From an uncultured Planctomycetales bacterium (GTDB taxonomy: Bacteria; Planctomycetota; PLA2; JAEUHO01), in assembly GCA_964586025.1 (NCBI GenBank), contig CAZPGF010000001.1, positions 29,544-93,543 on the forward strand: a stretch of DNA of 64,000 bases. Direction: 5' to 3'. Shown here one piece after another: positions 1-64,000 of the stretch (position 1 is the first letter of the stretch; each line of letters starts with the position of its first letter). The notes beneath the pieces are model-generated. The model was not told the origin of the DNA, did not search any database, and saw only the letters and a list, made by a program, of their open reading frames with translations. The position numbers and the translations under genes were made by a program.

Positions 1-147
1 CGCCGCCGGATCGCTGACCGCGACCCGCGCCGTCGCGCGATTGAGGCGCCGGCGGCCCACGATGACGTCCGAGAACGCCAACCGCCGTGCCTCCGCCGCG
101 AAGTCGTAGGTGCCCGCGCCGGGCGAGACTGTCCGTGAGTGCGCCAA
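1..147 (-). CDS. partial ORF (N-terminal part only, continues past window start); unknown function
   Basis: Reverse-strand frame reads LAHSRTVSPGAGTYDFAAEARRLAFSDVIVGRRRLNRATARVAVSDPAA without stops to the window edge. Only a TTG start candidate (145-147) was found. Protein-like composition. Confidence 0.2.
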   Translation of the reverse strand, partial: MAHSRTVSPGAGTYDFAAEARRLAFSDVIVGRRRLNRATARVAVSDPAA

Positions 148-160
148 GGGGTTCCGCCCT

Positions 161-559
161 TCAATTCCCGATCGGCTCGGGCTGGTACTCGTTTGCGGAG
201 ATCGAAACCGAGCCGCCGCGGACGACGATCGAGACCCAGGTCTCCCCCTCGATGTCCACGACCTGCTGCACCGCGACGCCCGCCTCGCGCAGGCGCACCG
301 CGACCGGATACGCGCCGTCGCGAACGTAGACGGTCGGCAGTTCGACCGTCGGAACCCCGCGGGGGTAGGTGACCACGTCGCGCACGACGGCGTAGGCGCC
401 GAGCGCGATGTCTGCCGTCACGTGGCCGCCGGCCGCCGCCAGGCCCGGGACCGAGAGCCACACATGGACGGGCGACTCGCGGCGCTCGACGTCGAAGCTC
501 TTCGAGCAGGAGCCGGCGAGGATCGCCAGGAAGAGGAGCAGGGGTGCCGGCCGCCTCAT
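161..559 (-). CDS. small hypothetical lipoprotein
   Basis: ORF track 161..559. N-terminus MRRPAPLLLFLAILAGSCS has a hydrophobic h-region and a lipobox-like LAGSC. Divergent from pyrB. Confidence 0.5.
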   Translation of the reverse strand: MRRPAPLLLFLAILAGSCSKSFDVERRESPVHVWLSVPGLAAAGGHVTADIALGAYAVVRDVVTYPRGVPTVELPTVYVRDGAYPVAVRLREAGVAVQQVVDIEGETWVSIVVRGGSVSISANEYQPEPIGN

Positions 560-677
560 GAGGGAAGGCTACCGGAACGGCGCCGGGTTGCGACCCCCCG
601 CGCACCGCGTGAACCGCTCGCGACACGCGGCGCGGGCGGTAGACTCGCGCCCCGCGGGCCCGAGGAGGACCGGACGC

Positions 678-1661
678 ATGGCCGACCAGGCAGCGGCTTC
701 GCTTGCCTTCCACGGCCGGAGCGTCGTTTCCAGCGAGGATGTCTCCCGCGACGACATCCTGCTGCTCCTCGATGTCGCGCGCGCGATGCAGCAGTGCGAC
801 GGGGGCGTCGGCCGAGGGTGGGGCGCGGTGCCCCACACCCTGGCCGGCCGCGTGCTCGGGCTCCTGTTCTTCGAACCGTCCACGCGCACGCGCCTCAGCT
901 TCGAGAGCGCCATGCTGCGACTCGGCGGCACCGCCATCGGCTTCGCCGACGCGCGCATGTCATCGCTCTCGAAGGGCGAGAGCCTGCTCGACACGATTCG
1001 CGTCGTCGAAGGCTACTGCGACGCGATCGTGTTGCGCCACCCGCGGGAGGGCGCCGCGCGGCTCGCCGCCGAGACCGCGCACGTCCCCGTGATCAACGGC
1101 GGTGACGGCAGCAACCAGCATCCGACGCAAACGCTGCTCGACCTCTTCACCATGCGTGAGGCGACCGGACGGCTCGACGGCCTCCGCATCGCGTTCCTCG
1201 GTGACCTGCGCTACGGACGCACCGTCCACAGCCTGGCGTCCGCGCTCTGCCACTTCGATGTCGAGCTCTCCTTCGTGGCTCCGGACGGCCTGCGCATTCC
1301 CTCCCAGTTGCGCGAACAGGTTGCCGCCCGCGGTCGTCTCGGACGCGAGGTGGAGCAGCTCGAACGACTGCCGCCGATCGACGTGCTCTACGTCACGCGG
1401 ATCCAGAAGGAACGGTTCCCGGATCCTCTGGAGTACGAGCGGGTCCGCGACGCGTACCGCGTGGATCGCGCCGCCCTCGAGCCGTTCGGCGACGACCTGA
1501 AGGTGCTCCATCCGTTGCCTCGTGTGAACGAGGTGTCGCCGGACGTCGATGACCATCCCGGCGCGCTCTACTTCCAGCAGACCCGCAACGGCGTCGCGGT
1601 GAGGATGGCGCTCTTGCACCTCATCCTGGGCGGGGCGCCGGAGGCGATCGCTCATGTCTGA
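678..1661 (+). CDS. pyrB: aspartate carbamoyltransferase catalytic subunit
   Basis: STRTR and HPTQ motifs plus an LGDLRYGRTVHS motif typical of ATCase. ATG at 678 chosen (MADQAAAS...) in frame with track ORF 408..1661. Confidence 0.9.
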   Translation: MADQAAASLAFHGRSVVSSEDVSRDDILLLLDVARAMQQCDGGVGRGWGAVPHTLAGRVLGLLFFEPSTRTRLSFESAMLRLGGTAIGFADARMSSLSKGESLLDTIRVVEGYCDAIVLRHPREGAARLAAETAHVPVINGGDGSNQHPTQTLLDLFTMREATGRLDGLRIAFLGDLRYGRTVHSLASALCHFDVELSFVAPDGLRIPSQLREQVAARGRLGREVEQLERLPPIDVLYVTRIQKERFPDPLEYERVRDAYRVDRAALEPFGDDLKVLHPLPRVNEVSPDVDDHPGALYFQQTRNGVAVRMALLHLILGGAPEAIAHV

Positions 1662-2097
1662 ACACGCGACGATGCGCGGGCCGAAGGACTTCCGCCTGGT
1701 CGATGGGACGGTGATCGACCACCTGCCCGCCGGGACCGCCAGCGAGGCACTGCGTCTGCTCGGGCTGCCCCGGGACGGGGCGGTCACGATCGGGATGAAC
1801 GTCCCGAGCCAGCGGATCGGTCGCAAGGACATCGTCCGGGTCGAAGGGCTCTACCTGTCGAAGGGCGAACTCGATCGCCTGTCGCTGCTGGGGACCAGCG
1901 TCACGGTCAGCATCGTGCAGGGCGGCGACGTGACGTCGAAGACCGAACTGACCGTGCCCGAGCGTCTCATCGGCGTGCTCACGTGCCGCAATCCGACCTG
2001 CATCACGAATGACGAGCGCGTGCCGTCGGTGTTCGTGCGACTCCCCGGCACCCCGATCCGCCTGCGCTGCCACTACTGCGAGCGCGTCGTCAGTTGA
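1654..2097 (+). CDS. pyrI: aspartate carbamoyltransferase regulatory subunit
   Basis: 147-aa product with C-terminal Zn-binding Cys pairs (CRNPTC...CHYCE), typical of PyrI. Overlaps the pyrB stop by 8 nt. Confidence 0.9.
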   Translation: MSEHATMRGPKDFRLVDGTVIDHLPAGTASEALRLLGLPRDGAVTIGMNVPSQRIGRKDIVRVEGLYLSKGELDRLSLLGTSVTVSIVQGGDVTSKTELTVPERLIGVLTCRNPTCITNDERVPSVFVRLPGTPIRLRCHYCERVVS

Positions 2098-2815
2098 CCC
2101 GCGGCGCGAGGCGCGCGAGCGCGCGGTCGATCGCCGGAACGAAGCTCGCCGCATCGAGCGTGCCCGCACCCGGGTGACGCGAGAAGAAGTGATTCAGATC
2201 CGCCAGGACGTCGAGCTGCGCATGCTGCGGGAGCGCGGCACGCAACTCCTCGGGAGGCGACACGACATCGTTCTCTCCGACGAGCACGACGGTCGGCGGG
2301 CGCAGCGCGCCGAGGGAGCGGGCCACGTCCGGATCGTAGGCGGCGTCGCTGACCGGACGACCGAGCAGCAGATTGCCGAAGTCGCGCGACGTTCGCGGCA
2401 CGCGTGTCGCCGGCGCGAGCAGGAGCAACCCGTCGAAGGCCGGCGTGCGCGCATCGCCCGACGCGAGGAGCGACGCGAGCACACGCGCGCCGTAGGAGAA
2501 CCCGCCCGCGAGGCGGACGCCGAGGCCCGCCCGGCGCGCCGCTTCGTCGGCGGCGCGGCGCCAGTCCTCGAAGTGGCCTTCGAGGTCGCCGTCGCTTCCC
2601 TCGCTCGCGCGGACGCCGCGGAAGTCGAAGCGCAGCGCCAGCAGGCCCGCCCGCGAGGCGCGCTCCGCGGTCGTCACCACGATCGGATGGTCCATGTGCC
2701 CGCCGTGGCGGGGATGGGGGTGCGCGACGACGAGGCTGCCGCGCGACGGGCCGTCCGGAAGGTGCACCCGCGCGTCGAGTCGGTGGACTCCCGAGGCGAT
2801 CGTCAGCTCGATCAC
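2090..2815 (-). CDS. alpha/beta-fold hydrolase (dienelactone-hydrolase-like)
   Basis: 241 aa; nucleophile-elbow-like GFSYG, overall alpha/beta hydrolase pattern. Overlaps the pyrI end convergently. Confidence 0.65.
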   Translation of the reverse strand: MIELTIASGVHRLDARVHLPDGPSRGSLVVAHPHPRHGGHMDHPIVVTTAERASRAGLLALRFDFRGVRASEGSDGDLEGHFEDWRRAADEAARRAGLGVRLAGGFSYGARVLASLLASGDARTPAFDGLLLLAPATRVPRTSRDFGNLLLGRPVSDAAYDPDVARSLGALRPPTVVLVGENDVVSPPEELRAALPQHAQLDVLADLNHFFSRHPGAGTLDAASFVPAIDRALARLAPRVN

Positions 2816-3582
2816 TCCGGCGCGGGCTCGGGGTCGAGTTCGGCGGCGAGCGCCGCGTAGTCCTCAGCGCCCGCCGAGTTCGGTTCGTACGCGAAGATGT
2901 GGTCCTGGTAGCCGGGGGCCTCGGCGAGACGCACGTTCTGGCGGATCCGCGTGCGGAGCAACCGATCGCCGTAGTGCGAACGCACCTCCTGGATCACCTC
3001 GCGCGCGAGCTTCGTCACGGGGTTCACGAGCGTCGGCAGGATGCCCAGGATCTCGATCCGCGGATTGACGTGCTCGCGGACCATCTGGACGATGCGATCC
3101 AGTTGACCGAGACCACGCATCGCGAAGTATTCCGTCTGGACCGTGATCAAGACATGCCCGGCCGCCGCCATGGCGTTCAGCGAAAGCAGGCCGAGGCTCG
3201 GCGGGCAGTCGATCAGCACCCAGTCGTAGCGGTCGTCGCCGAGCGCGGCGAGCGCGCGCGAGAGCCGCAACTCGCGGCCCAGTTCCCCGGCGAGTTCCTG
3301 CTCGGTCGCGGCGAGGTCGGGATGGGACGGGACGACGGCCAACCCCGGCGTCGGCGTCGCGACGGTCGCCTCGTCCACCGTGGCGTCCCCGAGCAACACC
3401 TCGTACACGGTCGCCTTCGCGGCGGCGGCATCGATCCCGAGATGGTCGGTGAGGTTGCCTTGGGGATCCGCGTCGATGAGCAGCACGCGTCGCCCGCGGA
3501 GCGCGAGCGCGGCGCCGAGGTTGACCGCCGTGGTGGTCTTCCCCACGCCGCCCTTCTGATTCAGGATTGCCGTGACCCGCAC
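2812..3582 (-). CDS. ParA/MinD-family P-loop ATPase (orphan; no parB adjacent)
   Basis: Deviant Walker A NQKGGVGKTT, DADPQGN, and LIDCPPSLG motifs. GTG at 3582 gives MRVTAILNQKGG; the track ORF extends to ATG 3627. Confidence 0.8.
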   Translation of the reverse strand: MRVTAILNQKGGVGKTTTAVNLGAALALRGRRVLLIDADPQGNLTDHLGIDAAAAKATVYEVLLGDATVDEATVATPTPGLAVVPSHPDLAATEQELAGELGRELRLSRALAALGDDRYDWVLIDCPPSLGLLSLNAMAAAGHVLITVQTEYFAMRGLGQLDRIVQMVREHVNPRIEILGILPTLVNPVTKLAREVIQEVRSHYGDRLLRTRIRQNVRLAEAPGYQDHIFAYEPNSAGAEDYAALAAELDPEPAPE

Positions 3583-3796
3583 CCGGGGAGCGTACCCACC
3601 CGCTCCAGGGATTGGCGGAAGTGTCATGGCCGGGCTCCGCTCCGGGGGCGTCGAGCGCCCGGCGGCGAACGCGAAGGGAAGGGATGCCCTCGGCGGATTG
3701 AGTCGTCAGGGGTCCTGCGGCAGGAGCGCCGGGCCTGATCGCCCCCGATCTGCGAAGCCGTTCCTCCGCAAGGCCCAAGCCCCCGTGTACGACCAC

Positions 3797-4978
3797 TCAG
3801 GCGGACAGGAGGTCGAGGAGAACCGTCGCAAAGCTGCCCGGCGGTAGGACGAACCGTGCGATCACGTCGTGCGGCCCCGCGCGTACCAGCGACGCCTCGC
3901 GGACCGGCACGACGAGCGGGCGACGCAGGCCCGGACTGCGCACGAAGGGATTGCGCCACACCGCCGGATCGTCGCCCTCGGCCTCGAGGATCGCGGCCTC
4001 GAGGCTGCCCGGCTCGCCATGGGGTCCCCGCAGGCCGAACCCGGGAAGCGGGCCGGTCGGCACGTACCGCCCCGGTTCAGCCGGGGCATCGGCGCGGGCC
4101 GTGACCATGGCGCCGTCCTTGCCGAGCCAGGCGATGTCGCCCTCCAGCACCCGATTCCACGTCCCGGCGGCGATCCGCTCGTCAAGGACGCGGTTGAACA
4201 GGTAGCTCTGCCAGGCGGAGACCCAGATCCTCCGGCGGCTCTTCTCCACCGATTCGATCCACGACGCGGCGTCGCCGCCGCGCGCGCGATGCGACAGCGC
4301 GCGCTTCTCCAGCCGGTGCCGGATCGGCATCTGCTCGGCGGCGATCTCGAACTCGCCCCGGTCGAACGCCGCACGGGCCGCGCGCACGTCGGTGTCGTGC
4401 TCGAGCGGCGAGGGCGTGCCGACCACGCGTGCGAGCATCCCCTCGTAGTCCCCGTGGACGAGCGAGCGGCCGACCAGGTGGCCGTCGAGGCGGGTGCCGA
4501 AGCGCTGTCCGCCGTAGGCGTTCGGCATCCCTTCGCGGACGATCCGTTCGAGACACCGTCGAGCGCGCTCGAAGGCATCGGTGCGGATGTCGCGAATACG
4601 GATCGTGAAGCGGTTTCCGAGCAGATGGCCGATCTTCAGCGGTGCGTCGTGTCGCGCCGCCGAGAGCACGCGCCACCGGGGCGTGACGCATCGCGCGAGC
4701 CGATCCGGCGAGACCTTCGGGATCGTCAGGTACTGCGTCGTGACCGCGCGGCTGTCCTTCAGCCCGGCGTATCCGATGGTCCGCTCGCTGACGCGCGCCG
4801 CCTTGCTGACGAAGAGCAGCGCGTCGAACGTGCTCGTGAGGCGCTTCTCGATCTGGACGAGGGCGTAGCGGCCCGCGCCCGTGGCGCGGGCCAACGGGAT
4901 CTCCTCGACGCGGAAGTCCTCGGGCGCGACACGCAAACGCCCGCCGAGTCCGCCGCCGACGCCGGCGGGCCGGCGCAC
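3797..4978 (-). CDS. truD: tRNA pseudouridine(13) synthase TruD
   Basis: APEDFRVEE, GRYALVQIEKRLTSTFDAL and ERTIGYAGLKD motifs align with TruD. The 834-aa track ORF is a GC over-extension. GTG at 4978 sits about 18 aa before the PEDF motif, as in E. coli TruD. Confidence 0.8.
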   Translation of the reverse strand: MRRPAGVGGGLGGRLRVAPEDFRVEEIPLARATGAGRYALVQIEKRLTSTFDALLFVSKAARVSERTIGYAGLKDSRAVTTQYLTIPKVSPDRLARCVTPRWRVLSAARHDAPLKIGHLLGNRFTIRIRDIRTDAFERARRCLERIVREGMPNAYGGQRFGTRLDGHLVGRSLVHGDYEGMLARVVGTPSPLEHDTDVRAARAAFDRGEFEIAAEQMPIRHRLEKRALSHRARGGDAASWIESVEKSRRRIWVSAWQSYLFNRVLDERIAAGTWNRVLEGDIAWLGKDGAMVTARADAPAEPGRYVPTGPLPGFGLRGPHGEPGSLEAAILEAEGDDPAVWRNPFVRSPGLRRPLVVPVREASLVRAGPHDVIARFVLPPGSFATVLLDLLSA

Positions 4979-5037
4979 GCGGTCGGGGCGTTCCGGCGTG
5001 ACGCCGTCCGATGCGGACGTCGTCCGGTCGGCCGGGC

Positions 5038-6423
5038 CTACTCCCAGCGGTCCTTCCACTTCTTCTGCGGCACGATGCGGATGGACTCGATCGTGGCGCG
5101 GATCGCGGCGCCGTACCGCATCCAGCCTTCGCCGTGGACGCTCACGTAGAGGAGGAAGTCGTGGCTGCCCGAGAGCCAACCGAACTTGACGACGGTCTGG
5201 TCGCCGACGCTCGGATGCTTGCCGCCGATGACCGAGCGGTAGGCCGGGCCCGGCACCTTGAAGTCGGGTCCGACGTTCTTCGACTTCGGTGAGTCGAGCA
5301 TCTTGATCTTCTTCTCGAGCTCGCCGGACGACGCCTCCGGGTCGGGCTTGCGCCGCTTCTCGTCGGAGACGACATGGCGCGTCGCCTCGATCAGGTCCGG
5401 AACGAGCAGGAAGGTCGATCCGTTGGCGACCGTCGTCGGCTTCTTCGGCCAGGGATGCACCCAGACGTCGCCGATTGGATGCGACTCGAGAAAGCTCTGA
5501 TAGTGCTTGATGCCGACCTGTTCGGAGAGATTCACGCGAGCGACGTTGGCGACGTAGGGGATGGCCGAGAGGATGATCTGGTAGCCGCCGTACTGATCGG
5601 ATGCCTCGAACTTGACCAGGGTCGACTCCTCGGAGTCGCTCACCTCGGCCAGGTGCGGGTGCTTGAGCAAGACCAGCAGTTCCTTCTCGAACTCGTAGCG
5701 CTTCTCCTCGCCATCGCCGAGCGTCGCCCCGGCCGAGTCGCCGTCGGACGGAGGGCGTTCGGGGGGCTTCTCGGTCGCGTCGCTCGACTTCAACGCGTTC
5801 TGCGGGTCGAGGATCGTCAGCGCGTCGATCTCCATGAAGTCGAGGTCGGCACCGAGCGCCTCGGCGTCCTTCGCGGACGGCCATGCGTACATGCGCAGCA
5901 GGTAGACCCGCTTGTGGGCGAGCGCGACGAGCATGCGTCCCATGCACGTCCCCTCCTCGCCCGAAAGATTGTTCGCTTTGCCCTCGACGCGGAGCACGCG
6001 GCAGGGAATGTCGTCGTTCAGCGACTCCTCGCGCACGTCGACCGTGGGGGGGGTGCCGACGAAACGCGCGAGCAGGAAGGTGCGAATCGCCGCGTCGGCG
6101 GCCACCCCGTCGAGCGTCGCTCCTTCGGGCGCGGGCCGTATGGCGAGATGCAGGAGGCCGCCCTGACCGGAGCCCTTCGTACCGTCGAGCAACGTGTCGA
6201 GCCGGCGCTCCGCGGCGGTCACGATGCCGTGCTGCGCCCACGAGCTGTCCACCGGGAGGAGGCTCCAGCGCGCGGGGCTCTCCGGGACCTTCAGTTCGCA
6301 CTTGTGCTGGTCGCCACCGGACCAGAGTTCGGCGCGGACCTCGCGAGGGCCTCCCGCGAGGAGCGACGCCGCGACGGCGACGGCGAGCAGCGAGGCGAGT
6401 CCCGACCGATTCAACGAGCCCAT
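5038..6423 (-). CDS. secreted hypothetical protein (signal peptide), unknown function
   Basis: ATG at 6423 gives MGSLNRSGLASLLAVAVAASLLAG followed by a 440-aa Lys/Trp/Tyr-rich mature region. No family recognised. Overlaps the stop of the upstream gene. Confidence 0.6.
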   Translation of the reverse strand: MGSLNRSGLASLLAVAVAASLLAGGPREVRAELWSGGDQHKCELKVPESPARWSLLPVDSSWAQHGIVTAAERRLDTLLDGTKGSGQGGLLHLAIRPAPEGATLDGVAADAAIRTFLLARFVGTPPTVDVREESLNDDIPCRVLRVEGKANNLSGEEGTCMGRMLVALAHKRVYLLRMYAWPSAKDAEALGADLDFMEIDALTILDPQNALKSSDATEKPPERPPSDGDSAGATLGDGEEKRYEFEKELLVLLKHPHLAEVSDSEESTLVKFEASDQYGGYQIILSAIPYVANVARVNLSEQVGIKHYQSFLESHPIGDVWVHPWPKKPTTVANGSTFLLVPDLIEATRHVVSDEKRRKPDPEASSGELEKKIKMLDSPKSKNVGPDFKVPGPAYRSVIGGKHPSVGDQTVVKFGWLSGSHDFLLYVSVHGEGWMRYGAAIRATIESIRIVPQKKWKDRWE

Positions 6424-8285
6424 GCGAAACCCTTCTTCACGGAGTTCACCAGGTCCTTCACGCCCTTGTCGGCGGGGTTGCCGCCGATCTGGAGGCGCAC
6501 CCAGTACGTCGTCTGCTTGTGCTTGAAGACGTAGCCTTCCTCGACGTACGGAACGTCCTTGAAGCGCGCCGTGAACTCGTACTTCAGTCCCTTCTCGCCC
6601 TCGAATGCGCCTTGGCGGTGGTACGGCGGCTTTCCGGACTTCGAGCACTTCGCGGTGTCGCCGAGTCCCGCGAGCCACGCCTTCGCATGGTCGTCGATGA
6701 TCGACTCGGGCTCCTTTCGCTCGTTCTGCAATCGGGCGGCCGCCTCCGCCCAGATCGAGAAGTAGACGTACCCCTGGCCGTCCGGCGTTCGCCCCTCGAT
6801 CGCCATCTGCAATCCCTGCGACTTGGGCTGCGCGAGCGCGAGTTGGGCAAATGCCTTGGATTTCTTGAACGTCCAGCCGTCGGTCTCGGTGTAGCCGCCG
6901 AGGCTGGAGGCCGTACGAGGCGCCCACGAGAACCCGGGCAGCGCGAGCTGGGTCTCCTCGCCGAGTCCGATGCCCCGCGATCCCGTGAACGTGGCGAGCC
7001 CGTCCGTCGGAACCAGCGGCCCGGCGACGAAGTCGGTGGCCTCGATGAACCGCACGCCCTTCATCAGCTCGGCGAGGGGTCGTCCGAACGTCCGCGTGCG
7101 GTCCTTCTCGTATCCCTCGATCGTGAAGATCCAGCGGTAGAGCCAGCCGCGCAACACCGTTTCGATGAAGACGGCCGATGCGGTCCGGCCGTCGGCGCGC
7201 GTGCCCTCGCGTGTGACCATGATCGCCTTGCCGTTCCCGAGGTCGATCGGGCGGATCTGGGACCCGGTGCTGGCGACCTCGGAGAATCCGTAGATCTCCG
7301 GGATCAGGCGGTCGAACTCGGGCGAACGGACGAAGTCGGCCGGATCGTGCTGCCCGGCGAGCTCGAACAGGACGAGATAGCCCTGAAGGACGTTGGACTT
7401 CGGCGCGTCCTCGGGGTCGAACTCACCCTTGGTTCGCTCGACGCTCGCCATGACGTGGACGACCGGGGAGATGGAGGTCCTGTTGCCGTCCCGCTGGAAC
7501 GCGTTCTTGATGTCGCGGATCGGCGACCGCCAGGAGAAGGGCCCGTTCGCAGGAAGGGTCCACTCCAGGTTGTAGCCGGTGAAGGTCAGTTTGTTGCCCT
7601 CGCGGACCGGCCCGTCGGCCGGCCACGGCTCCTGGTCCGACGCACCGTCGTCCCGCTGCTCCGATCGCGGCGCGGAGCCGGCCTCGGTGAACGTCTCGGT
7701 GACGGTCTTCGTGCCGCCGCCCTTGATCAGCTGGAACCCGTCCCGAAGGGCGTTCAACTCGTCCAGGCGCGTCTCGTGCACGTCGTTCTGGATCAACAGG
7801 ATCAGGTGGTAGAAGGTGCCGTCACGCTCGATCGCATACCCGCGAATCTGGATCGACGTGTCGTGTTTGGTCTCGCCCGCGAGGATGACGACCTGACCAT
7901 CGATCCCGGCCAGCACCGTGGGGCGGCGCACGGTCGTTCGGACGCCGGCCGAAGCGAACGCCGCGAGCGAGGAGCGCATCTCCTCGATCCGCTCGTCGAC
8001 CGAGAGCCCGCCGGTCGGGCTCGACGTGCCGATCGCGACGACGTTCTTGTCGTCCGACACGGCGCGTGCGAACGAACCTGCGTCCTTGTCGATGGAAGAC
8101 AGTTCCTGCCACGTGTACTCGAAGTTGGGCAGGGTCCAGCGCACGTTGGCGCCGGGGTAGGAGGCGGTCAGATCGTCGGCGGCGCCGACGACGCCGTGCC
8201 CGGTGGCGAACACCAACGCAAGAACCAAGAGCGGTCGCAAGACGGCGCGGGACGCTCGGGCGGGAGGACGAGGGGAAGGGGACAT
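6411..8285 (-). CDS. secreted hypothetical protein (signal peptide), unknown function
   Basis: ATG at 8285 gives MSPSPRPPARASRAVLRPLLVLALVFATGHGVVGA. 624 aa, no recognised domain. Its 3-prime end overlaps the start of the 5038..6423 gene by 13 nt. Confidence 0.6.
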   Translation of the reverse strand: MSPSPRPPARASRAVLRPLLVLALVFATGHGVVGAADDLTASYPGANVRWTLPNFEYTWQELSSIDKDAGSFARAVSDDKNVVAIGTSSPTGGLSVDERIEEMRSSLAAFASAGVRTTVRRPTVLAGIDGQVVILAGETKHDTSIQIRGYAIERDGTFYHLILLIQNDVHETRLDELNALRDGFQLIKGGGTKTVTETFTEAGSAPRSEQRDDGASDQEPWPADGPVREGNKLTFTGYNLEWTLPANGPFSWRSPIRDIKNAFQRDGNRTSISPVVHVMASVERTKGEFDPEDAPKSNVLQGYLVLFELAGQHDPADFVRSPEFDRLIPEIYGFSEVASTGSQIRPIDLGNGKAIMVTREGTRADGRTASAVFIETVLRGWLYRWIFTIEGYEKDRTRTFGRPLAELMKGVRFIEATDFVAGPLVPTDGLATFTGSRGIGLGEETQLALPGFSWAPRTASSLGGYTETDGWTFKKSKAFAQLALAQPKSQGLQMAIEGRTPDGQGYVYFSIWAEAAARLQNERKEPESIIDDHAKAWLAGLGDTAKCSKSGKPPYHRQGAFEGEKGLKYEFTARFKDVPYVEEGYVFKHKQTTYWVRLQIGGNPADKGVKDLVNSVKKGFAWAR

Positions 8286-8425
8286 GCGGGAACGCGCTCC
8301 TCTCGGCGGGTGACCTCGGCGGCGGAAGGCGCCGCCCATGGTAGCGAACGCCGGCCCACGAGCCGGCGCACGGGTCGGATGTTCCTCCGTCGCGGGGATC
8401 ACCCCCGCCGGGTTCGTCCTGGGGG

Positions 8426-11014
8426 TCACTCCCCGGCGTCGTCGGCCGAGCCGTCGGTCCCCTCGTCCGCCGTCTCGTCCCCGCCGTCTTCCGGGCGGAC
8501 CCAGGCCATGCTCACCAGTCGGTCGCCGTCCGGGACGTCGATCGCCCGGACGCCCGCCGTGGAGCGGCTCATCGGCCGGAACTGCTCGCTCGTGACGCGC
8601 ATCCGGATCGACTTGCCGCCCTGGGTGATCAGAATTACCTCGTCGCCGTCGAGGACGGAGCGCGCGGCCACGACCTCGCCGTTGCGAGCAAGGCCGTCGG
8701 GCGACACGTTGCGAAGTCCCTGACCACCGCGTGACTGGGCGCGGTACTCGGCGAACGCGGTGCGCTTCGCGTAGCCGCGTTCGAACACGGTGAGCAGCGA
8801 TCCCGGCAGGGTCGCGACGTCGCCGTCGGCCGACTCGATCCGCACCTCGTCGCGGGCGATCGCCATGTCGACGACATGGTCGTCTTCCTGGAGGCGGATG
8901 CCTCGCACACCGCGGGTCGAGCGACCCATCTCGCGTGCGTCGGAGACCGGGAATCGGATCGACAGGCCGCGCGCGGTGACGAGCACCACCTCGTCCTTCT
9001 CATCGACGAGCGCGACGCCGAGAAGCGCGTCGCCTTCGACGAGCTGGATCGCGATGATGCCGCCGCGATGGATGTGCGCGAACTCCGACAGCGCGGTGCG
9101 CTTGACGAGGCCGTTGCGCGTCGCGAACAGGAGAGCGCGCGCGTCGCCCATCTCGCTGACCGGCAGCACCGCACGAATCCGCTCCTCGGCGCCGAGATCG
9201 AGCAGGTTGACGACGGCACGGCCCTTCGTGTAGCGCCCGAGATCCGGCAGCGCGAACACGCGATCCTTGAACACCCGTCCGGTGTGCGTGAAGTAGAGCA
9301 TCGTGTCGTGCGTGTTCGCGACGAGCAGGTGCTCGACGAAGTCCCCCTCCTTCGACTCGGTGCCCTTGATGCCCTTGCCGCCGCGGCGCTGGCGGCGGTA
9401 CTCGGCCAGTCCGGTTCGCTTGATGTAGCCCTCGTGCGAGAGTGTGATCACCACGTTCTCGGGGGCGATCAGATCGATCGAGGTGAGATCGTCCTTGGAG
9501 TCCTCGATCCGGGTCCGGCGCGAGACCGGGAATCGGGCCTTCAGCGCGAGCATGTCCTCGCGGAGGATCTGCGTGACGCGCTCGTCGCGCGCCAGGATGT
9601 CGCGGTAGTCGGTGATGCGCGCGAGCAGGTCGGCGTGTTCCGCCTCGAGTTCGCGGCGCTGGAGGCCGGTGAGGCGCTGAAGGCGCATTTGCAAGATCGC
9701 GTCGGCCTGCGCGATCGAGAAGCCGAACCGTTCGATCAGCCCGGCCTTCGCGGTCTGCGGGTCGGGGCTGGCGCGCAGCAGCGCGACGATCTCGTCGATC
9801 AGGTCGAGCGCGCGCAGCAGGCCGGAGACGATGTGGTCGCGCTCTTCGGCCTTGCGCAGGAGGTACCGGGTGCGCCGCGTGACGACCTCGCGGCGATGGG
9901 TGACGTAGGCTTCGATCAGGCGCACCAGGCTGCACAGCTCGGGGCGGCCGTCCACCAGCGCGATCATGTTCACGCCGAGCGTCTCGCGCAGCGCGCTGTG
10001 CTTGTAGAGCTGATTGAGGACGAGTTCGGGGTCGACGTCGCGACGGAGTGCAACGACGATGCGGATGTCCTTGCCGGACTCGTCGCGGACGTCCACGATG
10101 CCGTCGACGCGGTCGCCCTTCGCCAGGTCCGCGATCTTGGCGACGAGCGCCGCCTTGTTGACCTGGTAGGGGATCTCCGTGACGACGATCTGCGCGCCGC
10201 GGCGACCGCCTTCGGGTTCGTGGATCTCGCAGACCGCGCGCATCTCCAACGCGGCGCGGCCGGTCGTGTAGGCGTCGAGGATGGCCGCCCGCCCGCAGAT
10301 GCGCGCGCCGGTCGGGAGGTCCGGGCCCGGCAGGTGCTTCATCAGGCCGTGGACGTCGATCGCGGGGTCGTCGAGGTAGGCGAGGATCGCATCGGCCACC
10401 TCGCCGGGGTTGTGGGGGGGGATGGACGACGCCATCGCGACCGCGATGCCCGCGCCGCCGTTGATGAGCAGGTTGGGAAAGCGGCCGGGCAGGACGGTCG
10501 GCTCGAGGCGGGACTCGTCGTAGTTCGGTCGGAAGTCGACGGTTTCCTTGTCGAGGTCGTCCAGCAACTCGACCGCGGCGTGCGTCATGCGGCACTCCGT
10601 GTACCGCATCGACGCAGGCGGATCGCGATCGATCGAACCGAAGTTGCCCTGGCCCTGGACGAGCAGCTCGCTCATGTTGAACGGCTGCGCCATTCGCACG
10701 AGCGTCGGATAGATCGCCTGATCGCCGTGCGGGTGGTAGTTGCCCATCGTCTCGCCGACGACCTTCGCGCACTTGATCGTCTTGCGACTCGGGCCGAGAT
10801 TCAGGTCGTTCATCGCCACGAGGATGCGGCGCTGACTCGGCTTGAGTCCGTCGCGCACGTCGGGGAGCGCGCGATCGACGATCACGCTCATGGCGTAGCG
10901 CAGGTACGACTGCTTCAACTCGCCCGCGATGTCGAGGTCGAGGATCCGTTCGCTCCCACCACCGCCGCCGGAGGGCGACGGGTCCACGGATTCGGCGGAT
11001 TCGGAAGTCGACAT
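8426..11014 (-). CDS. gyrA: DNA gyrase subunit A
   Basis: [13 protein letters not shown] and [18 protein letters not shown] motifs with the beta-pinwheel C-terminal domain. ATG at 11014 (MSTSESAES...). Confidence 0.9.
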
Positions 11015-11267
11015 CGTCCTCTCTCGAAGCCTCCCGGGAGGGGTCCCGAAGTTGCCTCCGGGGCGCCGCGAACCGCCGCGAACGCATGGCATCGCGGCCC
11101 GACGGCGGGTAGCGGGGCATGGTACCCTCCGCGGCTCGCGGACCGACGGGAATTCGGGGGTTTGCGGCCTCGGAGAAGCCATGGTTCAGCGCGTCGCGCG
11201 TCGCGTCGATCGCCCGGTCGATCGCCCCGTCGCGTCCCGTCGGCCAACGCTTCGGCGAGTTCTCGCG

Positions 11268-12398
11268 ATGGCACTCTTCCTCGCGCTCCTCGGTTGCGGC
11301 GAGCCGTCGGGACCGAGCGATGGTTCGAGCGCCGAGTTCGCTTCCCCGTGGAGCGAATCGGACCGTCAACTGAACCTCGCGGGCACCGCGACCGTGATGG
11401 GCGCGACCCACGGCCGCGTCTTCCGAGACCGCATTCGCGCGCTTCGCGACGAGTGGCTGCCGGAACTGATCGACGCGGGCACCGGTGCCGGCGATCGCGA
11501 GGCGTTTCGCCGGTACCTCCGTTCGATCGTCGATCAGGTCGCGTTCCACCTGCCGGAAGCGTTGCGCGAGGAACTCGATGCGATGGCGGACGCGGCTGGA
11601 CTCGAACCGCTCGACCTGCTCGAGTTGGAAGTCGCTCGCGACGCCGTGCGGATGCGCGACGGTGCGCCGCGCATGTCGGGCGCGTTCGCCTTCCATCGCG
11701 CGATCGACCACGACCACGGCGGGCCCCGTCGCGGACTTCGCGTGACCTGGCACGGACCCGACGCCCGGCGCGTCACCGCGAACGGCGTGCGCATCGTGCG
11801 TGTGCCTTCCGACGGTCGCCCCGCGACGATCTGCGACACCTGGCCCGGCATGCTCGGCGGCATCGTGGTGACGCGACTCGCCGGAACGGAGCGCGGGCGG
11901 AGCGGCGGGCGAGCGGATGCCGACCTCGTGATCGGAGCGGCCGAGGTGGAGGTGCCACCGTCGCATCGCGGATTCGGCACCGGTCTGCCGCTGTCGATGT
12001 CGCTGCGGATCGCCGCCGAAGCGTCCGAGTGGAACGGCATGCGGGGACTCGGCGGCAGCATGGGACACGTCGCGTTCGCGTTCGACCCTCGTCCTGGCGC
12101 GGACCCCGTGGCCGTCGTCGGCACGTTGGCGTCGGTCGCTCCCGACGACGTCGTACGGGCGCTTGACGCGACCGGCGTGCCGGTCCTCGTAGCCGGACCG
12201 CATGCGAACCTCGCCGGCCCCGAGCAGACACAACTCGACGAACGCGTCGCCGAGGCGCCCGAGTCGGCCTATCGGGAGTTCGCGCAACTCGCCGACGTGC
12301 CCGACGCGTCGAGTGCGTCCCACGCCTCGCTCGAACGGACGTACGGGGGATCCGGCGAAGGCGACGACTCGTCGGGCCTGGCCCCGACGCGTCGCTGA
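11268..12398 (+). CDS. hypothetical lipoprotein
   Basis: MALFLALLGCGE has a lipobox LLGC. An alternative upstream ATG lies at 11181. Divergent from gyrA. Confidence 0.5.
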   Translation: MALFLALLGCGEPSGPSDGSSAEFASPWSESDRQLNLAGTATVMGATHGRVFRDRIRALRDEWLPELIDAGTGAGDREAFRRYLRSIVDQVAFHLPEALREELDAMADAAGLEPLDLLELEVARDAVRMRDGAPRMSGAFAFHRAIDHDHGGPRRGLRVTWHGPDARRVTANGVRIVRVPSDGRPATICDTWPGMLGGIVVTRLAGTERGRSGGRADADLVIGAAEVEVPPSHRGFGTGLPLSMSLRIAAEASEWNGMRGLGGSMGHVAFAFDPRPGADPVAVVGTLASVAPDDVVRALDATGVPVLVAGPHANLAGPEQTQLDERVAEAPESAYREFAQLADVPDASSASHASLERTYGGSGEGDDSSGLAPTRR

Positions 12399-12400
12399 AC

Positions 12401-14473
12401 TCAGGGACCGACGGGTCCCAGTCGGTCCAGCGCGCGACGCGCCACGATCCGCAATTCCTTGCGGGCGGGTTCGGGACTCGTCCCCCCGGCCAGATCGGCA
12501 AGTCGCCGTCGGGCGAGCGCGCGACGCGCTTCGTCCGGCGCCGCCGCGTCGACGATGGCGCGCGAGAGGCGGAGGATCTCGTCGATCCATTCCATCGTCT
12601 CCGGGTCCCCCCGGAACGGGCCGCGCAGGGCGTCGTGGCGGAGCGATGCGCGCTCGATCGCCCGCTCCGCCGCGACCAGATCGCCTTCCCTGGCGGCGAG
12701 TCGTGCCGAGAGCGTCTCGGCTCGGAAGGCGATCCACAGCGCGCCGGGGGTGGTCGGCGCGGGGTCGATGCGGAGTGCGTCGATGTCCGTGCGCGCTTCC
12801 ACCACGTCGTCGAGATGATCGAGCGAGATCTCGGCAGCGTGCAGCCGGGCGTCCGCCGCACGTTCGGCTCGCGGATCGCGCTCCGCCGCGCCGCGCCACG
12901 CATCGCGCGCGCTGATCCACAGGCGCTCGGCGTGGATGTCGGCCTCCGGACGCTCGAGCGCACGGCGCTCCAGCCGATCGCCCTCCGCGGCGAGGATCGC
13001 TGCGCGCGCCTCGTCGACCTGCTCCGGAAACGCGCGCGCCGCGAACAGGACGCCGCCCGCGGTGAAAAGGGCGATGCCGACCCGCAGTCGGCGGGAGACA
13101 GCGCGCTCGCGACGCCGCACCGAGTCGTCGCCCGCGTACGACGCGAGCATCTGCGCGCGACTCTCCAGGGTCCCGTGGCGATGCGCCGGGCTTTGGCCCC
13201 CGGTCGCGTGATGCAGACGTTCGAACGCGCGCATCAGGTGGATCGCCGGGACCGACACCGCCCCCTCCGCGGCGCCGTCGCCCGCCGGTTCGCGCGGGAC
13301 GCGCTCCCCGAAGTCCACGGTGAAGAAATCGGCCTCGCGCTCGAATCGACGTGAGATCACGCCGAGCAGGACGAACCAGAACAGCGCCAACTGGCCGACG
13401 AGGATGAGGAACGGCGGGATCCCGAGCGCGACGAGCGGTCCGTGGGCGATGCCGATCCACAGCGCGAGCGAGAGGACCAGAACGATGTACAGGGGAATGT
13501 GGCGTCGGACCGCGTGTCCCGCCTCGTGGAGGAAGACCGCGGCGATCTCCTCCTCCGGCATCGACGCGACGAGGCGGTCGGTGAGGAAGATCCGTCGGGT
13601 GCGGCCGAATCCGACGACCATCGCGTTGAGGATGCGGCCCTGGGTGTTCCACAGGTAGATGCCCTGGAGGGGGAGCCGCAACGACGCCGCGATCTCGACG
13701 AGGCGCGTCTGCAGCGAGCCCGGCGGCAACGGGCTCGCACGCATCAGCCGTCCGGCGATTGCGGGCAGGGCCGGGAGCGCGATCGCGAGCAGGAGCACGA
13801 AGACGCCGAGTTGCAGCAACTCGAAGTGTTCGAGCCAGAGGCCCGCCCGGCGTGCCGGCTCGACACCGAGTTCGCCGGCGACGTGGAGCGCCTCGCCGAG
13901 GCCGAGCAGCACGAAGAGGGGCGCGGCGATCAGCGCGTTGCGACGGAGCCCGGCCCGCACCGCCTGACGGGGTCCGGCGACGCGGGGGACGATCCCTCGC
14001 GTGCGGGCGAAGGCAATCTCGACCTCGTTCTCGGCGACCCAGGTGAAGGCGAACATCACGGCGAGCGGCAGCAGCAGCACGACGTAGGGGGCCATCCAGA
14101 CGACCCGTGGAACCACGGTGGCCGCCCACACGCCCCAATCGAACGCGCTCAGGCAGACGAGCCATGCCGCGAGCGTGCCGAGACGAAGCCCCCGGGTCGA
14201 GGCGAGCGCGACGGCGCCCGCGCCGTCCTCGATCGCCTCCACTCCGCGTTGCGCGACGTGTCGCGTCCACGTCGCGACGGTGGCGACGAGCACGAGCGTT
14301 CCCCACGGAGCCAGGGGCGGCGGCGTCGTCGCGGGACTCAACGTGCCGAGCCCGACCAGCAGTGCGATCAGGACGGTCAGGTCGGGAAGCACCGCCGCGA
14401 AGTGTCGCCGCACCCGCGGCCGTCGACGAGCGAAACCCCCCCGGCGGCACGAGCGTTCCGCGCGTGGATGCAC
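12401..14473 (-). CDS. M48-family zinc metallopeptidase (membrane), C-terminal helical/TPR-like extension
   Basis: HEAGH zincin motif in FLHEAGHAVRRH, multiple TM helices, and a long Ala/Arg-rich helical C-terminus. Start (GTG 14473) is uncertain. Confidence 0.7.
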   Translation of the reverse strand: MHPRAERSCRRGGFARRRPRVRRHFAAVLPDLTVLIALLVGLGTLSPATTPPPLAPWGTLVLVATVATWTRHVAQRGVEAIEDGAGAVALASTRGLRLGTLAAWLVCLSAFDWGVWAATVVPRVVWMAPYVVLLLPLAVMFAFTWVAENEVEIAFARTRGIVPRVAGPRQAVRAGLRRNALIAAPLFVLLGLGEALHVAGELGVEPARRAGLWLEHFELLQLGVFVLLLAIALPALPAIAGRLMRASPLPPGSLQTRLVEIAASLRLPLQGIYLWNTQGRILNAMVVGFGRTRRIFLTDRLVASMPEEEIAAVFLHEAGHAVRRHIPLYIVLVLSLALWIGIAHGPLVALGIPPFLILVGQLALFWFVLLGVISRRFEREADFFTVDFGERVPREPAGDGAAEGAVSVPAIHLMRAFERLHHATGGQSPAHRHGTLESRAQMLASYAGDDSVRRRERAVSRRLRVGIALFTAGGVLFAARAFPEQVDEARAAILAAEGDRLERRALERPEADIHAERLWISARDAWRGAAERDPRAERAADARLHAAEISLDHLDDVVEARTDIDALRIDPAPTTPGALWIAFRAETLSARLAAREGDLVAAERAIERASLRHDALRGPFRGDPETMEWIDEILRLSRAIVDAAAPDEARRALARRRLADLAGGTSPEPARKELRIVARRALDRLGPVGP

Positions 14474-14544
14474 TCGCCGCGGCGGGCGTGTACCTTCGCC
14501 GAACAGGGGGCGCGGCGACGAGTCGAGCGCTCCGGGAGGGCACG

Positions 14545-15624
14545 ATGGACCACCCGACGGATGGGCCGGTGGCTGGGCGTCGATCGTCGACGCGCGCGAC
14601 GATCATGGCGACCGCGCTGTGCGGGTGGCTCGGGTGCGTGACCGCCGGTGCCGACGAGCCGAAGGGCGCGACGTTTCGCGAACCGCAACTCGGACTCTCC
14701 GCGACGGGCCCGAGCGGTTGGCGCGTCGCGACCCAGGGAACGGCGCCCACCGAGTGGACGCGCCTGGCGACGTGGTTCGAGACGGGGAATCCTGCGGAAG
14801 CGGTCCTGAGCGCGCGTCGTCGTTCGGCCATCGACGTGCAGGCGCTGCAGACGCGTGTTCGCGACGAGTGGTCCGCGTCGAAGGAGATCACCGTCGTCGG
14901 CACGCGCTCCGTCGAACCGACCCCGACCGCGCCGATCGGCCAGGTGATCGTCGATGCCACCTACGTCGTCCGCCCGAAGCCCGCCGCGGGCGCCGATCCG
15001 ACCGTGCCACCGCCGCCGGTGCCGTGGAGGATCCGGGCGACCTACTGGCTCGCGCCGCGTGGCGAGGTGCTGCTCTACGCGAAGGCCCCGCAGGCGCAGT
15101 GGGCGCGCTTCGAACCGCTCCTCAAGCAACTCGAGACGAGCGTCGCGTTCGTCGGAGCGGAGTCGGCGGCCGAGCCGGCCGGCTCCGGAACCTTCCGCGA
15201 CGAGAAGAACGGCTTCGCCTGCCGCTACCCCGACGGGTACTCGGTCGCGCTGCCGGCCCAGCGCAACCACATCGTGCAGTTCGCCGCGATCGACGCGGAC
15301 GCGCCGTCGTTCGACGTCTACGTGGTGCCGTGGGAGCGTGCGCTCGACGATGACGTCGCGCGGACCCAGTCGTTCTACGAGAACGAACAGGCGGCCGAGA
15401 CGAGCACGCACCCGTTGACGCTGCTCGGACAGGAGGCGACCCGCCTCGAGGCGCGGGCGCGGATCGGCGGCCGCGACCTGCTGCTGCTGACCGTCTTCGC
15501 GAAAGTCGGGTCGAACCGGGTCTTTCGAATCAAGGCCACGGCCCCGGTCGGTCGAGAGGGAGAACTGCGCCGCGCCCTGGATGCGTTCCTCGGCGGGTTC
15601 ACCCTGATCCCGACCGCGCGCTGA
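14545..15624 (+). CDS. secreted hypothetical protein, possible tandem PsbP/DUF1795-like modules
   Basis: ATG at 14545. Hydrophobic N-terminus (ATIMATALCGWLGCVTAGA) with a possible lipobox. Two similar ~150-aa halves. Confidence 0.5.
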   Translation: MDHPTDGPVAGRRSSTRATIMATALCGWLGCVTAGADEPKGATFREPQLGLSATGPSGWRVATQGTAPTEWTRLATWFETGNPAEAVLSARRRSAIDVQALQTRVRDEWSASKEITVVGTRSVEPTPTAPIGQVIVDATYVVRPKPAAGADPTVPPPPVPWRIRATYWLAPRGEVLLYAKAPQAQWARFEPLLKQLETSVAFVGAESAAEPAGSGTFRDEKNGFACRYPDGYSVALPAQRNHIVQFAAIDADAPSFDVYVVPWERALDDDVARTQSFYENEQAAETSTHPLTLLGQEATRLEARARIGGRDLLLLTVFAKVGSNRVFRIKATAPVGREGELRRALDAFLGGFTLIPTAR

Positions 15625-15783
15625 CGCCCTGAAAAGGCCGGTCGTGGGCCGCGTGTCCACGAATCAGGACGCCTCCCTCCGAGCGACGTGGGGGAGGTCC
15701 GCTCAAGCGCCCTTCGTTCGGCGGCCGATAGGGCCGCGGGTCCGCCGTCCGCCCGGACGGGTCGGAGCACCGGAGGGCGTTCC

Positions 15784-17085
15784 ATGCAGTCCCGCAAGGC
15801 TTCGCGACGGCTCCGCGACGAGCGGGGCATGGTCCTCGTGTGGGTGAGCCTCTGCCTGGTCACGGTCGCCGGGATCATCGTGGCGTCGATGGGACGCCAG
15901 CAGGCTCTCGAGGGCCTCTCGGAGTTCGAGTCCGCCTCGCCGGCCCACGCCCGGGACGTCGCCGAGGCGGGCATCGTGGACACGCTGGCGTGGTTCCGCC
16001 GGCAGACCGATCAGCCGGTCGCCGCGTTCACGCCTCGCCGCGACCTCACGCTCGACCCGCCGATCAACGAGACCGACGACCCGACCCGCGGACTCATCCG
16101 CTCCTACGAGGTCGCTCCGCGACTCTGGGCGCGTTACGAAGTGCTGATCGGCCGCGAGGCGGAGTCGTTCACCGACGAGAACGGCAACGGTCGCTTCGAT
16201 GCGGGCGAGGAGTTCGACGACGCGAACGGCAACGGTCGTCGTGACGAGGCGCTCGGCGTCCGCGACGTCACGGAGCGGCGCGGTGAGACCGGCAACGGGA
16301 TCGTCTGGCGCATCGAGAGCCGCGGCTCCGTGTTCCGCCGCATCGACCCGACGATCCCGCTCGGCGAGGGCGTCAACGCCCGCATCTCCGAGGCACGTCT
16401 CGCGACCGAGATCCGGCGGATGGCGATCAACATGCCGGCGTCGGCGGCGATCTGCGCGGCGCGCGGCGACGGAGTCACCATCGGCGCGCGCACCCGCATC
16501 GCCGGTGGTCCCGGGGCGGGGATCGCGTACGCGTCGGGCACCGGGTCGGCGCTGCTGCTCACGGGCGCCCAGGTGACCGGGAGTCCCGCGCACACCGGGA
16601 TCCCCGGGCTCGACGTCGATGTCGAGTCCGTCTTCGGCACCGATCTCGCGGGGGTGCGCGCCGCGGCCGGCTTCGTGACCGACGACGTCGCGACGCTCCC
16701 GTTGCCGCTCCCGTCGGCCAGCCTCACCGTGTTCGAAGGCAGCCTGACGTTCAACGAGAAGCGTCCGCTGCGCGGAACCGCGATCCTCGTGGTCACCGGC
16801 GACTGCACGATCGAGACGGGCAGCAACAGCTTCTTCAACGGCGTGCTGTGGGTCGGCGGCAACCTGACCGTGCGGGCCCCGACCCTGCTCACGGGAACCA
16901 TCGTCGTCTCGGGCAAGGCCGACCTCCGCGGGCTCGGCGGCGACCACGTGGAGGTGCAGCAGGACGACGAGGTGGTCCACCGCCTGCTGCAGACCTTGGG
17001 CCAGTACCGCTTCGCCAAGGCCATTCACCGCGTCGAGGGGGAAGACGCTCCGCGTCGACTCTCCGGCGAAGGGGGAGGTGCGTGA
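15784..17085 (+). CDS. PilX/GspK-like minor pseudopilin-type protein
   Basis: N-terminus [15 protein letters not shown]|MVLVWVSLCLVTVAGIIVASM resembles PilX/GspK (no Glu at +5). Contains DENGNGRFDAGEEFDDANGNGRRDE Ca-binding-like repeats. GGAGGG sits 6 nt upstream of ATG 15784. Confidence 0.6.
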   Translation: MQSRKASRRLRDERGMVLVWVSLCLVTVAGIIVASMGRQQALEGLSEFESASPAHARDVAEAGIVDTLAWFRRQTDQPVAAFTPRRDLTLDPPINETDDPTRGLIRSYEVAPRLWARYEVLIGREAESFTDENGNGRFDAGEEFDDANGNGRRDEALGVRDVTERRGETGNGIVWRIESRGSVFRRIDPTIPLGEGVNARISEARLATEIRRMAINMPASAAICAARGDGVTIGARTRIAGGPGAGIAYASGTGSALLLTGAQVTGSPAHTGIPGLDVDVESVFGTDLAGVRAAAGFVTDDVATLPLPLPSASLTVFEGSLTFNEKRPLRGTAILVVTGDCTIETGSNSFFNGVLWVGGNLTVRAPTLLTGTIVVSGKADLRGLGGDHVEVQQDDEVVHRLLQTLGQYRFAKAIHRVEGEDAPRRLSGEGGGA

Positions 17086-20000
17086 TGTACCGCCGCGCGT
17101 CGGGCTTCAGTTTCATCGAGATCCTCATCGCTGCGGGTCTCGTCGCGATCGCGTCGATGGCGGCCGCAGCGCACGTGACCCGCAGCGCGCAGCGTTCCGA
17201 CTGGGCGCAGGACCGCATCTTCGCGCGTCAGAAGGCCCTCTCGATCCTCGCCGAACTCCGCGCGTACGTGGAGGGCGGCGACGGCGAGGTCGCGGCGGAC
17301 CTCGACGGCTTCGACGACGGCGTGGCATGGCGCCCGAACCTGACGATCCAGCCCGATCCGAACGATCCGGGCGCATTCCTGCATCCGGGGCATCCGACGT
17401 CGGCGAACGTCGAGAACGAGGGCGTCTGGGCGTGGCAGCGCCAAATCTCCGTCCGGCGTTTCCCGAGCGTCAACACCCGCGACCTCCGGATTTGCACGGT
17501 GCGCGTGTTCCGCCGCCGCGTCGGAGACGTCGATCCCGGTGAACTGATGGCCGAGGTATCCGGCGTCATCCGCACCCTGGGCGACGCGTTCCCGAGCACC
17601 CAGGTCTACGACGTCTACCTCCTCGCGCTCGACAACGTGCCCGGCTGGTGGGTGTTCATGGACGCGATCCAGCCGTTCGTCGAGGCGACCCTCTCGGATC
17701 TCGAGTCCCGCAATCCCGGCCTGCGATTCCGCACGCACTGGATCACCAAGGCGGGCTTCGGTCGAAACGAGGAGTACGCGCCGTACACGAACGAGACGCG
17801 CATCAGCACCGACAACACGCCGTGGGCGTACGTGTATCCGGGGCGGATGCCGGCCGACTCCGCCGCCCAGCGCTACTACGTCGCGCACCGATTCGGTGGT
17901 CGCGTGAACCTCGACGGGGAGATCACGCCGAGCTTCTACAACGACCTCGCGCCGATGGAGCCCTACACCGACACGAACGGCAACGGTCAGCGCGACGCGG
18001 GCGAACCGTGGGACGATCTGGACGCCGACAACACCTGGGACCGCGGCAACCCCGTGCCCTACGCGCTCGCGGACATGCACAACCACTGCATGCGCAGCCC
18101 CGATGAGGTCGCGCGCTTCGAGCAGCGCGTCGCGGTGGGCCAGGAAGACGCCGAGGTGCCGACGTGGCGCATCCTCCTGGATCGGATGATCGCGATGCCG
18201 GATCGCTACCACAACGCGATCCTGATCAACCTCCACGGCGAGCTCCTTCCGATGCCGGCGGTCCGCAACTACAGCGACGCTGCGAAGATCCCCGACCTCC
18301 GTCCCGGTTGGCGCGCCGTGACGCACCCCGAGCGCCTTCGCTCGGTGCGGGTCGCCGGCGCTCCGGCCTCGTCGCAGGAGATCGCTTGGCGCGTGTACGC
18401 CTACAAGACGTCGTGGTCCGGCACGGCCGGCGCCGAGGCCCTCACGTCGCAGGAGGAACCCTTCGTCGACGCCAACCTGAACGGCATCTACGACGACGGC
18501 GAGGCGTACGACGACTGGAACGGGAATGGGTTCCGCGACGAGGGCATCCCGATCCACATTATGATCCCCGGCGGCCGCTTCGATCAGTCCGTCAACATCG
18601 GTTCGACGCCCTCGCTGACGATCCAGTGCATCTCGGGTGGCATCGACGCCAACGGCGACGGAACGGTCGAGGACTACGCGAACTGGGCCAACGCCGCGCG
18701 ATACCCCGACGCCTTCACGGATGTCAACGGAGACACCCGGCGTCAGCGCGCCGAGGCGTACCTCGACCTGAACGGGAACGGGACGCGCGACGTCGATGAG
18801 CCGTTCAGTGACCTGGACGGGGACGGGGTCTACACGGCCGTCGACGAGCCGCTGACCGCGGACTACGACGGCGACGGGATCCTCGACCGGGCCGGTCCGG
18901 AGGAGACGTACACGGACGTCAACGCCAACGGCCGCTGGGACGCCGCCGAGCCCTACCTCGACGTGAACGGCGACGGGACTCGCAACGGACCGGCCGCCTC
19001 ACCGGCGCCGCTGTGGCGGCCGTGGGACCCGCTGACCGACGACGCGACCAACGCGTCGGTCCTCGCCGACTACGTCTACAACTACGGCGAGCCGTTCCTC
19101 GATCTCGACGGCGACTCGGTGTGGGATCCTGCCGAGCCGCTCGTGGACGGCAACGCCAACGGCGTCCACGACGGAGGCTTCCGCCGCGGTGAGATGTGGT
19201 ACCTCGTACGCTACGACGACGAGGGCACGTCGCTCCTCCTCCACGGAACGCCGCTCGAGACGCCGCGCACGTCGTCCGGGCGCGGCCTGTCGTCGACCCG
19301 ACGTCTGTACGAACTCGACTACATCCCGTGCCCGACGCCGACGAGCACGTCCGCCGGCGGCGATCGCTTCGCCAGGAACCTCTACTCGACGAGCAGCCGC
19401 CCGAAGAACACCGCGCGTTGGCGCATCGCGATGTCGCCGACGGCGATCCGCGACGGGTTCGCGTCCGGCGACGCGATCGACCGCGTCGTGCGTCTCGAGA
19501 CGCGTTTCGGGCGCGACCGGACGACCGGCACGATGTGGCCGACGCGCTGGCAGCCGGCGAACAAGAGCGCGTCGTTCACGTGGTACACCGACTCCGTCGA
19601 GGACGTCCCGTTCAGCGAGCGATACCAGTTCATGGGGGATCCGCGGCACATGCCGTACATGGACCTCGACCGACACGGGGAGACGAGCCCGAACGGCTAC
19701 AACTGGTTCTTCGACGACTTCACGACGGGGGCCGGCAACGTCTACGACGACTGGCCGGCCTTCGACGGAGCCCGTCTCCGGAACTCGTGGCGCGGCAACC
19801 GCGGCAGTTCGCTCGACGTGCCGCGTCTGATGTCGTGGTTGCGGTACGCGCTCGTCCGCAACGAGGCGATCTACACGACGCTGACGGGCTTCTCGTACTA
19901 CTACCTGTCCGTCGGCGGGGACATCGGGTACGACGTCGACAACGGGTTCGCGAACAGCATCCCGATGGACGGCGCCCCGTTCGGTCTCACCGGCGACGTG

Positions 20001-21203
20001 TTCGAGAACACAATCACCGACGGCAACGGGACGAGTTCGATCCGCGGCAGCCTGAAGTTCGTCCGGAGCAACGACGGCACCGCGACGAGTTATCGCGACG
20101 CGGGCGGCTACTGGTGGAGCAAGCCGTGGATCGGCGAACTCTTCCCCGACAGCGCCTACGTCGACCAGTGGGCGGAGTGGGGCAACCTGCGCGCCGAGGC
20201 CTCGACGAACGCCGGAACGTTCCGCCAGATCCGTCGCGGGGAGATCACCACCTCGCAGCAGCCGAACGGCACGCAGCTCATCAACACCTACGCGCGGCTC
20301 GCCGAGGAAGGCAGCACGTCGCTGTTCAACATCGGTTCGTCGTCGTCGACGTTCCATCACCAGTACGCCGACGGGCGCACGGGTGGCCTGGTCGAGGACG
20401 GCCCGCAGCTTGCGGCGAACTACAACTTCCCGCTGCCGAACCGCGCCGCGATCAGCCGCCCGTTCGCTCTCAACGTGAACTACGACGGCTCGGTCGGCGA
20501 CGAGTTCTCGTTTACCACGGAGTTCCCGCGCTTCAGCGCGTCGGTCGTCCGCCGCTTCTTCGATCACGAGTTGGGCACGATCGGCAGCGCCCTCGTGCGC
20601 CTGCGCGCGCCCGGGACCAACCCGCGCGGCGGCTATGTCGTGGTGAACGGCCTGGACCGCACGATCGAGAGCGGCTCGGCGTTCATCGCCCGGTACAGCA
20701 TGCTGTCGCTGATCCACAGCTACTTCGCGGGCGGCGTCAGCGATCCGAACCGGATCCGCCAGCTGCCGCGCGTGCAGATCCGGACGCCGACCTTGCTGAC
20801 GGAGATCGACTCGCCGTCCACGATCCCGGTGTCGTGGTCGATCCAGTGGAGGCGATGGGACGGCTTGAAGTACACGACGAACTACCCCGACGACTTCGCG
20901 GAGAACGAGGCGGACCTGATCTACGTGCTCTCCTACAGCAAGGACGGCGGCGCGACGTGGCTCAACATGATGGACGAATCGCCGGCGACGCTCGGCGAAC
21001 TGCCCTGGGACGACGACGCCGGGACGCCGGACGCCTCCCGCACGCTCGTCGACTCGGCGCCGGCGGCCGACGAGACTTACCTCTGGGACACCCCCGCCGC
21101 GAAGCTGCCGAAGGGGTCGTATCGGATCCGCGTCGAGGCGTATCGCCGCACCGAGCCGCTGCACTACGCACAGCACATGGAGAAGATCTATGTCAATCGC
21201 TAG
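17085..21203 (+). CDS. giant (1372 aa) prepilin-type N-terminal cleavage/methylation-domain protein with Ca2+-binding Asp-rich repeats
   Basis: MYRRASG|FSFIEILIAAGLVAIASMAAA is a class III signal (Gly-1, Phe+1, Glu+5). ATG overlaps the upstream stop (TGATG). Long extracellular region with many D-x-N-x-N/D-G-x-x-D repeats. Confidence 0.7.
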   Translation: MYRRASGFSFIEILIAAGLVAIASMAAAAHVTRSAQRSDWAQDRIFARQKALSILAELRAYVEGGDGEVAADLDGFDDGVAWRPNLTIQPDPNDPGAFLHPGHPTSANVENEGVWAWQRQISVRRFPSVNTRDLRICTVRVFRRRVGDVDPGELMAEVSGVIRTLGDAFPSTQVYDVYLLALDNVPGWWVFMDAIQPFVEATLSDLESRNPGLRFRTHWITKAGFGRNEEYAPYTNETRISTDNTPWAYVYPGRMPADSAAQRYYVAHRFGGRVNLDGEITPSFYNDLAPMEPYTDTNGNGQRDAGEPWDDLDADNTWDRGNPVPYALADMHNHCMRSPDEVARFEQRVAVGQEDAEVPTWRILLDRMIAMPDRYHNAILINLHGELLPMPAVRNYSDAAKIPDLRPGWRAVTHPERLRSVRVAGAPASSQEIAWRVYAYKTSWSGTAGAEALTSQEEPFVDANLNGIYDDGEAYDDWNGNGFRDEGIPIHIMIPGGRFDQSVNIGSTPSLTIQCISGGIDANGDGTVEDYANWANAARYPDAFTDVNGDTRRQRAEAYLDLNGNGTRDVDEPFSDLDGDGVYTAVDEPLTADYDGDGILDRAGPEETYTDVNANGRWDAAEPYLDVNGDGTRNGPAASPAPLWRPWDPLTDDATNASVLADYVYNYGEPFLDLDGDSVWDPAEPLVDGNANGVHDGGFRRGEMWYLVRYDDEGTSLLLHGTPLETPRTSSGRGLSSTRRLYELDYIPCPTPTSTSAGGDRFARNLYSTSSRPKNTARWRIAMSPTAIRDGFASGDAIDRVVRLETRFGRDRTTGTMWPTRWQPANKSASFTWYTDSVEDVPFSERYQFMGDPRHMPYMDLDRHGETSPNGYNWFFDDFTTGAGNVYDDWPAFDGARLRNSWRGNRGSSLDVPRLMSWLRYALVRNEAIYTTLTGFSYYYLSVGGDIGYDVDNGFANSIPMDGAPFGLTGDVFENTITDGNGTSSIRGSLKFVRSNDGTATSYRDAGGYWWSKPWIGELFPDSAYVDQWAEWGNLRAEASTNAGTFRQIRRGEITTSQQPNGTQLINTYARLAEEGSTSLFNIGSSSSTFHHQYADGRTGGLVEDGPQLAANYNFPLPNRAAISRPFALNVNYDGSVGDEFSFTTEFPRFSASVVRRFFDHELGTIGSALVRLRAPGTNPRGGYVVVNGLDRTIESGSAFIARYSMLSLIHSYFAGGVSDPNRIRQLPRVQIRTPTLLTEIDSPSTIPVSWSIQWRRWDGLKYTTNYPDDFAENEADLIYVLSYSKDGGATWLNMMDESPATLGELPWDDDAGTPDASRTLVDSAPAADETYLWDTPAAKLPKGSYRIRVEAYRRTEPLHYAQHMEKIYVNR
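17965..19180 (+). repeat. protein-level array of thrombospondin-type-3 / EF-hand-like Ca2+-binding repeats inside the giant pilin-like gene
   Basis: Repeated motifs DTNGNGQRDAGEPWDDLDADN, DANLNGIYDDGEAYDDWNGNGFRDEG, DVNGDTRRQRAEAYLDLNGNGTRDVDEPFSDLDGDGVYT, DYDGDGILD, DVNANGRWDAAEPYLDVNGDGTRNG and DLDGDSVWDPAEPLVDGNANGVHD. Confidence 0.5.
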
Positions 21204-22200
21204 CTGCTCGTCGCCCACGCGCGGGGCCCAACGCGGCTTCACGTTCCTCGAGACGACGCTCGTGCTCGCGATGACCACGCTGCTTGCGTGGGTCGTCGAG
21301 AGGACGTTCACCTCGACGACCGACGCCGATCGTCATCTGGCGGGGGTGCAGAAGTCGACGGATCGTTGTCAGGGCCTGTCGTACCGGATCCGCGAACTGG
21401 TCAGCGCGAGCCGCCGGCTGTTCGGGCGGGACACGATCGGCGAGGGATATCGCGATGCGCTGCAGGTGGACCGCGTCGTGCCGGTCTCGAACCTGCGTCT
21501 GCCGGTGATCGATCCCGTCGGGCGACTCGTCCCCGACGAGACGGGCGTACCGACGACGGGCAACTGCCTCCTGTTCGTGGGGGAGACGGATCCGGCCGAA
21601 GTCGTCGTGGATGCGACAACCGGCGCGACCCGGTTCATCGACATGTACCGGTTCGTCTACGTGGTCCCCGTCGTCACCGGTCGGTTCGTCACGACCCGGC
21701 AGCCGCGGACGGCGGCCCGGGACCTGGTGATCTGGCGCAGCACCGCCTACCCCAGCCACACGCAGATCCTGGGCCTGTCGAGCGCCGCCCACCGGGAGGC
21801 GGCGGTGAGCGCCCTCGTGACCTCCTACGGCTGCAGGTTCGCGTGGGATCCGAGCGGCGCCGTGGACGACAGCTTCTTCGCGATGGACGAGTTCGGTGCG
21901 CTCGCGACGTCCCCCGAGGCCGACATCGAGATCGAAGAGGATCCGGACGTCAGCAGCGTCGGTTCCATCGTCGCCTCCGGCCTGCAGCTCGCGCCGAGCG
22001 ACACCACGCGCGAGTCGTACGACCGACGGGCCTGGATGACATCCGATCTCGGCTGGTGGCCTAACGGCTTCGAAACGAAGATCGTCGGCGGCAGCGGGTC
22101 CCGAAAGATCTGGATGCGGCTGACGCTGGAGGCGCCGAGCGGCGGGCCGTCGACCGTCGTCCACGCATCCCAGGTGATCGCCTCCGCCCACGATCTCTAG
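21190..22200 (+). CDS. pseudopilin-like protein (prepilin-type N-terminal domain)
   Basis: MSIASCSSPTRGAQRG|FTFLETTLVLAMTTLLAW is a class III signal with Glu+5. Overlaps the upstream stop by 14 nt. Confidence 0.65.
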   Translation: MSIASCSSPTRGAQRGFTFLETTLVLAMTTLLAWVVERTFTSTTDADRHLAGVQKSTDRCQGLSYRIRELVSASRRLFGRDTIGEGYRDALQVDRVVPVSNLRLPVIDPVGRLVPDETGVPTTGNCLLFVGETDPAEVVVDATTGATRFIDMYRFVYVVPVVTGRFVTTRQPRTAARDLVIWRSTAYPSHTQILGLSSAAHREAAVSALVTSYGCRFAWDPSGAVDDSFFAMDEFGALATSPEADIEIEEDPDVSSVGSIVASGLQLAPSDTTRESYDRRAWMTSDLGWWPNGFETKIVGGSGSRKIWMRLTLEAPSGGPSTVVHASQVIASAHDL

Positions 22201-22296
22201 GCGGATCCACCTCGCCGTCGCATCGAACTCTTGCCCGTTCGTTGCATTCGACGCAACACCTTGTCGCAGAATGACTTATGACAGAGGCGCTCGATC

Positions 22297-22317
22297 GGCC
22301 TGTCACTTTGACAGGCC
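22297..22317 (+). terminator. perfect inverted repeat GGCCTGTCA-CTT-TGACAGGCC, candidate terminator or operator downstream of the pilin-like cassette
   Basis: 9-bp arms with a 3-nt loop, about 100 nt after the 22200 stop. No U-tract (common in high-GC genomes). Confidence 0.3.
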
Positions 22318-22463
22318 GCCCGGAGGCGGTGGGGGAAACCGTACCAACCGGGACGCGTCCAACAGCGTAGTCAAGCCGGACTGCGATCGCGGGTGTCCAT
22401 CCTCGCCGGACTCCCGCGGCAGCATTCGCCGGGCTCGCCCCGCCTCTGGAGACCCTCCCTTCC

Positions 22464-23255
22464 ATGTCCCTCCCCCTCCCCTCGCAGCCGACTCGAACCG
22501 CCCCCACCCTTCGCCCCCTCCCGCAGTGGGATCGCGTGTTCGATGCGATCGAGCGTGTGCTCCACGCTCAGGGCGTCCACCAGCCCCAGGCGTTGCGCTC
22601 GCCGCGCCTCATCGACGAGGCCCTCGATCCCCGGCTCCTCCCGCACGGTACGATGCTCGTCCTCTCCGAGGCCGAGCGGGTCGCGACCGAAGCGGACATC
22701 GAGGAGACGGTCCGAGACGAACGTGCCGGCGGTTGCGTCCTCGTGACGCTGCCCGCGGTCGAGAAACTCGGCGACCGTGCGAAGGCCTTGCGTGATCTCG
22801 CCGGCGCCGCGGCGACCTTCGGGTTCCACGCCGAATCGCGGCCTCTTCCCGCTCAGCGTCTCGGCCGCGTCCGGCAGGTTCCCTGCCCGGCCGGCCTGTC
22901 GGGTTACCGCTTCCTGCTCGCGGACACCCCGGGCTACCGCGTGGCGTTCGTGCAGCGAAACCTGCCCGGCGGCGGTTGGATCGGTCTTTGGAGCGGGAAT
23001 CCCGCCCTGGTGGGTGAACTGCGGCGCGTGCTCGCCGCGGCGGTCCAGGCGGCCGGCCTGCTGATGCCCGGCGCATCGCCCCGCGTCCCCGAGATCGACG
23101 GCATCGCGGCCGAGGACGAGATCTGGAAGCGGGCGTCGGAACTGCGCGCCTATCGAACCGTCCGCGAGGCCGAACTGCGGGAGATCGCCCGGCAGGCCGC
23201 CTTGCGCGGCGTCCAGCTCCGTCGCGAACGCGACGAGGCGGCACGCTCCGCGTAG
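22464..23255 (+). CDS. hypothetical protein
   Basis: 263-aa ORF with protein-like composition; no family recognised. Confidence 0.45.
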   Translation: MSLPLPSQPTRTAPTLRPLPQWDRVFDAIERVLHAQGVHQPQALRSPRLIDEALDPRLLPHGTMLVLSEAERVATEADIEETVRDERAGGCVLVTLPAVEKLGDRAKALRDLAGAAATFGFHAESRPLPAQRLGRVRQVPCPAGLSGYRFLLADTPGYRVAFVQRNLPGGGWIGLWSGNPALVGELRRVLAAAVQAAGLLMPGASPRVPEIDGIAAEDEIWKRASELRAYRTVREAELREIARQAALRGVQLRRERDEAARSA

Positions 23256-23293
23256 CGGACGGCCCACGCCCGAGCGCCGGATAGCCTGCGGGC

Positions 23294-23980
23294 GTGCCCG
23301 ACGTCTCCCGCGAACTCCTCGATGTGCTTCTCTCCCTCGACGCGCCGCGTCGTCCCTCTCCGGACGAGGCGGCGCGTCTCGTTCGGTACGCCGCGCGGCT
23401 GGTCGAGCATCCGCGTCCGAATCTCACCGCCGCCCGCACCGTGGCGTCGATCATCGAGGTCCTGATCGTTCCGAGCCTCGTCGTGGGGGAGGCATGGCCC
23501 CGCGGACGTCCGGCGCCGCGCGTCGTCCTCGACATCGGCAGCGGCAATGGCTTCCCGGGACTGGCCGCGGCAGCGCTCTGGCCCGGCGCCTTGGTGCACC
23601 TCGTCGAGCGGCGGCAGAGGAAGGCGGCGGCCCTCGCCGAGCATGTCGCGGCATGCGGTTACGGCGAACGGGTTCGGGTCCACGCCGCGGACTCGCGCGA
23701 CCTCCTCGCGCACGAGCCGGGCATGCGCGCCGTTGCGGATCTCGTCGTGCTGCGCGCCGTCGGCCCGCTCTCCGAGTGCAATCGACTCGCGGTGCCCTTC
23801 CTCGCCGGGGGCGGGCGGGTGGTGCACTGGAAGGGACCGGGGATCTCGCGCCACGAGATCGCCGAGGGAAGGCGCGGCGCCGGGCCGCTCGGGCTCGAGG
23901 AGTGCCCGCCGCTCCCGGGCGTCGGCACGCGTTCTCTGTGGGTGTACGAGCGCTCCGGAGGGACCGATGCGACTCGATGA
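23294..23980 (+). CDS. rsmG: 16S rRNA (guanine527-N7)-methyltransferase RsmG (GidB)
   Basis: SAM motif LDIGSGNGFPGL and RsmG-like overall length/order. GTG start. Confidence 0.8.
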   Translation: MPDVSRELLDVLLSLDAPRRPSPDEAARLVRYAARLVEHPRPNLTAARTVASIIEVLIVPSLVVGEAWPRGRPAPRVVLDIGSGNGFPGLAAAALWPGALVHLVERRQRKAAALAEHVAACGYGERVRVHAADSRDLLAHEPGMRAVADLVVLRAVGPLSECNRLAVPFLAGGGRVVHWKGPGISRHEIAEGRRGAGPLGLEECPPLPGVGTRSLWVYERSGGTDATR

Positions 23981-24305
23981 ATTCCAGCGACGTTTCGCCG
24001 AGTTGACGAAGGACGGGTTGGAGCACCCTCGCGTCGCGACCGCGCTCGCCCTCGTCGAGGAGGCGGGAGAAGTCGCGCGGTGCGTGCTCGATCGCGAGAT
24101 CTACAGGACCGGCGACGACGAGGCCCTGCTCGACGAGATCGGCGACGCGCTCGCGGCGCTTGCCGAAGTCTGCGAGCGCCATGGCCTCGCGCTCGACGCG
24201 GCGGCGACCCGCGTCCTCGACAAGGTGGGCGAGCGGGCCCCCGGGTGGCGACGGTCGATCGGAACGCGTTTGACGGACCTGCGCGCGCGCTGGGACGGCG
24301 CGTGA
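23967..24305 (+). CDS. MazG-like nucleotide pyrophosphohydrolase domain protein
   Basis: 112 aa. LVEEAGEVARCVL...DEIGDALAAL matches the EExxE...D MazG-type helix pair. ATG overlaps the rsmG end by 14 nt. Confidence 0.55.
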   Translation: MRLDEFQRRFAELTKDGLEHPRVATALALVEEAGEVARCVLDREIYRTGDDEALLDEIGDALAALAEVCERHGLALDAAATRVLDKVGERAPGWRRSIGTRLTDLRARWDGA

Positions 24306-24440
24306 CCCCAACGACCGTGGTCCGCCGTCCTTTCCGGTCGGAGGGGGCGTCGTCCCGGCGAGCGATCGGCGTCGCGGATCGGGGGCAATCGGAGCCATTG
24401 GGAGCGGGCTCCCAGTCCATCGGGCATCCGAACGGCGCCC

Positions 24441-24809
24441 TCAGTCGATTCGGATGAGTTCGCCGGGCGCGTTCAGCAAACGATGTCGCGTGGCGACCTC
24501 CAACCAGGTGCCGTCACGACCGCGTCGCAGCACGACGATCGCCAGGGGCACACCGGGTGGGGCTCCGCCGAACGCCCAGCCGATGCGGCTCTCGTCACCC
24601 GGCACGCCGACGACCTCGCGGGTCTCGTCCGCCTCGCGCCACCGGGCGACGACACGCCACTCGTCCGGCACGTTCCATCCCTCGGCGACCCCGGGAGGGA
24701 CGGGGTTCGGGGGCCCGTCCACCGCCACCGCCGGCGGGCGTTTGAGGACGATCACGACGAGTCCGACCACGCCGACCGCGAGCGTTGCGAGTCCGACGAC
24801 GATCGCCAT
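24441..24809 (-). CDS. small membrane-anchored hypothetical protein
   Basis: MAIVVGLATLAVGVVGLVVIVL TM anchor followed by a Pro-rich segment. Confidence 0.3.
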   Translation of the reverse strand: MAIVVGLATLAVGVVGLVVIVLKRPPAVAVDGPPNPVPPGVAEGWNVPDEWRVVARWREADETREVVGVPGDESRIGWAFGGAPPGVPLAIVVLRRGRDGTWLEVATRHRLLNAPGELIRID

Positions 24810-24932
24810 GCGCAGGAACAGGGGGGGACGGTCCGCGCGGCGCACGGGCGCATCCTACGGCCCGCGCGCGGCGCGTCCGCCCCTCGGCGGGCTGTGGCTC
24901 CCGGGGACGGCGTGCGGCTATCTTGCGCCGCG

Positions 24933-26837
24933 ATGGGTCGCCACGACGTCGAGATCACCGAACGCCCCGAGGACCTTCGCCGCTTCGAGGAGCGGCTCGT
25001 CGCCGACGCCGACGCGCTCGAGCGGATGCTGCTCGAGAAACGCTTCGAGACCGGCGTGCGCCGGATCGGATTGGAGCAGGAGTTCTTCCTGGTCGACGAG
25101 CACGGCCGACCGGCCCCGCGCGCGAACGAGGTGCTCAAGGCGCTCGGCGGCGACGGGTCGGTCTACCAGAACGAGCTCGCGCTCTACAACGTCGAGGTCG
25201 CCCTGCCTCCGCGGCCGCTCGGCGGGACGTGCCTGCGCGAGATGGAGGAGGAACTGCGGCTGCACGTCGGGACGATCCGCCGCGCCGCCCGCCCGCACGG
25301 CGTCGATGTCCTCGCCATCGGCATCCTGCCGACGCTCACCTGGGACCACCTGCGCCTCGACTGCATGACCCCGTCGCCGCGCTACGAAGCGTTGAACCGA
25401 CGTGTCCTCGCGATGCGCGGTGGCGAGTTCCGAATCGCGATCCGCGGCGTGGACACCCTCCATGCCACGCACGACAACGTGTTGCTCGAGGCGTTCAACA
25501 CGTCGTTCCAGTTGCACCTTCAGGTGGACCCGGACGAGTTCGCGTCAGTCTACAACGCCATGCAACTGGCGACCGGGGTCGTCTTGGCGGGGGCGGGCAA
25601 CAGCCCGCTTCTGCTCGGCGCGCGGCTTTGGGACGAGACGCGCATCGCCCTGTTCGATCAGTCGATCGACACGCGCACCGACCATCAGTTGAGTCGCGGC
25701 AGCCGCCCGCGGGTGTTCTTCGGCGACGATTGGGTCCGCGGCGGCGTGCTCGACCTGGTCCGCGAGGACATCTCGCGCTTTCGCGTCGTCCTGCCGATGG
25801 ACGACGGCGAGCCGTGGCCGGCCGACGTGCTCGATGCGGGTGGCGTGCCGCAGTTGACGGCCCTCGCGCTGCACAACGGCACGATCTACCGGTGGAACCG
25901 TCCGTGCTATGGCGTGTTCGACGGCGTGCCGCATCTAAGGATCGAGAACCGCCCGCTGCCGGCCGGTCCGACCGCCGTCGACAGTGCCGCCAACGCCGCG
26001 TGGCTCTACGGCCTCACGCTGGGGCTCGCGGCGGAGTTCGGCGACGTGGGCCGTCGGATGCCGTTCCACGACTGCCAGGCCAACTTCCACGACGCGGCCG
26101 CCACCGGGCTGCGCGCGTCGCTGCAGTGGATCGACGGGAAGGCGCGCACGGCGGACGAACTCGCCCTGTTGACGTTGCCGCTCGCCGCGGAGGGCCTGCG
26201 GCGCGCCGGCGTCGACAAGGACGACGGGCACCGGCTCCTCGACGTGGTCGCCGCACGCGTCACCGCCGGTCGCACCGGCGCGCGCTGGCTCGTCGACGGG
26301 TTCAACGGGCTGCGCGACGCGATCCCCAAGGACGAGGCGTTGCAGGTGCTCACGCGCTCCTACATGGAGCGTCAGCGCGGGGGGGCCCCGGTCCACACCT
26401 GGGAGGCGGTCGAGACGCCCGAGCCGACGAATCGCCGCGCCGCCTACGAACGCGTCGGACAGGTGATGACCGCCGACCTGCTCACGGTCCAGGAGGAAGA
26501 CACCGTCACGCTCGCCGAAGCGATGATGCGCTGGGAGGGCATCCGCCACGTGCCCGTCGAGAACGAGGCCGGCACGCTCGTCGGGATGCTCGCGCTGCCG
26601 GAGTTGTTCCAGGCGATGAAGCGCGGCAACGGTCAGCCCGAACGCGGGCTGCGGGTCGGTGAGGTGATGAAGCGGGCGCCGGTCACCGTCGCGCCCGAGA
26701 CGCCGACGCTCGAGGCGATCGGCCTGATGAAGGAACACGGTCTGTCGGCCGTGCCGGTCGTCCGCGACGGCCGCTTGGTCGGCCTGCTCACGGTGACCGA
26801 CTTCCTCACCGTGGTGCAGCGCCTGCTCGAGGGCTGA
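24933..26837 (+). CDS. carboxylate-amine ligase (GCS2 / YbdK-type glutamate-cysteine-ligase family) fused to a C-terminal CBS-domain pair
   Basis: N-terminal region GLEQEFFLVDEHGRP...ELALYNVEVAL matches GCS2. C-terminal ~130 aa has two CBS-like units (VMTADLLTV..., VMKRAPVTV...GLSAVPVV). Confidence 0.75.
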   Translation: MGRHDVEITERPEDLRRFEERLVADADALERMLLEKRFETGVRRIGLEQEFFLVDEHGRPAPRANEVLKALGGDGSVYQNELALYNVEVALPPRPLGGTCLREMEEELRLHVGTIRRAARPHGVDVLAIGILPTLTWDHLRLDCMTPSPRYEALNRRVLAMRGGEFRIAIRGVDTLHATHDNVLLEAFNTSFQLHLQVDPDEFASVYNAMQLATGVVLAGAGNSPLLLGARLWDETRIALFDQSIDTRTDHQLSRGSRPRVFFGDDWVRGGVLDLVREDISRFRVVLPMDDGEPWPADVLDAGGVPQLTALALHNGTIYRWNRPCYGVFDGVPHLRIENRPLPAGPTAVDSAANAAWLYGLTLGLAAEFGDVGRRMPFHDCQANFHDAAATGLRASLQWIDGKARTADELALLTLPLAAEGLRRAGVDKDDGHRLLDVVAARVTAGRTGARWLVDGFNGLRDAIPKDEALQVLTRSYMERQRGGAPVHTWEAVETPEPTNRRAAYERVGQVMTADLLTVQEEDTVTLAEAMMRWEGIRHVPVENEAGTLVGMLALPELFQAMKRGNGQPERGLRVGEVMKRAPVTVAPETPTLEAIGLMKEHGLSAVPVVRDGRLVGLLTVTDFLTVVQRLLEG

Positions 26838-28573
26838 TCGCGTCGCCGGCGACGCGCGTCGTCTCCCCGTCGACGATCTCGAACGTGACGCCCGTGACGG
26901 CTTCGTCCGACGGGTCCAACGCGAGGGTGCCGCGCCACGTCCCGGGGCGAAGCGCGAACGGAGCCTCCCAGCCCCGGCCCTGGGCACGTCGTTCGAGCGG
27001 GATCTCGACGTCCGTCTCATGGGGGCCGTCGGCCGCGTACACGCGCAACGTCCCGTCGCGTGGGTCGCCCGGTGCGAACGACTCGTCGATCGCGAGGCGC
27101 CCGCCCGGACGCGGTGTGAACGCCACGTTGCGCACCTCGTCGGCGACGACATCGACGTCCACGCATTCCCACGCCAGGTCACCGTCGCGAGGCAGCACGC
27201 GAACCGACCAGCGGCCGACCTCGAGCCCCCGCGCAACGAACGGCATGGGCGGCGTCCTCGGCAGCCACGTCGTGGATCGCGACCGCGCCCACGGACCGGC
27301 GGGTCCGTGGAGCACCACGGTGGCGCCGCGCGGCCATGCCCCCGTCAGGGAGACGCCGCCCGCCTCGACCGGCGACAGCGCCAGCGCCACCTCGGTCGGT
27401 CCGTTCGATGCGATCGGGCCGACCCGAGCGCGCGCGAACGCCGGGACGGACGGCGTCGTTCGATCCGGGCACGGCCACCTCGACGACGAGGTCGTCCCGC
27501 GCCGCGACGAGGGGCAGCGCGCCGTCGCCGGGAGCGATCCGCAGAGGTCCCGCCGCCCCGACGACCTCGCCCGCGGCGTCGAGGAGACGAACGCGCCACG
27601 GACGCGACGTGCCCGGCAGGTCGGGGTGGGTCAGGTGCAGCCAGGGACGCGCGACGAGTGCGTCGAACTCGGCGAGTCCTCCACCGCCGATCAGCAGCGC
27701 CGGGGGCGTCTCGAGGAACGGTGCTTCGAGGGTCAACTCGTACGGCAACGCGGCGGCCTCGCCGACGGCGAAGACCCCGCTCGCGTCCACGTCGACATGA
27801 CCCCAGACCGTGCGGGTGCCCCCGTCGCGGGACAGCTCGACGACCTGGACGCGGCCCACGCGCAGCGCGCTCGGCAAGGCCTCCGGCCAGTGGATCCGGC
27901 CGTGGATCGGATGCGAGGCCTCGGGTTCGATCTCGACGCGGCGGAGTTCGCCCGGCGCCGGTGCATCGACCACCAATCTCCGGCGCGCGACCGGCCGATC
28001 GCGCGAGAGGCTCGGCTCGGGCTCCACCACCACCGTCACCGTCCGAAGTCCGGGACGGATTCGGAACGCTGCGGCGACGCCGGCGCGGGCGACTCCCTGT
28101 CCGCCGATCGCCGCGATGCGCTGGAGCGGCTCATCCGTTTCGATGCTCGCCCGCGCCGGACCGAGCAGCGTCGTCTTGACGACGAGTTCGAGCACGCCAT
28201 GAGGCTCGAGCGTCGCGCGCGCGAGGAACCGATTCGCGTCGCCGCGTTCGATCGCCAACGCCCCGCCCGGGGGCAACTCGTACCACGGCGCGCGCACCTC
28301 GATCGCGTCGGCGATCGCCTGGGGCGAGTCCGGCGAGGCGTCCGCCGCGAGAGGAACCGGATGCACGCGAGCGCGTCCTTCGGCGTCCGCATCGACCCAG
28401 CCGCCGTCGACGAACCGAGCACGTGCCTGGGCGCGCGGCACCGGTCTCCCGCCGGCGTCCACGATCGTCACGAGCACGGAAAGACCCTCGGGGCCGCGCG
28501 CGCCCCGTGAGCCGAGCCATGCGCCCACGGCGGCGAGGAGCGCGATGGGCAACCACAGCACGACGCGGCGCAT
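26806..28573 (-). CDS. large secreted protein (signal peptide, beta-rich repeats); apparent +/-1 frameshift near 27425-27440
   Basis: ATG at 28573 (MRRVVLWLPIALLAAVGAWLG). Protein-like frame 28573->~27430 then degenerates into Arg-rich text. The adjacent frame (track ORF 26806..27390) continues protein-like text with the same style. The junction lies in a GCGCGCGC run. Confidence 0.45.
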
Positions 28574-29226
28574 CAGGCGAATCCGGCGAGGCGCGCGAAC
28601 GTCGTCACGGCCACCGAGTACGAGCGGTAGAAGAGCGGTCCGCCGAAGAAGAACACGAGGAGGAACCCGGCCTGGAAGAACGGCGCGAGGTCGGGATTGG
28701 ACGTCCAGCGCCGCCATGCCGGCCAGAAGTCCGCGAGCACGGTCGACCCGTCGAGCGGAGGGATCGGCAACAGGTTGAACACGCAGAGCGCGAGGTTCAG
28801 CGTGGCCGCGAGCAGCAGCACGTTGGCGACGCGGAACTCCTCGAAGAACAGCACCCCGTTCGGCGGGGCGATCAGGCCGAAGCGCACCAGGAGGCCCGCC
28901 GAGACGACACCGATCGCCGCGAGCAGGAGGTTCGTCGCGGGGCCCGCGAAGGCGACGGCGGCGCGACCGAATCGACCGCGGAAGCGGTCCGGTCGCACCG
29001 GCATCGCGCCGAAGCCGAGGCCGAGCACCGCGAGCAGGATCAACGAGAACGCGCCCATGTGGACGAGCGGATTCCACGTCATGTGGCCGGTCTCGATCGG
29101 CGTGCGATCGCCTTGGCGGATCGCGACGACGCCGTGAGCGAGTTCGTGCAGCACGATGCTCACGATCACGAGGACGATCCACGTGGCGTAGAACGCCGGG
29201 TTCGACTCGAGAACCTTGAGGAACAT
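28573..29226 (-). CDS. M50-family (site-2-protease-like) intramembrane zinc metalloprotease, short form
   Basis: HELAHG and NLLPIPPLDG motifs; 217 aa with several TM helices. Stop shares one nt with the downstream ATG (TGATG). Confidence 0.75.
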   Translation of the reverse strand: MFLKVLESNPAFYATWIVLVIVSIVLHELAHGVVAIRQGDRTPIETGHMTWNPLVHMGAFSLILLAVLGLGFGAMPVRPDRFRGRFGRAAVAFAGPATNLLLAAIGVVSAGLLVRFGLIAPPNGVLFFEEFRVANVLLLAATLNLALCVFNLLPIPPLDGSTVLADFWPAWRRWTSNPDLAPFFQAGFLLVFFFGGPLFYRSYSVAVTTFARLAGFA

Positions 29227-29340
29227 GCCGGGGGCTCTCCGAGGGCGCCGCCCGTGTACGGTAGAGGCGTCCGCCCGTCGGGGCGAGAAGCACGCGGGCC
29301 CCGGCGAGGACGCTCCATGCGCGACGGCGGCGATCGTTGG

Positions 29341-30480
29341 ATGCTCGGGCTGATGAGCGGGATGAGCCGCGACGGCGTGGACGTCGCGCTCGTGCGGATT
29401 CGCGGCGTCGGCGACGGGCCGCGCGAGGTCGATCTCGTTCACGCCCGAACCGAGCCGTACCCTCCGGCCCTGCGCGCGCGCCTCGCGAGGGCGGTCGGCG
29501 GCGATCTCGCGGAGGTCGCGGCGCTCCACCTCGATCTGCCGGCGGTCTGGGCGCCGGTCGTCCTCGACGTGCTGCGCGAAGCGGGCGTCCGCCCGACCGA
29601 GATCGCCGCGCTCGGGTCGCACGGACAGACGGTGTTTCATCGTCCGCGGAACGGCAACGAGCGCGCCGTGACGTTGCAGATCGGTCATGGCGACGTGCTG
29701 GCGATGGCGACGGGAGTGCGCGTCGTCGCCGACTTCCGCGTGCGCGATGTCGTGTCGGAAGGCGAGGGCGCGCCTCTCGTGCCGCTGGCCGATCTGCTCG
29801 TGTTCGGCCGTTCGGACGAGGCGCGAGCGTGCTGGAACCTCGGCAGCATCGCGAACGTGACGCTCCTGCCCGCGGGCGGAACGGACGTGACCCGCTGCGG
29901 GGTCGTCGCATTCGACACGGGTCCGGCGAACGCGTTGATCGATGCGTTCGTCGGCACGGCGGACGCCGCGGGCATCGACCGCGACGGCGCGCTCTCCGCG
30001 CGGGGCCGGGTGGACGAGGACCTGCTCGCCGACCTCGTCGCGCGTCGCCGGGCGTGGCTCGACCGGTCGCCGCCGAAGAGCGCGGGGTACGCGACGTGGG
30101 GGCCGGACCTCGCATCGTCCCTCGTCGGCGCGCACGAAGGCGTCGCGCTCGCCGACCGCGTGCGCACCGCGGTGGAGGCGACCGCGCGCCTCATGCGGGA
30201 CGCCTGGGACCGTCATGTCGTCCCGCGGCGTCTCGCCGTCCGGCGCGTCATCCTCTCCGGTGGGGGCTGCCGCAACCCGACGCTTCTCGCGGCGATTCGC
30301 GCGTCGTTCGCTGACCTCGACCTCGCGATGGAACCGCTCGAGCCCGCGTGGAGTGACGCGAAGGAGGCGATCGCCTTCGCGCTCCTCGCCGACGAGACGC
30401 TCCACGGACGCGCGGGCAATCTCCCGTCCGCAACCGGCGCGTCACGCGCCGTGCGCCTCGGCACCGTGTTCGATCCGTGA
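29341..30480 (+). CDS. anmK: anhydro-N-acetylmuramic acid kinase
   Basis: [21 protein letters not shown]-terminus plus AnmK-like length and motifs. An alternative ATG lies at 29317. Confidence 0.8.
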
Positions 30481-30930
30481 GTCCGTATGTCCGAATCCGC
30501 CGACGCCGCGCGCGGTCGCGTCGAGTTCGTCCAGGGGCCGCCACGTCGCACGACCGACCGGTGCGAACACGAGTTGCGCGATGCGGTCCCCGCGTTCGAT
30601 GCGAACCGGCTGCATGCCGAGGTTGACCAACAGCACCTGCACCTCGCCGCGGTAGTCGCTGTCGATCGTGCCGGGGGAGTTGAGGCAGGTCACCCCATGT
30701 CGGGCTGCCCATCCGCTGCGCGGACGCACCTGACACTCCCAACCCGCGGGCACCGCGATCGACAGCCCGGTGGGCACGCGGGCCCGCGCGCCCGGTGCGA
30801 GTTCGAGCGGTTCGCCGAGCGCAGCACGGACATCGAGCCCCGCCGCGCCCGCCGTCTCGTACGCGGGCAGCGGCAGCCCACGGGCGTGGTCGAGCACGCG
30901 GATCGGGACGTCGAGATGTCGATCGCTCAT
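30442..30930 (-). CDS. dut: dUTP diphosphatase
   Basis: [34 protein letters not shown] and GGFGHTD motifs. Confidence 0.85.
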
Positions 30931-31099
30931 GACCCCGCAGGCTACGGCGCCGGGGCGACACCCGCTCCACCGAGCCGCTCCCCATCCGCCCCGCCGGCAT
31001 CGCGCATGGCCAAGGACCCCGGCGTCGCGCCTCGACGCGCATCGCGCGACGCGGAGAACGGCATTGACACCCCGCGCCGAAGCCGGACAATCCCGCACC

Positions 31100-32917
31100 A
31101 TGCCCAATCCTCTGCTTGAAATCCGGGGACTCAAGACGTGGTTCCACACCGAGGACCGGATCGTCCGCGCGGTGGACATGGCCTCCGACGTACGGATCAC
31201 GCTGAACGAAGGCCATACGCTCGGTGTCGTCGGCGAGTCGGGCTCCGGCAAGAGCGTCACCGCGATGACGATCATGCAGTTGCTGCCGCCCGAGACCGCG
31301 CGGATCCATGCCGGCGAGGTGTCCTTCCTCGGGCGGGACATCGTCCGCCTGCCGCGTTCGCAGATGCGCGCGATGCGCGGCCGCGACATCGGGATGATCT
31401 TCCAGGAGCCGATGACGTCGCTGAATCCGGTGTTCACAGTCGGCGACCAGGTGATGGAGCCCATCCTTATCCACGAGAAGATCAGTCGTGCCGCAGCGCG
31501 CGAGCGCGTGATCCAGCTGTTCCGCGAGGTGGACATTCCCGACCCGGAACGGCGCATCGACACCTACCCGCACGAGATGTCCGGCGGCCAGAAGCAGCGT
31601 GTGATGATCGCGATGGCCCTGAGCTGCAATCCGAAGCTGCTGATCGCCGACGAGCCGACGACCGCGCTCGACGTGACGATTCAGGCGCAGATCCTCGATC
31701 TGCTGCGACGCCTCCGCGACGAGCGCGGCATGTCGATCCTGTTCATCACGCACGACCTCGGCGTGATCGCAGAGATCGCCGACGACGTCGCCGTGATGTT
31801 CCAGGGGCATCTCGTCGAGTACGGCAACGTCGTGGACATCTTCGGCAACCCCCAGCACCCGTACACCCGAAGTCTCCTGGCGTGCCGTCCCTCGCTCGAC
31901 ACGACTTACAAGCGCCTGCCGACGACGTCGACGTTCATGGACTGGCGTTTGGACGAGGACCATCGACTGATCGTCACGCCGAAGGACGTCAGCCCGGCGG
32001 AACTCGATGCGATCTGCACCCGTGGCCGCGACAAATTGATCGCGCCCGAGGGCGGGCCGTTGCTCTCCGTTCGCGATCTGCGGGTCTGGTTCCCGATCCG
32101 CAAGGGCGTGTTCGGACGCGTCCACGATCACGTCAAGGCGGTGCAGGACGTGGACTTCGACGTGTGGCGCGGGCAGACCCTGGGCCTCGTCGGCGAGTCC
32201 GGCTGCGGCAAGACGACGGCCGGTCGCGCGTTGCTGCGGTTGATCGAGAATAAGAACGGGGTCGAGGTCGGCGGCCAGGCGATCTACGAGGGGCGCGACC
32301 TGTTCCGGATGTCGAACCGCGAGTTCCGGGGGATGCGCCGCCGGATGCAGATCATCTTCCAGGATCCGTACTCGTCGTTGAACCCGCGCATGACGGTCGG
32401 CGACATGATCGCGGAACCGATGGACGTGCACAAGTTGATCCGCTCGCGCTCCGAGCGCACCGATCGCGTGGCGGAACTCCTCGTCGAGGTCGGGCTCAAG
32501 CCCGAACACATGAATCGGTATCCGCACGAGTTCTCCGGCGGTCAGCGCCAGCGCATCTCGATCGCGCGCGCTCTCGCCCTCGAGCCGGAGTTCCTGATCT
32601 GCGACGAGTCGGTCAGCGCGCTGGACGTGTCCGTGCAGGCGCAGGTCTTGAACCTGCTCAAGGACCTGCAGGAAGCGCGGTCGCTGACCTACATCTTCAT
32701 CAGCCACGACCTCTCCGTCGTGAAGTTCATGTCCGACACGATGGCGGTCATGCAGGCCGGCCGGATCGTCGAGATGGGCGTGGCGAGCGAGATCTACCGG
32801 AGCCCCCGCGAGGACTACACCAAGCGTCTGATCGACGCCGTCCCGAGCGACGACATCGAGAAGATCCGCGTTCGTCAAGCCGAGCGCGCCGCGTCCCGCG
32901 TGCCCGCGACCGCGTAG
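31100..32917 (+). CDS. fused tandem ABC ATPase of the oligopeptide/dipeptide (DppD/DppF, YejF/GsiA-like) type; no permease or SBP adjacent
   Basis: Two Walker A sites ([16 protein letters not shown]), two LSGGQ signatures, and the Opp/Dpp-type C-terminal motif ([12 protein letters not shown]). Confidence 0.85.
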
Positions 32918-32930
32918 TTGGAGGCGAGGC

Positions 32931-33203
32931 ATGGACTCCGATCAGGTTCGTCCGCTCGTCGTCACGCTGCAGCCCGGCCGTCACGCGATCTGCGCGTGCG
33001 GGCGCACCGCATCGCCGCCGTTCTGCGACGGACATCACCGCGACACGGAGTTCACGCCCCGCATCGAAGTCGTCGAGGGCATGGCGCGAAACGTCGCGTG
33101 GTGCCGTTGCTTCACCTCGTCGAACGGCCCGTGGTGCGACGGCAGCCACACCGCACTCTGGACGGGCACGGGCCCCGATCCCGACGACGAGGCGACGCGA
33201 TGA
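32931..33203 (+). CDS. CDGSH-type iron-sulfur domain protein (two CDGSH modules)
   Basis: CACGRTASPPFCDGHH and CRCFTSSNGPWCDGSH. Confidence 0.75.
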   Translation: MDSDQVRPLVVTLQPGRHAICACGRTASPPFCDGHHRDTEFTPRIEVVEGMARNVAWCRCFTSSNGPWCDGSHTALWTGTGPDPDDEATR

Positions 33204-33409
33204 ACCCGCCGCCCGGCGAGCGCCGGCTACAGGCGCTCGAGGAGGCGGGCGTGACCCAGGAGCGCGCGCTCGAACGACTCGACGCGGTCGTTCGCGAACG
33301 GGAGGCCGCGCTCGACCGGATCGAACGCCGACTCGCCCTCCTCGAGCGCCGACTCGCCGATCTCCTCGATGCCGCGGCGCCGCCGTACGAGGACGACCTC
33401 CTCGACTGA
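33200..33409 (+). CDS. small coiled-coil hypothetical protein
   Basis: 69 aa, heptad-like LERLDAVVREREAALDRIERRLALLERRLADLL. ATG overlaps the CDGSH stop (ATGA). Confidence 0.35.
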   Translation: MNPPPGERRLQALEEAGVTQERALERLDAVVREREAALDRIERRLALLERRLADLLDAAAPPYEDDLLD

Positions 33410-33553
33410 GCGCCGATTCCATGGGCCGCCCCTGCCGCGCCTGGCGATCCTCTCGCGGCGATTCGGCGTCGCCCCGGAAGCGGCTCCGAGCGTCCTCGCC
33501 CTCGCGCCTTCCCGCGAGGGATCTCGAGCGCGGCCGAGGCGCGGTGCGCTTCG

Positions 33554-34720
33554 TTACCGAGCGAGAGCCCGGGCAAGGTCCGCGATCAGGTCGGACTCGC
33601 TCTCGATACCGACGGAGAGACGGATGAAGCCGTCTTCGATCCCGAGCGCCTTGCGCGCCGCCGCGGGAACGCTGGCGTGGGTCATGATCGCGGGATGCTC
33701 GATCAGGCTCTCCACGCCGCCGAGGCTCTCGGCGAGTGCGGGGATGCGCACGGCCTCCAGGAAGCGGCGCGCGGCGTCCAGGCCGCCGCGCAGCGTGAAC
33801 GAGATCATGCCGCCGAAGCATCGCATCTGTCGCTTTGCGAGCGCGTGCTGCGGATGGCTGGGCAGGCCGGGGTAGATCACCCGTTCGACCTCCGGCCGGG
33901 ACTCGAGGAATCGCGCGATCGCGAGCGCGTTGCGTTCGTGTCGCTCCATGCGGATGCCCAACGTCTTCAGCCCGCGCAGCACGAGGAACGCATCGAGGGG
34001 GCCGGGCACCGCACCGACCGCGTTCTGGAGGAAGGCGAGGCGGGCACCCAGCTCGTCGTCGCGGACGACCAGCGCGCCCCCGACGACGTCGCTGTGGCCG
34101 TTGAGGTACTTCGTGACCGAGTGCAGCACGACGTGGGCGCCGAGGTCGAGCGGTCGCTGCGCGAACGGCGTCGCGAACGTGTTGTCCACGACGACGATCG
34201 CCCCGTGCGCTCGCGTGACGGCGGCGAGCGCCGCGATGTCGAGCACCTTGAGCATCGGGTTGGTCGGCGACTCGAGCCAGACGAGCTTCGTCGCGGGCGT
34301 CAGGGCGGCCTCGAGTGCGCCGGGCTTGGTCAGATCGGCCGCCGTGAATCGCACGCCGTGGCGCGCGACGACCTTGTCGAATTGGCGGAACGTACCGCCG
34401 TAGACGTCGTCGGAGTGAACGACGTGGTCGCCCGCGTCGAGCAGGTGCATCACGGCATCGGTTGCCGCGAGGCCCGACGCGAAGCAGAGCCCGCGCGCAC
34501 CGCCTTCGAGCGCGGCGAGGCACGCCTCGAGCGCGTCGCGGGTCGGGTTGCGCGTCCTCGCGTACTCGAACCCCCGGTGCACGCCCGGGCTCTCCTGCGC
34601 ATACGTGGAGTTGAGGTAGACGGGCGTCATCAGGGCACCCGTCGTCGGGTCGGGCGCCTGGCCGGCGTGGATCGCCAGCGTGTCGAAACCGAGCGGCGTG
34701 TCGCCGGCGGCCGGCTTCAC
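33554..34720 (-). CDS. cystathionine gamma-lyase / gamma-synthase (PLP-dependent Cys/Met metabolism enzyme)
   Basis: YxRxxNPT-like (YARTRNPTRDALE) and SVTKYLNGHSDVVGG (PLP Lys) motifs. GTG at 34720. Confidence 0.85.
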   Translation of the reverse strand: MKPAAGDTPLGFDTLAIHAGQAPDPTTGALMTPVYLNSTYAQESPGVHRGFEYARTRNPTRDALEACLAALEGGARGLCFASGLAATDAVMHLLDAGDHVVHSDDVYGGTFRQFDKVVARHGVRFTAADLTKPGALEAALTPATKLVWLESPTNPMLKVLDIAALAAVTRAHGAIVVVDNTFATPFAQRPLDLGAHVVLHSVTKYLNGHSDVVGGALVVRDDELGARLAFLQNAVGAVPGPLDAFLVLRGLKTLGIRMERHERNALAIARFLESRPEVERVIYPGLPSHPQHALAKRQMRCFGGMISFTLRGGLDAARRFLEAVRIPALAESLGGVESLIEHPAIMTHASVPAAARKALGIEDGFIRLSVGIESESDLIADLARALAR

Positions 34721-35703
34721 GACGCGGCTCCCTCGTCGAAGAAGCCGTTCGCACGCATCCAGTCGTCGGAGAAGAACTTGGAGATGTACGCGCGACCACC
34801 GTCGGGAAGCGGTACGAGGATCGTCTTGCCGGGACCCCACTCGCGGGCGAGCGTCGCCGCGACATGGACCGCGGCGCCCGACGAACCGCCGGCGAAGATG
34901 CCCTCCTCGCGCGCGAGCCGGCGCGCCATCGCGAAGGCCTGCGTGTCGTCGACCTGCCGCACGTCGTCCAGCAGCGCGAGATCCATCGCGCCGCAGACCA
35001 TGTCCTCGCCGATGCCTTCCACCTTGTAGGGGTGCGGCGTCGTGAGCTGTTTCGTGTGGAACAGGTCGTGGTAGATGCTGCCCACCGGATCGACGCCGAC
35101 CAGTCGAATGTCGGGATCCTGTTCCTTCAGGTAGCGCCCCGCGCCGCTCATCGTGCCGCCGGTCCCGAGGCCCGCGACGAACGCGTCCAGACGGCCCTCG
35201 AGTTGTCGCCAGATCTCCGGTCCCGTCGACCGATAGTGCGCCTCGACGTTGTCGCGGGAGTGGTACTGGTTCACGTAGAGGGAGTCGGGGATCTCGCCGG
35301 CGAGGCGCTTCGCGGTGGAGTAGTACGACTCCGGCGAGTCCGCCGGAACGGCCGTCGGCGTGATGACCACGCGCGAACCGAACGCGCGCAACGTGTCCTG
35401 CTTCTCCTTCGACATCTTGTCCGGCATCGTGAACACCGTCGGGTGACCGCGCACCGCGGCAGCCATCGCCAGACCGACGCCGGTGTTGCCGCTCGTGTTC
35501 TCGACGATCGTCGCGCCGGGCTTCAGGGCCCCCGACGCGCTCGCCTTGTCGAGGATGTGGCGCGCCATCCGGTCCTTGATCGAACCGCCCGGATTCATGA
35601 ACTCGAGCTTCACGAGCACGGTGGCGTCGTTCGGACCGACGACCCGATTGAGCCGCACGATCGGCGTGTTGCCGATCGCGGAAAGCACGTTGTCGTGGAT
35701 CAC
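34717..35703 (-). CDS. cysteine synthase / cystathionine beta-synthase family PLP enzyme
   Basis: GNTPIVRL, KLEFMNPGGSIKDR and GNTGVGLA motifs. GTG 35703 is preceded by GGGAGG. GTGA overlap with the downstream lyase. Confidence 0.85.
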   Translation of the reverse strand: MIHDNVLSAIGNTPIVRLNRVVGPNDATVLVKLEFMNPGGSIKDRMARHILDKASASGALKPGATIVENTSGNTGVGLAMAAAVRGHPTVFTMPDKMSKEKQDTLRAFGSRVVITPTAVPADSPESYYSTAKRLAGEIPDSLYVNQYHSRDNVEAHYRSTGPEIWRQLEGRLDAFVAGLGTGGTMSGAGRYLKEQDPDIRLVGVDPVGSIYHDLFHTKQLTTPHPYKVEGIGEDMVCGAMDLALLDDVRQVDDTQAFAMARRLAREEGIFAGGSSGAAVHVAATLAREWGPGKTILVPLPDGGRAYISKFFSDDWMRANGFFDEGAAS

Positions 35704-35747
35704 GGAGGGCCTCCCTGGGACGGCCGCCGAGAATACGGCGCCCGCGG

Positions 35748-37055
35748 TCAGATAGCGCTTGCGGCCCACGCGACGAGCGCGGCCTCGTCCCGGAACGACT
35801 CGAACGAACCGTCGACGAGGCGTTTGCCGTGCCAGCCACCGTCCGCTTCCACGGTGACGACGACGCGCACGCCGACGCGATCCGCGTAGCGCATCTGTTG
35901 CGCGTGCTTCCGGTCCTCGGGATAGACCTCGGTCGGGAGCCCGGCCCGGCGCAGCGCCGCGGCGACCGAGAAGGCGCGCGCGAGTCCCGCCGCGCCGGGG
36001 TGCACCACGAGGACGGCGCTCGAGGCGCCCGCGGCGCCGTCGGCGCCGAGCGCCTCGAGGGCGTCCAGGAGGCGCGTGATCCCGATGGAGCAGCCGACGC
36101 CGGGCAGGTGCGACTTGGTGTAGAGGCTCGCCAGATCGTCGTACCGCCCCCCGCTGCCGACGCTGCCGATCGACGGCAGCGCGTCGAGCTGCGCCTCGAA
36201 GACGAGGCCCGTGTAGTAGTCGAGTCCGCGCGCGATGCTCGGATCCACGCGCAGCGCGTTGGGTCGCACCCCCGCGGCGGCGACGAGTTCGAGCACGGTG
36301 CGGAGGTTCTCGAGCCCCGCCGCGCCGGCCGGCTCGGTCGGGTCGAGCGCCGCGGCGAGACGGGAGAGGACCTCGTCGGCGGCGCCCTCGGGGCGCGTGA
36401 CCTCGAGGAGCATCGCGGCGCCCTCCGGGGTGGCGCCGGCCGCGATCAGTTCGTTCCGCACGATCTCCTCACCGAGCTTCTCGCGCTTGTCGAGAACGCG
36501 CAGCGCGGCGGTCGGCGCGAGGCCCGGAAGGCGCGTCGTCACGAGCGAGGAGAGGACGCGGCGATCGTTCACCCGCAGGGTCACCGCGCCGACTCCGAGC
36601 GCGTCGTACGCAGACGCGAGCAGCACGAGGATCTCCGCGTCGGCGGCGGCCCCGACCGGACCGATCAGGTCCGCGTCGCACTGGAGGAACTCCCGGGCCC
36701 GTCCGCGCTGCGGGCGTTCACCGCGCCAACAGGTGCCGATGTGCGATCGGCGGAAGGGGAAGACGAGTTCGCTCTCGTGCTCGGCGACGAAACGCGCGAG
36801 CGGTACCGTCAGGTCGAAACGAAGAGCGACCTCGCGTCCGCCCTTGTCCTGGAACGCGAACAGCTCCTTGTCGCTGTCTTCGCCGCCCTTGCCCTTCAGG
36901 ATCTCGGCGTACTCGAGCGCCGGCGTCTCGATCGGCGGATAGCCATGCGCGCGGAAGACGTCCTCCAAGGCGCGGACCATGGTCCGCTGGCGCAGGGCGC
37001 GCGACGGCATCACGTCGCGGAATCCCTTCAGCGTTCGGGGAGCGATCAGGGCCAT
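35748..37055 (-). CDS. hisS: histidine--tRNA ligase
   Basis: Class II aaRS motifs (LKGFRD, FQDKGGREVALRFDLTVPLAR, GGRYDDL) and anticodon-binding C-terminus. Confidence 0.9.
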   Translation of the reverse strand: MALIAPRTLKGFRDVMPSRALRQRTMVRALEDVFRAHGYPPIETPALEYAEILKGKGGEDSDKELFAFQDKGGREVALRFDLTVPLARFVAEHESELVFPFRRSHIGTCWRGERPQRGRAREFLQCDADLIGPVGAAADAEILVLLASAYDALGVGAVTLRVNDRRVLSSLVTTRLPGLAPTAALRVLDKREKLGEEIVRNELIAAGATPEGAAMLLEVTRPEGAADEVLSRLAAALDPTEPAGAAGLENLRTVLELVAAAGVRPNALRVDPSIARGLDYYTGLVFEAQLDALPSIGSVGSGGRYDDLASLYTKSHLPGVGCSIGITRLLDALEALGADGAAGASSAVLVVHPGAAGLARAFSVAAALRRAGLPTEVYPEDRKHAQQMRYADRVGVRVVVTVEADGGWHGKRLVDGSFESFRDEAALVAWAASAI

Positions 37056-37063
37056 GTCCTACC

Positions 37064-38629
37064 TCACACGATGGGGAGCGGCGGCTCGAGCCCGGCCGCA
37101 CGGAGCAGCGATCCGTCGTCGATGGCGCGCTTCGCCGCGACGAGCGCGTCGTCCCACGGACGATCGGCGTCGCGGAAGGGCACCGCGGCGCGCACGACGG
37201 ACTTCGCCGCGGCGGTCCGCGGCGCGGGCGCGAAGGGCCGCAGGTCGATCGCCTGGCACGCGACGAGAACCTCGATCGCCAGGACGGACTCGACCAGGTC
37301 GAGGACGTCCTCCGTGCGGCGCGCGGCGATCGGCGCCATGCTGACGTGGTCCTCGATCCCGGCCCCCGTGACGATGCTGTCGGCGCTCGCCGGGAAACAG
37401 AGCTGCTTGCTCTCGGACACCTGCGCGGCGGCCACGTACTGCGGAATCATGAAGCCGCTGTTGAGTCCCGCCTCCGGGACGAGGTACGCGGGAAGGCCCT
37501 CGTTCAGTTTCGGATCGACGAGCGTCGCGGTGCGCCGCTCGCTGATGCTGCCGAGCTCGTGGACCGCGAGACGCAGGTGGTCGAGGGGCAGGGCGATCGG
37601 TTCGCCGTGGAAGTTCCCCCCGCTCACGATGCGCCCGTCGAGCACGAGCGGGTTGTCCGTCACCGCATCGATCTCGCGCTCGAGCGCGCCGCGGACGTAG
37701 GCGATCGCGTCGGCGACCGCGCCGTGAACCTGCGGGGCGCACCGCGTGCCGTAGGCGTCCTGCGGCGCCGTGCGCTTGCCCGGGAACCGGTCCGCCGGCG
37801 CGCCGACCAGACGACTTCCGGCGACGAGCGAGCGTATGCGGCGCGCCGAGGCGACTTGTCCGCGGTGACCGCGCGCGCGGTGCAGGGCGGGATCGAGCGC
37901 GTCCCGTCGCGCCGCGAGCGCCTCCATCGTGAGGGCCGCGGCGAGGTCGGCGAGCAGGACGGCGCGCTCGGCTCGCGCGAGCGCTCGGAGTCCGATCGCG
38001 AGACTCACCTGCATCCCGTTGATCAGCGCGAGCCCTTCCTTCGCGGCGAGCGCGACCGGTTCGAGTCCGGCCTCGCGCAGCGCGTCGCGCGCGGGCATCC
38101 GGCGGCCCGCGACGCGCACCGTGCCGAGACCGAGGAGGGGCAGCGCGAGAAAGGCGAGGGGCGCCAGATCACCGCTCGCGCCGACGCTGCCGCGCGACGG
38201 GACGTCGGCGACGATCCCCGCCTCGAACAGGCGGATCATGGCGTCGAGCGTCGTGCGTCGGATCCCGCTCGAACCTCGGGCGAGAGCGTGGATGCGGAGC
38301 AGCCACGCGAGTCGAACGGTGGCGTCGGGAAGCGGCGGACCGTCGCCGAAGGCGTGACTCGCGATCAGGCGTTCCTGGAGCACGGAGACGTCGTCGGAGC
38401 CGACCGCGCGGTCCGCGTTGCTCCCGAGGCCCGTCGTCACCCCGTAGACGCGCTCGCCGCCGCGAACGGCGTCGGCGATCCGTCGCGCCGACGCGTCGAT
38501 GCGCCCGGCCGCACCGGGGGCGAACGCGAGGCGGCGCGGCGAGGCGATCGCCTCGAGCGCGTCGGCGGCGTCGAGTCGGCCGCCGAGCAGGAGCGCCTGC
38601 GCGCGGAGGGGGGGCTTCGGGCGCGCCAT
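37064..38629 (-). CDS. hutH: histidine ammonia-lyase (MIO-dependent HAL/PAL family)
   Basis: MIO-forming GSVGASGDLAPLA motif. The Ser-His selectivity pair (LIASHAFG) is as in HALs. Ends 8 nt before the hisS start. Confidence 0.8.
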   Translation of the reverse strand: MARPKPPLRAQALLLGGRLDAADALEAIASPRRLAFAPGAAGRIDASARRIADAVRGGERVYGVTTGLGSNADRAVGSDDVSVLQERLIASHAFGDGPPLPDATVRLAWLLRIHALARGSSGIRRTTLDAMIRLFEAGIVADVPSRGSVGASGDLAPLAFLALPLLGLGTVRVAGRRMPARDALREAGLEPVALAAKEGLALINGMQVSLAIGLRALARAERAVLLADLAAALTMEALAARRDALDPALHRARGHRGQVASARRIRSLVAGSRLVGAPADRFPGKRTAPQDAYGTRCAPQVHGAVADAIAYVRGALEREIDAVTDNPLVLDGRIVSGGNFHGEPIALPLDHLRLAVHELGSISERRTATLVDPKLNEGLPAYLVPEAGLNSGFMIPQYVAAAQVSESKQLCFPASADSIVTGAGIEDHVSMAPIAARRTEDVLDLVESVLAIEVLVACQAIDLRPFAPAPRTAAAKSVVRAAVPFRDADRPWDDALVAAKRAIDDGSLLRAAGLEPPLPIV

Positions 38630-38632
38630 CGG

Positions 38633-40699
38633 CTACGGGGGCGTCGCGAGCAACGCGACCTGCTCCACGAGATGCCGAGCCCACCATGCCATGTCGACCT
38701 GGCCGACGATGCGCACCGAGTCCACGTTCAGGTGACCACCGTCGGTGAACAGCCCGACGCGCGCGGAGGCCACGCCGCTGCCGTCGTCACCGACGGCCTG
38801 TCCCTCGAGCCGCACGCGATCCGACTCGCCCTGCATCACGCCGCGCGTCAGGCGCCCCGAGCGCTCGAACTCGAGGCGCAGCCGGTCGCCGTTGCGCAAC
38901 GACGATTCCGGGGACTCGGCGAACTTCACGAACCCGTGCTGGTCCGCGTCGGCGGCGGCCCAGACGCCTTCGCCGACGAGCCACAGCAGGTGACCGGACT
39001 GCGGGCGCGCGGCGTCACCCTTCTTCAGTTTGAAGCGGGTGTTGTTCAGGTGGAACAGCAGCGCACGGTAGCGCGAACCCTCTTCCACGGCGAGGATGCC
39101 GAAGTCACGCGCGACCTCGGCATGGACGGCGGCCTCGACCCGAACGTCGTCGGCGAACACGAGACGATGGAAGAGGCCGGTGCCGAGACGCATCGTGACG
39201 CTGCCTTCCTTCCACGCCGCCTCGATCGGTTGGTCGGTCGCGAACGGTTGCTCGACCGTGAAGTCCTCCGCGAACTGCGCCCGTTGGTCGAACTCGTAGC
39301 GCACCTCGAGCTTGCCACGCTCGAACTTGGCGTCGCCGTGGAGGATCACGTGCGGGCCGTCCCGCCCCGCGCGCGCCCATCGTTCGGCCGCCTCGAGGGC
39401 GGGCCGATGCAGGCGAGGCAGCGTCGCCTCGCCGTGCAGGTCGAGCAGGCCGCGATAGGCCTTGGCCGCATCCGCGTAGCGAGCGGCGAGCAGGTCGGCA
39501 TGCGCCGTCCGCCACGCCTTGCGCGCGATCGCGTCCGGGTCGCTCGCGTCGGGCGGCGGTCCGGGGTCGCGGCCCTCCGACGCCCCCGGCGACGCAGCCG
39601 GACTCGGCGGCGCATCAGGGGGCGGACGTCGCGAGTCGGGGGCGCGAGGTGCCGTGTCCGGCACCTTCTCGTACAGGTGGCGGCGAGCCGACGCGATCAA
39701 CGGCTCGAGGGTCGGTGCGAACGACGCGGGGAAGCGGTCGAGCGCCTCGACGAGTCGGACGTACGCGTCGCGAGGCGCATGCACCACGAGCGGCGCCACG
39801 TCGCGGAGGAACACATCGAGCGAGACGGCCGCCTCGCGCGCGATGCGCTCGCGCAACGGGGTCGCCTCGCTCGCGTCGATCACTCCGGCGAAGCGATGTT
39901 CGTGACGCGCGATGATGTCGAACGCGCGGGCGAACTGCCCGGCGGCGACCGCGTCGTCGACGGCCGCCCCGATCCGGGCGTGCTCCTCCCGGGCGAGGCG
40001 CTCGTGCAGTTCGTTCCAGCGCGCGCGCAGGGCCGCGACGACGTCGGGCTCGCGGGAGCGCTGGATCGCACCGCGCAGTCGATCGAGTTCGGCCGTGATC
40101 GACGCGATGTCGCTCGCGTGGGTGCGGGCGCGGGCGTCGAGTTCGAGCAAGGATCGCGTCTCCTCGGAGATCTCCGTCGGGCCTCCCGCTCGCGGTTCGG
40201 GAAACTCGCGCGCGAGGACCGAGTCCGCTCGACGCGCCGCCTGCAGATGGTCCACGGCGCGCGTCACCGCGTAGAGAACGATGCCGGCGGCCAATAGGGC
40301 GAGCGGCCAGAGCGGTAGCGCGCGGGCCCGCGGGGGCGGCGGGCGCACCGCCTCGCGCGACGGGGGCCGGCTCGGTGGGGGGGGCGCGGCGGGACCGCTC
40401 GGGCCGCGGAAATACGCCTTCTCGCCGCCGATCCCCAACTCCGCGCCGTCGCCGAGCGGCGTGCCGTCGGCCGGTGCGCCGTTGACGAGGACGCCCTCGG
40501 CACCGGGCAACGCCCGGGCGACGTGCTCGTCCCCCTCGCGAGCGATGACGACCGCCGCCTTCGGGAATGGGGTGGGCGCGGCCTCGAGGCCGCCGCGCGC
40601 CGCGGGGCCGACGAACGTCGCCCCTTCGAGGAGGTCGTACTCGAGCAAGCCGAGCGGCGACGGCAGCAGCAGACGGGCTTCTTCTCGAGCGGCTGCCAC
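38633..40699 (-). CDS. FHA-domain membrane protein (N-terminal FHA, Pro-rich linker, one TM helix, large C-terminal domain)
   Basis: N-terminal ~100 aa FHA-like (ATFVGPAARG...VLVNGAPADGTPLGDGAELGIGGEKAYF). TM helix ALPLWPLALLAAGIVLYAV. Ends 3 nt before hutH. Confidence 0.6.
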   Translation of the reverse strand: MAAAREEARLLLPSPLGLLEYDLLEGATFVGPAARGGLEAAPTPFPKAAVVIAREGDEHVARALPGAEGVLVNGAPADGTPLGDGAELGIGGEKAYFRGPSGPAAPPPPSRPPSREAVRPPPPRARALPLWPLALLAAGIVLYAVTRAVDHLQAARRADSVLAREFPEPRAGGPTEISEETRSLLELDARARTHASDIASITAELDRLRGAIQRSREPDVVAALRARWNELHERLAREEHARIGAAVDDAVAAGQFARAFDIIARHEHRFAGVIDASEATPLRERIAREAAVSLDVFLRDVAPLVVHAPRDAYVRLVEALDRFPASFAPTLEPLIASARRHLYEKVPDTAPRAPDSRRPPPDAPPSPAASPGASEGRDPGPPPDASDPDAIARKAWRTAHADLLAARYADAAKAYRGLLDLHGEATLPRLHRPALEAAERWARAGRDGPHVILHGDAKFERGKLEVRYEFDQRAQFAEDFTVEQPFATDQPIEAAWKEGSVTMRLGTGLFHRLVFADDVRVEAAVHAEVARDFGILAVEEGSRYRALLFHLNNTRFKLKKGDAARPQSGHLLWLVGEGVWAAADADQHGFVKFAESPESSLRNGDRLRLEFERSGRLTRGVMQGESDRVRLEGQAVGDDGSGVASARVGLFTDGGHLNVDSVRIVGQVDMAWWARHLVEQVALLATPP

Positions 40700-40768
40700 A
40701 GGCGCCGATTCTCCTCACAACACGTCACGGGACCGTGACGCCGGGCGGGCGCATCGTACGCTGTCCCC

Positions 40769-40951
40769 ATGTCCGACGAAGCGACGCCCACTGCCCACGG
40801 ATCGGCATCCATCGGCTGGGGCCGCTGGGCGCTCGGGCTGTGGGTCGTCCTGATCGCGCTCGCCGCCGCGGGGGTACTCCTCGGCTGGGACGACCTGCGG
40901 CTGGCCCTCGACGTCGATCGCGAGATCCATCTCGCGAAGCCCGCTTCGTGA
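40769..40951 (+). CDS. very small hydrophobic ORF (questionable)
   Basis: 60 aa with a TM-like LGLWVVLIALAAAGVLLGW; no other support. Confidence 0.15.
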   Translation: MSDEATPTAHGSASIGWGRWALGLWVVLIALAAAGVLLGWDDLRLALDVDREIHLAKPAS

Positions 40952-40995
40952 CCCGTGGCGCTCCCTTCGCGTGGAGGGGTCGGAGGGTCGCGGCC

Positions 40996-41820
40996 ATGCG
41001 CGCGGCGAGCCATGCGGCGGCCTTGTTCGACTGGCTGTTCCCGCCACGTTGCGTCGCCTGCGCCGCTCTCGCCTGGGACGACCCGCACGTCGGCCTGTGC
41101 GCCCCCTGCGCCGAGGGGCTCGGCGAGAACGAGGCGCGCTGCCGTCGCTGCGGGCGGGTCCGACCTCGCGACGACGGGGGGCTCGGGTGCGAGCGGTGCA
41201 TCGGGCCGGACGCCGTGCCCGATGCGCTCGGGCGCCCCGACCTGTCCCGGACGTCCGGAGGCGAGGCCCTGCGCCGGGACGCGATCAGCGGGGTGGTGGC
41301 GACGTGGCGGTATCGGGGCACCGCGGGCGTTCTGGTGCGGCGCATGAAGTTCGCGCGACTGCCGGGGGCGGCCCGACCCCTGGTCGCGGGGATGGCCGCG
41401 GCGACGCGGCGTGCCGGGGTGCCCGGCGATCTGGTCGTTCCCCTGCCCCTGCACGCGACCCGCCGCCTCGCCCGCGGTTTCGACCAGGCCGCCCTGCTCG
41501 CGCGCGGCGTCGCGCGGGAACTCGACCTCGCCTGCCCCGCCTTCGGTCTGCGCCGCGTTCGCGCCACCGCGCCCCAGGCGATGCGCCGGGGGCGCACGCG
41601 CTCCCGTGGACTCGCGGGCAGCTTCGAGGCGGTGCCGGCGGTCGTGCGCGGCCGTTCGGTATTGCTCGTCGACGACGTGCTGACGACGGGCGCGACGGCA
41701 CGCGCGGCGGCACGTGCCCTGCGGCGCGCGGGCGCCGCCTCGGTCCATGTCGTCGTCGCGTGCCGCTCCGAGGCCCGCCATGCGTTGCGGACGACCCGCC
41801 GAAGGAGCCCATCGACGTGA
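40996..41820 (+). CDS. ComF-family protein (Zn-finger plus phosphoribosyltransferase domain)
   Basis: LFPPRCVAC...C zinc finger and PRTase motif VLLVDDVLTTGAT. Confidence 0.7.
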   Translation: MRAASHAAALFDWLFPPRCVACAALAWDDPHVGLCAPCAEGLGENEARCRRCGRVRPRDDGGLGCERCIGPDAVPDALGRPDLSRTSGGEALRRDAISGVVATWRYRGTAGVLVRRMKFARLPGAARPLVAGMAAATRRAGVPGDLVVPLPLHATRRLARGFDQAALLARGVARELDLACPAFGLRRVRATAPQAMRRGRTRSRGLAGSFEAVPAVVRGRSVLLVDDVLTTGATARAAARALRRAGAASVHVVVACRSEARHALRTTRRRSPST

Positions 41821-42152
41821 ACGAGTCCGAACTGCCGGTCGTCCTCGTCGCCGGCCGCTTCGTCGACGAGATCGCCGCGAGCGAGGTCGCGGCCGCGCTG
41901 AACGCCTGGTTTGCGTGGATCCTCGGCGGATCCGCCGACGTTCCGCCGACCGCGTTCGAGGCGTTCGGCGTCGCGACGTCGAACTATGCGTGGCGCCTCG
42001 ACGAAGACGTCGACTGGGAGATGGGGCCGCACGCGCGCGCCGTCGATGCGGAGGTGCGCATCGAACTGGAGACCCACGAGACGCACCTCGCTCTCGCGGG
42101 CCTCCTGCGCCGACTCGGCGCGCGGACGACACGGATCATGCGATCCGAATGA
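41817..42152 (+). CDS. hypothetical protein
   Basis: GTG overlaps the comF stop (GTGA). 111 aa, protein-like. Confidence 0.35.
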   Translation: MNESELPVVLVAGRFVDEIAASEVAAALNAWFAWILGGSADVPPTAFEAFGVATSNYAWRLDEDVDWEMGPHARAVDAEVRIELETHETHLALAGLLRRLGARTTRIMRSE

Positions 42153-42876
42153 CCTCCGCGAGACGGCGCTTCGTCGTCGCGATCGCCTGCGGCGAGCGGT
42201 CCCCGGCGATCCACGATCGACCGAGCCGCTCGGCCGCGATGCACGTCGTGCCGCTGCCGCAGCACGGATCCAACACGACGCCGTCCGGCGGTGCGGACGA
42301 CGCGACGATCCGCTCGAGCAATGCGAGCGGCTTCTGCGTCGGATAGCCGGTTCGCTCCCGTGCGTGGTTGTTGATCGCGGGGATGTCCCACACGTCGGGG
42401 GCCTTCTTGTCGAGCCCGGCCATGCGCCGCGAACGGGCCGGAACGCGGGCTGCCTCGAACCAGTGTCGGGACGGATCGCGGGCGTACCAGAGGAGCGTGT
42501 CGTGCTTGCGCGGCCACCAACGCGGGCCGCTGCCGCCGAGTCCGTACATCCACACGATCTCGTTGAGGAACGCGTCCGCCCCGAACACCTCGTCGAGCGC
42601 GACCTTGACGTAGTGGACGGACCGCCAGTCGAGGTGCACGTAGACGGAGCCGGTCGGCTTCAACCGCGTTGCCAGCGGCGCGAGAAACTCCATCAGCGCG
42701 GCGACGAAGGTACGGATCCCGCCGGGCCAGCGGTCGTCGAACGCCCCGTGGTCGCGCCCGGTGAAGAACGGCGGATCGACGTAGGCGAGGTCGATGCTCT
42801 CCTCGGGAAGCGACGCGACGAGGTCCGCCGCGGCGGACTCGACGAGCCGGCAGAAGCGGCCCGTCGTCCCCGTCAC
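42136..42876 (-). CDS. beta-class DNA methyltransferase (N6-adenine or N4-cytosine), orphan
   Basis: Motif IV DLAYVDPPF precedes motif I LDPCCGSGTT (beta-class order). No restriction-endonuclease candidate adjacent. GTG overlaps the upstream stop (GTGA). Confidence 0.7.
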   Translation of the reverse strand: MTGTTGRFCRLVESAAADLVASLPEESIDLAYVDPPFFTGRDHGAFDDRWPGGIRTFVAALMEFLAPLATRLKPTGSVYVHLDWRSVHYVKVALDEVFGADAFLNEIVWMYGLGGSGPRWWPRKHDTLLWYARDPSRHWFEAARVPARSRRMAGLDKKAPDVWDIPAINNHARERTGYPTQKPLALLERIVASSAPPDGVVLDPCCGSGTTCIAAERLGRSWIAGDRSPQAIATTKRRLAEVIRIA

Positions 42877-45719
42877 TTGCCGAAGATGTCGCGCACCTTG
42901 TCGATCGCGTCCTTCGCGAAGTCGCCACCGATCAGCTTGGACAGATCGATCCGCGGCAGAACGCGGGGCTTGTCGAGTGCACCGGTCGCCTTGAGCGGCA
43001 ACGTGCCGTCGCCGCCGATCTTGGCGAGCAGGCGTCCCTCGAGGGTGAGGTCGAAGTCCATGTCGATCCGGCGATCGAAGCCCGCGAAGCCGCGCCCGCG
43101 GATCGTCGCGTTGCGGCCGGCAAGGTCGATCGAGTCGACGGTCACCCGGCGATCGCCGATGCGCGCACGGGAGTCGAGAGATGTGAACAGGAGCGCGCGA
43201 GCGAGGCCCTTCAACCCATCGCCCGCAGCGGGCACGGCGAGCGCGATCGCGGAGACGGCCTTGCCCATCTCGGCTCCCTGGAACAACGTCGAACTGCGGA
43301 TCTCGCCTTCGGACAGCCGGATCTCCGCGGTACCGGTCAACGTGTCCTCCCGCCTCGGCGACGCCAGCGCGGCGGCCGCCAGGCGGACGCGCGCATCGAG
43401 GCGTCCGCTGACCACGGGCGTCGTCACGTCGGCCGGGATCAACGCGGGGATCGCGTACGCGAGGTAGCGTCCCGCGCCGCGGTGGGTCAGGAGCGGTGAG
43501 GTGTCGAGGCCGTTCACGTCGGCCTCCGCCGAGAACGGCCGCCCGGTCCGGACGAGGTCCACGGCGATGCTCGCGGCGATCGTGCCGCCGTTGGCGCGCG
43601 CGTTCACCTTCGCGACGAGCGGCGTTTCGATGTCGGCCCGTGCGATCTGCGCGGTGACGTCGGCGATGTCCAGGCCCTGCGCGCGCCACGAGCCGAGGCG
43701 TCCGTCGCCGTTCGCCAGGAGGCGCCGCCCACCCTCTCCCGGCACGCCGCGAACCGTGACGCGTGCGTCGATCGCGCCGGAGCCGACGAGATCGTGGTAG
43801 CCCTCGCCGAGGACGCGGCGGAGGGAGGGCGCGAGCGCGCCCGCGTCGCCGCGGAGCGAGAACGTCGCGTCGAGTTCGGGCTCCGGCCCGGTGCGCCACG
43901 TTGCGCCGGTGGCGTCGATCTCGATCCCCCGCGCGACGGCGCGGAACCCGTGCAGGCGTCCGGGTGCCCCATCGGTCGGTAGGCTCGCGTCGAAATCGAT
44001 CGTCACGGCGTCGTGGCGGATGCCCTCGTCGCGCGGATCGTTGCGGTAGAGGACGCTTTCGCCGTGCGCTCTCCCGCTCAGCCTTTGCGCGAGGCGTTCG
44101 ACCTCCGTCGCCATCTCAATGCGCAGCGAGCCGGACAGGTCGTCGGTGGGGGGGAGCACGCCCATCGCGCGCATCCAGGCGGAGGCGGCGCGAAGATCGA
44201 CGGTACCGCCCAACGATCCCGACGCCCGCACGTGATCCGCCGACCGGATGAGGACGAGCGGCGAGTTCCGCATCGCCTCGTCCGTGCGCAGGATCGCCGA
44301 CGTCACGCGCAGCACGTCGAAGCGATCCTCGCCAGACCGACGACGCCAGCGCAGATTCGCCTCGATCGGCGACTCGCGCAGGGCGGGCTCGCCGGAGGGG
44401 CCGGGCGCCAGGGCGAGGCGCTCGACCTTCACCCCGATCGACATCGTCGGCGTGCCGGTCGCGGTCCGTTCGACGCGAGCCTGGGCGAGGATCGCTCCTT
44501 CGCGCACGCGGGCGAGCGTGGGCCACGAGCCGAACAGCGCGGCGAGTCGAGCGAGGTCGGCCCGGGCCCGGACCTGTCCGGTCGTCCAGGGCGCATCGTC
44601 GGCGGGAAGCACGAACGGTTCGGCCAGCGACGCCTCGGCGGTCGATCCGGCCGCGAGCGTCGCCTCGTCGATCCGTGTCGCGCCGTCGGGTGAGACCGTC
44701 CATCGCGCGCGCGCCTCGACGGTCGGCTCGGTGAAGCGAAGCGGCGGTCCATCGGGGCGAGGGCGTACGACGTCCACGCCGCGCAGATCGGCGGTGAGCG
44801 TTCCGGACCGCGCGTCGGGCGCGTCCACACGGAGCGTGAGCGAGTCGATGCGCAATGACCCGCCGTTGGGATCGCGGACGACGACGTCGGTCGCGTCGAT
44901 GCCGCCCTTCGCCGAGGTGGGAGCGGATCCGTCGAGCGACGCCTCGATGTCCACCTTCACGCGACCGCGCTCGATGACGTGGCCGCTGACGCGTTCGACG
45001 AGCGCCGAAAGCCTCGCGAGGTCGATCTCGTCGGACGACGTCAACCGCCCGCGCGTCGATCCGTCGTCGGTCTCCGGCAGGTCGGCGACCAGCGTGACGT
45101 CGTTGCCGCTCACCCCCCCCTTCGGCAGGACCGCGACGACGCGGCCGTCGACCGACGCGCCGATGACGCGCAACGCGACATCGATCGGGCCGATGTCATC
45201 GGCGCCGCCGGAGTCCGGGACGCGCACGCGCGCGTCCTTCACCGTGAGCACCAGGTCGATGCCGCGTCGGTCGTCACGGGCCTCCTCGTCGCGCCCGGGG
45301 AACAGGCCGTCGAGGTTCGATCCGCCGTCCGGTCCGCGCATCAACGTGACTTCGGGGCGCGTCACGCTCGCGACGACGTCGATGTCGCCTCGGAACAATC
45401 GGCCCCATGCGATCGTGGCGTGAGCGTGCGGAACGCGGAGCAGGGGCTCGGCGTAGCCGGGACCGCTCTCGACGATCAGGTCCTCGACCGCGAACCCGCC
45501 CGTCCACCAGCCGGAGAGGGAGCCGATCCGAACCGTCTTCCCCGCGCTCGTCGAGAGCGATCGCGCGATCGCATCCCGGACGAAGCCGAGGCGCAGGGAG
45601 AACGGCGCCGCGGCGACGGGGATGAGCAGCAGCAGGAGGAGTCGAAACAGACGACCACGAAAGGTCCGCCGCTTCTTGGACGGAGCGACGACGTCGCTCG
45701 GGCGGGATGCGAGGCTCAT
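42873..45719 (-). CDS. AsmA/TamB-like large envelope protein (N-terminal TM anchor, long beta-rich body)
   Basis: MSLASRP...RLFRLLLLLLIPVAAAPFS anchor followed by a 900-aa repetitive beta-rich region. ATG overlaps the DUF368 stop (ATGA). Confidence 0.6.
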   Translation of the reverse strand: MSLASRPSDVVAPSKKRRTFRGRLFRLLLLLLIPVAAAPFSLRLGFVRDAIARSLSTSAGKTVRIGSLSGWWTGGFAVEDLIVESGPGYAEPLLRVPHAHATIAWGRLFRGDIDVVASVTRPEVTLMRGPDGGSNLDGLFPGRDEEARDDRRGIDLVLTVKDARVRVPDSGGADDIGPIDVALRVIGASVDGRVVAVLPKGGVSGNDVTLVADLPETDDGSTRGRLTSSDEIDLARLSALVERVSGHVIERGRVKVDIEASLDGSAPTSAKGGIDATDVVVRDPNGGSLRIDSLTLRVDAPDARSGTLTADLRGVDVVRPRPDGPPLRFTEPTVEARARWTVSPDGATRIDEATLAAGSTAEASLAEPFVLPADDAPWTTGQVRARADLARLAALFGSWPTLARVREGAILAQARVERTATGTPTMSIGVKVERLALAPGPSGEPALRESPIEANLRWRRRSGEDRFDVLRVTSAILRTDEAMRNSPLVLIRSADHVRASGSLGGTVDLRAASAWMRAMGVLPPTDDLSGSLRIEMATEVERLAQRLSGRAHGESVLYRNDPRDEGIRHDAVTIDFDASLPTDGAPGRLHGFRAVARGIEIDATGATWRTGPEPELDATFSLRGDAGALAPSLRRVLGEGYHDLVGSGAIDARVTVRGVPGEGGRRLLANGDGRLGSWRAQGLDIADVTAQIARADIETPLVAKVNARANGGTIAASIAVDLVRTGRPFSAEADVNGLDTSPLLTHRGAGRYLAYAIPALIPADVTTPVVSGRLDARVRLAAAALASPRREDTLTGTAEIRLSEGEIRSSTLFQGAEMGKAVSAIALAVPAAGDGLKGLARALLFTSLDSRARIGDRRVTVDSIDLAGRNATIRGRGFAGFDRRIDMDFDLTLEGRLLAKIGGDGTLPLKATGALDKPRVLPRIDLSKLIGGDFAKDAIDKVRDIFGK

Positions 45720-46663
45720 GCGGGGATCTCCTCGGGCTGGGCCGGACCCGCAACGCGCGCCTCGACGAGGCGCAGCACGAACACGCACGCCGCTCCGGCG
45801 AGGGCCGCGACGATCACCCCGGCGATTGGCTCCTTCGGAGCGACGTTGACGATCTCTCCGGCCGCCGCGTCGAACCCGCTCTTCCAGGGCCAGACGGCGC
45901 GAAGGCTGCCCGCCATCATGCCCGTCAATACGGCCATCGTCGCGTCATGACGGGCGGCGAGCAGACGACGCAGGAGCGGCACGAAGAGGGCGATCCCGAG
46001 CACCACGCCGAGGGCGGTCGCTCCGACGGGCAGGAGGTTCCGATCGTGGATCGCGCCGGTCACGGTCGCGTACTGGCCGAGAATCACGAGCATCATCGAA
46101 CCGCTGACGCCCGGAAGGAGCATCACGCAGAGCGCGAGCGCACCCCCGGGCACCAGCATCCACAACTCGGGCGGCCGCGACACGTGAGGCAGACCCGTGA
46201 AGAGGAATGCCCCGACCGCACCGGCGGCGAACAGCGCCACGAGACCCACGCGGCGGTCGCGGATCCGTCGCCAGGGTTCGGGAACGCTGCAGACGACCAG
46301 CCCGAAGAAGAAGCCGAAGCAGAGCGGGGCCGTCTCCGGACGGAGCAGAAGGCCCGGGGCGTCCTTCGGGCCGACGAGCAGGCGGGTCCCGAGCCAGAGT
46401 GCGGCCAGGAGCCCCGCGAGCAGGGGCAGGAGGAATCCGATCGCGGCGACCACGTCCGGCCGCTTCCAACGCCACGGCGGGTGGACCACCGCCGCGAGCG
46501 ACGCGAGGAGGCGATCGTAGATCCCGAGGACGAGGGCGATCGTCCCTCCCGACACGCCCGGGACCGCGTCCGCCGCGCCCATCAGCAGGCCCGAGGTCGC
46601 CACGAGGTGCCAGCGGAGCGGCCGAGGCGGCGAACTCTCGACGGCGGGGGGCGCAGCGGGCAC
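45716..46663 (-). CDS. DUF368-family polytopic membrane protein (PopT-like polyprenyl-phosphate transporter family)
   Basis: Duplicated GVSGGT / GVSGSM motifs and about 8 TM segments. An alternative ATG lies at 46582. Confidence 0.65.
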   Translation of the reverse strand: MPAAPPAVESSPPRPLRWHLVATSGLLMGAADAVPGVSGGTIALVLGIYDRLLASLAAVVHPPWRWKRPDVVAAIGFLLPLLAGLLAALWLGTRLLVGPKDAPGLLLRPETAPLCFGFFFGLVVCSVPEPWRRIRDRRVGLVALFAAGAVGAFLFTGLPHVSRPPELWMLVPGGALALCVMLLPGVSGSMMLVILGQYATVTGAIHDRNLLPVGATALGVVLGIALFVPLLRRLLAARHDATMAVLTGMMAGSLRAVWPWKSGFDAAAGEIVNVAPKEPIAGVIVAALAGAACVFVLRLVEARVAGPAQPEEIPA

Positions 46664-46762
46664 GGGCGTTCTCTACCACGGCGCGGCGAGGCTACACTTC
46701 AGGGCGTGGGACCCGAACGCCGTCGTGCGGAACGACACCCTTGCAACCAACCTGGGCGCCTG

Positions 46763-47035
46763 ATGCTCGCCGGCGGGCGCCAGGTCGAGGTGCGCATCCG
46801 AAACATCGGACTGCTCGGCGCGCTGTGCGAGATCGATGACCTGGAAGAGCCCGTGCTCGAAGGGGAACGCGCGTCGCTCTCGCATCCCGAACTCGTCGGC
46901 GAACAGCCCGGCCCCGCGGACGGCCCGATGGTGCGCACGGCCGGCCAGGTCGTTCGCGTCGAACTCGAACTCGCACCCGAAGGCATCCTTCGCCACGTCG
47001 CCATCCAATTCGATGGTGGCGGCATGCCCGTGTAG
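46763..47035 (+). CDS. small hypothetical protein (possibly PilZ-like beta-barrel)
   Basis: 90 aa, divergent from the DUF368 gene; weak resemblance only. Confidence 0.3.
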   Translation: MLAGGRQVEVRIRNIGLLGALCEIDDLEEPVLEGERASLSHPELVGEQPGPADGPMVRTAGQVVRVELELAPEGILRHVAIQFDGGGMPV

Positions 47036-47184
47036 CACCCGCGTCGCGTGAGCCGCCTGCTGCGCCCGGCGAACCCCTCGCTGCGGACCGTCGGTCGCCT
47101 CCCGCCTCGGTCCCCCCGGGCCCGCGACCTCGTCCATCGTGTCGAGCGAGCGGCTCTTCCGATCGGGTGGGCTCGGTCCCCACG

Positions 47185-47200
47185 CTCGCCGATGGGCGAG
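47185..47200. terminator. palindrome CTCGCC-GATG-GGCGAG between convergent genes
   Basis: 6-bp perfect arms; lies at the recJ 3-prime end region. Confidence 0.2.
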
Positions 47201-47211
47201 TCCGATCGGTC

Positions 47212-49050
47212 TCAACGCGCCGGAGACGCGGACGGGCGCGCATCGACCAGGCGCAGTTCGGCGGAAAGGGTGCCGCGGAACGAGTTGAGGACCGGTGTGA
47301 CCGCGAGATCGAGCGGCGCGCCCGAGCCGACGAGATCAAACAGGTCGTAACGCCCCCAGCCGATCACGCGCAGGGGGCGATCGGCCGCGCGGATCAGGAA
47401 CGAGAGGTGACGCCCGGTCTGTCCGAGCAACTTCGGCGCCCCGGCGACCGACGTGCGCGGGAACAGGAAGACGGGCTCGGGATTTCCCGGACCGAACGGC
47501 TCCATCCGGCGCATCGCCTTCACCGCGTCGATGGTCCACTCCTCGGGTTTGGACTCGGCGTCGATGAGCAACGGCCCGACGACGGCCCCCGCCTCGCGCT
47601 GCGCGGCGACCGCCGCGCAGAACGACTCGCGCAGCAGCGAGACGCGTTCGGGGCGGACCTCGAAGCCGGCGGCCATCGCGTGGCCGCCGAAACGGTCGAG
47701 CCCGCTCGCGCATGACTCGAGCGCCGCGTGCAGATCGATGCCGCGAGGCGTGCGACCGGAGCCGCGACCGCGGCCGTCATCGAGGGCGACGACGAGAGCC
47801 GGGCGCTGGAACCGATCGACGAGGCGCGCGGCGACGATCCCGATGACGCCCGCGTGCCACCCCTCGCCGGCGACGACGAGTCCGGCCGGATCGCGGTCGC
47901 GCAGCGCGACTTCGGCCTGGGCCAGCGCCTCGGCGAGGACGCGCGACTCGATCTCGCGTCGTTCGCGATTCGCGGCGTCGAGATCGCGGGCGAGTTCACG
48001 GGCGCGCGGCGGGTCGTCGCAAGTCAGGAGTTCGACGACCAGTTCGGGACGCGACAGGCGACCCGCCGCATTCAGACGGGGGGCGAGGCGAAAGGAGACG
48101 TCTTCCGTCGTCAGCGCATTCGCGCCCACTTCGGCGACCTCGCGCAGGGCGGCGAGGCCCGCATGTTCGGTCGCACGGAGCGAGGCCAGCCCGGCCGAGA
48201 CGAGGATGCGGTTCTCGTCTCCCAGCGGCATCTGGTCGGCGATCGTTGCAAGTGCGACGAGGGCCATCGCATCGAGCAAGAACTGCTTGAAGCGACGTCC
48301 GCCCTCGGTGCCGAGGCGTGCGCGACAGCGATCGGCGATCGCCCACGCGAGTTTGAACGCGAGGGCACATCCGCAGAGGTGCGTCGCATCGTCCGGTCCG
48401 CCCGGCGTGAGATGGGGATCGACGATCGCATAGGCCGGTGGCAACGTCGGTCCGGGAAGATGGTGATCGGTGACGATCGCGTCGATTCCGGCGGCCCGGG
48501 CCCGCTCCAGGGCGTCGTGGGCGCGCACGCCGTTGTCGACGGTGATCGCGACGCGTATGCCGGAGGCCGCGAGCCGATCGACCATGGCGATCGACAGGCC
48601 GTACCCGTCCTCGTGTCGGTCGGGGATCGCCCAGAGCGCGTCCACGCCGAGCAGGCGGAAGAACCGCACGAGCAACGCGGTACCGCTCATCCCGTCCACG
48701 TCGTAGTCGCCGCAGACGGCGATCCGCTCGCCCGAGACGATCGCCGCCGCGACGCGCTGCGCCGCGCGATCGATCGCGGGCAGGCCCCGGGGGGGACGAA
48801 GGTGCTCGAGCCGAGGATCGAGGAAGCGTCGTGCGGCGTTCTCGTCGGCATGACCGCGCTGCACGAGGAGTCTTCCGACGGCGACGGGCACGCCGAGTCG
48901 TCGCGCAAACGACACGAGTGCGTCGTCGTCGGGAACCGGCGCGCTGTCCACGAACCGCCAGGCCCGCGCGTCCCGACGAGGTGCGCGCACCGCGGTGTCG
49001 GCGCTCGGGTCGTCGTCCCGCCGGTCGCGCAACGGAAGCAGGTCGATCAC
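47212..49050 (-). CDS. recJ: single-stranded-DNA-specific exonuclease RecJ
   Basis: DHH motifs (CGDYDVDGMSG, ITVDNG, IVTDHH) and DHHA1 GGHAMAAG. Start approximate (GTG 49050). Confidence 0.8.
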   Translation of the reverse strand: MIDLLPLRDRRDDDPSADTAVRAPRRDARAWRFVDSAPVPDDDALVSFARRLGVPVAVGRLLVQRGHADENAARRFLDPRLEHLRPPRGLPAIDRAAQRVAAAIVSGERIAVCGDYDVDGMSGTALLVRFFRLLGVDALWAIPDRHEDGYGLSIAMVDRLAASGIRVAITVDNGVRAHDALERARAAGIDAIVTDHHLPGPTLPPAYAIVDPHLTPGGPDDATHLCGCALAFKLAWAIADRCRARLGTEGGRRFKQFLLDAMALVALATIADQMPLGDENRILVSAGLASLRATEHAGLAALREVAEVGANALTTEDVSFRLAPRLNAAGRLSRPELVVELLTCDDPPRARELARDLDAANRERREIESRVLAEALAQAEVALRDRDPAGLVVAGEGWHAGVIGIVAARLVDRFQRPALVVALDDGRGRGSGRTPRGIDLHAALESCASGLDRFGGHAMAAGFEVRPERVSLLRESFCAAVAAQREAGAVVGPLLIDAESKPEEWTIDAVKAMRRMEPFGPGNPEPVFLFPRTSVAGAPKLLGQTGRHLSFLIRAADRPLRVIGWGRYDLFDLVGSGAPLDLAVTPVLNSFRGTLSAELRLVDARPSASPAR

Positions 49051-49172
49051 GACGCGGGCTCCCTCCCCGGAGCGATTCCCGGCGCGTGTCCGCCGGATCG
49101 CCGCGAGCGTACGACCCTCCTCCGACACCGGAGGGAGTAGAAGGTGGAGGTGGCCGCCCCCGGAGTCTCCGC

Positions 49173-51116
49173 ATGACCACCGCCCGCGATGTACGCCGCG
49201 TGATCCTGGGCACGGCGGGTCACATCGACCACGGCAAGACGACCCTCGTCGAGAGGCTGACCGGAACACCGGGGGACCGCCTGCCCGAGGAGCGGGCGCG
49301 CGGCATGACGATCGATCTCGGCTATGCGGCGTTCCCGCTGGACGACGGGACCGAGATCGGCGTGCTCGACGTGCCGGGACACGAGCACTTCGTCCACACG
49401 ATGGTCGCGGGCGCCGCGGTGATGGATCTCGCCCTGCTCGTCGTCGCCGCCGACGACGGACCGATGCCCCAGACCCTCGAGCATGTCGAGATCCTGGATC
49501 TTCTCGGTGTGACCAGGCTCGTCGTCGCGCTGACGAAGATCGACCTCGTCGGCGCCGAGCGCGTCGCGGAGGTCGTCGCTGCCGTGCGCTCCCTGATCGA
49601 CACGACCGGGATGCGCGGCGCACCGATCGTGCCGGTCTCCGCGACGACCGGCGAGGGGATGGATGCCCTGCGGAGCGCGCTGCGCGCGGCGCTGCCGGAC
49701 GCCGCGGCGCGGGACGACGACGGCCGCGTCTTCCGGATGCCCTTGCTGCGCGCCTTCCACGTCGAGGGACGCGGCGTCGTCGTCACGGGCGTACCGGTCA
49801 GCGGCCGGATCCGCGTCGGCGATCGGGTCGAGGTCCTGCCCTCCGGCCTCGTGGCCCGCGTGCGGGCGATCCGCATCCACGGCTCGGACGCGGGGGAGGC
49901 GCGCGTCGGCCAGCGGACCGCGCTCGCGTTGAGCGACGTGGAGGTAGGCGACCTGAAGCGGGGGATGGTCGTCGCCGAGGCCGGACGGTTGCGCCCGGCC
50001 GCGCGGCTGATCGCGTCGGCGCGGGTACTCGCGACCGCGCGGCGCGGACTTCGACATCGCGACCGCGTGCGCCTCCACATCGGTGCCTCGCGCCTCGTCG
50101 CGCAGGTCCACCTCCCGGCACGCCATCCGCTCGAGCCCGGTTCGAGCGGGGTCGTCGAACTCGTCCCGGAAGGGCCGACGATCGCGCTGCCGGGCGATCG
50201 CTTCGTGCTCCGGGCGGAGAACGCCTCCGCGACGCTCGGCGGCGGCGTGGTGATCGATCTCTCGGAACGCGCCCTTCCCGCGCGGCGCGACGCGCTGCTC
50301 GAGCGACTGGCCGCCCGCGAGGTCGTGCCGCCGCGGTGCGAGCCGATCCTGCTCGGCGCCCTCGACGCGATCGGCGAGGAGGGGGGGGATCTCGACCTGC
50401 TCGTCGCGCGCACCGGGTTTCGACCGGACGTCGTGCGCGAGGCGGCGGCGTCCCTGGTCGCACGCGGCGCGTTGCGGTCGCTCGGGCGCGGGGATCGTTG
50501 GTGCGACGCCGGCTCGTTCGCCCGCGTCGTCGATCGGGTCGAAGAGGCTCTCCGTCGCCTGCACGCGCGCGACGACGCGATCGCGGCGTGGCCGCTCATG
50601 ACCCTTCGCGCCGCGCAACCGCGACTCGACGCGGATGGGTTCGACGCGGCGCTTGCGGACCTGGTCGCTCGCGGGCGGATCGTACGCACGGCGGAAGGGG
50701 ATCTCCATCACGTCGAGCACGTGGTCGAACTGCCCGCGCGCGAGAGGGCCCTGTGCGACGCCGTCTCCGCGCTGCTCGCGCGCGGCGCGGGCCGCCCTCC
50801 CGACGAGGACGAACTGTCCGGCGCGACGGGCGCGAGCCGCCCCGACGTCGAGCGGGCGTTGCGCCTGCTCGCGTCGCGACGACGCGCGTGGCGAACGGCG
50901 GAGCACTGGTTCGACGCGGACTGGGTGGAGACGGCGAAGGAGCGCCTCGCGGCGTTCGCCGCCGAGCACGGCGGATTCACGCCGGCGGACGCACGGACGC
51001 TGCTGGACACGACCCGCAAGTGGCTGATCCCGCTGCTCGAAGCCCTCGACAAGTCCGGCTGGTCGCGGCGACAGGGAGAGCGCCGGGTCGTGCGCGCCAA
51101 CGGTCCGGTGGCGTGA
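49173..51116 (+). CDS. selB: selenocysteine-specific elongation factor SelB
   Basis: GTPase G1 [10 protein letters not shown] and DVPGHEHF motifs, then a long winged-helix C-terminal extension typical of bacterial SelB. Confidence 0.8.
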
Positions 51117-51184
51117 CGGCGGGTTCGCCGTCGCGGCGGTCGGATCGCCTCGACGATCGGACCCCGCGCGTAGCATGGTCCGCC

Positions 51185-52804
51185 ATGCCCTCCTCGACCG
51201 GAATCGCGGCCCTCGTTGCCCTGCTCGTGGCGTTCGGTTCGCCCCTTTTCGACGCCGGTCCGGTGGGGGCCGATGAGCCCGTTCCGGAGGGAGCGCCGGA
51301 GGGAGAACCGGTTCCTGGCGACGAGCCGAGCGCGGACGAACCCGCGCCCGAGGAACCTCCCGACGACGACCTGCCGGACGACCTGCCGCCCTTGCCCGCG
51401 CCGCCATCCGCGCCTCCTTCGCCGAGCGATCCCCCCGCGTCCGCCGCGGAGGAGCCGCGGGACGTCGCGCCGCCCCTCGCCGAGGACGTCGTCGTGCTGA
51501 CGAACGGTAGCGAGTGGCGCGGGCGGATCTGTCGCGAGACCGAGCGCGAGATCGAGATCGAAGCGGTCGGCCGCTCCGGCTCCGTGCAGCGCGTCTCGCT
51601 GCCGCGCGCGCGGATCGCGGAGGTCCGACGCGCCCCTCGCGACGGTGCCGAGCCCGTCCTCGGTGCGCGCGAGGAGTCCGAGGAGTGGTTCCTGCTGCAC
51701 GCCGAGGGACGCATCGTCGGCTGGCGTCGCGTGAGCGTGACGCGCGTGCGCTCGAGCCAGTTCAGCGGATGGCGACTCGAAGAGGAGATCCTCGAGTTCG
51801 CGCAGGGCCGGCACCTTCCGGAGACGCGAACGCGGCGTCTCGAGGTCATCGACGACGAGTTCGTGCCGCGCCTCATCGAGTACCGGGAGGCGAGCGAGGC
51901 GGAGGGAAGCCGCGGGTACGAGCGTCTCGTCAGCGGCGAGGTCGAGAACGGCGTCTGGCGACTGGTCGCCACCGGCGACGGCGAGACCCGCCGTCGGAAC
52001 GTGGACATCCCCCCGGGGGCGCGCGGCGCGCTGGCGTGGCGCGAGTGGATGCGCCGTGCGACGCCGCGCGCGATCGGGCTCTTCGACGCGCACCTCGTCG
52101 ATCCGGCCGCCGAGGGACTGACGCCGCTCCAGATCGGCTTCGTGTCGGCGGGCTCGACGGCGGAGTGGCATCGCGTCGTCGGCGGACGCCGGCTGGTCGG
52201 TCGGTTCGACGCGAAGGGCGAAGCGCCCTACGAGGAGATCGCCGAAGGGCTGATCGCGCGGCCGTCGACCTCACGTCGCTGTCTCGCTGCCGAAGCCGGC
52301 GAGACGATCGGCGCCGAGGAGCGTGCGGAGGTGGCCGCCGACCCGACACGCATCGTCCACGTCGCGGAGATCGGACTCGCGTTCGATCGACCCACCGAGT
52401 CATGGTCCTGGAAGGCGGACCTCGTGGACGCCAGCCGTACCGGGTGGCGCCGGATCGGCCTCCTCACCGAGAAGCGCCGCCTGATCGACGTGCGCGTCGA
52501 GTGGCACCCCGAAGGAGAGGGCGCTCCCGTTGAGGTGGCCGATCGCGCCGCCTGGCTCGTCACGCGTCTGCGGACACGCTGCCCCGATCTGGTCGAGTTG
52601 CCCGCCGGGCCCCCCCCGGTGATCCCCGGCGCGCAGCGGCTCGACTTCGTCGGCACGCTCCACGGCGAGCGATTGAGGACGATCGTGGTCTGGATCGCAC
52701 GTCCACGTGGGTTGATCGTGCTGATCGGCGCCGGCCCCGAGCGGTCCTGGGCGGAGGACAGCGCCGAATTGGAGCGCTTCCTTCAATCGGTGCGGCTGCT
52801 TTGA
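51185..52804 (+). CDS. secreted hypothetical protein with acidic Pro/Glu-rich linker
   Basis: MPSSTGIAALVALLVAFGSPLFDAG signal, then an acidic PEGAPEGEPVPGDEPSADEP low-complexity stretch and a 400-aa globular region. Confidence 0.5.
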   Translation: MPSSTGIAALVALLVAFGSPLFDAGPVGADEPVPEGAPEGEPVPGDEPSADEPAPEEPPDDDLPDDLPPLPAPPSAPPSPSDPPASAAEEPRDVAPPLAEDVVVLTNGSEWRGRICRETEREIEIEAVGRSGSVQRVSLPRARIAEVRRAPRDGAEPVLGAREESEEWFLLHAEGRIVGWRRVSVTRVRSSQFSGWRLEEEILEFAQGRHLPETRTRRLEVIDDEFVPRLIEYREASEAEGSRGYERLVSGEVENGVWRLVATGDGETRRRNVDIPPGARGALAWREWMRRATPRAIGLFDAHLVDPAAEGLTPLQIGFVSAGSTAEWHRVVGGRRLVGRFDAKGEAPYEEIAEGLIARPSTSRRCLAAEAGETIGAEERAEVAADPTRIVHVAEIGLAFDRPTESWSWKADLVDASRTGWRRIGLLTEKRRLIDVRVEWHPEGEGAPVEVADRAAWLVTRLRTRCPDLVELPAGPPPVIPGAQRLDFVGTLHGERLRTIVVWIARPRGLIVLIGAGPERSWAEDSAELERFLQSVRLL

Positions 52805-52880
52805 GCGACCGCTGCGGTAGGCTCGATTCGTCGCCGTGGGGGGGCCACGCGACGGGGGCCCGGCGGGCAAACGGAGCGTC

Positions 52881-54179
52881 GTGTCGAACAGTCAGGACGT
52901 CGATCTCGCCAAGCGACTGATGAAGGCCGGGCTCGTGACCGCCGACTCGCTGCGCGAGGCGTTCGCCCTGCAGGCGCGCGTCCGCGAGGAACGCGGCGCG
53001 GCCCCGGCGCTCCATCGCGTCATCTACCACCTCGGCCTGCTGCCCGCCGGAAGTCTCGACCTGGCGGTCGGCCCGGGACCCCTGGTGACCCAGCCGTTGC
53101 GCGGCTACCGCCTCGAACGAGTCATCGGGGAAGGCGGGACGAGCCTCGTCTACGGGGGCGTGTACCTCGAGAACCAAGCGCCGGTCGCGGTGAAGGTGCT
53201 CGACCCGGTCCTCTCGCTGAAGGAGGGTTGGGTCGAACGGTTCCGCCTCGAAGGGCGCATCCTCATCGAGGTCGAACATCCGAACATCGTGTTCGGCTAC
53301 GAGGTGGGGTCGGTCGACGGGTGGCACTTCGTCTCGATGGAGCGGATCGACGGCGTCACGGCCGAGGACGTCGTCAACCGACGCGGTCGGCTCGAGTCCG
53401 GCGAGGCGCTTTGGGTCGTCCTCCAGATGGCTCGGGCGCTCGGCGCGTTGCACGCGGCCGGTTACCTCCATCGCGACGTGAAGCCGAACAACGTGATGCT
53501 CCAGGCCAACGGTCGCGCGGTGATGATCGACATGGGCTTCACCCAGATCATCGATCCGACGGTCGGCGAGGAGACGCCGCTCTCGGCGGTCACGGTCGGA
53601 ACGGTGGAGTACCTCTCGCCCGAGCAGGCGCGAGGTCGTGCCGACCTCGATCCTCGCGCCGACATCTACAGCCTCGGCGTGTCGCTCTACCACCTGGTCG
53701 TCGGCGAGGTCCCGTTCCGCGGCGCGAGCCAGGAGGAAGTGCTCGCCATGCAGGTGCTCGGGTCGATCGACGTGCAGAAGCTGAAGCAGCGCCACATCAC
53801 GCCCGAGGTGCAGTTCTTCATCGCGAAGATGATGTCGAAGGATCGCGCGCGCCGCTACGAGACGATGGCCGAGGTCGTGCGCGAACTCGAGGGCTACGTC
53901 CCCGCCTCGGGGACGTCGATCGATCTCGGTCCCGAGCCCTCCGCCCCGGTCACCGCGCCGCCGCTCCACCCGGTCGCTCCGCCCATCGCCGGCCGCCCGA
54001 CGAAACTCGCCCCGACGCCTTCCCCGAAACCGGCCCCGACGTCCGCCCCCAAGCCCGCTCCGAAGTCCATGCCGAAGTCGACTCAACGCCCCTCCCCCAA
54101 GGCCTCGCCGACGCGCGGCGACGCGCCGGTTCCGCGCCGCCGCCGCGATGAGGGCGATCCGCCTCGCCGGCGCCGATGA
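52881..54179 (+). CDS. Ser/Thr protein kinase with Pro/Lys-rich C-terminal tail
   Basis: GEGGTSLVYGG, VAVK, HRDVKPNNVML, DMGF and YLSPEQ motifs. GTG 52881 chosen; the track ORF starts at 52836. Confidence 0.8.
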   Translation: MSNSQDVDLAKRLMKAGLVTADSLREAFALQARVREERGAAPALHRVIYHLGLLPAGSLDLAVGPGPLVTQPLRGYRLERVIGEGGTSLVYGGVYLENQAPVAVKVLDPVLSLKEGWVERFRLEGRILIEVEHPNIVFGYEVGSVDGWHFVSMERIDGVTAEDVVNRRGRLESGEALWVVLQMARALGALHAAGYLHRDVKPNNVMLQANGRAVMIDMGFTQIIDPTVGEETPLSAVTVGTVEYLSPEQARGRADLDPRADIYSLGVSLYHLVVGEVPFRGASQEEVLAMQVLGSIDVQKLKQRHITPEVQFFIAKMMSKDRARRYETMAEVVRELEGYVPASGTSIDLGPEPSAPVTAPPLHPVAPPIAGRPTKLAPTPSPKPAPTSAPKPAPKSMPKSTQRPSPKASPTRGDAPVPRRRRDEGDPPRRRR

Positions 54180-55141
54180 ACGTTCCCGCCGAGTCCGGCT
54201 CGAACGACTCGTCCGCGCCGTGGTACGCGGAGGGGCTGCGGTTCCGCTGCACCGCGTGCGGCGCGTGCTGCACGGGCGAGCCCGGACACGTCTGGGTGGA
54301 TGACGACGAGATCCGGCGCCTCGCGCGAGCGCGAGGGCTCTCCGCCCGCGCGTTCCGGGCGCGGTTCGTACGGCGCGTCGGCAAGCGTTGGTCGTTGAAG
54401 GAGAAGGAGAACGGGGACTGCGTGTTGCTCGAAGGCGGTCGTTGCACGGTGTACGAGCACAAGCCGACCCGATGCACGACGTTTCCGTTCTGGCCCCCGG
54501 TGCTCGCCTCGCCGTCCGCCTGGGAGGAGGCGGGCGAGCGATGCGAGGGGATCGGCCAGGGCGATCTCTACGATCGCGAGGCCATCGAGCAACTCGCCGC
54601 GGGCGATCCACGCCCGCTCGTGGAGCGGCATGCCCGCCCGCCCGATCGGCCGGTGCGGAGCCGACATGATGGGTCCGACGAGTCCGCGCGCGTTCCGGAC
54701 GACGCCGGCGACGACGTCGATTGGCCCGCCGCCTTCGCCGCGCTCGAACGGCTCTACGACGACCTCGATCGCGAGCTGCCGCGCACCGGAATGACCTGTG
54801 CCGCGAGTGGGCGCTGTTGCGACTTCGACGCGTACGGTCATCGGCTCTACGTGACGACGCTCGAGGCGATGTGGTTCTTCACCTGCCTCGACGGGCGTCG
54901 CAACGACGACGCCCGTGCTTGTCCGGCGTGGGGCGCCGATCGACTCTGTCACGAGCGACGCGGTCGCATGCTCGGTTGCCGGACCTACTTCTGCGGTCCC
55001 TACGTGGGCATGACGCCGGAGGACGTGCATCCGCGCTACCACGACCGCCTGAAGGCGCTGCACGATCGATTCGGCATCCCGTACGCCTACAGGGACGTCC
55101 GCGCCTGGGCCGCCGAGATGCGCCCGGCAGCGGGGGAGTGA
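54176..55141 (+). CDS. YkgJ-family (CxxCxxCC) putative Fe-S/zinc-cluster protein, duplicated module
   Basis: CTACGACCTGEPGHVWV...CTVYEHKPTRCTTFPFWP repeated as CAASGRCCDFDAYG...CRTYFCGP. ATG overlaps the kinase stop (ATGA). Confidence 0.6.
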   Translation: MNVPAESGSNDSSAPWYAEGLRFRCTACGACCTGEPGHVWVDDDEIRRLARARGLSARAFRARFVRRVGKRWSLKEKENGDCVLLEGGRCTVYEHKPTRCTTFPFWPPVLASPSAWEEAGERCEGIGQGDLYDREAIEQLAAGDPRPLVERHARPPDRPVRSRHDGSDESARVPDDAGDDVDWPAAFAALERLYDDLDRELPRTGMTCAASGRCCDFDAYGHRLYVTTLEAMWFFTCLDGRRNDDARACPAWGADRLCHERRGRMLGCRTYFCGPYVGMTPEDVHPRYHDRLKALHDRFGIPYAYRDVRAWAAEMRPAAGE

Positions 55142-55299
55142 CGGCGAGTTCGGGAGCGGCGCGGCGCGCGGGTCGGCGCTCGGACCGTGCGGCACGGCGG
55201 CGATCGCCACCGCCTCCGGCGGGGAACTCCACGCAGGGGGCGGTGTCCAACCGGGGCGCCGGACGAACCGTCCCCGCCCGCCCGGCTCGGAGGCATCCC

Positions 55300-57579
55300 A
55301 TGTCGCTCCCTCGTTCCTTCGGTCAGCGCTTTGGACCCGCGCTCGTCGCGTTGCTCGCCGCGTTCGCGGCGGTCGCGTGGGCGGCGCCCGCCCGGGCGAA
55401 CGGCATCCTGACCGTCGATCGCACCGACGTCGTGACGCCGCCCACGGGCCGGCGGCCGACCCATCCGTGGCGCCACCCGTCGGTCACGCTCAAGGACCAC
55501 CGGGTGTCGGCCCGTCTGAAGGATCGCGTCGCGGAGGTCACCGTCGAGCAGGTGTTCCGCAATCACACCGATCGGCAGTTGGAAGGCACCTACCTGTTCC
55601 CGCTGCCCGACGGCGCGAGCGTCAGCCGTTGGGCCATGACGATGGGCGGCAAGATGGTCGAGGGCGAGATCCTCGAGGCCGCCAAGGCGCGCGCGATCTA
55701 CGAGAGCATCGTCCGCGCGCGGCGGGATCCCGGCTTGCTCGAGTACATGGGGCGCGGGCTCTTCCAGGCGCGTGTGTTTCCGATCGAGCCGCGCGCGGAT
55801 CTCACGATCCGCCTCACCTTTCAGCAACTCCTGCCCGAAGACGGCGGCACGATCGAGTTCCGCTACCCGCTGAGCACGGATCGGATGAACGCGACCCCGG
55901 TCGACGGCGTGACGATCGACGTGACGATCCAGAGCGACGTGGACATCAAGGCGATCTACAGCCCGTCGCACGCGGTGGACGTGACACGCCGAGGGGACCG
56001 CGAGGCGCGCGTCGGCTACGAGCGCCATGGGCAGCGCCAGGACAAGGACTTCGTGCTCTACGTCGGGCGCAGCGAGTCCGACGTCGGCTTCTCGATGCAG
56101 AGTCACAAGGCGCCCGGCGAGGACGGCACGTTCCTGATGGTCCTCGCGCCGCGGACCGAGGTGAAGGCCGAGGAGGTCGTCGCGCGCGACGTCGTCTTCG
56201 TGCTCGACACGAGCGGATCGATGGCCGGCCCGAAGATGCGGCAGGCGCAGGACGCCCTCACCTACGGCATCCGCACGCTGGGGCCGAAGGACCGGTTCAA
56301 CGTCATCGGCTTCGCGACGGGGCTCCGTCCGTTCCGCGACGCGCTGCACGATGCGACCGACGAGATGAAGGAGGCCGCCGTGCGCTGGGTCGGAGCGCTG
56401 GCGCCCGCCGGCGGGACGAACATCCACGATGCCCTGCTCGCCGCGCTGGCGATGCGCGGCGACGAGCGCCTGTTCGTCGTCGTGTTCGTCACCGACGGGC
56501 GCCCGACCGTCGAGGAGCGCGATCCGGACCGCATCGTCGAGAAGGTGAAGGCGGTCAACTCGAACAACACGCGGGTGTTCACATTCGGCGTGCTCGGCGA
56601 CGAGCGTGCGGACGTGGACGTGCGCCTGCTCGACCGCATCGCCGAGGTCACCCGCGCGTCCCGTGACTACGTCCACGTCGGCGAGGAGATCGAGGTCGTC
56701 ACGAGCCGCTTCTTCCGCAAGGTCCAGCAACCCGTCCTGACCGATGTCACCCTCGAACTCGGCGAGGGCGTGAAGGACGTGTTTCCGCGCACGCTGCCCG
56801 ATCTCTTCGCGGGTTCGCAGATCGATGTGATGGGGCGCTACGCGACCGGCGGCGAGCGGACCATCCGTCTGCGAGGCAAGGTCGGCACGCGGGAGGTCGT
56901 CCACGAGTTCCGAGCCAACTTCCGGCAGGCGGAGGACGCGGGGTACCTGCCGCGCCTCTGGGCACAGCGGAAGATCGGGTACCTGCTGGATCAGATCCGA
57001 TTGCACGGCGCGGCGAACGAACTCATCGACGAGATCGTCCGACTCGCGACGCGCTACGCGATCGTCACGCCCTACACGTCGGGGCTCGTCGTGGAGGAGG
57101 GCGAACTCGGACGGATGCCGGCCGCCCGTGGCGAGATGCTCCGCGATCTCGCCGAGCGGCGAGGCTTCGACACGGATCGCAGCGGCGGCGCCCCGGGTGC
57201 TCCCCCGAGCGCCGCGCGCGACGCGGCCGACAGCGCGGTGATCGAGAGCCTGAAGGGGGCCACCGCCGAGGACGCGCCGGCCGACGCGGGAGCGGCCTAC
57301 GGTCGGGGCCGACTCGATGCGGAGCGAGCGAAGGACATGCGCGAGGCGGCCGCGTCGGTGCGCCGCGTCGATGATCGCATCTTCCGCCGCGATGCGGAGA
57401 ATCGGTGGGTCGATGCCGCATGGCGTTCCGACGCCACGCCCACATCGATCGAAGCGTTCTCCGAAGCGTACTTCGAGCTTCTGACCCGTCATCCCGCGCT
57501 GGCGCGGGTGTTCGCGCTCGGCGACGCCGTGCGCTTCATGCTGGACGGTCGCGCCTACGAGATTCGCCCCGCCCCGTAG
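55300..57579 (+). CDS. secreted VIT-domain plus von Willebrand factor A domain protein
   Basis: Signal MSLPRSFGQRFGPALVALLAAFAAVAWAAPARA. VIT-like N-terminus, then vWA with MIDAS DTSGSM...GGTN...TDG. GGAGG RBS. Confidence 0.75.
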   Translation: MSLPRSFGQRFGPALVALLAAFAAVAWAAPARANGILTVDRTDVVTPPTGRRPTHPWRHPSVTLKDHRVSARLKDRVAEVTVEQVFRNHTDRQLEGTYLFPLPDGASVSRWAMTMGGKMVEGEILEAAKARAIYESIVRARRDPGLLEYMGRGLFQARVFPIEPRADLTIRLTFQQLLPEDGGTIEFRYPLSTDRMNATPVDGVTIDVTIQSDVDIKAIYSPSHAVDVTRRGDREARVGYERHGQRQDKDFVLYVGRSESDVGFSMQSHKAPGEDGTFLMVLAPRTEVKAEEVVARDVVFVLDTSGSMAGPKMRQAQDALTYGIRTLGPKDRFNVIGFATGLRPFRDALHDATDEMKEAAVRWVGALAPAGGTNIHDALLAALAMRGDERLFVVVFVTDGRPTVEERDPDRIVEKVKAVNSNNTRVFTFGVLGDERADVDVRLLDRIAEVTRASRDYVHVGEEIEVVTSRFFRKVQQPVLTDVTLELGEGVKDVFPRTLPDLFAGSQIDVMGRYATGGERTIRLRGKVGTREVVHEFRANFRQAEDAGYLPRLWAQRKIGYLLDQIRLHGAANELIDEIVRLATRYAIVTPYTSGLVVEEGELGRMPAARGEMLRDLAERRGFDTDRSGGAPGAPPSAARDAADSAVIESLKGATAEDAPADAGAAYGRGRLDAERAKDMREAAASVRRVDDRIFRRDAENRWVDAAWRSDATPTSIEAFSEAYFELLTRHPALARVFALGDAVRFMLDGRAYEIRPAP

Positions 57580-57726
57580 CGCGGTCGGCGGCGCGTGCTC
57601 TCCGGCGGATTCGCCGGAGCGCCCGCCGTCCCGTAGGCTGCGGATGCGATGCGAATCGACCGACCGCCGTCACGCCGCCGCCGGGGTCGACTCGTTCGAC
57701 TCCCGGGCCGCGGGTGGGTGTTCGGC

Positions 57727-58800
57727 ATGGTCGTGGTCGTGCTCGCCGCAGGGTCCGTCGGCGCCGACGAACTCGCCCGCGAGGCGCACCTCTTGGAGCG
57801 GGGATCGGTGTCCCTCCGACGCGCCGCGGTGGCGCGGCTCGAGGCGTGGCCGGCCGGCCCCGAGGGGGCGCGCGCCGACCGCCTGTTGGGCCGCGCCCTC
57901 GACGACGGCGATCCCGTCGTTCGCGCGGCGGCGGCCGCGGCGCTCGCGAGCCGCGGGGCGCGGGGCCTCGCCGACGCGATCCGTGTTCGGGTCGGCGCCG
58001 AGAACGACGCCGGCGCGCTCGCGTCGGCGATCCACGCACTCGGCCGGCTCGGCCTCGCGATCGATGGGCCGCGGATCAACCCGCACGTGCTGCATCGCGA
58101 TCCGACGGTGCGCCGTGCGGCCATCCTCGCGCTCGGCGATCTCGACGCCGACGGCGCGAGGGAGGTCGCGCTCCGCATGCTCGACGATCCGCGCGGAGAC
58201 GATCCGGGTGAAGGCGTGCGCTCCGCCGCCGCGATCGTGCTCGGCCGTCGTGGCCGCGAGGACGACGGCTCGTCGCTCGTGAAGCGACTGGTCGATCACA
58301 CCGTCGATCCGCCTCCCGGCTGGCTCTTGCGCAGCGCGCTTGCGGAAGCGATCGGCCGCCTCGGTGGCGAAGGGTCGGTGGACCTGCTGCGTCGCCTCCT
58401 GCACGATCCCGATGCCCGTGTCGCCGTCACCGCGGCGACGGGTCTGGCGGCGCGAGGCGCGCGGAACACGCTGCTCGGCGCGCTCGGTGCGCCGGAGCCG
58501 GCCGTGCGCGCCGCGGCGGTGGGGGGTGTGGTGCAGGGGCGGGTGACCGACGGCTACCCGGTCCTTCGCGCCCTCGCGAGGCGCGATCCGAGTCGCGACG
58601 TGCGGTGGGCTGCGACCGAGGCGCTCTGGCGGCTCGAGGAGCGCGAGGCCGACCGCTGGGTCCTGGACGGACTCGCGGCGTCAGATCCCGGCGTCGTGCT
58701 CGCGTCGCATCGCCTCCTCGTCGAGCGGCTGCGCGTCGATCATCGCCTCGACCGCGCGGCGTGGACGAGCGAACTCGAGCACTGGTGGCGGCGACGGTGA
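57727..58800 (+). CDS. HEAT-repeat (PBS-lyase-like) protein
   Basis: Repeated DPxVRxAAxxALGxxG units. An alternative ATG lies at 57649. Confidence 0.6.
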   Translation: MVVVVLAAGSVGADELAREAHLLERGSVSLRRAAVARLEAWPAGPEGARADRLLGRALDDGDPVVRAAAAAALASRGARGLADAIRVRVGAENDAGALASAIHALGRLGLAIDGPRINPHVLHRDPTVRRAAILALGDLDADGAREVALRMLDDPRGDDPGEGVRSAAAIVLGRRGREDDGSSLVKRLVDHTVDPPPGWLLRSALAEAIGRLGGEGSVDLLRRLLHDPDARVAVTAATGLAARGARNTLLGALGAPEPAVRAAAVGGVVQGRVTDGYPVLRALARRDPSRDVRWAATEALWRLEEREADRWVLDGLAASDPGVVLASHRLLVERLRVDHRLDRAAWTSELEHWWRRR

Positions 58801-59699
58801 CCTATCCGCGCACCGCGCGCGCGCTCGCCGACGCGCTGCACGCCGCGTCGCTCGCGCCGAATCGCCGCCTCGGACAGTGTTTCCTGACCGATGCCCAGGC
58901 CGTGGACGCGATCGTCCGCGACGCCGGGGTGACGGCCGCCGATCGCGTCGTCGAGGTCGGCACCGGTCCGGGCCTCCTCACGTTCGCCCTCGCCGAGACG
59001 GGTGCCGAGGTGGTCACGTTCGACGTCGATGCGCGCCTTCAGCGCTTTGCGCGATCGCTCACCGACTGGCCGGAGCGGGTCACCTTCGTCGAAGGGGACG
59101 TGCTGTGCGGCAAGCACGACTTCGCTCCGACCTTCGCGGCGGCCCTCGACGCCCCGGCGGGTGCCGGTGGGCAGCGGCTGCTCGTCAGCAACCTGCCGTA
59201 CCACGTCGCGACGCCGATCCTGCTCGGCGCACTGGCTCGGGCGGAACCGCTGGAACGCATCGTCGTGATGGTGCAGCGCGAGGTCGCGGAGAAGCTGCTG
59301 GCGCCCGTCGGCGACCCCGAACGCGGCGCATCCACCGTGCTCGTCGACGTCGCGGCGACCGGCCGCATTCTCCGGCGCTTCCCCCCGGACGTGTTCCGCC
59401 CGCGCCCGCGCGTCGAGTCCGCGTTGCTGCGTCTCGATCCGCGCCGGCCGTCGCCCTATCGCCCGGGCGAGGCGGGTCCCTTCGGACGGTTCGTCACGGC
59501 CCTGTTCACGCGGCGTCGCAAGGTGCTGCGGCAGGCCGTTGCGCACGCCCTCGACGTTCCGGTCGCGGACGCCGCGGTGCATCTCGAGGCGGTCGGGCTC
59601 GATCCCGCGGGACGGCCGCAGGAGGCGTCCGCCCACGCGCTGCTTGCGCTGCTGCGCCGCGCCGGGTCCGGCGGGTCTCACGGGGCTCCCGGGGAGTAG
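58797..59699 (+). CDS. rsmA: 16S rRNA (adenine1518/1519-N6)-dimethyltransferase RsmA/KsgA
   Basis: GQCFLTD, VVEVGTGPGLLT and VSNLPYHVATPIL motifs. GTG overlaps the upstream stop. Confidence 0.85.
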   Translation: MTYPRTARALADALHAASLAPNRRLGQCFLTDAQAVDAIVRDAGVTAADRVVEVGTGPGLLTFALAETGAEVVTFDVDARLQRFARSLTDWPERVTFVEGDVLCGKHDFAPTFAAALDAPAGAGGQRLLVSNLPYHVATPILLGALARAEPLERIVVMVQREVAEKLLAPVGDPERGASTVLVDVAATGRILRRFPPDVFRPRPRVESALLRLDPRRPSPYRPGEAGPFGRFVTALFTRRRKVLRQAVAHALDVPVADAAVHLEAVGLDPAGRPQEASAHALLALLRRAGSGGSHGAPGE

Positions 59700-59738
59700 G
59701 ATCCCGCGCCGCCGCAGCGGCGGCTCCGGAGACGCGCG

Positions 59739-61739
59739 TTGGCGGCGATTCCCGACGAGATCATCCAGCGCGTCCGCGACGCGCACGACATCGTCGACGT
59801 CGTCGGTCGCACGCTCGAACTGAAGCGCTCGGGCGCTGCGTGGAAAGCGTGCTGTCCCTTCCACGAGGAGAAGACGCCGTCGTTCCAGGTCAATCAGCGC
59901 CTGCAGATCTTCAAGTGCTTCGGCTGCGGCAAGGGCGGCAACGTGTTCCATTGGCTGATGGAGACGCGCGGTCTCACCTTCCCCGAAGCGGTCCGTCAAC
60001 TCGCCGACGAACGCTCGATCGCGGTCCCGCTCGCGCGCGGGGCGGACCCGGGCGTGTCGCGCGACGCGCGCGCCCGACTCGGCGCCGCACTCGACGCCGC
60101 CCACGGCTGGTTTCGTGCGGCGCTCGCCGCCCCGGTCGGAGCCGAGGCGCGCGCGTACCTCGAGCGGCGCGGCTACGACGCGGCGCGGTGCGCCGAGTTC
60201 GGCCTCGGCTTCGCGCCGCCGACTTGGGACGGGCTCGTGCAGGCGCTCGGGCGACGCGGACTCGCCGGAGCCACGCTGGAGGACGCCGGACTCGCGCGAC
60301 GCCGCGAGCGGGGCGGCTTCTACGACGCCTTCCGCCACCGGGTGATGTTCCCGATCCGCGACGCGCAGGGACGACTGGTCACGTTCGCGGGCCGCACGCT
60401 CGATCCCAACGAGAACGCGAAGTACGTGAACGGCCCCGAGACGGCGCTCTTCCGCAAGTCGCACGTGCTCTACGCGCTCGATCGCGCCGCACCGGGAATC
60501 CGACGTCGCGGCGAAGCCCTCGTCATGGAGGGCTACACCGACGTGCTGATGACGCACGCGCACGGCTTCGACCACGCCGTCGCGGCCATGGGCACGGCCT
60601 TCACCGACGCGCAGGCGCGGCTTCTCGGCCGCTTTGCCGACCGCGCGGTGCTGCTGTACGACGGCGACGCCGCCGGTCAGGCGGCCGCCGAGCGGACGCT
60701 CGACGTGCTGCTGCCGATCGGACTGGACGTGCGGATCGCCGTGCTGCCCGCCGGTCGCGACGTGGACGAGATCCTGCTCGAAGAGGGGCCGGGCGCGCTC
60801 GAGGCGATCCTCGCCAACGCTCGCGACTGGTTCGCGCACCGGCTCGCGCGCGAGCGCGAGCGCCACGACCTCTCGACCGTCCGCGGGCGAAGCGCAGCCG
60901 CCGAGTCGTTGCTCGCGACGATCGTCCGGGTCAAGAGCGAGATCGAGCGGACGCTGCGCGTGAAGGAACTCGCCGAGTCGCTCGGCGGCGACCTCGGAGG
61001 CGTCGATGCCGAGGCGGTGCTCCGGCGCGTCGCGGGGGCGTCGCTCGCCCGTCGCGCCGGGGCGTCCGGGGCGTCCGGGGCGTCCGGGGCGTCCGGTCCG
61101 GCGCCGATCCGACGCCGCTCGGCCGCGGCCGTCGACCTCGCCCGGGAGTCCCAGATCGGCTACCTGGCGGGGGCGTTCGCCGACCCCCTGCTCGCCGACG
61201 CGATCCTCCGCTCCGTCGGGCCGGAGGAGTTCCCCAGTCCCGTCCTTCGCCGGATGTACGAGGGGATCCTCGACCTCGCCGAGTCCGGGCGACCCCTGCT
61301 CCGCGAGACCCTCGCGGCCCGGCTCGTCGAGGATGCCGAGGCGCTGGCCGAGTTGGCATCCCTCCCGGACGATCCAACCCTGGCCGAGCGGGTACGTTGC
61401 CAGATTGCGTTCCTGGAGCAGCGGCGGCTCGCCGAGGAGCGCAAGGAACGCCTTCGCGCCCAGGTGCGGGCCGCCGCCGCGGGCCTCGTCACGTCGGCCT
61501 CCGAGGTTCCGCCCGAAGCGGCCCGCCCGGCGGCAGCGAGGGCCGATCCGGGGCAGACTCCCAGCGGGGGCCCCGGTCCGGCGGGGGCGCGGTCGGGCGT
61601 GCCGCCGGTGAGGCCCGAGGGCGAAATCGAGGAATTCCCTTGCGACGAGATCGATCCTTTGCTCGGCCTCCCGGTCTTCGACGGCCCCCCGCCCGAGGAC
61701 CTCGACGACTCCGGCGAGGGCGCGACCCACTCCGGTTGA
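59739..61739 (+). CDS. dnaG: DNA primase
   Basis: Zn ribbon CPFHEEKTPSF...CFGCGKGG and TOPRIM EGYTDV...DGD motifs. Start is the track TTG (MAAIPDEI). Confidence 0.85.
   Translation: MAAIPDEIIQRVRDAHDIVDVVGRTLELKRSGAAWKACCPFHEEKTPSFQVNQRLQIFKCFGCGKGGNVFHWLMETRGLTFPEAVRQLADERSIAVPLARGADPGVSRDARARLGAALDAAHGWFRAALAAPVGAEARAYLERRGYDAARCAEFGLGFAPPTWDGLVQALGRRGLAGATLEDAGLARRRERGGFYDAFRHRVMFPIRDAQGRLVTFAGRTLDPNENAKYVNGPETALFRKSHVLYALDRAAPGIRRRGEALVMEGYTDVLMTHAHGFDHAVAAMGTAFTDAQARLLGRFADRAVLLYDGDAAGQAAAERTLDVLLPIGLDVRIAVLPAGRDVDEILLEEGPGALEAILANARDWFAHRLARERERHDLSTVRGRSAAAESLLATIVRVKSEIERTLRVKELAESLGGDLGGVDAEAVLRRVAGASLARRAGASGASGASGASGPAPIRRRSAAAVDLARESQIGYLAGAFADPLLADAILRSVGPEEFPSPVLRRMYEGILDLAESGRPLLRETLAARLVEDAEALAELASLPDDPTLAERVRCQIAFLEQRRLAEERKERLRAQVRAAAAGLVTSASEVPPEAARPAAARADPGQTPSGGPGPAGARSGVPPVRPEGEIEEFPCDEIDPLLGLPVFDGPPPEDLDDSGEGATHSG
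61059..61094 (+). repeat. 9-nt tandem repeat (GGGGCGTCC)x4 encoding (Gly-Ala-Ser)4 in the dnaG linker
   Basis: Direct perfect tandem copies seen in sequence, in-frame. Confidence 0.6.
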
Positions 61740-61794
61740 AGCAAGGCACGGGCGTCTCGCCGCGCCATGATGCGGCGCCTCGGGAGCACGACGC

Positions 61795-63513
61795 ATGACG
61801 CGACGAGTGGATCCGTTCGTTCCGCCCAGCCCGCTCGACGAGACCGAGCCCGAGATCCTCGCGCTGATCGAAACGGGAAAGAAGCGCGGCTACCTCACCT
61901 ACGAGGAACTGAACACCGCCGAGCCGGAGAAGGCGCCCTGCCCGGCGATGATGGACCGGATCCTCCAGACGATCGATCTCGCTCAGATCGAGGTTCTCGA
62001 CGGCGGCGACGCGGCCAAGCGCGAGCGCGAGGCGGCGATCGCGCGCGGCGAGACCCCGCCCGTCGAGCCGCCGACTCCGGGCCGCCGGGTTTCGAGGGCC
62101 TCGTCCACGGAGAGCGTGCTCGACCAGCCGATCTCGACGGAGAAGATCGACGATCCCGTCCGCATGTACCTCACGCAGATGGGCGAGATCCCGCTCCTCA
62201 CCCGCGACGAGGAGATCAGCCTCTCGAAGAAGATCGAGATCACCCGCAAGCGTTATCGCCACGCCGTCCTGGAGAGCGGCGCGGGCATCGCCGCGGCGAT
62301 CGGCATCCTTCAACAGGTCGCACGCGGGGACATCGCGTTCGATCGCACGCTGCGGATCGGTACCGCCGACCCGGTGGACAAAGATGATCTCCAGCGGCGC
62401 ATGCCGTTCAATCTGCGCACGATGGAGAAGATCCTCGCCGACCTGCGCGAGGACATGGCGACGCTCGTCTTCGGCAATCCGAGTGAGCGCACCGCCGACC
62501 ACCTTCGCACCCGCGTCCGTACGCGCCGCCTCCGCTGCCTGAAGCTGATGGAGGAGATCGCGATCCAGACGAAGAAGATCCGCCCGATCCACGAGGAGTG
62601 CTACGAGCGCGCCGAAGAGATCGATGACCTTCGGCGCCGCATCCGCGATCTCAAGCGCCGCAAGGGCGAGCAGATCGAGATCGACGAGTGCGAGGAGCGC
62701 CTCAAGGACATCGAGGTGGAGGTCCTCGAGTCGCCCGACGCGTTCGTGAAGCGCTGCGCGGAGATCCGCCATCGATTCGCGGAGTACGAGGAGGCCAAGC
62801 GCAAGCTGTCCAGCGGCAACCTGCGGCTCGTCGTGTCGATCGCGAAGAAGTACCGCAACCGCGGCCTGACTTTCCTCGATCTGATCCAGGAGGGCAACAC
62901 CGGGCTGATGAAGGCGGTCGAGAAGTACGAGTACCGCCGCGGCTACAAGTTCAGCACGTACGCGACGTGGTGGATCCGACAGGCCATCACGCGTTCGATC
63001 GCCGATCAGGCGCGCACCATCCGCATCCCAGTGCACATGATCGAGACGATGAGCAAGATCCGCAACGTCACCAAGAAGCTGATCCAGCGCCTCGGACGCG
63101 AACCCACCACCGAGGAGATCGCGCAGGCGAGCGGCATCAGCGTCGAAGAGACGAAGCGGGTGATGAAGATCAGCAAACACCCGATCAGCCTCGATCGCCC
63201 GATCGGGGACAGCGAAGACAGCTACTTCGGCGACTTCATCGAGGACGAACAGGCCGAGAGCCCCGTCAACGCCGCGACCCACGAGATGCTGAAGGACAAG
63301 ATCGACCAGGTCCTTCAGACGCTGACGTTCCGCGAGCGCGAGATCATCAAGTTGCGCTACGGCATCGGCGACGGCTACACGTACACCCTCGAAGAGGTCG
63401 GCAAGATCTTCAAGGTCACGCGCGAACGCGTTCGCCAGATCGAGGCGAAGGCGGTGCGCAAGTTGCAGCACCCGGTGCGAGCCCGCAAACTCGAAGGATT
63501 CCTCGACCAATGA
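61795..63513 (+). CDS. rpoD: RNA polymerase sigma-70 factor RpoD
   Basis: Regions 1.2 through 4 present, including [19 protein letters not shown] and [19 protein letters not shown]. Confidence 0.9.
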
Positions 63514-63559
63514 GCGCCGCGGCGAGCGAGACATCGGACCCCGAGGAGCGCTCCCGTTC

Positions 63560-64000
63560 ATGATGCCCACGACCGACGACCTGATCCAGCGGCTCCTCTC
63601 CCTCAGTGCGCTCGACGCAAGGATTCGCGACCTGAACGAGCGGTTGGAGAAGGCGCCGGCCGCGGTGGCGGAGCGGGAGGCCGCCGCCAAGGCGCTCGAG
63701 GAGAAGGCGGCGCAGGTGCGCGCGAAGCTGCTGCAGCTCCGCGCGCAACGACGCCTTCGCGATGCCGAGGTGAGGGGACTCGACGCGAAGTTGACCAAGT
63801 TGAAGGCCCAGTCGGGGTCCGTGCGATCGAACAAGGAGTTCGTTGCGTTCCGCAGCGAGCTGGCGAACGCCCAAGCCGAGTCCGATCGTCTGCAGGGCGA
63901 GATCCTGAAGATGATCGAGGTCGAGGAGCAGGCCGACGCGCGGATCCGGCAGTTGGACGAGCAGCGCGACGCGGAGCGGGCTCGCGCGGAGGCGTTGCGC
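63560..64000 (+). CDS. COG1579-like zinc-ribbon/coiled-coil protein (partial, runs off window end)
   Basis: MMPTTDDLIQRLLSLSALDARIRDLNERLEKAPAAVAE...KEFVAFRSELANAQAE coiled coil. Confidence 0.4.
   Translation, partial: MMPTTDDLIQRLLSLSALDARIRDLNERLEKAPAAVAEREAAAKALEEKAAQVRAKLLQLRAQRRLRDAEVRGLDAKLTKLKAQSGSVRSNKEFVAFRSELANAQAESDRLQGEILKMIEVEEQADARIRQLDEQRDAERARAEALR

Follow-up and report, generated by a model that had tools for sequence, protein, structure and literature searches.

Two genes of unassigned function lie one behind the other between gyrA and truD in the analysed window, a 64,000-nt stretch of a single contig, and all features described here are on the minus strand. Gene B (positions 6411–8285; ORF GC3 of 0.894) starts with an ATG at 8285, with GAGAGGAG just upstream, and encodes a predicted exported protein of 624 aa with three putative Mog1/PsbP-like domains. 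Gene A (5038–6423; ORF GC3 of 0.905) follows with an ATG at 6423, preceded by a Shine-Dalgarno-like GAAGAAGGG, and encodes a predicted exported protein with two such domains. Both ORFs of the initial annotation were confirmed, except that the 462 aa given for A had counted the stop codon and the product comprises 461 aa. Their coding status is supported by a GC3 of 0.89–0.91 in frame and by homologs at 50–54% identity with E-values down to 1e-209. The reported 13-nt overlap is exact when read from the sequence (ATGGGCTCGTTGA, 6411–6423) and places the start codon of A inside the end of B. Pfam assignments likewise bear out the co-directional placement between gyrA upstream (8426–11014; DNA_topoisoIV, 2e-144, and DNA_gyraseA_C, 1e-60) and truD downstream (3797–4978 with a putative start; TruD, 2e-96). 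Candidate truD starts are the GTG at 4978, leaving a 59-nt gap after gene A, and the GTG at 5059, giving a 22-nt overlap with it. The 140-nt spacer between gyrA and B (8286–8425), which measures 42–361 nt at the same position in relatives, is a possible promoter region for B-A. A promoter and terminator scan of positions 3600–11400 returned no sigma-70-like or terminator-like sites on the gene strand, and screening the entire window against Rfam gave no family, tRNAs included, at gathering score.

Both proteins carry the features of classical signal peptides that had been ascribed to them, namely a basic n-region, a hydrophobic core and a small-x-small c-region, as recognised by hydropathy and inspection. 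The putative signal peptide of B spans aa 1 to ~35 (8181–8285), with four Arg ahead of a hydrophobicity peak of 2.6–2.9 over aa 16–29 and a cleavage site placed by eye at VGA/AD; that of A covers aa 1 to ~31 (6331–6423), with its hydrophobic core at aa 9–24 and cleavage, again by eye, at VRA/EL. These features are conserved family-wide, being kept in 47 of 49 B homologs and in all 8 A homologs, and hydropathy indicates no further hydrophobic segment beyond the signal peptide in either protein. Neither protein has a Cys where the hydrophobic region ends, and no consistent lipobox occurs across the 49 B and 8 A homologs, of which 4 and 1, respectively, match a lipobox regular expression at inconsistent positions. 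As A and B have no lipobox cysteine, they would lack a lipid anchor. Both are predicted to be soluble proteins exported via a Sec-type route, with cleavage and final location likewise predicted, and the previously suggested specialised role outside the cytoplasm is plausible.

In the AF2 model of B, the first Mog1/PsbP-like domain (aa 38–200; 7686–8174) is predicted with a pLDDT of ~80 and the element order b-b-b-a-b-b-a-b-b-b-b-a-b, and the second (aa 222–415; 7041–7622) with a pLDDT of 65–85. They are followed by an inter-domain segment (aa 416–464; 6894–7040; pLDDT ~25) with the conserved motif D.V.GP...DG.ATF.G.RG; within this segment, P423 is the same in all of 49 sequences, and G422 and R437 are kept in at least 94% of them. 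One might guess that it is a docking segment. The third domain (aa 465–624; 6414–6893), related to the first by hhalign, shows the strongest conservation in the family, peaking at aa 561–624 with E582, Q599, and G602 invariant. This domain and the conserved motif at aa 416–438 reach a pLDDT of 25–45. Across the 49 B sequences, conservation falls mainly on Gly, Pro, Trp, and Tyr, and there is no invariant set of Ser, His, Cys, or Asp.

Protein A would consist of a first domain (aa 32–205; 5809–6330), an acidic and Pro-rich linker (aa 206–237; 5713–5808) that is variable and gapped in the alignment, and a second domain (aa 238–461; 5041–5712; pLDDT 80–90). The linker region has a pLDDT below 50 over aa 196–237. 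Foldseek alignments of A extend over 216–240 columns against targets of 148–188 aa, and because the columns exceed the target lengths, the second domain is probably a PsbP-like core with an insertion, which would correspond to a conserved, Lys-rich stretch of ~70 aa (aa 322–394).

Profile comparisons suggest that A and B are distant paralogues, with the true homology between the B domains and the N-terminal domain of A. Within B, hhalign relates domain 1 to domain 2 (E 6e-18) and to domain 3 (E 3.7e-9), and domain 1 of A matches domains 1 and 2 of B with E-values of 1.2e-11 and 6.7e-12, respectively (probability 97.4–97.5%). It was the domain-wise profiles from a deeper alignment that brought out this relationship; BLASTP of A against B gives no match, and hhalign of the whole proteins with shallow profiles reaches only E 0.059. 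Domain 2 of A shows only weak, non-significant sequence similarity to the B domains (E 0.003–0.04). The initial annotation had pointed to similarity between the last 40 residues of the two proteins, but this is not significant: in addition to the negative BLASTP result, the profile alignment of B domain 3 and A domain 2, collinear to the C-terminus, is weak (E 0.19 and 0.036).

The view that neither product has a recognisable domain holds at the sequence level but not structurally. No sequence-level domain was found for A or B in Pfam, NCBIfam, PADLOC, PHROGs, or PDB sequences; Pfam yielded no match at E<=1 for either protein and nothing relevant or consistent at E<=0.1 for 49 members of the B family, and PDB searches were equally negative, whether by sequence or with profiles of 5 and 49 sequences. 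Sub-threshold chance matches in the Pfam, NCBIfam, PADLOC, and PHROGs scans included Cmr6 (E ~0.01) and a "spurious protein" motif. Foldseek searches of the PDB with AF2 models built from 5-sequence alignments, in which domains 1 and 2 of B and the domains of A have a pLDDT of 70–90, assign both proteins to the Mog1/PsbP-like fold (probability 1.00, E 1e-5 to 1e-2, TMt up to 0.71 for PsbP/CyanoP 2xb3). Both models fall within this fold superfamily, which is defined by a central antiparallel beta-sheet with flanking helices, with B domain 3 modelled poorly, and A and B are, as judged from these models, arrays of Mog1/PsbP-like domains. Matches shared by both proteins are PsbP/CyanoP, Mog1, DcrB, EagT6/SciW, TplEi, and PA3488, as well as Tsi3, LpqN, MTC28, and Apa. 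The search for remote homologs has revealed a known non-enzymatic binding fold, which does not in itself assign a function, as the Mog1/PsbP fold is functionally promiscuous and predicts a mode of action, namely binding, rather than a function. To our knowledge, none of the characterised PsbP-like-fold proteins matched by A and B is an enzyme.

The pair is a conserved feature of its lineage. A full HMMER scan identified 89 representatives of the B family, 45 of them with E<1e-30, where the count of ~89 refers to representatives at 50% clustering. A profile search of genome contigs with a 10-sequence alignment gave 2 loci, the corresponding search of metagenome contigs gave none, and only two further members came from a word-index search with the A-family profile. 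Every sampled relative, down to ~20% identity, encodes the B-A pair, usually in the order gyrA-B-A-truD, and all of these relatives are Planctomycetota MAGs or metagenomes. In each of the 11 sampled lineages, the gene after the B-type gene is of the A type (verified by hhalign in L016, L014, and L005). The conserved block extends from a gene for an M48 peptidase and a hypothetical protein via gyrA-B-A-truD to genes for a ParA-like protein and a hydrolase, in relatives whose B proteins share 20–54% identity. The 13-nt overlap recurs in the closest relatives (loci L001–L004 and L007/L008), and the two genes are separated by 4–29 nt in distant relatives. The conserved linkage to gyrA and truD lacks an evident functional rationale and may simply be inherited gene order. 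A literature search on PsbP-like proteins in Planctomycetes returned no paper. A and B represent an uncatalogued pair of sequence families with a known fold, the B family matching no Pfam model. The pair belongs to a little-studied, uncultured group of Planctomycetota, and its fold serves non-catalytic docking in the envelopes of bacteria. They are candidates for a new Pfam entry and a reasonable target for studies of the Planctomycetota envelope, although their importance is modest, as they open no long-standing question and hold little surprise for the specialist.

The composition of the two genes had been described as atypical and as a hint of horizontal acquisition. Total GC is indeed lower in B (0.667) and A (0.674) than in the window (0.712), but the native genes gyrA (0.688), rpoD (0.646), and an ABC ATPase gene (0.671) are similar, and GC3 is uniform (0.912 in gyrA and 0.898 in truD). 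The synonymous codon fit (−0.77 for A and −0.82 for B) also lies within the native range of −0.68 to −0.93. Of the supposed enrichment in Lys, Trp, and Tyr, the first two were confirmed, together with a depletion of Arg, but Tyr barely differs; K/(K+R) is 0.41 in B and 0.52 in A compared to 0.00–0.23 in most neighbours. Since GC3 and synonymous codon choice match those of the neighbours, the GC dip stems from the Lys-rich, Arg-poor amino-acid content, illustrating that, in a genome very rich in GC, the choice of amino acids alone can produce such a dip. With native codon usage and a placement kept in the sampled relatives, the suggestion of horizontal acquisition does not hold; A and B have long been passed on vertically within one Planctomycetota group and are not foreign DNA.

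We favour, with moderate confidence, the explanation that A and B are a native, coupled, and exported pair of non-enzymatic PsbP-fold proteins with a binding or scaffolding role in the cell envelope. Duplication of a Mog1/PsbP-type domain would have led to three copies in B and two in A, and Sec-type cleavable signal peptides without a lipobox would direct both proteins in soluble form to the periplasm or cell envelope. The overlap, the Shine-Dalgarno-like element of gene A itself, and the conserved arrangement suggest that B and A are translationally coupled, and as the pair is always kept together, both proteins are presumably co-produced. Together, they would most likely build a heteromer of five PsbP-like modules without enzymatic activity, whose task would be to hold a lipid, a hydrophobic segment, or a partner protein at a complex associated with the membrane. 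This holding role would be analogous to those of DcrB, LpqN, CyanoP, type VI secretion system (T6SS) immunity proteins, and Eag chaperones, and the proposed location, complex, lack of catalysis, and ligand are to be read as predictions, whereas coding status, fold, paralogy, export-signal features, native codon usage, and conserved synteny are backed by the computational results. A more far-reaching version, which we regard as speculative and rather unlikely, is that the pair is a lineage-specific, near-essential envelope component, a five-module heterocomplex that chaperones or docks hydrophobic cargo, with the strictly conserved but unmodelled motif at aa 416–438 of B as the docking strand. 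If true, its cargo would be lipids, lipoproteins, or membrane-protein segments carried or docked across the periplasm, and the heterocomplex would be an independently evolved functional analogue of DcrB/LpqN.

Among the alternatives, A and B could be secreted or surface proteins resembling the adhesin- or antigen-like mycobacterial Apa and MTC28 and acting extracellularly. The fold matches to Apa (5zx9) and MTC28 (4ol4 and 4pws) and the signal peptides without a lipid anchor or transmembrane segment agree with such a role, and a Lys-rich composition would suit binding to anionic surfaces. We nevertheless consider this improbable, as inspection of the sequences identified no C-terminal secretion-system signal or sorting motif, and the core-gene behaviour and strict pairing are better suited to a housekeeping role in the envelope, although this does not discriminate strongly.

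A similarly doubtful alternative is that A, B, or both act as ligand-binding sensors or as enzymes that have escaped recognition, built on a PsbP-like scaffold. Several polar residues (E497, R499, Y506, E582, and Q599 in domain 3 of B; H315 and R396 in A), invariant or nearly so in families that have diverged to 20–30% identity, might make up an active or ligand site that has gone unrecognised, and the most conserved segments are those modelled worst by AF2. However, they form no Ser/His/Asp or Cys/His pattern, and charged residues would be just as likely to be conserved at a protein–protein interface.

A role as periplasmic immunity proteins of the TplEi/PA3488 (Tli5) kind, with tandem PsbP-like domains neutralising incoming or self-produced type VI phospholipase effectors, is very unlikely. 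TplEi (5h7z) is the top Foldseek match of B (E 1.8e-5, 391 columns over two domains), PA3488 (5xmg and 7wdk) also matches B, Tsi3 matches both models, and A and B both have export signals; like TplEi and PA3488, they would be periplasmic. PA3488 confers immunity to its cognate effector, PldA (PMC9550806). The alignments of TplEi and PA3488 to B cover 379–453 columns against chains of ~300–350 residues and extend over more than one B domain, but the multi-domain superposition is poor (two-domain TMt 0.24–0.27, rmsd ~16 Å) and only the single-domain similarity is solid. Moreover, neither the genes tested within ~6 kb on each side (gyrA, truD, genes for a ParA-like ATPase, PyrBI, an M48 peptidase, and a 241-aa alpha/beta hydrolase, and a 489-aa ORF with no Pfam match) nor the called genes of related loci revealed an effector, a phospholipase, or a T6SS component. 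Immunity genes are typically variable and linked to effectors, whereas the A/B pair is a constant part of a housekeeping block throughout the family.

Least probable of all, and hardly tenable, is that A and B entered the gyrA–truD interval as an islet acquired by horizontal transfer: their lower total GC and deviating Lys, Trp, and Arg content would fit, but native-like GC3 and codon fit, native genes of equally low GC, a housekeeping block conserved in relatives with B at 20–54% identity, and the absence of any Rfam family, tRNAs included, at gathering score in the window argue against it.

The Eag/SciW chaperones (DUF1795; 6xrf, 6xrb, 6xrr, and 9mvg) share the Mog1/PsbP-like fold and act by binding rather than catalysis, but are single-domain proteins of ~140–150 residues in the matched chains, whereas A and B are 3–4 times larger. 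Eag proteins are cytoplasmic and encoded beside effectors. We rejected a DUF1795/Eag chaperone, as A and B lack a Pfam match, have signal peptides, and lie next to gyrA and truD with no effector neighbour. DcrB (6e8a), a periplasmic lipoprotein of Salmonella and E. coli with DUF1795, and LpqN (6e5d), MTC28, and Apa share the fold and are exported envelope proteins, as predicted for A and B. In contrast to DcrB and LpqN, A and B show no lipobox cysteine and no sequence-level similarity, and have tandem domains encoded by a coupled gene pair; a DcrB/LpqN-type lipoprotein was rejected because an invariant lipobox Cys is lacking. The best single-domain structural matches are PsbP/CyanoP (2xb3, TMt 0.71; 2vu4; 9grx_0; all with probability 1.00). 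A and B show no Pfam sequence match to the PsbP family proper, and no photosynthetic genes were found among the window genes tested. Unlike the single-domain PsbP, A and B are predicted multi-domain arrays (3 + 2), and the PsbP, CyanoP, and PsbP-like extrinsic subunits of photosystem II and NDH offer the precedent of exported, soluble, and non-catalytic docking proteins.

With a GC content of 71%, the window contains long spurious ORFs in all frames, and real genes were picked by third-position GC (GC3) and homology. On the minus strand, gyrA (8426-11014; Pfam DNA_topoisoIV, 2e-144, and DNA_gyraseA_C, 1e-60) is followed by gene B (6411-8285; 624 aa; start ATG at 8285, preceded by GAGAGGAG), gene A (5038-6423; 461 aa; start ATG at 6423, preceded by GAAGAAGGG), and truD (3797 to about 5000; Pfam TruD, 2e-96), in agreement with the same-strand placement described in the initial annotation. 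The 13-nt overlap reported there can be read from the sequence, with the first 13 nt of A (ATGGGCTCGTTGA) lying inside the end of B; the product size of B also held, whereas the 462 aa assigned to A had counted the stop codon. Two candidate starts exist for truD, GTG 4978 (59-nt gap after A) and GTG 5059 (22-nt overlap with A). Divergent from gyrA lies a 489-aa ORF (10929-12398, plus strand) with a GC3 of 0.80, below its neighbors, and no Pfam match; its N-terminal lipobox-like motif LALLGC suggests that the product may be a lipoprotein. The same position is occupied by a 327-392 aa gene, also without Pfam match, in the related loci L001, L007, and L011 and in a JGI contig.

Horizontal acquisition of the pair, previously hinted at from its atypical composition, is refuted. 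The total GC of B (0.667) and A (0.674) is indeed below that of the window (0.712), but rpoD (0.646) and an ABC ATPase gene (0.671) are equally GC-poor, and the GC3 of B (0.894) and A (0.905) is level with gyrA (0.912) and truD (0.898). Scored against the codon usage pooled from 12 other genes of the window, synonymous codon choice in B and A has log-likelihoods of -0.82 and -0.77, respectively (native range -0.68 to -0.93). The GC dip thus resides in codon positions 1 and 2 and reflects amino acid content: Lys makes up 4.8% of B and 6.1% of A, compared with 0-3% in most neighbors, and Arg 7.1% and 5.6%, compared with 9-14%. From the supposed Lys/Trp/Tyr enrichment, Lys is confirmed, Trp amounts to ~2.1% in both proteins, and Tyr barely differs from the neighbors. 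GC3, codon choice, and the GC of other window genes thus give no sign of foreign origin, and gene placement is conserved across the clade as sampled; this combination is what the initial annotation had set as grounds for rejecting horizontal acquisition. The adjacency of dnaG (59739-61739, plus strand) and rpoD (61795-63513, plus strand), a classic macromolecular-synthesis arrangement, confirms the core-chromosome status of the window.

A word-index search retrieved four relatives each for A and B at ~50% identity, from Planctomycetota MAGs and metagenomes. An exhaustive HMMER scan with a B profile extended this to 89 cluster representatives (45 with E<1e-30; most 560-625 aa), from which a B-family alignment of 49 sequences reaching down to ~20% identity was derived. 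Genomic context was sampled from members spanning the whole identity range, and an A-type gene follows the B-type gene in every sampled locus, with a 13-nt overlap or a 4-29 nt gap; hhalign identified the divergent A- and B-type genes (L016, E 6.5e-30; L014, E 2.4e-11; L005, E 4e-92). Wherever the neighbors are identifiable and, downstream, the contig is long enough, gyrA precedes B and truD follows A, within a recurring block of M48 peptidase-hypothetical-gyrA-B-A-truD-ParA-like ATPase-alpha/beta hydrolase. Among the sampled loci, the sole exception to gyrA adjacency is L014/L015, from the lineage of the B homolog P0066, where the gene fragment upstream of B (L014 3-347) encodes the PHY domain of a phytochrome (E 4.5e-20); here, too, B is followed by an A-type gene. 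Just two loci occur in the species-representative genome collection, both labelled Planctomycetota bacterium, and the family pair is confined, as far as sampled, to one Planctomycetota group. In L017 (5055-12187), the "B" protein spans 964 aa and the gyrA and truD calls are short fragments, which suggests an assembly of this block riddled with frameshifts and not a true fusion. After the hydrolase, L001 (13690-17860) and L007 (12287-17401) carry a hypothetical gene, trkA, and trkH, with pyrI and pyrB coming next in L007. The hydrolase of the window (2090-2815, minus strand), in contrast, directly abuts pyrI (1654-2097, plus strand) and then pyrB (408-1661, plus strand), indicating that the trk block is missing or relocated.

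The earlier statement that neither protein has a recognizable domain holds for sequence libraries, but not for structure. Pfam, NCBIfam, PADLOC, and PHROGs gave no match for A or B, Pfam nothing consistent across all 49 B-family members, and PDB sequences no match even with the 49-sequence profile. AlphaFold2 models from shallow alignments resolve three domains in B (aa 38-200, pLDDT about 80; aa 222-415, 65-85; aa 465-624, about 40) and two in A (aa about 69-200, 70-85; aa 238-461, 80-90), each with the element order b-b-b-(a)-b-b-a-b-b-b-b-a. In Foldseek searches against the PDB, both models returned the same match list (probability 1.00, E 1e-5 to 1e-2), from which A and B are predicted to be arrays of Mog1/PsbP-like domains. 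Domain-wise profile-profile alignment relates B domain 1 to domains 2 (probability 99%, E 6e-18) and 3 (96%, E 4e-9), B domain 2 to domain 3 (90%, E 1.6e-6), and A domain 1 to B domains 1 and 2 (both about 97.5%; E 1.2e-11 and 6.7e-12). A domain 2 matches B domains 2 (E 0.003) and 3 (E 0.036) at low probability. The two genes are distant paralogues derived via duplication of one domain. The proposed similarity of the last 40 residues has no statistical support by itself, and BLASTP found no match between A and B; the likeness reflects the fold end common to both (three strands plus one helix), as A domain 2 aligns collinearly with B domain 3 up to both C-termini.

Each protein begins with a basic n-region, an 11-17-residue hydrophobic core, and a small-x-small c-region, features kept in 47/49 B-family and 8/8 A-family sequences and consistent with the classical signal peptides noted initially. 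From these features we infer cleavage after residue 35 in B (VGA/AD) and residue 31 in A (VRA/EL), as well as an extracytoplasmic location. Neither protein has further hydrophobic segments, and the 49 B-family and 8 A-family sequences share no consistently placed lipobox cysteine. A 1451-aa ORF elsewhere in the window (16848-21203, plus strand; GC3 0.90, coding-like; Trp/Tyr/Asn-rich, Lys-poor; no Pfam match) may represent another large exported protein of an uncatalogued family.

Invariant or near-invariant positions among the 49 B-family sequences are chiefly Gly, Pro, Trp, and Tyr, and the last 65 residues are best conserved. Between domains 2 and 3, the strongly conserved motif D.V.GP...DG.ATF.G.RG (6975-7040, minus strand, aa 416-437; P423 invariant in 49 sequences) is modelled as disordered (pLDDT about 25); speculatively, it could be a docking segment or strand, or an element folding only in a complex. 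In the A family, conservation covers H315, G318, W325, P326, R396, and a domain 2 insertion rich in Lys. In the reading we favor, A and B are exported, made together from one coupled message, and would form a periplasmic or envelope unit that binds or scaffolds and has no enzymatic activity. Tool results support the fold, paralogy, export features, native origin, and strict pairing, whereas translational coupling, co-conservation, and the behavior of characterized fold members suggest complex formation, location, and absence of catalysis. It is possible that the pair is an unrecognized enzyme or sensor, as conserved polar residues such as those of B domain 3 (E497, R499, Y506, W537, E582, Q599, D606) might indicate; neither family shows an evident catalytic-type pattern. 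Secreted adhesin- or antigen-like proteins are likewise possible, given the mycobacterial MTC28 and Apa among the structural matches to both models.

The fold itself is well known, and the novelty lies in an uncatalogued sequence family pair with a 3 + 2 domain, two-gene arrangement, useful for annotation and a lead for envelope biology in Planctomycetota, although no surprise for a specialist. Both models match PsbP, CyanoP, and PsbP-like proteins (2xb3, TMt 0.71; 2vu4; 9grx_0), Mog1, DcrB (6e8a), EagT6/SciW, Tsi3, mycobacterial LpqN, and 3lyd, and B alone matches the T6SS immunity proteins TplEi (5h7z) and PA3488 (5xmg). A T6SS immunity pair is nevertheless unlikely, as no effector was found among the genes tested within about 6 kb on either side and the context consists of housekeeping genes. 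The proposed binding role of A and B has a parallel in PA3488, which neutralizes the effector PldA through binding (PMC9550806).

Follow-up and report, generated by a model that had tools for sequence, protein, structure and literature searches.

Minor-pilin tip complexes determine the adhesion target of a filament and whether assembly happens. A class III signal consists of a short charged leader ending in Gly, and a hydrophobic stretch of about 20 residues that has Glu at position +5, the residue required for subunit docking; capping pilins typically lack this Glu. Minor-pilin operons located apart from the machinery are common, and the known large tip protein, PilY1, is to our knowledge absent from many phyla. 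The T2SS pseudopilus tip is formed by GspK, GspI and GspJ (PDB entry 3CI0; XcpVWX, 5VTM/5BW0), of which GspI has about 125 residues. PMC7541494 provides a precedent for minor pilins acting with a large partner, the T4aP priming complex FimU-PilV-PilW-PilX plus PilY1 (Pseudomonas; Myxococcus). In ComZ of Thermus thermophilus (PDB entry 6QVI, PMC6561018) and in cyanobacterial PilX, a pilin fold without Glu5 is interrupted before its last strand by a beta-solenoid similar to ice-binding proteins, and the PilX solenoid has been proposed as a tip plug (bioRxiv 10.64898/2026.02.12.705559). Modular type IV pilins such as S. sanguinis PilB-vWA and PilC-lectin and CofB/TcpB (PMC8179133, PMC9934059) carry a functional module grafted onto the pilin and shown at the tip, and lectin or carbohydrate-binding modules recur among them.

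The locus described here belongs to an uncultured Planctomycetales bacterium (GCA_964586025.1). The window, the whole stretch of 64,000 nt that was analysed, covers positions 29,544-93,543 of the forward strand of contig CAZPGF010000001.1. It encodes three genes, A, B and C, whose products we consider probable core minor pilins of a type IV filament (pilus or pseudopilus), forming its tip or priming complex with B as a bulky adhesin or plug. As in the T4aP priming complex (PMC7541494), core minor pilins would be combined with one very large tip protein containing calcium motifs.

Three overlapping genes with prepilin-like N-termini

Genes A, B and C are consecutive on the + strand. Their coding status is confirmed by codon-position GC (GC3 0.89-0.92, GC2 0.50-0.53), and the overlaps of start and stop codons reported by the first-pass annotation are one base between A and B (TGATG) and 14 nt between B and C. 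GGAGG-like sites are found 7-8 nt 5' of A and of B. The three genes are translationally coupled, which is counted in favour of a common tip complex. Their features are as follows, in window positions; a slash follows the conserved glycine.

15784-17085, + strand: gene A, predicted capping-type minor pilin (GspK/PilX/ComZ-like), 433 aa, Gly-1, without Glu+5
15826-15891, + strand: A, Gly15 and hydrophobic N-terminal helix segment (G/MVLVWVSLCLVTVAGIIVASM), Trp at +5 (sequence; conserved in the A family)
16174-16254, + strand: A, pair of DxNGNGxxD putative calcium-loop motifs, residues 131-157 (motif scan, shuffles)
16444-16959, + strand: A, predicted beta-solenoid module, approximately residues 221-392, preceding the final strand of the pilin sheet (predicted structure)
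17085-21203, + strand: gene B, putative giant modular minor pilin, 1372 aa
17085-17624, + strand: B, class III signal and GspI/PilV-type pilin module, residues 1-180 (sequence, predicted structure)
17625-18467, + strand: B, conserved N-core of the body, residues 181-461, with invariant NLHGE...RNxSD...R..THPE and a small calcium-loop pair at 296-322 (conservation profile)
18468-19184, + strand: B, variable insertion site, residues 462-700, with 10 of the 12 DxDxDG loops (motif scan, conservation profile)
19185-20756, + strand: B, conserved C-core, residues 701-1224, with invariant KNTARW and E..Q..GDPRH.PY.D (pLDDT > 90)
20757-21200, + strand: B, C-terminal domain, residues 1225-1372, with Asp-box-like SYSKDGGATW (family-wide conservation; outside the structure model)
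21190-22200, + strand: gene C, prepilin-type protein, 336 aa, with a 16-residue leader, G/FTFLE and Glu+5; globular part about 300 aa

The three N-termini, with Glu+5 in B and C and none in A, agree with the earlier reading. A starts with ...RDERG/MVLVW, where the Gly is kept and Trp replaces Glu at +5. B starts with MYRRASG/FSFIE (Glu+5 at 17118-17120) and C with ...GAQRG/FTFLE. Judged by sequence, B and C carry the class III signal of a type IV pilin or pseudopilin, and a motif scan of the whole 64-kb window finds such motifs in these two proteins only. Their homologues retain the G...E motif at nearly all of the 24 scanned loci, down to about 32% identity. Against the N_methyl models (Pfam PF07963, TIGR02532), B scores 17.5 and C 12.1, both below the threshold of 21.2; homologues above it are P0014 (23.3), P0095 (23.7), P0247 (23.5), P0252 (26.6) and P0383 (34.7). 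Among C-family members, 13 of 14 match N_methyl at E <= 1. The products of A, B and C would be cleaved by a prepilin peptidase.

Predicted folds and modules of A, B and C

Structure prediction, which had been proposed as a check, gives a capping pilin with an inserted beta-solenoid for A and an N-terminal module of the GspI/PilV type for B (pLDDT 91-92 for both models). Both models show the pilin fold, in which a long N-terminal helix packs against an antiparallel beta-sheet. Predicted A resembles Thermus ComZ, cyanobacterial PilX and GspK/XcpX. By its model, A fits the GspK/PilX/ComZ capping type, with a pilin fold, a large domain inserted in the sheet and no Glu5. The inserted domain is a beta-solenoid in A and an alpha-domain in GspK. 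ComZ and cyanobacterial PilX share with A the position of the solenoid and the missing Glu5, but they show no detectable sequence similarity to it; in addition, A has the calcium-loop pair, which is missing from more distant A homologues. The sequence models NF037980 (GspK) and PF14341 (PilX_N) do not match A at E <= 1, and its hhalign comparison with E. coli GspK yields a probability of 2.6%.

The predicted N-module of B resembles GspI/XcpV/EpsI and has the GspI fold in a high-confidence model. Comparison with E. coli GspI by hhalign gives a probability of 90% over 91 columns. B of the window reaches 17.4 bits against TIGR02523 PilV (cut-off 52.2) and 13.8 bits against TIGR01707 GspI (cut-off 44.35). 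For 35 diverse representatives of the B family, the PilV model matches 24 (best E 4.7e-9), a likeness to the T4aP priming complex, and the GspI model matches 18; all of A, B and C fall below the cut-offs of the curated GspI/J/K models. B is not a small single-domain subunit. Its 1372 aa compare with about 100-190 aa for a single-domain GspI/PilV subunit, in line with the roughly tenfold size noted before, and lengths in the family run from about 1030 to 1660 aa. Relative to GspI, some 1200 residues are added in this position. While ComZ and cyanobacterial PilX carry their module on the cap, the very large module here is located on its neighbour B. As a PilY1/PilC tip adhesin B was rejected: it does not show a C-terminal PilY1/PilC beta-propeller combined with the absence of a pilin N-terminus.

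For the body of B (about 1200 residues), structure comparison finds no solved analogue beyond Ig-like sandwiches. A description of it is absent from Pfam, NCBIfam and the PDB and was not found in the literature. The earlier remark that the cassette is not recognised as a described system is supported for this body, but modular pilins as a concept are already known (PMC8179133). Compared with these pilins, the B body lies far above the 860-residue extreme of PMC8179133, has no InterPro/Pfam signature, contains an internal insertion site of its own and sits on a GspI/PilV-type subunit. The Asp-box-like C-terminal region gives a weak BNR match in the homologue P0014.

The first-pass annotation described B as filled with Asp-rich repeats and A as carrying similar ones. 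B contains 12 D-x-[DN]-x-[DNS]-[GTN] loops, compared with 0.77 +/- 0.88 in 2000 shuffles (maximum 5), and A contains 2 compared with 0.08 expected. The loop unit has 15 residues, E-P-[FYW]-x-D-x-N-G-N-G-x-x-D-x-G-E. The repeats are real in both proteins, but in B they take up only about 20% of the sequence, at residues 296-322 and 462-700, so that "filled" does not stand. The loop-bearing part is the least conserved of B, is prone to insertions and deletions, and is missing in about one third of the homologues; the region of residues 462-700 is deleted in short-type homologues. The same insertion site is occupied by PA14 in P0401 and by CBM_6 in P0352. In B the Asp-rich repeats make up an accessory insert that can be replaced; they are not its core. 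The DxDxDG loops of both A and B would bind calcium.

B is unusually conserved for an adhesin, with 50-75% identity and near-constant length. Polar residues that are invariant at about 30% identity include NLHGE 382-386, R394, D398, R410, H414 and E416, and also E845, Q848, GDPRH 851-855 and D860. With these His, Asp, Glu and Arg motifs, B could be more than a passive plug, namely an enzyme or a fixed receptor. B might be mainly such a protein of a new fold, only presented by the filament or a membrane anchor, with the motifs as its active or binding site. The invariance of the polar residues across representatives and the strong conservation of length and sequence speak for it; CBM-type inserts often accompany glycan-active enzymes, and PMC8179133 reports modular pilins that bear peptidase modules. 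We nevertheless judge this to be quite improbable as the main role of B.

C is prepilin-like. Its hhalign match to E. coli GspJ is limited to the N-terminal 30 residues (probability 80%), and a PDB profile search with C returns matches to N-terminal helices only. C is found downstream of B in every locus examined and is presumed to take the GspJ/PilW position.

Family, synteny and filament machinery

The B family comprises at least 804 clusters at 50% identity, and a single search returned more than 600 homologues at E <= 0.001. Existing annotation names its members only "prepilin-type ... protein" or "hypothetical", without domain signature or structure. The Verru_Chthon cassette proteins A-D (NCBIfam TIGR02596-TIGR02600) are another uncharacterised prepilin-type cassette, found in the PVC superphylum and likewise including one very large protein. 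A, B and C have no match at E <= 1 to the cassette models; their homologues show marginal N-terminal matches to Verru_Chthon proteins C (18.8 bits, cut-off 256.5) and B, and none to D. Judged by these models, A-B-C does not belong to the Verru_Chthon cassette.

Synteny in related genomes, another check proposed at the outset, was compared in 24 loci, 21 from a genome scan and three contigs from exact look-ups. The A-B-C order is kept in 19-24 of the 24, and also in all seven distant loci examined; as a unit, A-B-C is conserved in each of the 21 genome-scan loci. Pfam on 30 neighbouring ORFs and tblastn with PilB/C/D/GspH identify no ATPase, platform, secretin, peptidase or further pilin in the 64 kb, which extends the earlier observation of no pilus machinery within 15 kb. 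Likewise, the 10 kb on either side of the unit contain no machinery, major pilin or GspH-type adapter in any of the 21 genome-scan loci or the three contigs. In this lineage the unit is embedded in conserved housekeeping synteny. The arrangement differs from that of GspK-GspI-GspJ in the gene order, K-I-J instead of I-J-K, and in having no T2SS genes nearby, while the minor-pilin operon of the T4aP priming complex in Pseudomonas/Myxococcus is likewise apart from its machinery.

Machinery adjoins the unit in one of the seven distant loci (L027), in the order PilD, histidine kinase, A, B, C, GspH-type pilin, T2SSF (PilC-type platform) and T2SSE/MshEN (PilB-type ATPase). Its Peptidase_A24 gene is located 1.8 kb upstream of the A-B-C unit, and its three genes were verified as homologues of A, B and C. 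This neighbourhood supports the original reading as a minor-pilin cassette, as does every other part of that reading which was put to a test, and "orphan" describes the gene arrangement of the present lineage only. Among the other distant loci, L028 has a GspH-type pilin after C, L032 a further pilin together with a two-component system of the PilSR type, and L033 a second minor-pilin set adjoining the unit.

It could be argued that A-B-C form the tip of a short periplasmic pseudopilus of a T2SS-like system, with the B body as piston head or substrate-contact surface and not exposed on the cell surface. The nearest structures of A and B include GspK/XcpX and GspI/XcpV/EpsI, the gene after C in L027 and L028 encodes a GspH-family pilin, and the L027 ATPase is a T2SSE with MshEN, which does not distinguish T2SS from T4P. 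We regard this as unlikely. Alternatively, the class III signals would serve only peptidase-dependent export and membrane anchoring, and A-B-C would be an envelope complex that never enters a filament. Such signals exist outside filaments, for example in the archaeal bindosome (PMC3047682), and both the missing machinery beside the unit and its housekeeping synteny in this lineage speak for it. However, A and B have full tip-subunit pilin folds beyond a mere signal, the docking residue Glu+5 is conserved in B and C at nearly all scanned loci, and PilD, GspH, PilC and PilB are adjacent in L027, which makes an envelope complex extremely improbable.

Proposed tip complex and its significance

In the favoured assignment as core minor pilins, the prepilin peptidase would be encoded at another place in the genome and would cut behind the conserved glycine. 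At the inner membrane, the N-terminal helices of A, B and C would then assemble into a bundle resembling the GspK-GspI-GspJ complex. This helical-bundle heterotrimer would start filament assembly and remain at the tip. A, with its beta-solenoid and without Glu+5, would be the cap. B would occupy the GspI/PilV position, and its body, some 1200 residues long, would serve at the tip as both adhesin and bulky plug, filling the role of the separate proteobacterial protein PilY1. Its central insertion site holds binding modules that differ between lineages. In the present one they would be calcium-stabilised DxDxDG loops, about 12 in number; in relatives, carbohydrate-binding modules (PA14 or CBM6) take their place, which makes a polysaccharide or a surface the probable ligand. 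Several points weigh against a tip complex of this kind. At about 230 kDa it would need passage through a secretin, machinery is missing near the unit in this lineage and adjoins it in only one of the seven distant loci, and B is more conserved than an adhesin would usually be. In addition, B and C stay under the cut-offs of the curated models (N_methyl, PilV/GspI), and A matches neither GspK nor PilX_N by sequence.

As a tentative and rather doubtful extension, the conserved B body of about 1000 residues, with its invariant His, Asp, Glu and Arg motifs, may be a new-fold glycan receptor or enzyme at the filament tip that replaces PilY1 in Planctomycetota and other phyla, possibly capturing dextran-like polysaccharides. 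Pili-like fibres of Planctomycetota bind dextran, as described in a paper that did not identify the fibre proteins (PMC5394234), and A-B-C are a concrete candidate for a component of these fibres. The cassette would represent an alternative to PilY1 in which the GspI/PilV-position subunit itself is enlarged to a body of 150 kDa whose binding insert can be exchanged, and B would extend the size range of modular pilins well past the 860-residue extreme (PMC8179133). A, B and C belong to a large family without prior study; in uncultured Planctomycetota they probably make up the adhesive tip of a type IV filament.

Gene models and surroundings of the A-B-C unit

Three consecutive genes on the + strand, here called A, B and C and together the unit, show a strong coding signal in the codon-position GC test.

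Genes of the unit (coordinates, strand, product)
15784-17085, +, A, 433 aa
17085-21203, +, B, 1372 aa
21190-22200, +, C, 336 aa

A and B have one common base at their junction (TGATG), C starts within the last 14 nt of B, and GGAGG-like sites are found upstream of A and of B. Artefacts are abundant in the raw ORF lists of the window because its GC content is about 70%. Long ORFs of up to 1986 aa at 9000-14960 (-), 18999-21311 (-) and 19196-21274 (+), which lie over real genes in other frames or antisense over B, failed the same GC test and were rejected as artefacts of such DNA. The gene at 14527-15624 was also rejected as a member of the unit; the closest relatives carry a xanthine-dehydrogenase operon between it and A.

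The N-termini agree with those read by the first-pass annotation (slash, cleavage site): ...RDERG/MVLVW in A, without Glu at +5, MYRRASG/FSFIE in B and ...GAQRG/FTFLE in C. A six-frame motif scan of the 64 kb detected no class III signal, i.e. a prepilin-type N-terminus with Gly at the cleavage site and Glu at +5, beyond those of the unit. B and C score slightly under the Pfam N_methyl threshold and their homologues above it.

In Pfam scans, 30 ORFs around the unit gave housekeeping genes, including OTCase, ParA, TruD, GyrA, M48 peptidase, GCS2-CBS, M50 peptidase, AnmK, HisRS, RecJ, SelB, DnaG and RpoD; these ORFs encode neither a secretion ATPase nor a platform protein, a secretin, a prepilin peptidase or an extra pilin. 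In addition, tblastn with the PilB, PilC, PilD and GspH sequences of a related locus found nothing in the window. The earlier description of the unit as an orphan thus holds for the whole 64 kb, and one rival reading places A-B-C in an envelope complex outside any filament.

Further genes of the region were recorded. Downstream of the unit, 22464-23255 (+) encodes a 263-aa protein without Pfam match, retained in closer relatives at 49-72% identity. There it precedes rsmG and mazG, two genes that annotated contigs of relatives also place close behind the unit. These closer relatives have a deoxyhypusine synthase gene, absent from the window, between C and the 263-aa gene. A large Ser/Thr kinase-FGE-sulfatase fusion adjoins the unit in several distant loci (L012, L013, L018, L024, L030, L031); in the window, the Ser/Thr kinase at 52881-54179, 31 kb off, is a plain one, and a VIT-VWA protein (55351-57579) comes after it. 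Pfam gave no match at E <= 0.001 for four ORFs of 458-688 aa with a strong coding signal: 5038-6414 (-) and 6411-8228 (-), which overlap each other beside gyrA, 38633-40699 (-) and 51392-52804 (+). The selenocysteine elongation factor SelB at 49200-51116 (+) implies that selenoproteins are used; the gene at 42136-42876 (-) codes for an N6/N4 DNA methylase.

Family spread and link to filament machinery

One search returned more than 600 B homologues at E <= 0.001, and all those with an organism name among the matches listed belong to uncultured Planctomycetota. When 1.84 billion cluster representatives were searched with a profile, at least 804 clusters matched at E <= 0.001, of which 424 also passed E <= 1e-30; nearly all full-length matches start at the pilin N-terminus. 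At 50-75% identity the length of B is near-constant (about 1370-1390 aa); a second, shorter type has about 1130-1180 aa. B and C are adjacent in 21/21 loci from species-representative genomes, with A upstream in most, and nearly all scanned loci retain the G...E motif in both B and C, to about 32% identity. Three MAGs carry two complete units on separate contigs (L005/L010, L006/L011, L007/L009). The window has one A; its closest relatives (L001, L002, L003, L008, L023) have two to three tandem A paralogues upstream of B.

The family seems to extend outside Planctomycetota, as judged from two loci. In L025 (10001-16091), on a contig of 48% GC from a bin labelled 'Cyanobacteria_JACYMC01', the unit comes right behind ftsZ, where a mur/fts cell-division cluster ends, and in L033 genes nearby encode proteins that have type IX secretion tails. 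For the homologue P0014, a precomputed annotation gives Pfam PF27309.1; our rescan gave N_methyl and a weak BNR match only.

The three-gene unit is kept in all seven distant family members whose context was examined. In particular, locus L027 has the order prepilin peptidase, histidine kinase, A, B, C, GspH-family pilin, T2SSF platform and T2SSE/MshEN ATPase, where homology is given by BLASTP for B (7e-81 and 7e-60) and by hhalign for A (probability 100%) and C (99.3%). A GspH-type pilin follows C in L028. In L032 a PilSR-like kinase and a sigma-54 regulator lie upstream and an additional pilin downstream, and next to the unit in L033 there is another set of minor pilins, one of them a PilX_N protein. 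These contexts tie the unit to type IV filaments and suggest core minor pilins that make up a K-I-J(-H) set, named after GspK, GspI, GspJ and GspH. A rival reading within filament systems is the tip of a T2SS-type pseudopilus. Direct hhalign comparison with E. coli gave no match of the A family to GspK and an N-terminal match only of the C family to GspJ, with no other known-pilin match in C.

Scaffold, insertion site and polar motifs of B

Sequence profile searches of A, B and C against Pfam, NCBIfam and PDB recovered the N-terminal pilin helix only. A Foldseek search of the PDB with a structure model of B, covering residues 1-1200 of 1372, returned zero matches at E <= 0.001.

B contains 12 D-x-[DN]-x-[DNS]-[GTN] loops against 0.77 +/- 0.88 expected (2000 shuffles, maximum 5), and A contains two against 0.08 expected from shuffles. 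The loops repeat as a 15-residue unit, E-P-[FYW]-x-D-x-N-G-N-G-x-x-D-x-G-E. The loops of A and B would bind calcium as judged from their motif, and we keep the term at motif level because the sole database echo of the Asp-rich segment, in phmmer against the PDB, was non-significant matches to EF-hand loops (E 0.3-0.7).

Conservation within B is lowest at residues 281-320 and 441-700, which are absent from about a third of the homologues. In the alignment, homologues of the short type have nothing at the Asp-rich insertion site, whereas P0401 has a PA14 domain there (34.5 bits; cut-off 24), P0352 a CBM_6 (30.6 bits; cut-off 28.9) and P0286 a weak discoidin-like stretch. The loop pair of A is likewise missing from distant A homologues. 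B is therefore a conserved scaffold with interchangeable modules, often carbohydrate-binding, the module here being a run of DxDxDG loops.

Outside this site, the polar motifs NLHGE, RNxSD, THPE, KNTARW and E..Q..GDPRH.PY.D (residues 382-416, 774-779, 845-860) are unchanged across family representatives at ~30% identity, suggesting that a site of binding or catalysis has been conserved. Among the invariant residues are H384, E386, R394, D398, R410, H414, E416, E845, D852, R854, H855 and D860. Conservation of B is also far above that usual for adhesins. With these invariant residues, B may hold a fixed receptor or catalytic site, and both observations speak for the less likely rival reading of B as an enzyme, or a receptor, presented by the filament.

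A candidate tip complex of type IV filaments

In the best-supported reading, A-B-C would form a complex that tips or primes a type IV filament. Here A would be the cap, B the subunit at the GspI/PilV position, with the huge body as plug and adhesin, and C the third subunit. By analogy, the body of B would take the role of the separate PilY1 of proteobacteria. We infer processing by a peptidase encoded elsewhere, a heterotrimer, surface exposure, calcium binding and a ligand.

Identity of B with PilY1 was rejected, since propeller and PilC domain are both absent. Model searches with the window proteins and their homologues likewise placed A-B-C outside the Verru_Chthon cassette, for which our literature search found no paper. 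Solenoid-bearing capping pilins are already known. Modular pilins have also been described as a class, for which the published survey (PMC8179133) gives more than 1200 proteins and an extreme of 860 residues. Our search of the literature on giant or large minor pilins and on planctomycete pilins did not find a description of the A-B-C family. What is new is that the module-carrying subunit is of the GspI/PilV type, that its very large body has neither signature nor solved analogue and contains an internal swap site, and that the whole of this large family is uncharacterised. Cultured Planctomycetes have dextran-binding, pili-like fibres (PMC5394234), and a putative link of A-B-C to these fibres is tempting.

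Follow-up and report, generated by a model that had tools for sequence, protein, structure and literature searches.

The locus described here lies in a 64-kb stretch of planctomycete DNA (64,000 nucleotides; "the window") and carries a giant gene whose product joins a pilin-like N-terminus to a crowded series of short acidic loops. It raises the question of what such loops do on a pilin, and in particular whether they make up a calcium-gated extended fibre held by a pilin anchor, as a first-pass annotation had suggested. The gene sits in the open frame 16848..21203 (+), which is the correct frame: third-position GC was 0.86 and second-position GC was low, as expected for coding DNA. Translation most likely begins at the ATG at 17085, which yields the N-terminus MYRRASG/FSFIEILIA (the slash separates positions -1 and +1). 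More than 600 homologues were found, mostly of 1360 to 1390 aa. The family is conserved, comprises 226 loci across GTDB species genomes, nearly all labeled Planctomycetota, and is confined to MAGs of uncultured members of that phylum, in which several copies per genome occur. A literature search for planctomycete giant pilins and calcium-repeat pilins returned no description of this family. The features of the locus are collected in Table 1.

Table 1. Coordinates of the giant pilin gene, its parts and its two partner genes in the window.
Feature	Position	Strand	Description
Upstream partner gene	15688..17085	+	465 aa from GTG 15688, or 433 aa from ATG 15784
Acidic loop pair of the upstream protein (DENGNGRFDAGEEFDDANGNGRRDEAL)	16174..16254	+	Two-loop module shared with the giant protein
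Giant pilin-like protein (modular minor pilin) gene	17085..21203	+	1372 aa; prepilin-type N-terminus
Pilin module, aa 1-180	17085..17624	+	Class III signal, long alpha1 helix, five-stranded beta-sheet
Insert 1, aa 293-321 (29 aa)	17961..18047	+	Loop pair D296 and D311; missing in the short clade
Insert 2, aa 456-486 (31 aa)	18450..18542	+	Loop pair D462 and D477
Single loop D521 (GGIDANGDGTVEDY)	18645..18683	+	Within a scaffold stretch common to both clades
Insert 3, aa 543-701 (159 aa)	18711..19187	+	Eight loops; lost as a block in the short clade
C-terminal scaffold, aa 702-1372	19188..21200	+	Strongly conserved; motifs NTARW, GDPRH.PY and STFHHQ
Downstream partner gene	21190..22200	+	336 aa; canonical prepilin motif QRG/FTFLE

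We examined the pilin character of the giant protein, and a prepilin-type N-terminus was borne out. The N-terminus is a class III signal, MYRRASG/FSFIEILIAAGLVAIASMAAAA, with a short basic leader ahead of Gly at -1, then a hydrophobic +1 residue, Glu at +5 and a hydrophobic helix of about 20 residues, and both G7 (G-1) and E12 (E+5) were kept in at least 90% of 120 relatives. AlphaFold2 modeled an alpha1 helix of 55 residues (aa 10-64) followed by a beta-sheet with strands at aa 94-98, 117-124, 134-143, 153-163 and 173-180. Profile matches remained under their cut-offs, with Pfam N_methyl at E=0.003 (17.5 bits, cut-off 21.2), NCBIfam IV_pilin_GFxxxE at 11.8 bits (cut-off 16.3) and NCBIfam PilV (E=0.005) and GspI (E=0.06) far below theirs; several homologues carry a precomputed PF07963 match and are annotated at source as prepilin-type proteins. 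The best local Foldseek matches of the pilin module were minor pseudopilins and pilins, none of them significant, led by the XcpV/XcpW minor pseudopilin pair (probability 0.66, E=0.46). Genes for a secretion ATPase, a platform protein, a secretin or a prepilin peptidase were found neither among the scanned ORFs of the window nor at three related loci. Judged solely by its N-terminal motif, the giant protein would be exported and incorporated into a pilus.

The dense array of acidic loops was confirmed. The motif D-x-[DN]-x-[DN]-G was counted 10 times in the 1372-aa protein; 2000 residue shuffles averaged 0.2 copies and never exceeded 3. The looser D-x-[DN]-x-[DN] occurred 13 times (2.4 in shuffles), and D-x-[DN]-[GA]-[DN]-[GS]-...-EP occurred 4 times (0 in shuffles). 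All 13 loops are confined to aa 296-700 (nt 17970-19184), in agreement with the range annotated at first pass, and start at D296, D311, D462, D477, D521, D546, D561, D576, D593, D611, D626, D673 and D688; the four strings quoted in that annotation lie at aa 296, 561, 626 and 673. A six-frame scan of the window with a strict form of the motif gave six hits in the frame of the giant gene, two in that of the upstream gene and none elsewhere. The repeat unit spans 15 residues, namely, a 12-residue loop, D1-x-N3-G-N5-G6-x-[W/R/Y]8-D9-x-x-E12, and a P-[F/Y]-x linker. Since Tandem Repeats Finder did not find repeats at the DNA level, the loop copies are old, and a recent duplication was rejected.

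Conservation of the loops was investigated in 85 full-length homologues with 47-75% identity, in which the position of all 13 loops was unchanged. Loop positions 1, 3, 5 and 9 carried an oxygen-donor residue in 85-100% of these sequences, a share of at least 96% everywhere except at position 9 of loops 561 and 576; at the x positions, the commonest residue mostly reached 20-60%. Asp1 was present in at least 97% in 12 of the 13 loops, the exception being loop 576, with Glu in 64%. D9 was kept in 52-98% and Gly6 in 42-98%. Glu12 was found in 98-100% in loops 296, 462, 546, 561, 611 and 673 and in less than 10% in the other seven. Positions -2 and 8 show conserved aromatic residues, which seem to pack, and position 8 is often Arg. 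Asn is commoner than Asp at positions 3 and 5, which means less negative charge per site.

Comparison of the homologues disclosed two clades. The members of a sister clade (the short clade) are about 1140 aa long and end-to-end homologous, with 43-46% identity over the whole length (46% over aa 698-1372 for one of them, P0097), and they are missing only aa 293-321, 456-486 and 543-701. For insert 2, the alignment showed more than 70% gaps at aa 456-474 and 477-486 in the short clade. In insert 3, six consecutive loops (D546, D561, D576, D593, D611 and D626) are followed by a 45-aa spacer, with a single helix at aa 657-667, and then by the pair D673/D688. Around the single loop, G518, G519 and D521 were kept by 90% or more of the 120 sequences, the short clade included. 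The acidic loops are three clade-specific insertions, predicted to lie on the surface of a large pilin-like protein that we read as compact. Because the short clade joins the same N- and C-terminal halves directly, the insert is not an inter-domain connector. Moreover, the scaffold is loop-free in the short clade and far more conserved than the loops, and it is likelier to carry the function.

Pilin-type N-termini were found not only on the giant protein but on the products of both neighboring genes. The stop codon of the upstream gene overlaps the giant gene's ATG (TGATG), and the start of the downstream gene overlaps its end by 14 nt; the PilX/GspK-like protein, the giant pilin and the small pilin form a translationally coupled three-gene unit. 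The upstream protein begins in the manner of PilX/GspK (ERG/MVLVWVSL...), without Glu at +5, and its [ER][RK]G-hydrophobic motif was kept in 35 orthologues; G[FLV][TS]xxE of the downstream protein was kept in 41. No Pfam or NCBIfam family matched the upstream protein, and a weak likeness of its C-terminal part to a DUF3494-type beta-helix (E=0.11, family profile against the PDB) was not used as evidence. For the downstream protein there were two weak matches, to NCBIfam GspH (E=0.11) and to Pfam N_methyl (E=0.15). The loop pair of the upstream protein is present in long-clade loci and is precisely deleted in the short-clade locus L003. Among 74 loci, the upstream genes of the long clade had one or two loops, excepting L049 and unusable ORF calls, and those of the short clade mostly had none, with one loop in five of them.

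We then considered the predicted structure. The AlphaFold2 model of aa 1-1200 reached a pLDDT of 91.7 and a pTM of 0.84, and from the latter we read this region as a single compact body. The loop regions were modeled with a pLDDT of about 88-97 and almost no regular secondary structure. Modeled alone, insert 3 was mostly coil (pLDDT 84.8), with a single beta-bridge at or beside the residue two ahead of each loop start. Neither model contains ions. DSSP gave only coil and isolated beta-bridges for the loops in both models, without a helix-loop-helix, and seven of the 13 loops have Pro at position 13. Thrombospondin type-3 (TSP3), EF-hand, Calx-beta, RTX and FG-GAP profiles of Pfam and NCBIfam gave no match (E<=1 for the whole protein, E<=10 for five fragments). 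This applied to EF-hand_1, EF-hand_5, EF-hand_6 and EF-hand_7 at the same thresholds, to TSP_3 and TSP3_bac at E<=10 and to the HemolysinCabind and FG-GAP/VCBS families of Pfam. The sole calcium-type entry was Dockerin_1 (E=2.9, 8.6 bits, cut-off 22.9), and 0 of the 13 loops matched the PROSITE PS00018 pattern. Sequence searches of the PDB, run with the family profile and with the insert alone, yielded only a match to the N-terminal helix of a geopilin (E=0.15) and one to a HIT protein that we put down to chance; the insert itself had no genuine match. In Foldseek searches of the PDB, the 1200-residue model had no match at E<=0.001 and isolated insert 3 none at E<=10. The C-terminal scaffold likewise showed no recognizable family or fold in Pfam, in the PDB sequence search or in Foldseek (E<=0.001, modeled part aa 702-1200). 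The assignment of the loops to known calcium-binding types was thus upheld for the residues, which are ligand-capable at EF-hand positions 1, 3, 5, 9 and 12, and not for a TSP3, EF-hand or Calx-beta profile. The first-pass annotation had also named, as evidence against its reading, a missing profile match together with predicted disorder; the profile match was indeed absent, and disorder was not seen, the pLDDT being above 90 over most loops.

With the canonical EF-hand, the giant pilin loops share the length of 12 residues, the ligand-capable residues and Gly6, and they fit the EF-hand pattern at its ligand positions, with misfits mainly at position 8 and at position 13, the start of the exiting helix. 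In contrast to the canonical form, they have no entering or exiting helix, are coil in the model with Pro at 13 and carry R, W or Y at position 8 instead of an aliphatic residue. A second counterpart is the Dx[DN]xDG class, defined by Asp, then D/N/S/T, then D/N, Gly and extra acidic ligands downstream (PMC3123361). The linear motif was exact in 10 of the 13 loops, with Gly6 lacking in two or three, and downstream ligands were present, position 9 being ligand-capable in 85-100% and Glu12 reaching 98-100% in six loops. The likeness extends to the setting outside a helix-loop-helix, and it ends at the head-to-tail arrangement of the giant pilin loops, with a fixed period of 15 residues and a 3-residue linker, and at their usual Asn, rather than Asp, at positions 3 and 5. 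In subtilisin, a 25-residue irregular insertion is held by four Ca2+ ions (PMC3123361); this resembles the giant pilin as a calcium-stabilized insert in an otherwise complete fold, with the calcium of the pilin predicted from sequence.

The 15-residue repeat is not restricted to this family. A phmmer search with aa 541-700 (E<=0.001) matched 389 representative proteins, large and mostly outside the giant pilin family. Scaffold motifs of the giant pilin were found in only 4 of 148 newly listed matches, and some short fragments among them are also inserts of the family. Loop spacing among the listed matches was 15 residues in 500 cases, the next commonest spacing accounting for 62, and the consensus of 499 pooled units read E-P-[FY]-x-D-x-N-G-N-G-x-[WY]-D-x-[GA]. 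The longest example, Paludibacter propionicigenes ADQ81091.1, has 48 consecutive 15-residue units, which align in register with the giant pilin loops. Its array was matched by Pfam EF-hand_5 (E=2e-71), EF-hand_1 and EF-hand_6, in each case by the loop part of the profile only. Paludibacter also exemplifies the occurrence of the repeat in low-GC organisms. Repeat-bearing proteins are often large, with N-termini resembling signal peptides or lipoprotein signals, and one has a Por_Secre_tail (type IX secretion sorting) match at E=0.0015, under the Pfam cut-off. A general tie of the repeat to pilins was rejected, given a pilin-like N-terminus by regular expression in 3 of about 144 listed non-family matches. 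By eye, two or three further non-family repeat proteins looked pilin-like at the N-terminus. A calcium measurement on any member of this repeat class was not found in the literature.

The reading that we consider probable, with appreciable doubt, is that structural calcium-binding loop modules have been grafted onto an uncharacterized giant modular minor pilin. It is favored by the excess of motifs, the selective conservation of ligand positions, the related Paludibacter array, the insertion pattern of the two clades, the loop pair of the partner protein and the confident pLDDT despite coil. It is weakened by the missing calcium profile match, the missing PDB and Foldseek matches, the 7 of 13 loops without Glu12, the preference for Asn at positions 3 and 5 and the Arg often found at position 8. 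The extended fibre was not upheld. In that reading, a calcium-stiffened stalk would hold a distal head off the pilin anchor, acting as a calcium-gated fibre similar to the thrombospondin wire. The N-type TSP3 motif, DxDxDGxxDxxDNCP, has a 15-residue period with ligand spacing 1, 3, 5, 9, 12, and both the period and the spacing equal those observed here. Tandem acidic DxDxDG-type loops, nearly all coil with little regular secondary structure, are a further likeness, and the longer runs of other proteins (up to 48 units) could act as spacers. In the giant pilin, however, the loops are divided among three insertion sites in short runs (2, 2, 6 and 2, the longest thus having six units), and they are set in a globular scaffold that is intact without them in the sister clade and whose pTM, calculated over 1200 residues, points to a compact body and no long wire. 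Moreover, aa 293-321, 456-486 and 541-700 contain no cysteine and can form no disulfides, no TSP3 profile matched, and Foldseek found no match in a PDB that includes thrombospondin structures such as 1ux6. We regard a wire as very improbable. A composition artefact deserves still less credence and can practically be dismissed: the window has 66-76% GC and many spurious long ORFs in other frames, so that codon usage at 70% GC (GAC, AAC and GGC) or a wrong frame might have generated D, N and G, but GC by codon position was of the coding type, and residue shuffles, conservation among homologues and the six-frame scan all rejected it, as did the presence of the repeat in low-GC organisms.

Two other readings accept the loops as genuine and assign them a different role. 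Asn-Gly is a classic turn former, and D-x-N-G-N-G might accordingly be a series of Asx turns and Asn-Gly beta-turns that bind no metal, are conserved purely for folding and serve as a compact hydrophilic coil decoration, perhaps an antigenic or steric shield or a spacer. The excess of Asn over Asp at positions 3 and 5, the unmatched calcium profiles, the frequent Arg8, which could neutralize D9 or E12, and the confidence of AlphaFold2 without any ion all suit this proposal. Turns alone hardly explain conservation precisely at the EF-hand ligand positions, with Asp1, D9 and Glu12 (in six loops) kept as described above, and the related Paludibacter array was scored by Pfam as EF-hand loops. In addition, the Dx[DN]xDG motif binds Ca2+ near-identically in at least 16 folds with Asn permitted at the second and third ligand (PMC3123361). 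A metal-free role is, on balance, unlikely. Somewhat better placed, while still doubtful, is a role of calcium in adhesion or ligand capture, in which Ca2+ would bridge to acidic polysaccharides, eDNA, sulfated glycans or minerals. Calcium-bridged ligand binding is used by C-type lectins and by some bacterial adhesins. A probable tip protein has gained the loops at what are predicted to be surface sites, and in the same clade its tip-type neighbor has them as well. Large proteins with signal-peptide- or lipoprotein-like N-termini commonly contain the repeat, and in the 7 loops without Glu12 a coordination position would be open for a ligand oxygen. Metal-dependent adhesion modules are also known on modular pilins (PMC8179133). 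Any such ligand is hypothetical, however, and the conserved, apparently packing aromatics at -2 and 8 and the beta-bridges in the model fit a structural role.

If the structural reading is right, the 13 loops would be calcium-binding loops of the EF-hand type (Dx[DN]xDG class) that lack flanking helices. Most of them would form two-loop modules of 30 residues, inserted at three places on the surface of a compact conserved scaffold, and this scaffold would make up the body of a giant modular minor pilin. After export from the cytoplasm, in surroundings that supply calcium, each loop would wrap one Ca2+, and the coil-like inserts, once calcium bound, would become rigid, protease-resistant surface elements. 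The inserts presumably sit on the tip complex of a type IV filament. Calcium binding itself is predicted from the loop residues, an extracellular or tip location appears plausible from the pilin-type features, and the role of the loops would be stabilizing rather than regulatory.

Modular type IV pilins can bear metal-dependent adhesion modules (Raynaud et al. 2021, PMC8179133), and the von Willebrand A module of PilB binds metal (PMC8179133). Similarly to Streptococcus sanguinis PilB/PilC, ETEC CofB and T2SS GspK, the giant protein combines a pilin module with a bulky extra module and is encoded among minor-pilin-like genes, so that a tip location is expected. It differs in size (1372 aa, compared to the 860-residue multi-domain example highlighted in PMC8179133) and in an extension of about 1190 aa without a recognizable domain or solved-structure match; in these uncultured organisms, the pilus is a prediction. 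PilY1/PilC tip adhesins are comparable in being about 1000-1200 aa long, in being associated with minor pilins and in controlling pilus function through an EF-hand-like Dx[DN]xDG calcium site. PilY1 is, however, separate from the pilin and has a C-terminal beta-propeller and one or two calcium sites, whereas the giant protein is itself of the pilin type, has 13 candidate loops and showed no PilY1 propeller (PF05567), with Pfam giving N_methyl only and the PDB sequence search giving no match.

A wider reading, which we offer as speculative, is that the three-gene unit encodes a type IV filament tip complex of a kind not described before. It would be specific to an uncultured Planctomycetota lineage, with as many as three copies of the unit in a genome. 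An adhesin or enzyme head of about 1190 aa, the modeled part of which has no Foldseek match, would be fused directly to a minor pilin, in contrast to PilY1-like proteins, which are separate from the pilin. The 15-residue helix-less EF-loop modules, borne by two of the three subunits in one clade, might be a folding latch or a clamp between subunits that depends on calcium and locks the complex only after export. The 15-residue repeat would then be a widespread calcium-binding repeat family without a Pfam model.

Calcium sites of the kind to which the loops are assigned are well known, so the finding as first noted is modest. The repeat, with 389 representative proteins and up to 48 copies, is not captured as a family by the copy of Pfam used here, and a model of it would annotate many large proteins that appear to be secreted or surface bound. 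Its host is a conserved giant modular pilin with a confident AlphaFold2 model and no detectable relative of solved structure, and the short clade provides a natural loop-free control for the effect of the calcium-loop grafts.

In the window (66-76% GC), where spurious ORFs are abundant, codon-position GC identified a single long coding frame, which lies on the plus strand. Its ATG is preceded about 8 nt upstream by GGAGG and overlaps the stop codon of the upstream gene as TGATG (17083-17087). The product, the 1372-aa giant protein, starts with MYRRASG/FSFIEILIAAGLVAIASMAAAA, which is a class III signal of the prepilin type, with Gly at -1 and Glu at +5. Its only Pfam and NCBIfam matches were N-terminal and sub-threshold, to N_methyl, PilV or GspI. 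One homologue (P0014) bears a precomputed hit to PF27309.1, which may be a newly built family relevant to the giant protein and was absent from our local Pfam scan of it. The C-terminal half contains near-invariant motifs (NTARW, GDPRH.PY.D, GFSYYY, STFHHQ and ISRPF) suggestive of a functional site. Neither family profiles nor PDB sequences matched this half, and its modelled part drew no Foldseek hit.

Features of the giant pilin locus (window positions unless marked aa, which number the giant protein)
Feature	Position	Strand	Description
Gene directly 5' of the triad	14545-15624	+	~340-360 aa; lipoprotein-like N-terminus MATALCGWLGC
Upstream gene	15688..17085	+	465 aa; N-terminus ERG/MVLVWVSLCLVTVAG, PilX/GspK type, no Glu at +5
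Two-loop module of upstream protein	16174-16254	+	DENGNGRFDAGEEFDDANGNGRRDE
C-terminal part of upstream protein	16700-17082		repetitive, GSNSFFNG.L.V.G.L...P..L.G
Giant gene ORF	16848..21203	+	start most likely ATG at 17085
Pilin module	aa 1-180
Segments missing from short clade	aa 293-321, 456-486, 543-701
Loop interval of the first-pass annotation	17965-19180		aa 294-699
C-terminal half	19188-21200	+	aa 702-1372
Downstream gene	21190..22200	+	336 aa; N-terminus QRG/FTFLE
VIT and von Willebrand A domain protein	54721-57576	+	952 aa; link to triad not evident

The dense array of acidic loops proposed by the first-pass annotation was borne out. A regular-expression scan of the giant protein found 10 D-x-[DN]-x-[DN]-G motifs, and 13 when Gly6 was optional, versus 0.2 and 2.4 after shuffling the residues of the whole protein. 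Across the six frames of the 64-kb window, a stricter form of the motif occurs six times in the giant gene, twice in the upstream gene and nowhere else, and no DNA-level tandem repeat was found. The array is real, and base composition does not account for it. The loops start at aa 296, 311, 462, 477, 521, 546, 561, 576, 593, 611, 626, 673 and 688. The giant protein had >600 relatives among the 5.8 billion proteins searched; in the best 120 of these, every named one came from an uncultured Planctomycetota MAG, and most were 1360-1390 aa long with 47-75% identity to the giant protein. Each of the 13 loops held its position when 85 full-length relatives were aligned. Oxygen-donor residues occupied positions 1, 3, 5 and 9 in 85-100% of relatives (at least 96% except in loops 561 and 576 at position 9), Gly6 was usual, and the x positions were mostly variable. 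Glu12 was present in 98-100% of relatives in loops 296, 462, 546, 561, 611 and 673 and in <10% in the remaining seven. The loops are mostly paired, with Glu12 in the first and absent from the second loop in four of six pairs, and an aromatic residue is conserved two positions before each D1.

We then compared the giant protein and its loop-bearing homologues (long clade) with a sister clade of ~1130-1180 aa (short clade), which is homologous to the giant protein across its full length; the short-clade protein P0097 shares 43% identity with it in aa 7-541 and 46% in aa 698-1372. Only three segments are missing from the short clade, and they hold 12 of the 13 loops, loop 521 alone lying in the scaffold common to both clades. 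An AlphaFold2 model of aa 1-1200, built from a 120-sequence alignment, had a mean pLDDT of 91.7 and a pTM of 0.84, which over 1200 residues indicates a defined, compact domain arrangement. Ten-residue block means of pLDDT in the loop regions were ~88-97, and DSSP assigned nearly all of these regions to coil, with single beta-bridges ~15 residues apart; the insert aa 536-704 modelled alone reached a pLDDT of 84.8. The giant protein is thus predicted to be a globular scaffold bearing 29-, 31- and 159-residue loop modules. These three insertions and the compact model argue against an extended fibre, and the calcium-gated fibre suggested by the first-pass annotation is not supported.

Membership of known calcium-binding families was not supported. 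Separate scans of five fragments at E<=10 gave Dockerin_1 (E=2.9) as sole match. Neither the family profile nor the insert found a relevant match in PDB sequence searches, and Foldseek against PDB found nothing significant for the large model and no match whatsoever for the insert. The PROSITE EF-hand pattern matched none of the 13 loops. Most failures came from position 8, which is R, W or Y in place of an aliphatic residue, and from position 13, which is Pro at the point where an EF-hand's exiting helix starts; the ligand positions of the pattern were satisfied in six loops. Unlike thrombospondin type-3 repeats, the inserts lack cysteine. These results leave membership of the EF-hand, thrombospondin type-3, dockerin, RTX and FG-GAP families unsupported: "EF-hand-like" is apt as a motif label, and thrombospondin type 3 is not supported as a family assignment. 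The motif matches the broader Dx[DN]xDG class, in which near-identical calcium binding occurs in at least 16 folds and extra ligands always come from residues after the motif (PMC3123361).

When aa 541-700 were run with phmmer on 1.84 billion cluster representatives, there were 389 hits at E<=0.001. Scaffold motifs of the giant-pilin family were present in 4 of 148 newly listed hits, and some short fragments were also family inserts; the remaining listed hits were proteins of 139-6225 aa, many with N-termini resembling signal peptides or lipoprotein signals. Loop-to-loop spacing among the listed hits was 15 residues in 500 cases (next commonest spacing, 62), and 499 pooled units gave the consensus E-P-[FY]-x-D-x-N-G-N-G-x-[WY]-D-x-[GA]. 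The top hit, P0132 (4813 aa, 26 loops, E=3e-56), outscored true family members. Paludibacter propionicigenes ADQ81091.1 (P0199) carries 48 consecutive units of EIAGDTNGDGKITAP, which align in register with the loops of the giant protein and match EF-hand_5 (E=2e-71), EF-hand_1 and EF-hand_6 in Pfam, over the loop part of these profiles only. Four other repeat-rich hits, three of them among the closest in sequence, had no Pfam match on their repeats. The array therefore belongs to a broad class of EF-type loops that lack helices and follow one another head to tail every 15 residues, its EF-hand relation being indirect. Arrays of up to 48 units occur in hundreds of unrelated large proteins (e.g., P0132, P0161, P0173, P0199, P0217 and P0234), and the Pfam copy used has no family for the repeat. 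A cysteine-containing variant in P0217, ETQEDCDGNGVPDVC, looks closer to thrombospondin type-3 repeats.

The giant gene lies inside a three-gene unit (triad) with overlapping start and stop codons, the downstream overlap being 14 nt (21190-21203); together with the GGAGG, these overlaps suggest translational coupling and fixed stoichiometry. The N-terminal motifs are conserved in 35 upstream and 41 downstream orthologues. The triad is kept in most of 74 related loci of species-representative genomes, whichever clade they belong to; some loci are truncated, or no match could be detected on their upstream or downstream side. Housekeeping genes (gyrA, M48 peptidase, rsmG, GCS2-CBS and hisS) surround the triad, and no filament assembly genes were found near it. 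The gene directly 5' of the triad has no family match; loci L001 and L003 have a gene without a Pfam hit on record at a similar position. The repetitive C-terminal part of the upstream protein weakly resembles a DUF3494-type ice-binding beta-helix (PDB 7dc5, E=0.11), hinting at a beta-solenoid.

The two-loop module of the upstream protein occurs in long-clade loci and is exactly deleted in the short-clade locus L003. Setting aside truncated or fragmentary ORF calls, long-clade loci have 6-11 strict loops per giant gene and 1-2 per upstream gene; short-clade giants have 0-1, and most of their upstream genes have no loop, with a single loop in five loci. Across the 74 loci, the upstream module largely tracks the loops of the giant gene, L049 being an exception (10 and 0 loops), so the module is shared, within one lineage, by two subunits of a presumed complex. 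In several MAGs the triad is present as three paralogues (L008/L011/L028, L009/L029/L049, L018/L021/L027 and L010/L023/L024), every copy long-clade, and two further MAGs carry two short-clade copies each. This distribution suggests that loop gain preceded paralogue multiplication.

On the most economical reading, the giant protein is a very large modular minor pilin as understood in PMC8179133; no relatives of its ~1190-aa body were detectable among solved structures. Calcium binding, export, pilus incorporation and a tip location are what we infer for it. The loops might instead mediate adhesion bridged by calcium or clamp subunits together, an alternative consistent with the Glu12 position being open in seven of them and with the corresponding pair of loops in the upstream partner. 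A structural role is most likely, the loops forming rigid, presumably calcium-stabilised surface elements, since the conserved flanking aromatics seem to pack and the sister-clade scaffold works without loops. The giant-pilin body of one clade would have received putative calcium-binding modules at three surface sites, which would fold after the protein leaves the low-calcium cytoplasm. The loops would be a variant of a known calcium-site type within an uncharacterised protein family.

Follow-up and report, generated by a model that had tools for sequence, protein, structure and literature searches.

The histidine ammonia-lyase (HAL) gene hutH of an uncultured, high-GC bacterium of the Planctomycetota is located between the gene of a clade-specific membrane protein, here called X, and hisS, the gene for histidyl-tRNA synthetase (HisRS). 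The order X-HAL-HisRS was observed in the 64-kb stretch of DNA that was analysed (the window; 71% GC), and also in about 17 related Planctomycetota loci, which are all those with enough sequence to display it. Given this recurrence, chance does not explain the arrangement. The enzymes themselves are ordinary; it is the arrangement that is unusual, and no earlier description of it seems to exist. We give about an even chance to the reading that the three genes form a clade-specific operon, which sets a constant ratio of HAL to HisRS for a shared histidine pool. What such a coupling would be for is something we infer.

The gene string and its enzymes

The minus strand of the window carries five co-directional genes between 33554 and 40699, in the order X, HAL (hutH), HisRS (hisS), a CBS-like enzyme and an enzyme of the CGL/CGS family. 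The codon-usage gene map and a direct reading of the junctions confirmed this string, as it was given in a preliminary description made from the sequence. The features are, in the direction of the string:

40769..40951, plus strand: small single-pass membrane protein, 60 aa (translation, comparison with ORFs of relatives)
40700..40768, minus strand: divergent intergenic region and 5' leader of X (sequence reading)
38633..40699, minus strand: X, clade-specific membrane protein, 688 aa (AlphaFold model, mean pLDDT 74)
40406..40675, minus strand: modelled FHA-fold domain of X, residues 9-98 (structure model, Foldseek)
40241..40309, minus strand: predicted TM helix of X, approximately residues 131-153, LPLWPLALLAAGIVLYAVTRAV (hydrophobic stretch in the translation)
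38696..39334, minus strand: modelled C-terminal legume-lectin/ConA-like beta-sandwich of X, residues 456-668 (Foldseek, PDB)
37064..38629, minus strand: histidine ammonia-lyase (HutH), 521 aa (TIGR01225, NF006871, alignment to 1GKM)
35748..37055, minus strand: histidyl-tRNA synthetase, 435 aa, archaeal/eukaryote-like type (TIGR00442, motifs, PDB matches)
34717..35703, minus strand: short CBS/CysK-family PLP enzyme, 328 aa, longest ORF start 35769 (PF00291, TIGR01137, start-site reading)
33554..34720, minus strand: cystathionine gamma-lyase/synthase family enzyme, 388 aa (PF01053, PRK07811)

The stop codon of X (TAG) is separated from the ATG of HAL by 3 nt ('ccg') and the stop codon of HAL (TGA) from the ATG of hisS by 8 nt ('ggtaggac'), and the stop of the CBS-like gene overlaps the CGL start in GTGA. 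These tight junctions had been described correctly, as had the identities of the genes. The string lies among core genes (gyrA, dnaG-rpoD, recJ, selB, dut, truD, rsmG and ksgA). No Rfam element, including a T-box or other leader, was detected within it. Consensus scans for a terminator-like site within the string and for a sigma-70 promoter in the locus gave no match and are uninformative at 71% GC. A candidate promoter is suggested by a -10-like TACGAT (40758-40753) within a conserved CGTACGATGC motif upstream of X, which the window has in common with four relatives (L081, L002, L003 and L004); GAGGAG precedes the GTG start of X, and an 8-bp palindrome at 40740-40723 is unique to the window. 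The gene of the 60-aa membrane protein is divergent from X and adjoins it in most relatives (compared with same-position ORFs of L003, L008, L081, L083 and L084); the source gene calls contain small ORFs at its position in L081, L083, L084, L103 and L104.

HAL scores above the cut-offs of both specific models (TIGR01225, 548 bits against 539; NF006871, 570 against 524), and its catalytic MIO triad is A151-S152-G153. The residues Y53, H83, ASG, N195, Q277, Y280, R283, F329 and E414 of the Pseudomonas putida enzyme (1GKM) are all kept, as Y62, H92, A151-G153, N204, Q290, Y293, R296, F340 and E426. The preliminary description had considered other MIO-enzyme specificities; because no HAL-specific residue is missing, and the imidazole-binding His and Glu are among those kept, the substrate should be histidine and not Tyr or Phe, and the enzyme should not be an aminomutase.

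Canonical hut operons (hutUHIG with HutC in Pseudomonas, hutPHUIGM in Bacillus) start with the same enzyme, and the window HAL keeps every histidine-binding and catalytic residue of P. putida HutH. The operon partners were nevertheless absent, as had been stated earlier: no hutU, hutI or formiminotransferase gene was found in the window (tblastn with Gaiellaceae queries; Pfam scans of nearly all of the approximately 45 genes) or, in about 17 relatives, at a distance of up to 8-10 kb from the triad, and hutG, a transporter and a regulator of the HutC/HutP type were likewise lacking in the window and in the relatives' flanks. The genes hutU and hutI could be located elsewhere in the genome.

HisRS appears to be a catalytically intact synthetase and is probably the housekeeping copy. 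It scores 369 bits with TIGR00442 (cut-off 287) and 205 with the HisZ model, under the cut-off of 272 for the latter. Motif 2 (WRGERPQRGRAREFLQCD), ARGLDYYTG and GGRYD...GVGCSIGITR are intact, the anticodon-binding domain is present, and the best PDB matches are 3net, 6nhi and human HisRS. NCBI names the proteins of the clade histidine--tRNA ligase. In common with hisS-aspS and other operons of housekeeping synthetases, hisS of the window belongs to a probable operon of several genes in a housekeeping neighbourhood and encodes an intact class II HisRS; what sets it apart is the gene upstream, whose product breaks down the very amino acid that the synthetase uses.

Of the two downstream genes, the first encodes a CBS-like enzyme (PF00291, 262 bits) with its PLP lysine in GGSIKDR and without Bateman or heme domains; its best NCBIfam score, 419 bits over positions 1-324 of 457 of the CBS core model TIGR01137, is below the cut-off. 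Its longest ORF would share 22 nt with hisS. The GTG at 35703 (N-terminus IHDNVLSAIGNTP) is the likely start, because GGGAGG lies 6 nt upstream and the resulting product fits the 326-aa homolog of the closest relative, L081; the spacer behind hisS would then be about 44 nt. The second enzyme scores 506 bits with PF01053 and 545 with PRK07811 (cut-off 513), and has its PLP lysine in SVTKYLNGH. As in mccA-mccB of B. subtilis and cbs-metB of mycobacteria, a short CBS/CysK enzyme is followed by a CGL/CGS-family enzyme with overlapping stop and start; the window pair differs in its position directly behind hisS and its lack of Bateman domains. It looks like a familiar pair of the reverse-transsulfuration type, whose second member may act as CGL or as CGS. 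Only the window and L081 have the pair behind hisS, and in both it is probably on the same transcript as the triad. It is an add-on outside the conserved core, and the earlier view of the five genes as a single unit does not hold.

Conservation of the X-hutH-hisS order

The triad was found in L001-L007, L081-L084, L089, L091, L103 and L104, and in L008 and L093 as far as the contigs go. HisRS identity is 55-75%, and the gaps between HAL and hisS are -4, -4, -4, -1, 4, 8, 24, 26, 38, 44, 69, 84 and 115 nt. The surroundings vary: ComF, dUTPase/ABC or PPIase genes upstream of X, and CBS/CGL, a CDGSH-glyoxalase-SlyX set, TetR or unknown genes downstream of hisS. The HAL-HisRS coupling proposed earlier is real, and has been kept across the whole Planctomycetota clade while the flanking genes were rearranged. 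The clade has a clear boundary in HAL, with at least 59% identity inside and at most 55% outside, and a fall in bit score from 554 to 458. In the clade, 35 HAL clusters and HisRS clusters, paired by equal contig size, are probably on the same contigs. The nearest HisRS relative outside the clade (L085/L086, 50% identity) is encoded by a stand-alone gene with no HAL nearby.

HAL adjoins HisRS in three further deep lineages, in differing orientations. In the Gaiellaceae (L067 and about 40 related loci) the tightly packed string ftcD-hutH-hutU-hutI-x-MBL-hisS-aspS resembles the window in that histidine-catabolic genes and hisS are co-directional with overlapping or very short junctions, and it is an independent case of hut-hisS linkage. 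It differs in its full hut pathway, in the four genes between hutH and hisS, in the lack of an X homolog and in its HisRS, which is of another type (about 30% identity). The two genes are convergent in L099 and L100 and divergent in L071; co-transcription cannot account for those cases, and it may not be the selected feature.

Possible reasons for the coupling

The core would be a three-gene operon of X, a genuine HAL and the organism's ordinary HisRS, set among housekeeping genes. Because hisS starts 8 nt after hutH (-4 to 115 nt in the relatives), there is hardly any space, if any at all, for a promoter of its own in most genomes. The gene probably shares a transcript with X and hutH, and its translation is probably coupled to that of hutH in several genomes; a separate promoter may be present inside the hutH gene or in spacers at the long end of the range (69-115 nt; L081, L082 and L003). 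HAL and HisRS would be made at a fixed ratio from one promoter, which must stay on because hisS is essential, and would both use the same pool of free histidine. Characterised HisRS enzymes have a micromolar Km for histidine, and characterised HAL enzymes a millimolar one. On these values, from enzymes of other organisms, tRNA charging would come first, and HAL would be an overflow valve that also supplies ammonia and works unregulated, without a HutC/HutP-type regulator. Further use of the urocanate would depend on hutU and hutI genes unlinked to the operon.

It is possible, although we consider it rather unlikely, that the arrangement is a frozen accident, in which X and hutH were inserted upstream of the essential and constitutive hisS in the ancestor of the clade and profited from its promoter. 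The order would be kept by inheritance and because breakage severs hisS from the promoter, without a functional link between degradation and charging. In line with this, several relatives share the gene order around the triad as far as ComF, a DNA methylase, AsmA and RecJ, so that part of the conservation is plain vertical inheritance, and the outgroup hisS has different neighbours. Planctomycete genomes are known for unclustered pathway genes, among which a lone hutH is unremarkable, and MBL-hisS of the Gaiellaceae resembles the usual actinobacterial neighbourhood, with the hut genes merely upstream. Nevertheless, the triad is intact where both flanks were rearranged (L082, L083, L084, L089 and L103), HAL and HisRS are adjacent in four lineages and four configurations with HisRS only 26-40% identical, and the 4-nt stop/start overlaps of several genomes point to translational coupling.

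An improbable alternative is that HAL is non-catabolic, the clade having no hutU or hutI, so that HAL would only release ammonia, and the urocanate, as its final product, would be excreted or would serve as a signal, a UV screen or an electron acceptor. The missing partner genes in the window and flanks agree with this, as does the tight, separate grouping of the clade's HALs, but absence from a neighbourhood is not absence from a genome, the enzyme is a textbook HAL, and the Gaiellaceae HAL, about 50% identical, is encoded within a full hut operon.

A direct interaction, in which HAL is controlled through the binding of HisRS, or of HisRS loaded with histidine, perhaps with X as a membrane scaffold through its FHA fold, seems very improbable. 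The precedent is HisZ, a HisRS paralog that serves as the histidine-sensing subunit of the ATP-phosphoribosyltransferase HisG, and thus also a HisRS-fold protein tied genetically to a histidine-metabolic enzyme. Junctions of -4, -1, 4 and 8 nt are typical for proteins of fixed stoichiometry, and adjacency is preserved in several orientations. However, HisG is biosynthetic whereas HAL is degradative, and the window HisRS, unlike HisZ, is a full synthetase with all catalytic motifs. HAL and HisRS of L006 read as one 955-aa ORF; this apparent fusion goes back to an indel in the tail of HAL, on a contig covered 4.2x, and a fusion length occurs in none of the best 120 HAL and none of the best 120 HisRS homologs.

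Protein X

X matches no family in Pfam or NCBIfam, and the 7 homologs found for it are all annotated as hypothetical proteins. The model suggests, from N to C terminus, an FHA-fold domain, a TM helix, a helical region and a lectin/ConA-like beta-sandwich. For residues 1-107 (pLDDT 82, pTM 0.72) the top 50 PDB matches in Foldseek are all FHA domains (best E 8e-4, TM 0.54-0.69), and a long helix (131-162) spans the predicted TM segment. The C-terminal sandwich, the best-conserved portion of the family, finds legume lectins and thrombospondin C-terminal domains as best PDB matches (E about 3e-7) and is presumably outside the cytoplasm.

The designation "FHA membrane protein" therefore stands for the predicted fold and TM helix, but a Pfam FHA match is lacking even at E<=10, and the proposed phosphothreonine binding is not supported: in an alignment with a Pfam-verified FHA protein (hhalign over residues 62-94, the remainder extended gap-free by inspection), the canonical Arg, Ser, His and Asn read Pro32, Pro46, Ala49 and Glu68, and the family's domain has no invariant His or Asn. 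The domain appears to be FHA at the level of the fold only. The least probable reading, that a phosphothreonine-binding X places the whole string of histidine degradation, charging and reverse transsulfuration under Ser/Thr-kinase control, has in its favour the FHA fold, a precedent in the control of glutamate metabolism by FHA proteins of the GarA/OdhI type, the presence of canonical FHA proteins and Ser/Thr kinases a few genes from HAL in two other HAL lineages (L099, L101/L102) and a kinase gene in the window, but the pocket is missing, that nearest kinase gene is 12 kb away, such genes are numerous in these genomes, which makes proximity weak evidence, and the CBS/CGL pair is shared with one relative only.

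Within the preferred operon reading, a role for X and for the small divergent membrane protein in anchoring or modulating the system at the membrane is speculative; any interaction of the FHA domain would probably be phospho-independent, because the phosphothreonine pocket is missing. A membrane-anchored FHA fold that lacks the canonical phosphopeptide pocket is known from YscD/EscD of type III secretion, and YscD is among the fold matches of X. These proteins too have a cytoplasmic N-terminal FHA-fold domain, one TM helix and an extracytoplasmic domain, whereas X has no secretion-system context, no kinship to them at the sequence level, and a C-terminal part that consists of the helical region and the lectin-like sandwich. 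X is linked to HAL and HisRS by gene order.

The conserved string and its genomic context

The unusual feature of the string at 33554-40699 is a conserved operon that combines an aminoacyl-tRNA synthetase gene with the gene of a degrading enzyme for the same amino acid; the first gene of the operon encodes a membrane protein that is specific to the clade and whose FHA domain is degenerate. We know of no described operon joining a synthetase to an enzyme that degrades its own amino acid, and full-text literature searches for hutH with hisS, for a HAL-HisRS operon and for a pairing of HAL with FHA returned no relevant description. The gene map of the window (G+C content about 71% throughout) was built from codon usage, and the junctions were read directly in the sequence; for the fourth gene the start was read as well.

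38633-40699, minus strand: X, the 688-aa membrane protein
37064-38629, minus strand: HAL, histidine ammonia-lyase (hutH)
35748-37055, minus strand: HisRS, histidyl-tRNA synthetase (hisS)
34717-35703 (or 35769), minus strand: PLP enzyme of the CBS/CysK family
33554-34720, minus strand: enzyme of the cystathionine gamma-lyase/synthase family (CGL)

The stop codon of X (TAG) is separated by 3 nt from the ATG of HAL, the stop codon of HAL (TGA) by 8 nt from the ATG of hisS, and the stop of the CBS-like gene overlaps the start of CGL in GTGA. Coordinates and spacings had thus been given correctly in the preliminary description. The longest CBS-like ORF overlaps hisS by 22 nt, and a GTG at 35703 leaves a 44-nt spacer after hisS. 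The latter is the better start, because it is preceded at 6 nt by GGGAGG, the resulting product begins with IHDNVLSAIGNTP, typical of the CBS-like enzyme family, and the homolog in the nearest relative measures 326 aa.

Relatives were profiled by scanning HAL across one genome per species. The scan yielded eight loci in Planctomycetota MAGs (62-67% identity); the other 72 loci were mostly from Gaiellales and unclassified Actinomycetota, with some from Clostridia, Synergistota, Bacteroidota and Fusobacteriota. The order X, HAL, HisRS (hereafter the triad) was found in every planctomycetal locus that reaches far enough. It was also found in six loci on long contigs (two of 2.3 and 3.1 Mb) that were identified via homologs of X, HAL and HisRS (L081-L084, L103 and L104), and in three metagenome contigs (L089, L091 and L093). 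Across these loci HisRS is 55-75% and X 34-59% identical to the protein of the window, and homologs of X were found solely in the context of the triad. The HALs of this clade are set apart from the remainder of the family, with at least 59% identity inside versus at most 55% outside and a drop in bit score from 554 to 458. Among the homolog clusters listed, 35 HAL and HisRS clusters lie on contigs of matching size. The flanks vary: X is preceded by ComF, dUTPase/ABC or PPIase genes, and hisS is followed by CBS/CGL, a CDGSH-glyoxalase-SlyX set, a TetR gene or unknown genes. The distances between HAL and hisS are -4 (three times), -1, 4, 8, 24, 26, 38, 44, 69, 84 and 115 nt. In one relative (L003, 11625-12906) the HisRS match is split between two frames (11625-12524 and 12496-12906), an apparent frameshift that is probably a long-read assembly error.

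The five-gene unit of the preliminary description did not hold up in this comparison, as the CBS/CGL pair is absent from all relatives but one: it directly follows hisS only in the window and in L081. In L081 a SlyX and CDGSH zinc-finger gene block lies downstream of CGL on the opposite strand (17468-17952), whereas in more distant relatives the SlyX and CDGSH genes directly follow hisS on the same strand. This difference in strand and position suggests that the CBS/CGL pair was inserted behind hisS and that the neighbouring SlyX/CDGSH block was inverted. The window has a 69-aa ORF (33200-33409, plus strand) at the position of that block.

Scans of the string for sigma-70-like promoters and for terminator-like sites both returned zero sites, a result that says little at 71% GC. 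An E-value scan with Rfam of 32000-42500 gave no riboswitch, T-box or attenuator but a single chance-level snoRNA match, and no His-codon leader was visible by reading in the 5' region upstream of X; RNA-based control of these types was dismissed on these grounds. Upstream of X (40723-40760, minus strand) a -10-like TACGAT lies within CGTACGATGC, a motif shared by the window with L081, L002, L003 and L004. It is followed in the window by a perfect 8-bp palindrome, CGTCACGG-tc-CCGTGACG, which was rejected as a conserved operator since the 5' leaders of the relatives lack it. Divergent from X lies a 60-aa single-pass membrane ORF (…WGRWALGLWVVLIALAAAGVLLGWDDLRLALDVDR…; 40769-40951, plus strand). 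A small single-pass membrane protein of 57-79 aa, encoded divergently from X, is conserved among the relatives: ORFs of similar sequence occupy the same position in L003, L008, L081, L083 and L084, and the gene calls of L103 and L104 contain small ORFs there. The small ORF still adjoins X in L084 and L103, both of which are without ComF.

The neighbourhood of hisS is a housekeeping one. Among the core genes identified with Pfam across most of what remains of the window are pyrBI, parA, truD, gyrA, rsmG, mazG, an M50 protease, dut, an ABC ATPase, comF, a DNA methylase, asmA, recJ, selB, ksgA, dnaG and rpoD, and the nearest Ser/Thr kinase gene is 12 kb from the string. Urocanase, imidazolonepropionase, formiminotransferase and formiminoglutamase were absent from these scans of most window genes, as was any GntR- or HutP-type regulator among the scanned genes. 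Likewise, tblastn with HutU, HutI and FtcD of Gaiellaceae gave no match in the window or in the eight MAG loci L001-L008, and the listed genes of L081-L084, L103 and L104 include no hutU, hutI, hutG or ftcD. The hutH gene therefore lies outside a canonical hut operon, as neither clustered partner genes nor a dedicated regulator were found in the window, and the earlier statement that hutU, hutI and hutG are missing is borne out locally.

Properties of the encoded proteins

Taken singly, each of the encoded enzymes is an unremarkable representative of a known family. HAL scored above the cut-offs of TIGR01225 (548.2 bits, cut-off 539.15) and NF006871 (569.7, cut-off 524), and far under those of the aminomutase, TAL and PAL models. 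The MIO triad is present as GASGD (residues 150-154), aligned to A142-S143-G144 of the P. putida enzyme (1GKM). All of Y53, H83, N195, Q277, Y280, R283, F329 and E414 of 1GKM are identical in the window HAL (Y62, H92, N204, Q290, Y293, R296, F340 and E426). Because these residues are kept, including the His and Glu that bind the imidazole ring in this enzyme family, the predicted substrate is histidine; the comparison of MIO specificity residues proposed in the preliminary description comes out in its favour. Identity as a TAL, PAL, aminomutase or ergothionase was rejected on the model scores and the active-site residues.

HisRS scored 368.7 with the hisS equivalog model TIGR00442 (cut-off 286.75) and 204.7, below the cut-off of 271.65, with the HisZ model TIGR00443. 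Motif 2 (WRGERPQRGRAREFLQCD), the histidine-binding motif ARGLDYYTG and motif 3 (GGRYD...GVGCSIGITR) are intact and align with 3net, 6nhi and human HisRS. The anticodon-binding domain PF03129, also carried by the HisRS homologs, matches residues 349-403 weakly but above threshold (23.1 bits, cut-off 21). The protein is thus not HisZ or another non-catalytic paralog, given the low HisZ score, the intact catalytic motifs and the anticodon-binding domain. It is of the archaeal/eukaryote-like type, since its best solved relatives are the enzymes of Nostoc (3net) and Elizabethkingia (6nhi) and the human cytoplasmic one. The nearest relative outside the clade (50% identity, on a TARA contig) is a stand-alone gene between ubiA and an AP-endonuclease-family gene, and this agrees with the linked hisS being the ordinary housekeeping ortholog, as does its setting among core genes.

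The CBS-like enzyme is of fold-type II (PF00291, 262 bits) and has the PLP-lysine motif GGSIKDR. With TIGR01137 (CBS) it scored 419 bits over the catalytic core, below the cut-off, the match ending at model position 324 of 457; the CBS core fits better than CysK, with no equivalog cut-off passed. At 328-350 aa it has no C-terminal Bateman (CBS-pair) module and, unlike canonical CBS, which has one, resembles the short bacterial forms. CGL, translationally linked to the CBS-like gene through the GTGA overlap, matches PF01053 (506 bits) and PRK07811 (545, cut-off 513), and its sequence is compatible with either direction, lyase or synthase. Judged by sequence, the two look like a short bacterial reverse-transsulfuration pair, which is a known arrangement of ordinary family members.

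No match to X was found in Pfam, even at E<=10, or in NCBIfam. The full-length AlphaFold model (seven homologs, mean pLDDT 74) has four regions.

Residues 9-98: N-terminal all-beta domain
From about residue 131: long hydrophobic helix
Following the hydrophobic helix: helical region
Residues 456-668: C-terminal beta-sandwich, resembling legume lectins and thrombospondin C-terminal domains (E about 3e-7)

When residues 1-107 were modelled alone (pLDDT 82), the top 50 PDB fold matches were FHA domains only (TM 0.54-0.69), including GarA, FhaA, EmbR, OdhI and YscD. The FHA assignment stands only at the level of the fold, as PF00498 and PF16697 gave no match at E<=10 to the whole protein or its N-terminal 133 aa, and a PDB profile search reached FhaA only at E 0.15-1. 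In an hhalign comparison with a Pfam-verified FHA protein of L099, a locus outside the clade, residues 62-94 were aligned, with Glu68 opposite the canonical Asn. Ungapped extension by inspection, outside the part aligned by the tool, pairs the canonical Arg with Pro32, the Ser with Pro46 and the His with Ala49. The invariant columns of the X family in this domain contain no His and no Asn, and the Gly-Arg, Ser-x-x-His and Asn-Gly contacts to phosphothreonine are not conserved. Of the preliminary description of X as a phospho-threonine-binding FHA protein, the fold is therefore retained, whereas phosphothreonine binding is not supported. A role of X as a membrane anchor or phospho-independent adaptor is speculation.

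hutH-hisS linkage outside the clade

In the Gaiellaceae (L067, 9109-18489, and about 40 related loci) eight genes, ftcD-hutH-hutU-hutI-(131 aa)-MBL-hisS-aspS, follow one another closely, either overlapping by 4 nt or separated by 4-11 nt, and the hisS-aspS pair is immediately preceded by a complete hut pathway. The HAL group closest in sequence to the clade (54% identity) has the genes of HAL and HisRS in convergent orientation, overlapping by about 23 nt at their 3' ends, with a HisRS of 40% identity (L099, 6701-9572; L100, 1080-3951). In an unclassified MAG (L071, 8481-11539) HisRS and HAL (39% and 47% identity) are divergently transcribed, with 44 nt between them. Pairwise identity among the HisRSs of the four linked groups is only 26-40%, so that these groups are deeply separated. 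No HisRS was found near HAL in 18 loci of Clostridia, Synergistota, Bacteroidota and Fusobacteriota, nor in L101 and L102.

By our own rough estimate, the probability that a given gene of a 4-Mb genome lies within 10 kb of hisS is about 0.5%. Against this expectation, three or four independent cases in about ten sampled lineages are unlikely to have arisen by chance, although the pattern was noticed post hoc.

In two other HAL lineages canonical FHA proteins and Ser/Thr kinases are encoded two to five genes from HAL, with the FHA architectures FHA+PatA_N, Zn-ribbon+FHA and FHA+Trans_reg_C. This proximity could be chance in genomes rich in such kinases.

L099, 4699-5667 and 13012-15453: FHA/kinase sites near HAL
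L101, 3225-6400: FHA/kinase site near HAL
L102, 1570-4745: FHA/kinase site near HAL

Possible meaning of the linkage

The anatomy is solid: the X-hutH-hisS order is tight and conserved, the enzymes are intact, and many genomes leave hisS hardly any space, if any, for a promoter of its own. The recurrence of the linkage across lineages is intriguing, and from these observations we infer what the coupling may mean. X, hutH and hisS would share one transcript, with translational coupling of hutH to hisS in several genomes as well. HAL and HisRS would then be produced in a fixed ratio from one promoter, which must be constitutive because hisS is essential. Characterised HisRSs have a micromolar Km for histidine and characterised HALs a millimolar one. 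If such values apply here, charging would be satisfied first and HAL would take only the surplus, so that histidine homeostasis and ammonia release could be achieved without a dedicated regulator. If functional, the coupling would show how a single amino-acid pool can be divided between protein synthesis and breakdown with no regulator, a solution that may be typical of environmental bacteria that grow slowly and have little regulation. It would also give X its first functional context.

The gene order may instead be a frozen accident, fixed by the dependence of hisS on upstream transcription; the string would then show cleanly how an essential gene can hold the genes upstream of it in place. 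An unlikely alternative is a HisZ-like complex, with physical or allosteric interaction of HAL and HisRS. The sole hint is found in L006 (191-3058), where HAL and HisRS read as a single 955-aa ORF, but there an indel in the C-terminal tail of HAL removes the stop codon. Because the contig has a coverage of 4.2x and not one of the 240 homologs listed is as long as a fusion would be, this ORF is probably an assembly error, and a genuine HAL-HisRS fusion was rejected.

Since the genes outside the clade can also be convergent or divergent, co-transcription may not be the selected feature. A broader reading would take the hutH-hisS proximity itself as a selected linkage that has arisen repeatedly in at least four deep lineages (in tandem in the X clade, convergent in L099 and L100, divergent in L071 and within a full hut operon in Gaiellaceae) and reflects an unrecognised regulatory or physical coupling of histidine catabolism to tRNA-His charging. 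We consider it rather unlikely; it could take the form of a complex between HAL and HisRS or of control of HAL by HisRS, FHA-fold proteins such as X serving as phospho-independent adaptors. That urocanate is the end product of HAL seems to us about equally doubtful. Kinase-linked control of the whole string through the FHA protein, as first envisaged, is highly improbable given the degenerate phosphothreonine pocket of X and the restriction of the CBS/CGL pair to a single relative.

Whether the coupling is functional or not, the genes can be annotated as hutH, hisS, a short CBS-like enzyme and CGL/CGS. Elsewhere in the window, the plus strand encodes a 784-aa protein of unusual architecture (24483-26837), with a glutamate-cysteine-ligase family 2 (GCS2) domain and C-terminal tandem CBS domains. 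It also carries a run of five co-directional ORFs with no Pfam match (14464-23255; 386, 433, 1373, 336 and 263 aa), in which the 433-, 1373- and 336-aa genes mutually overlap.
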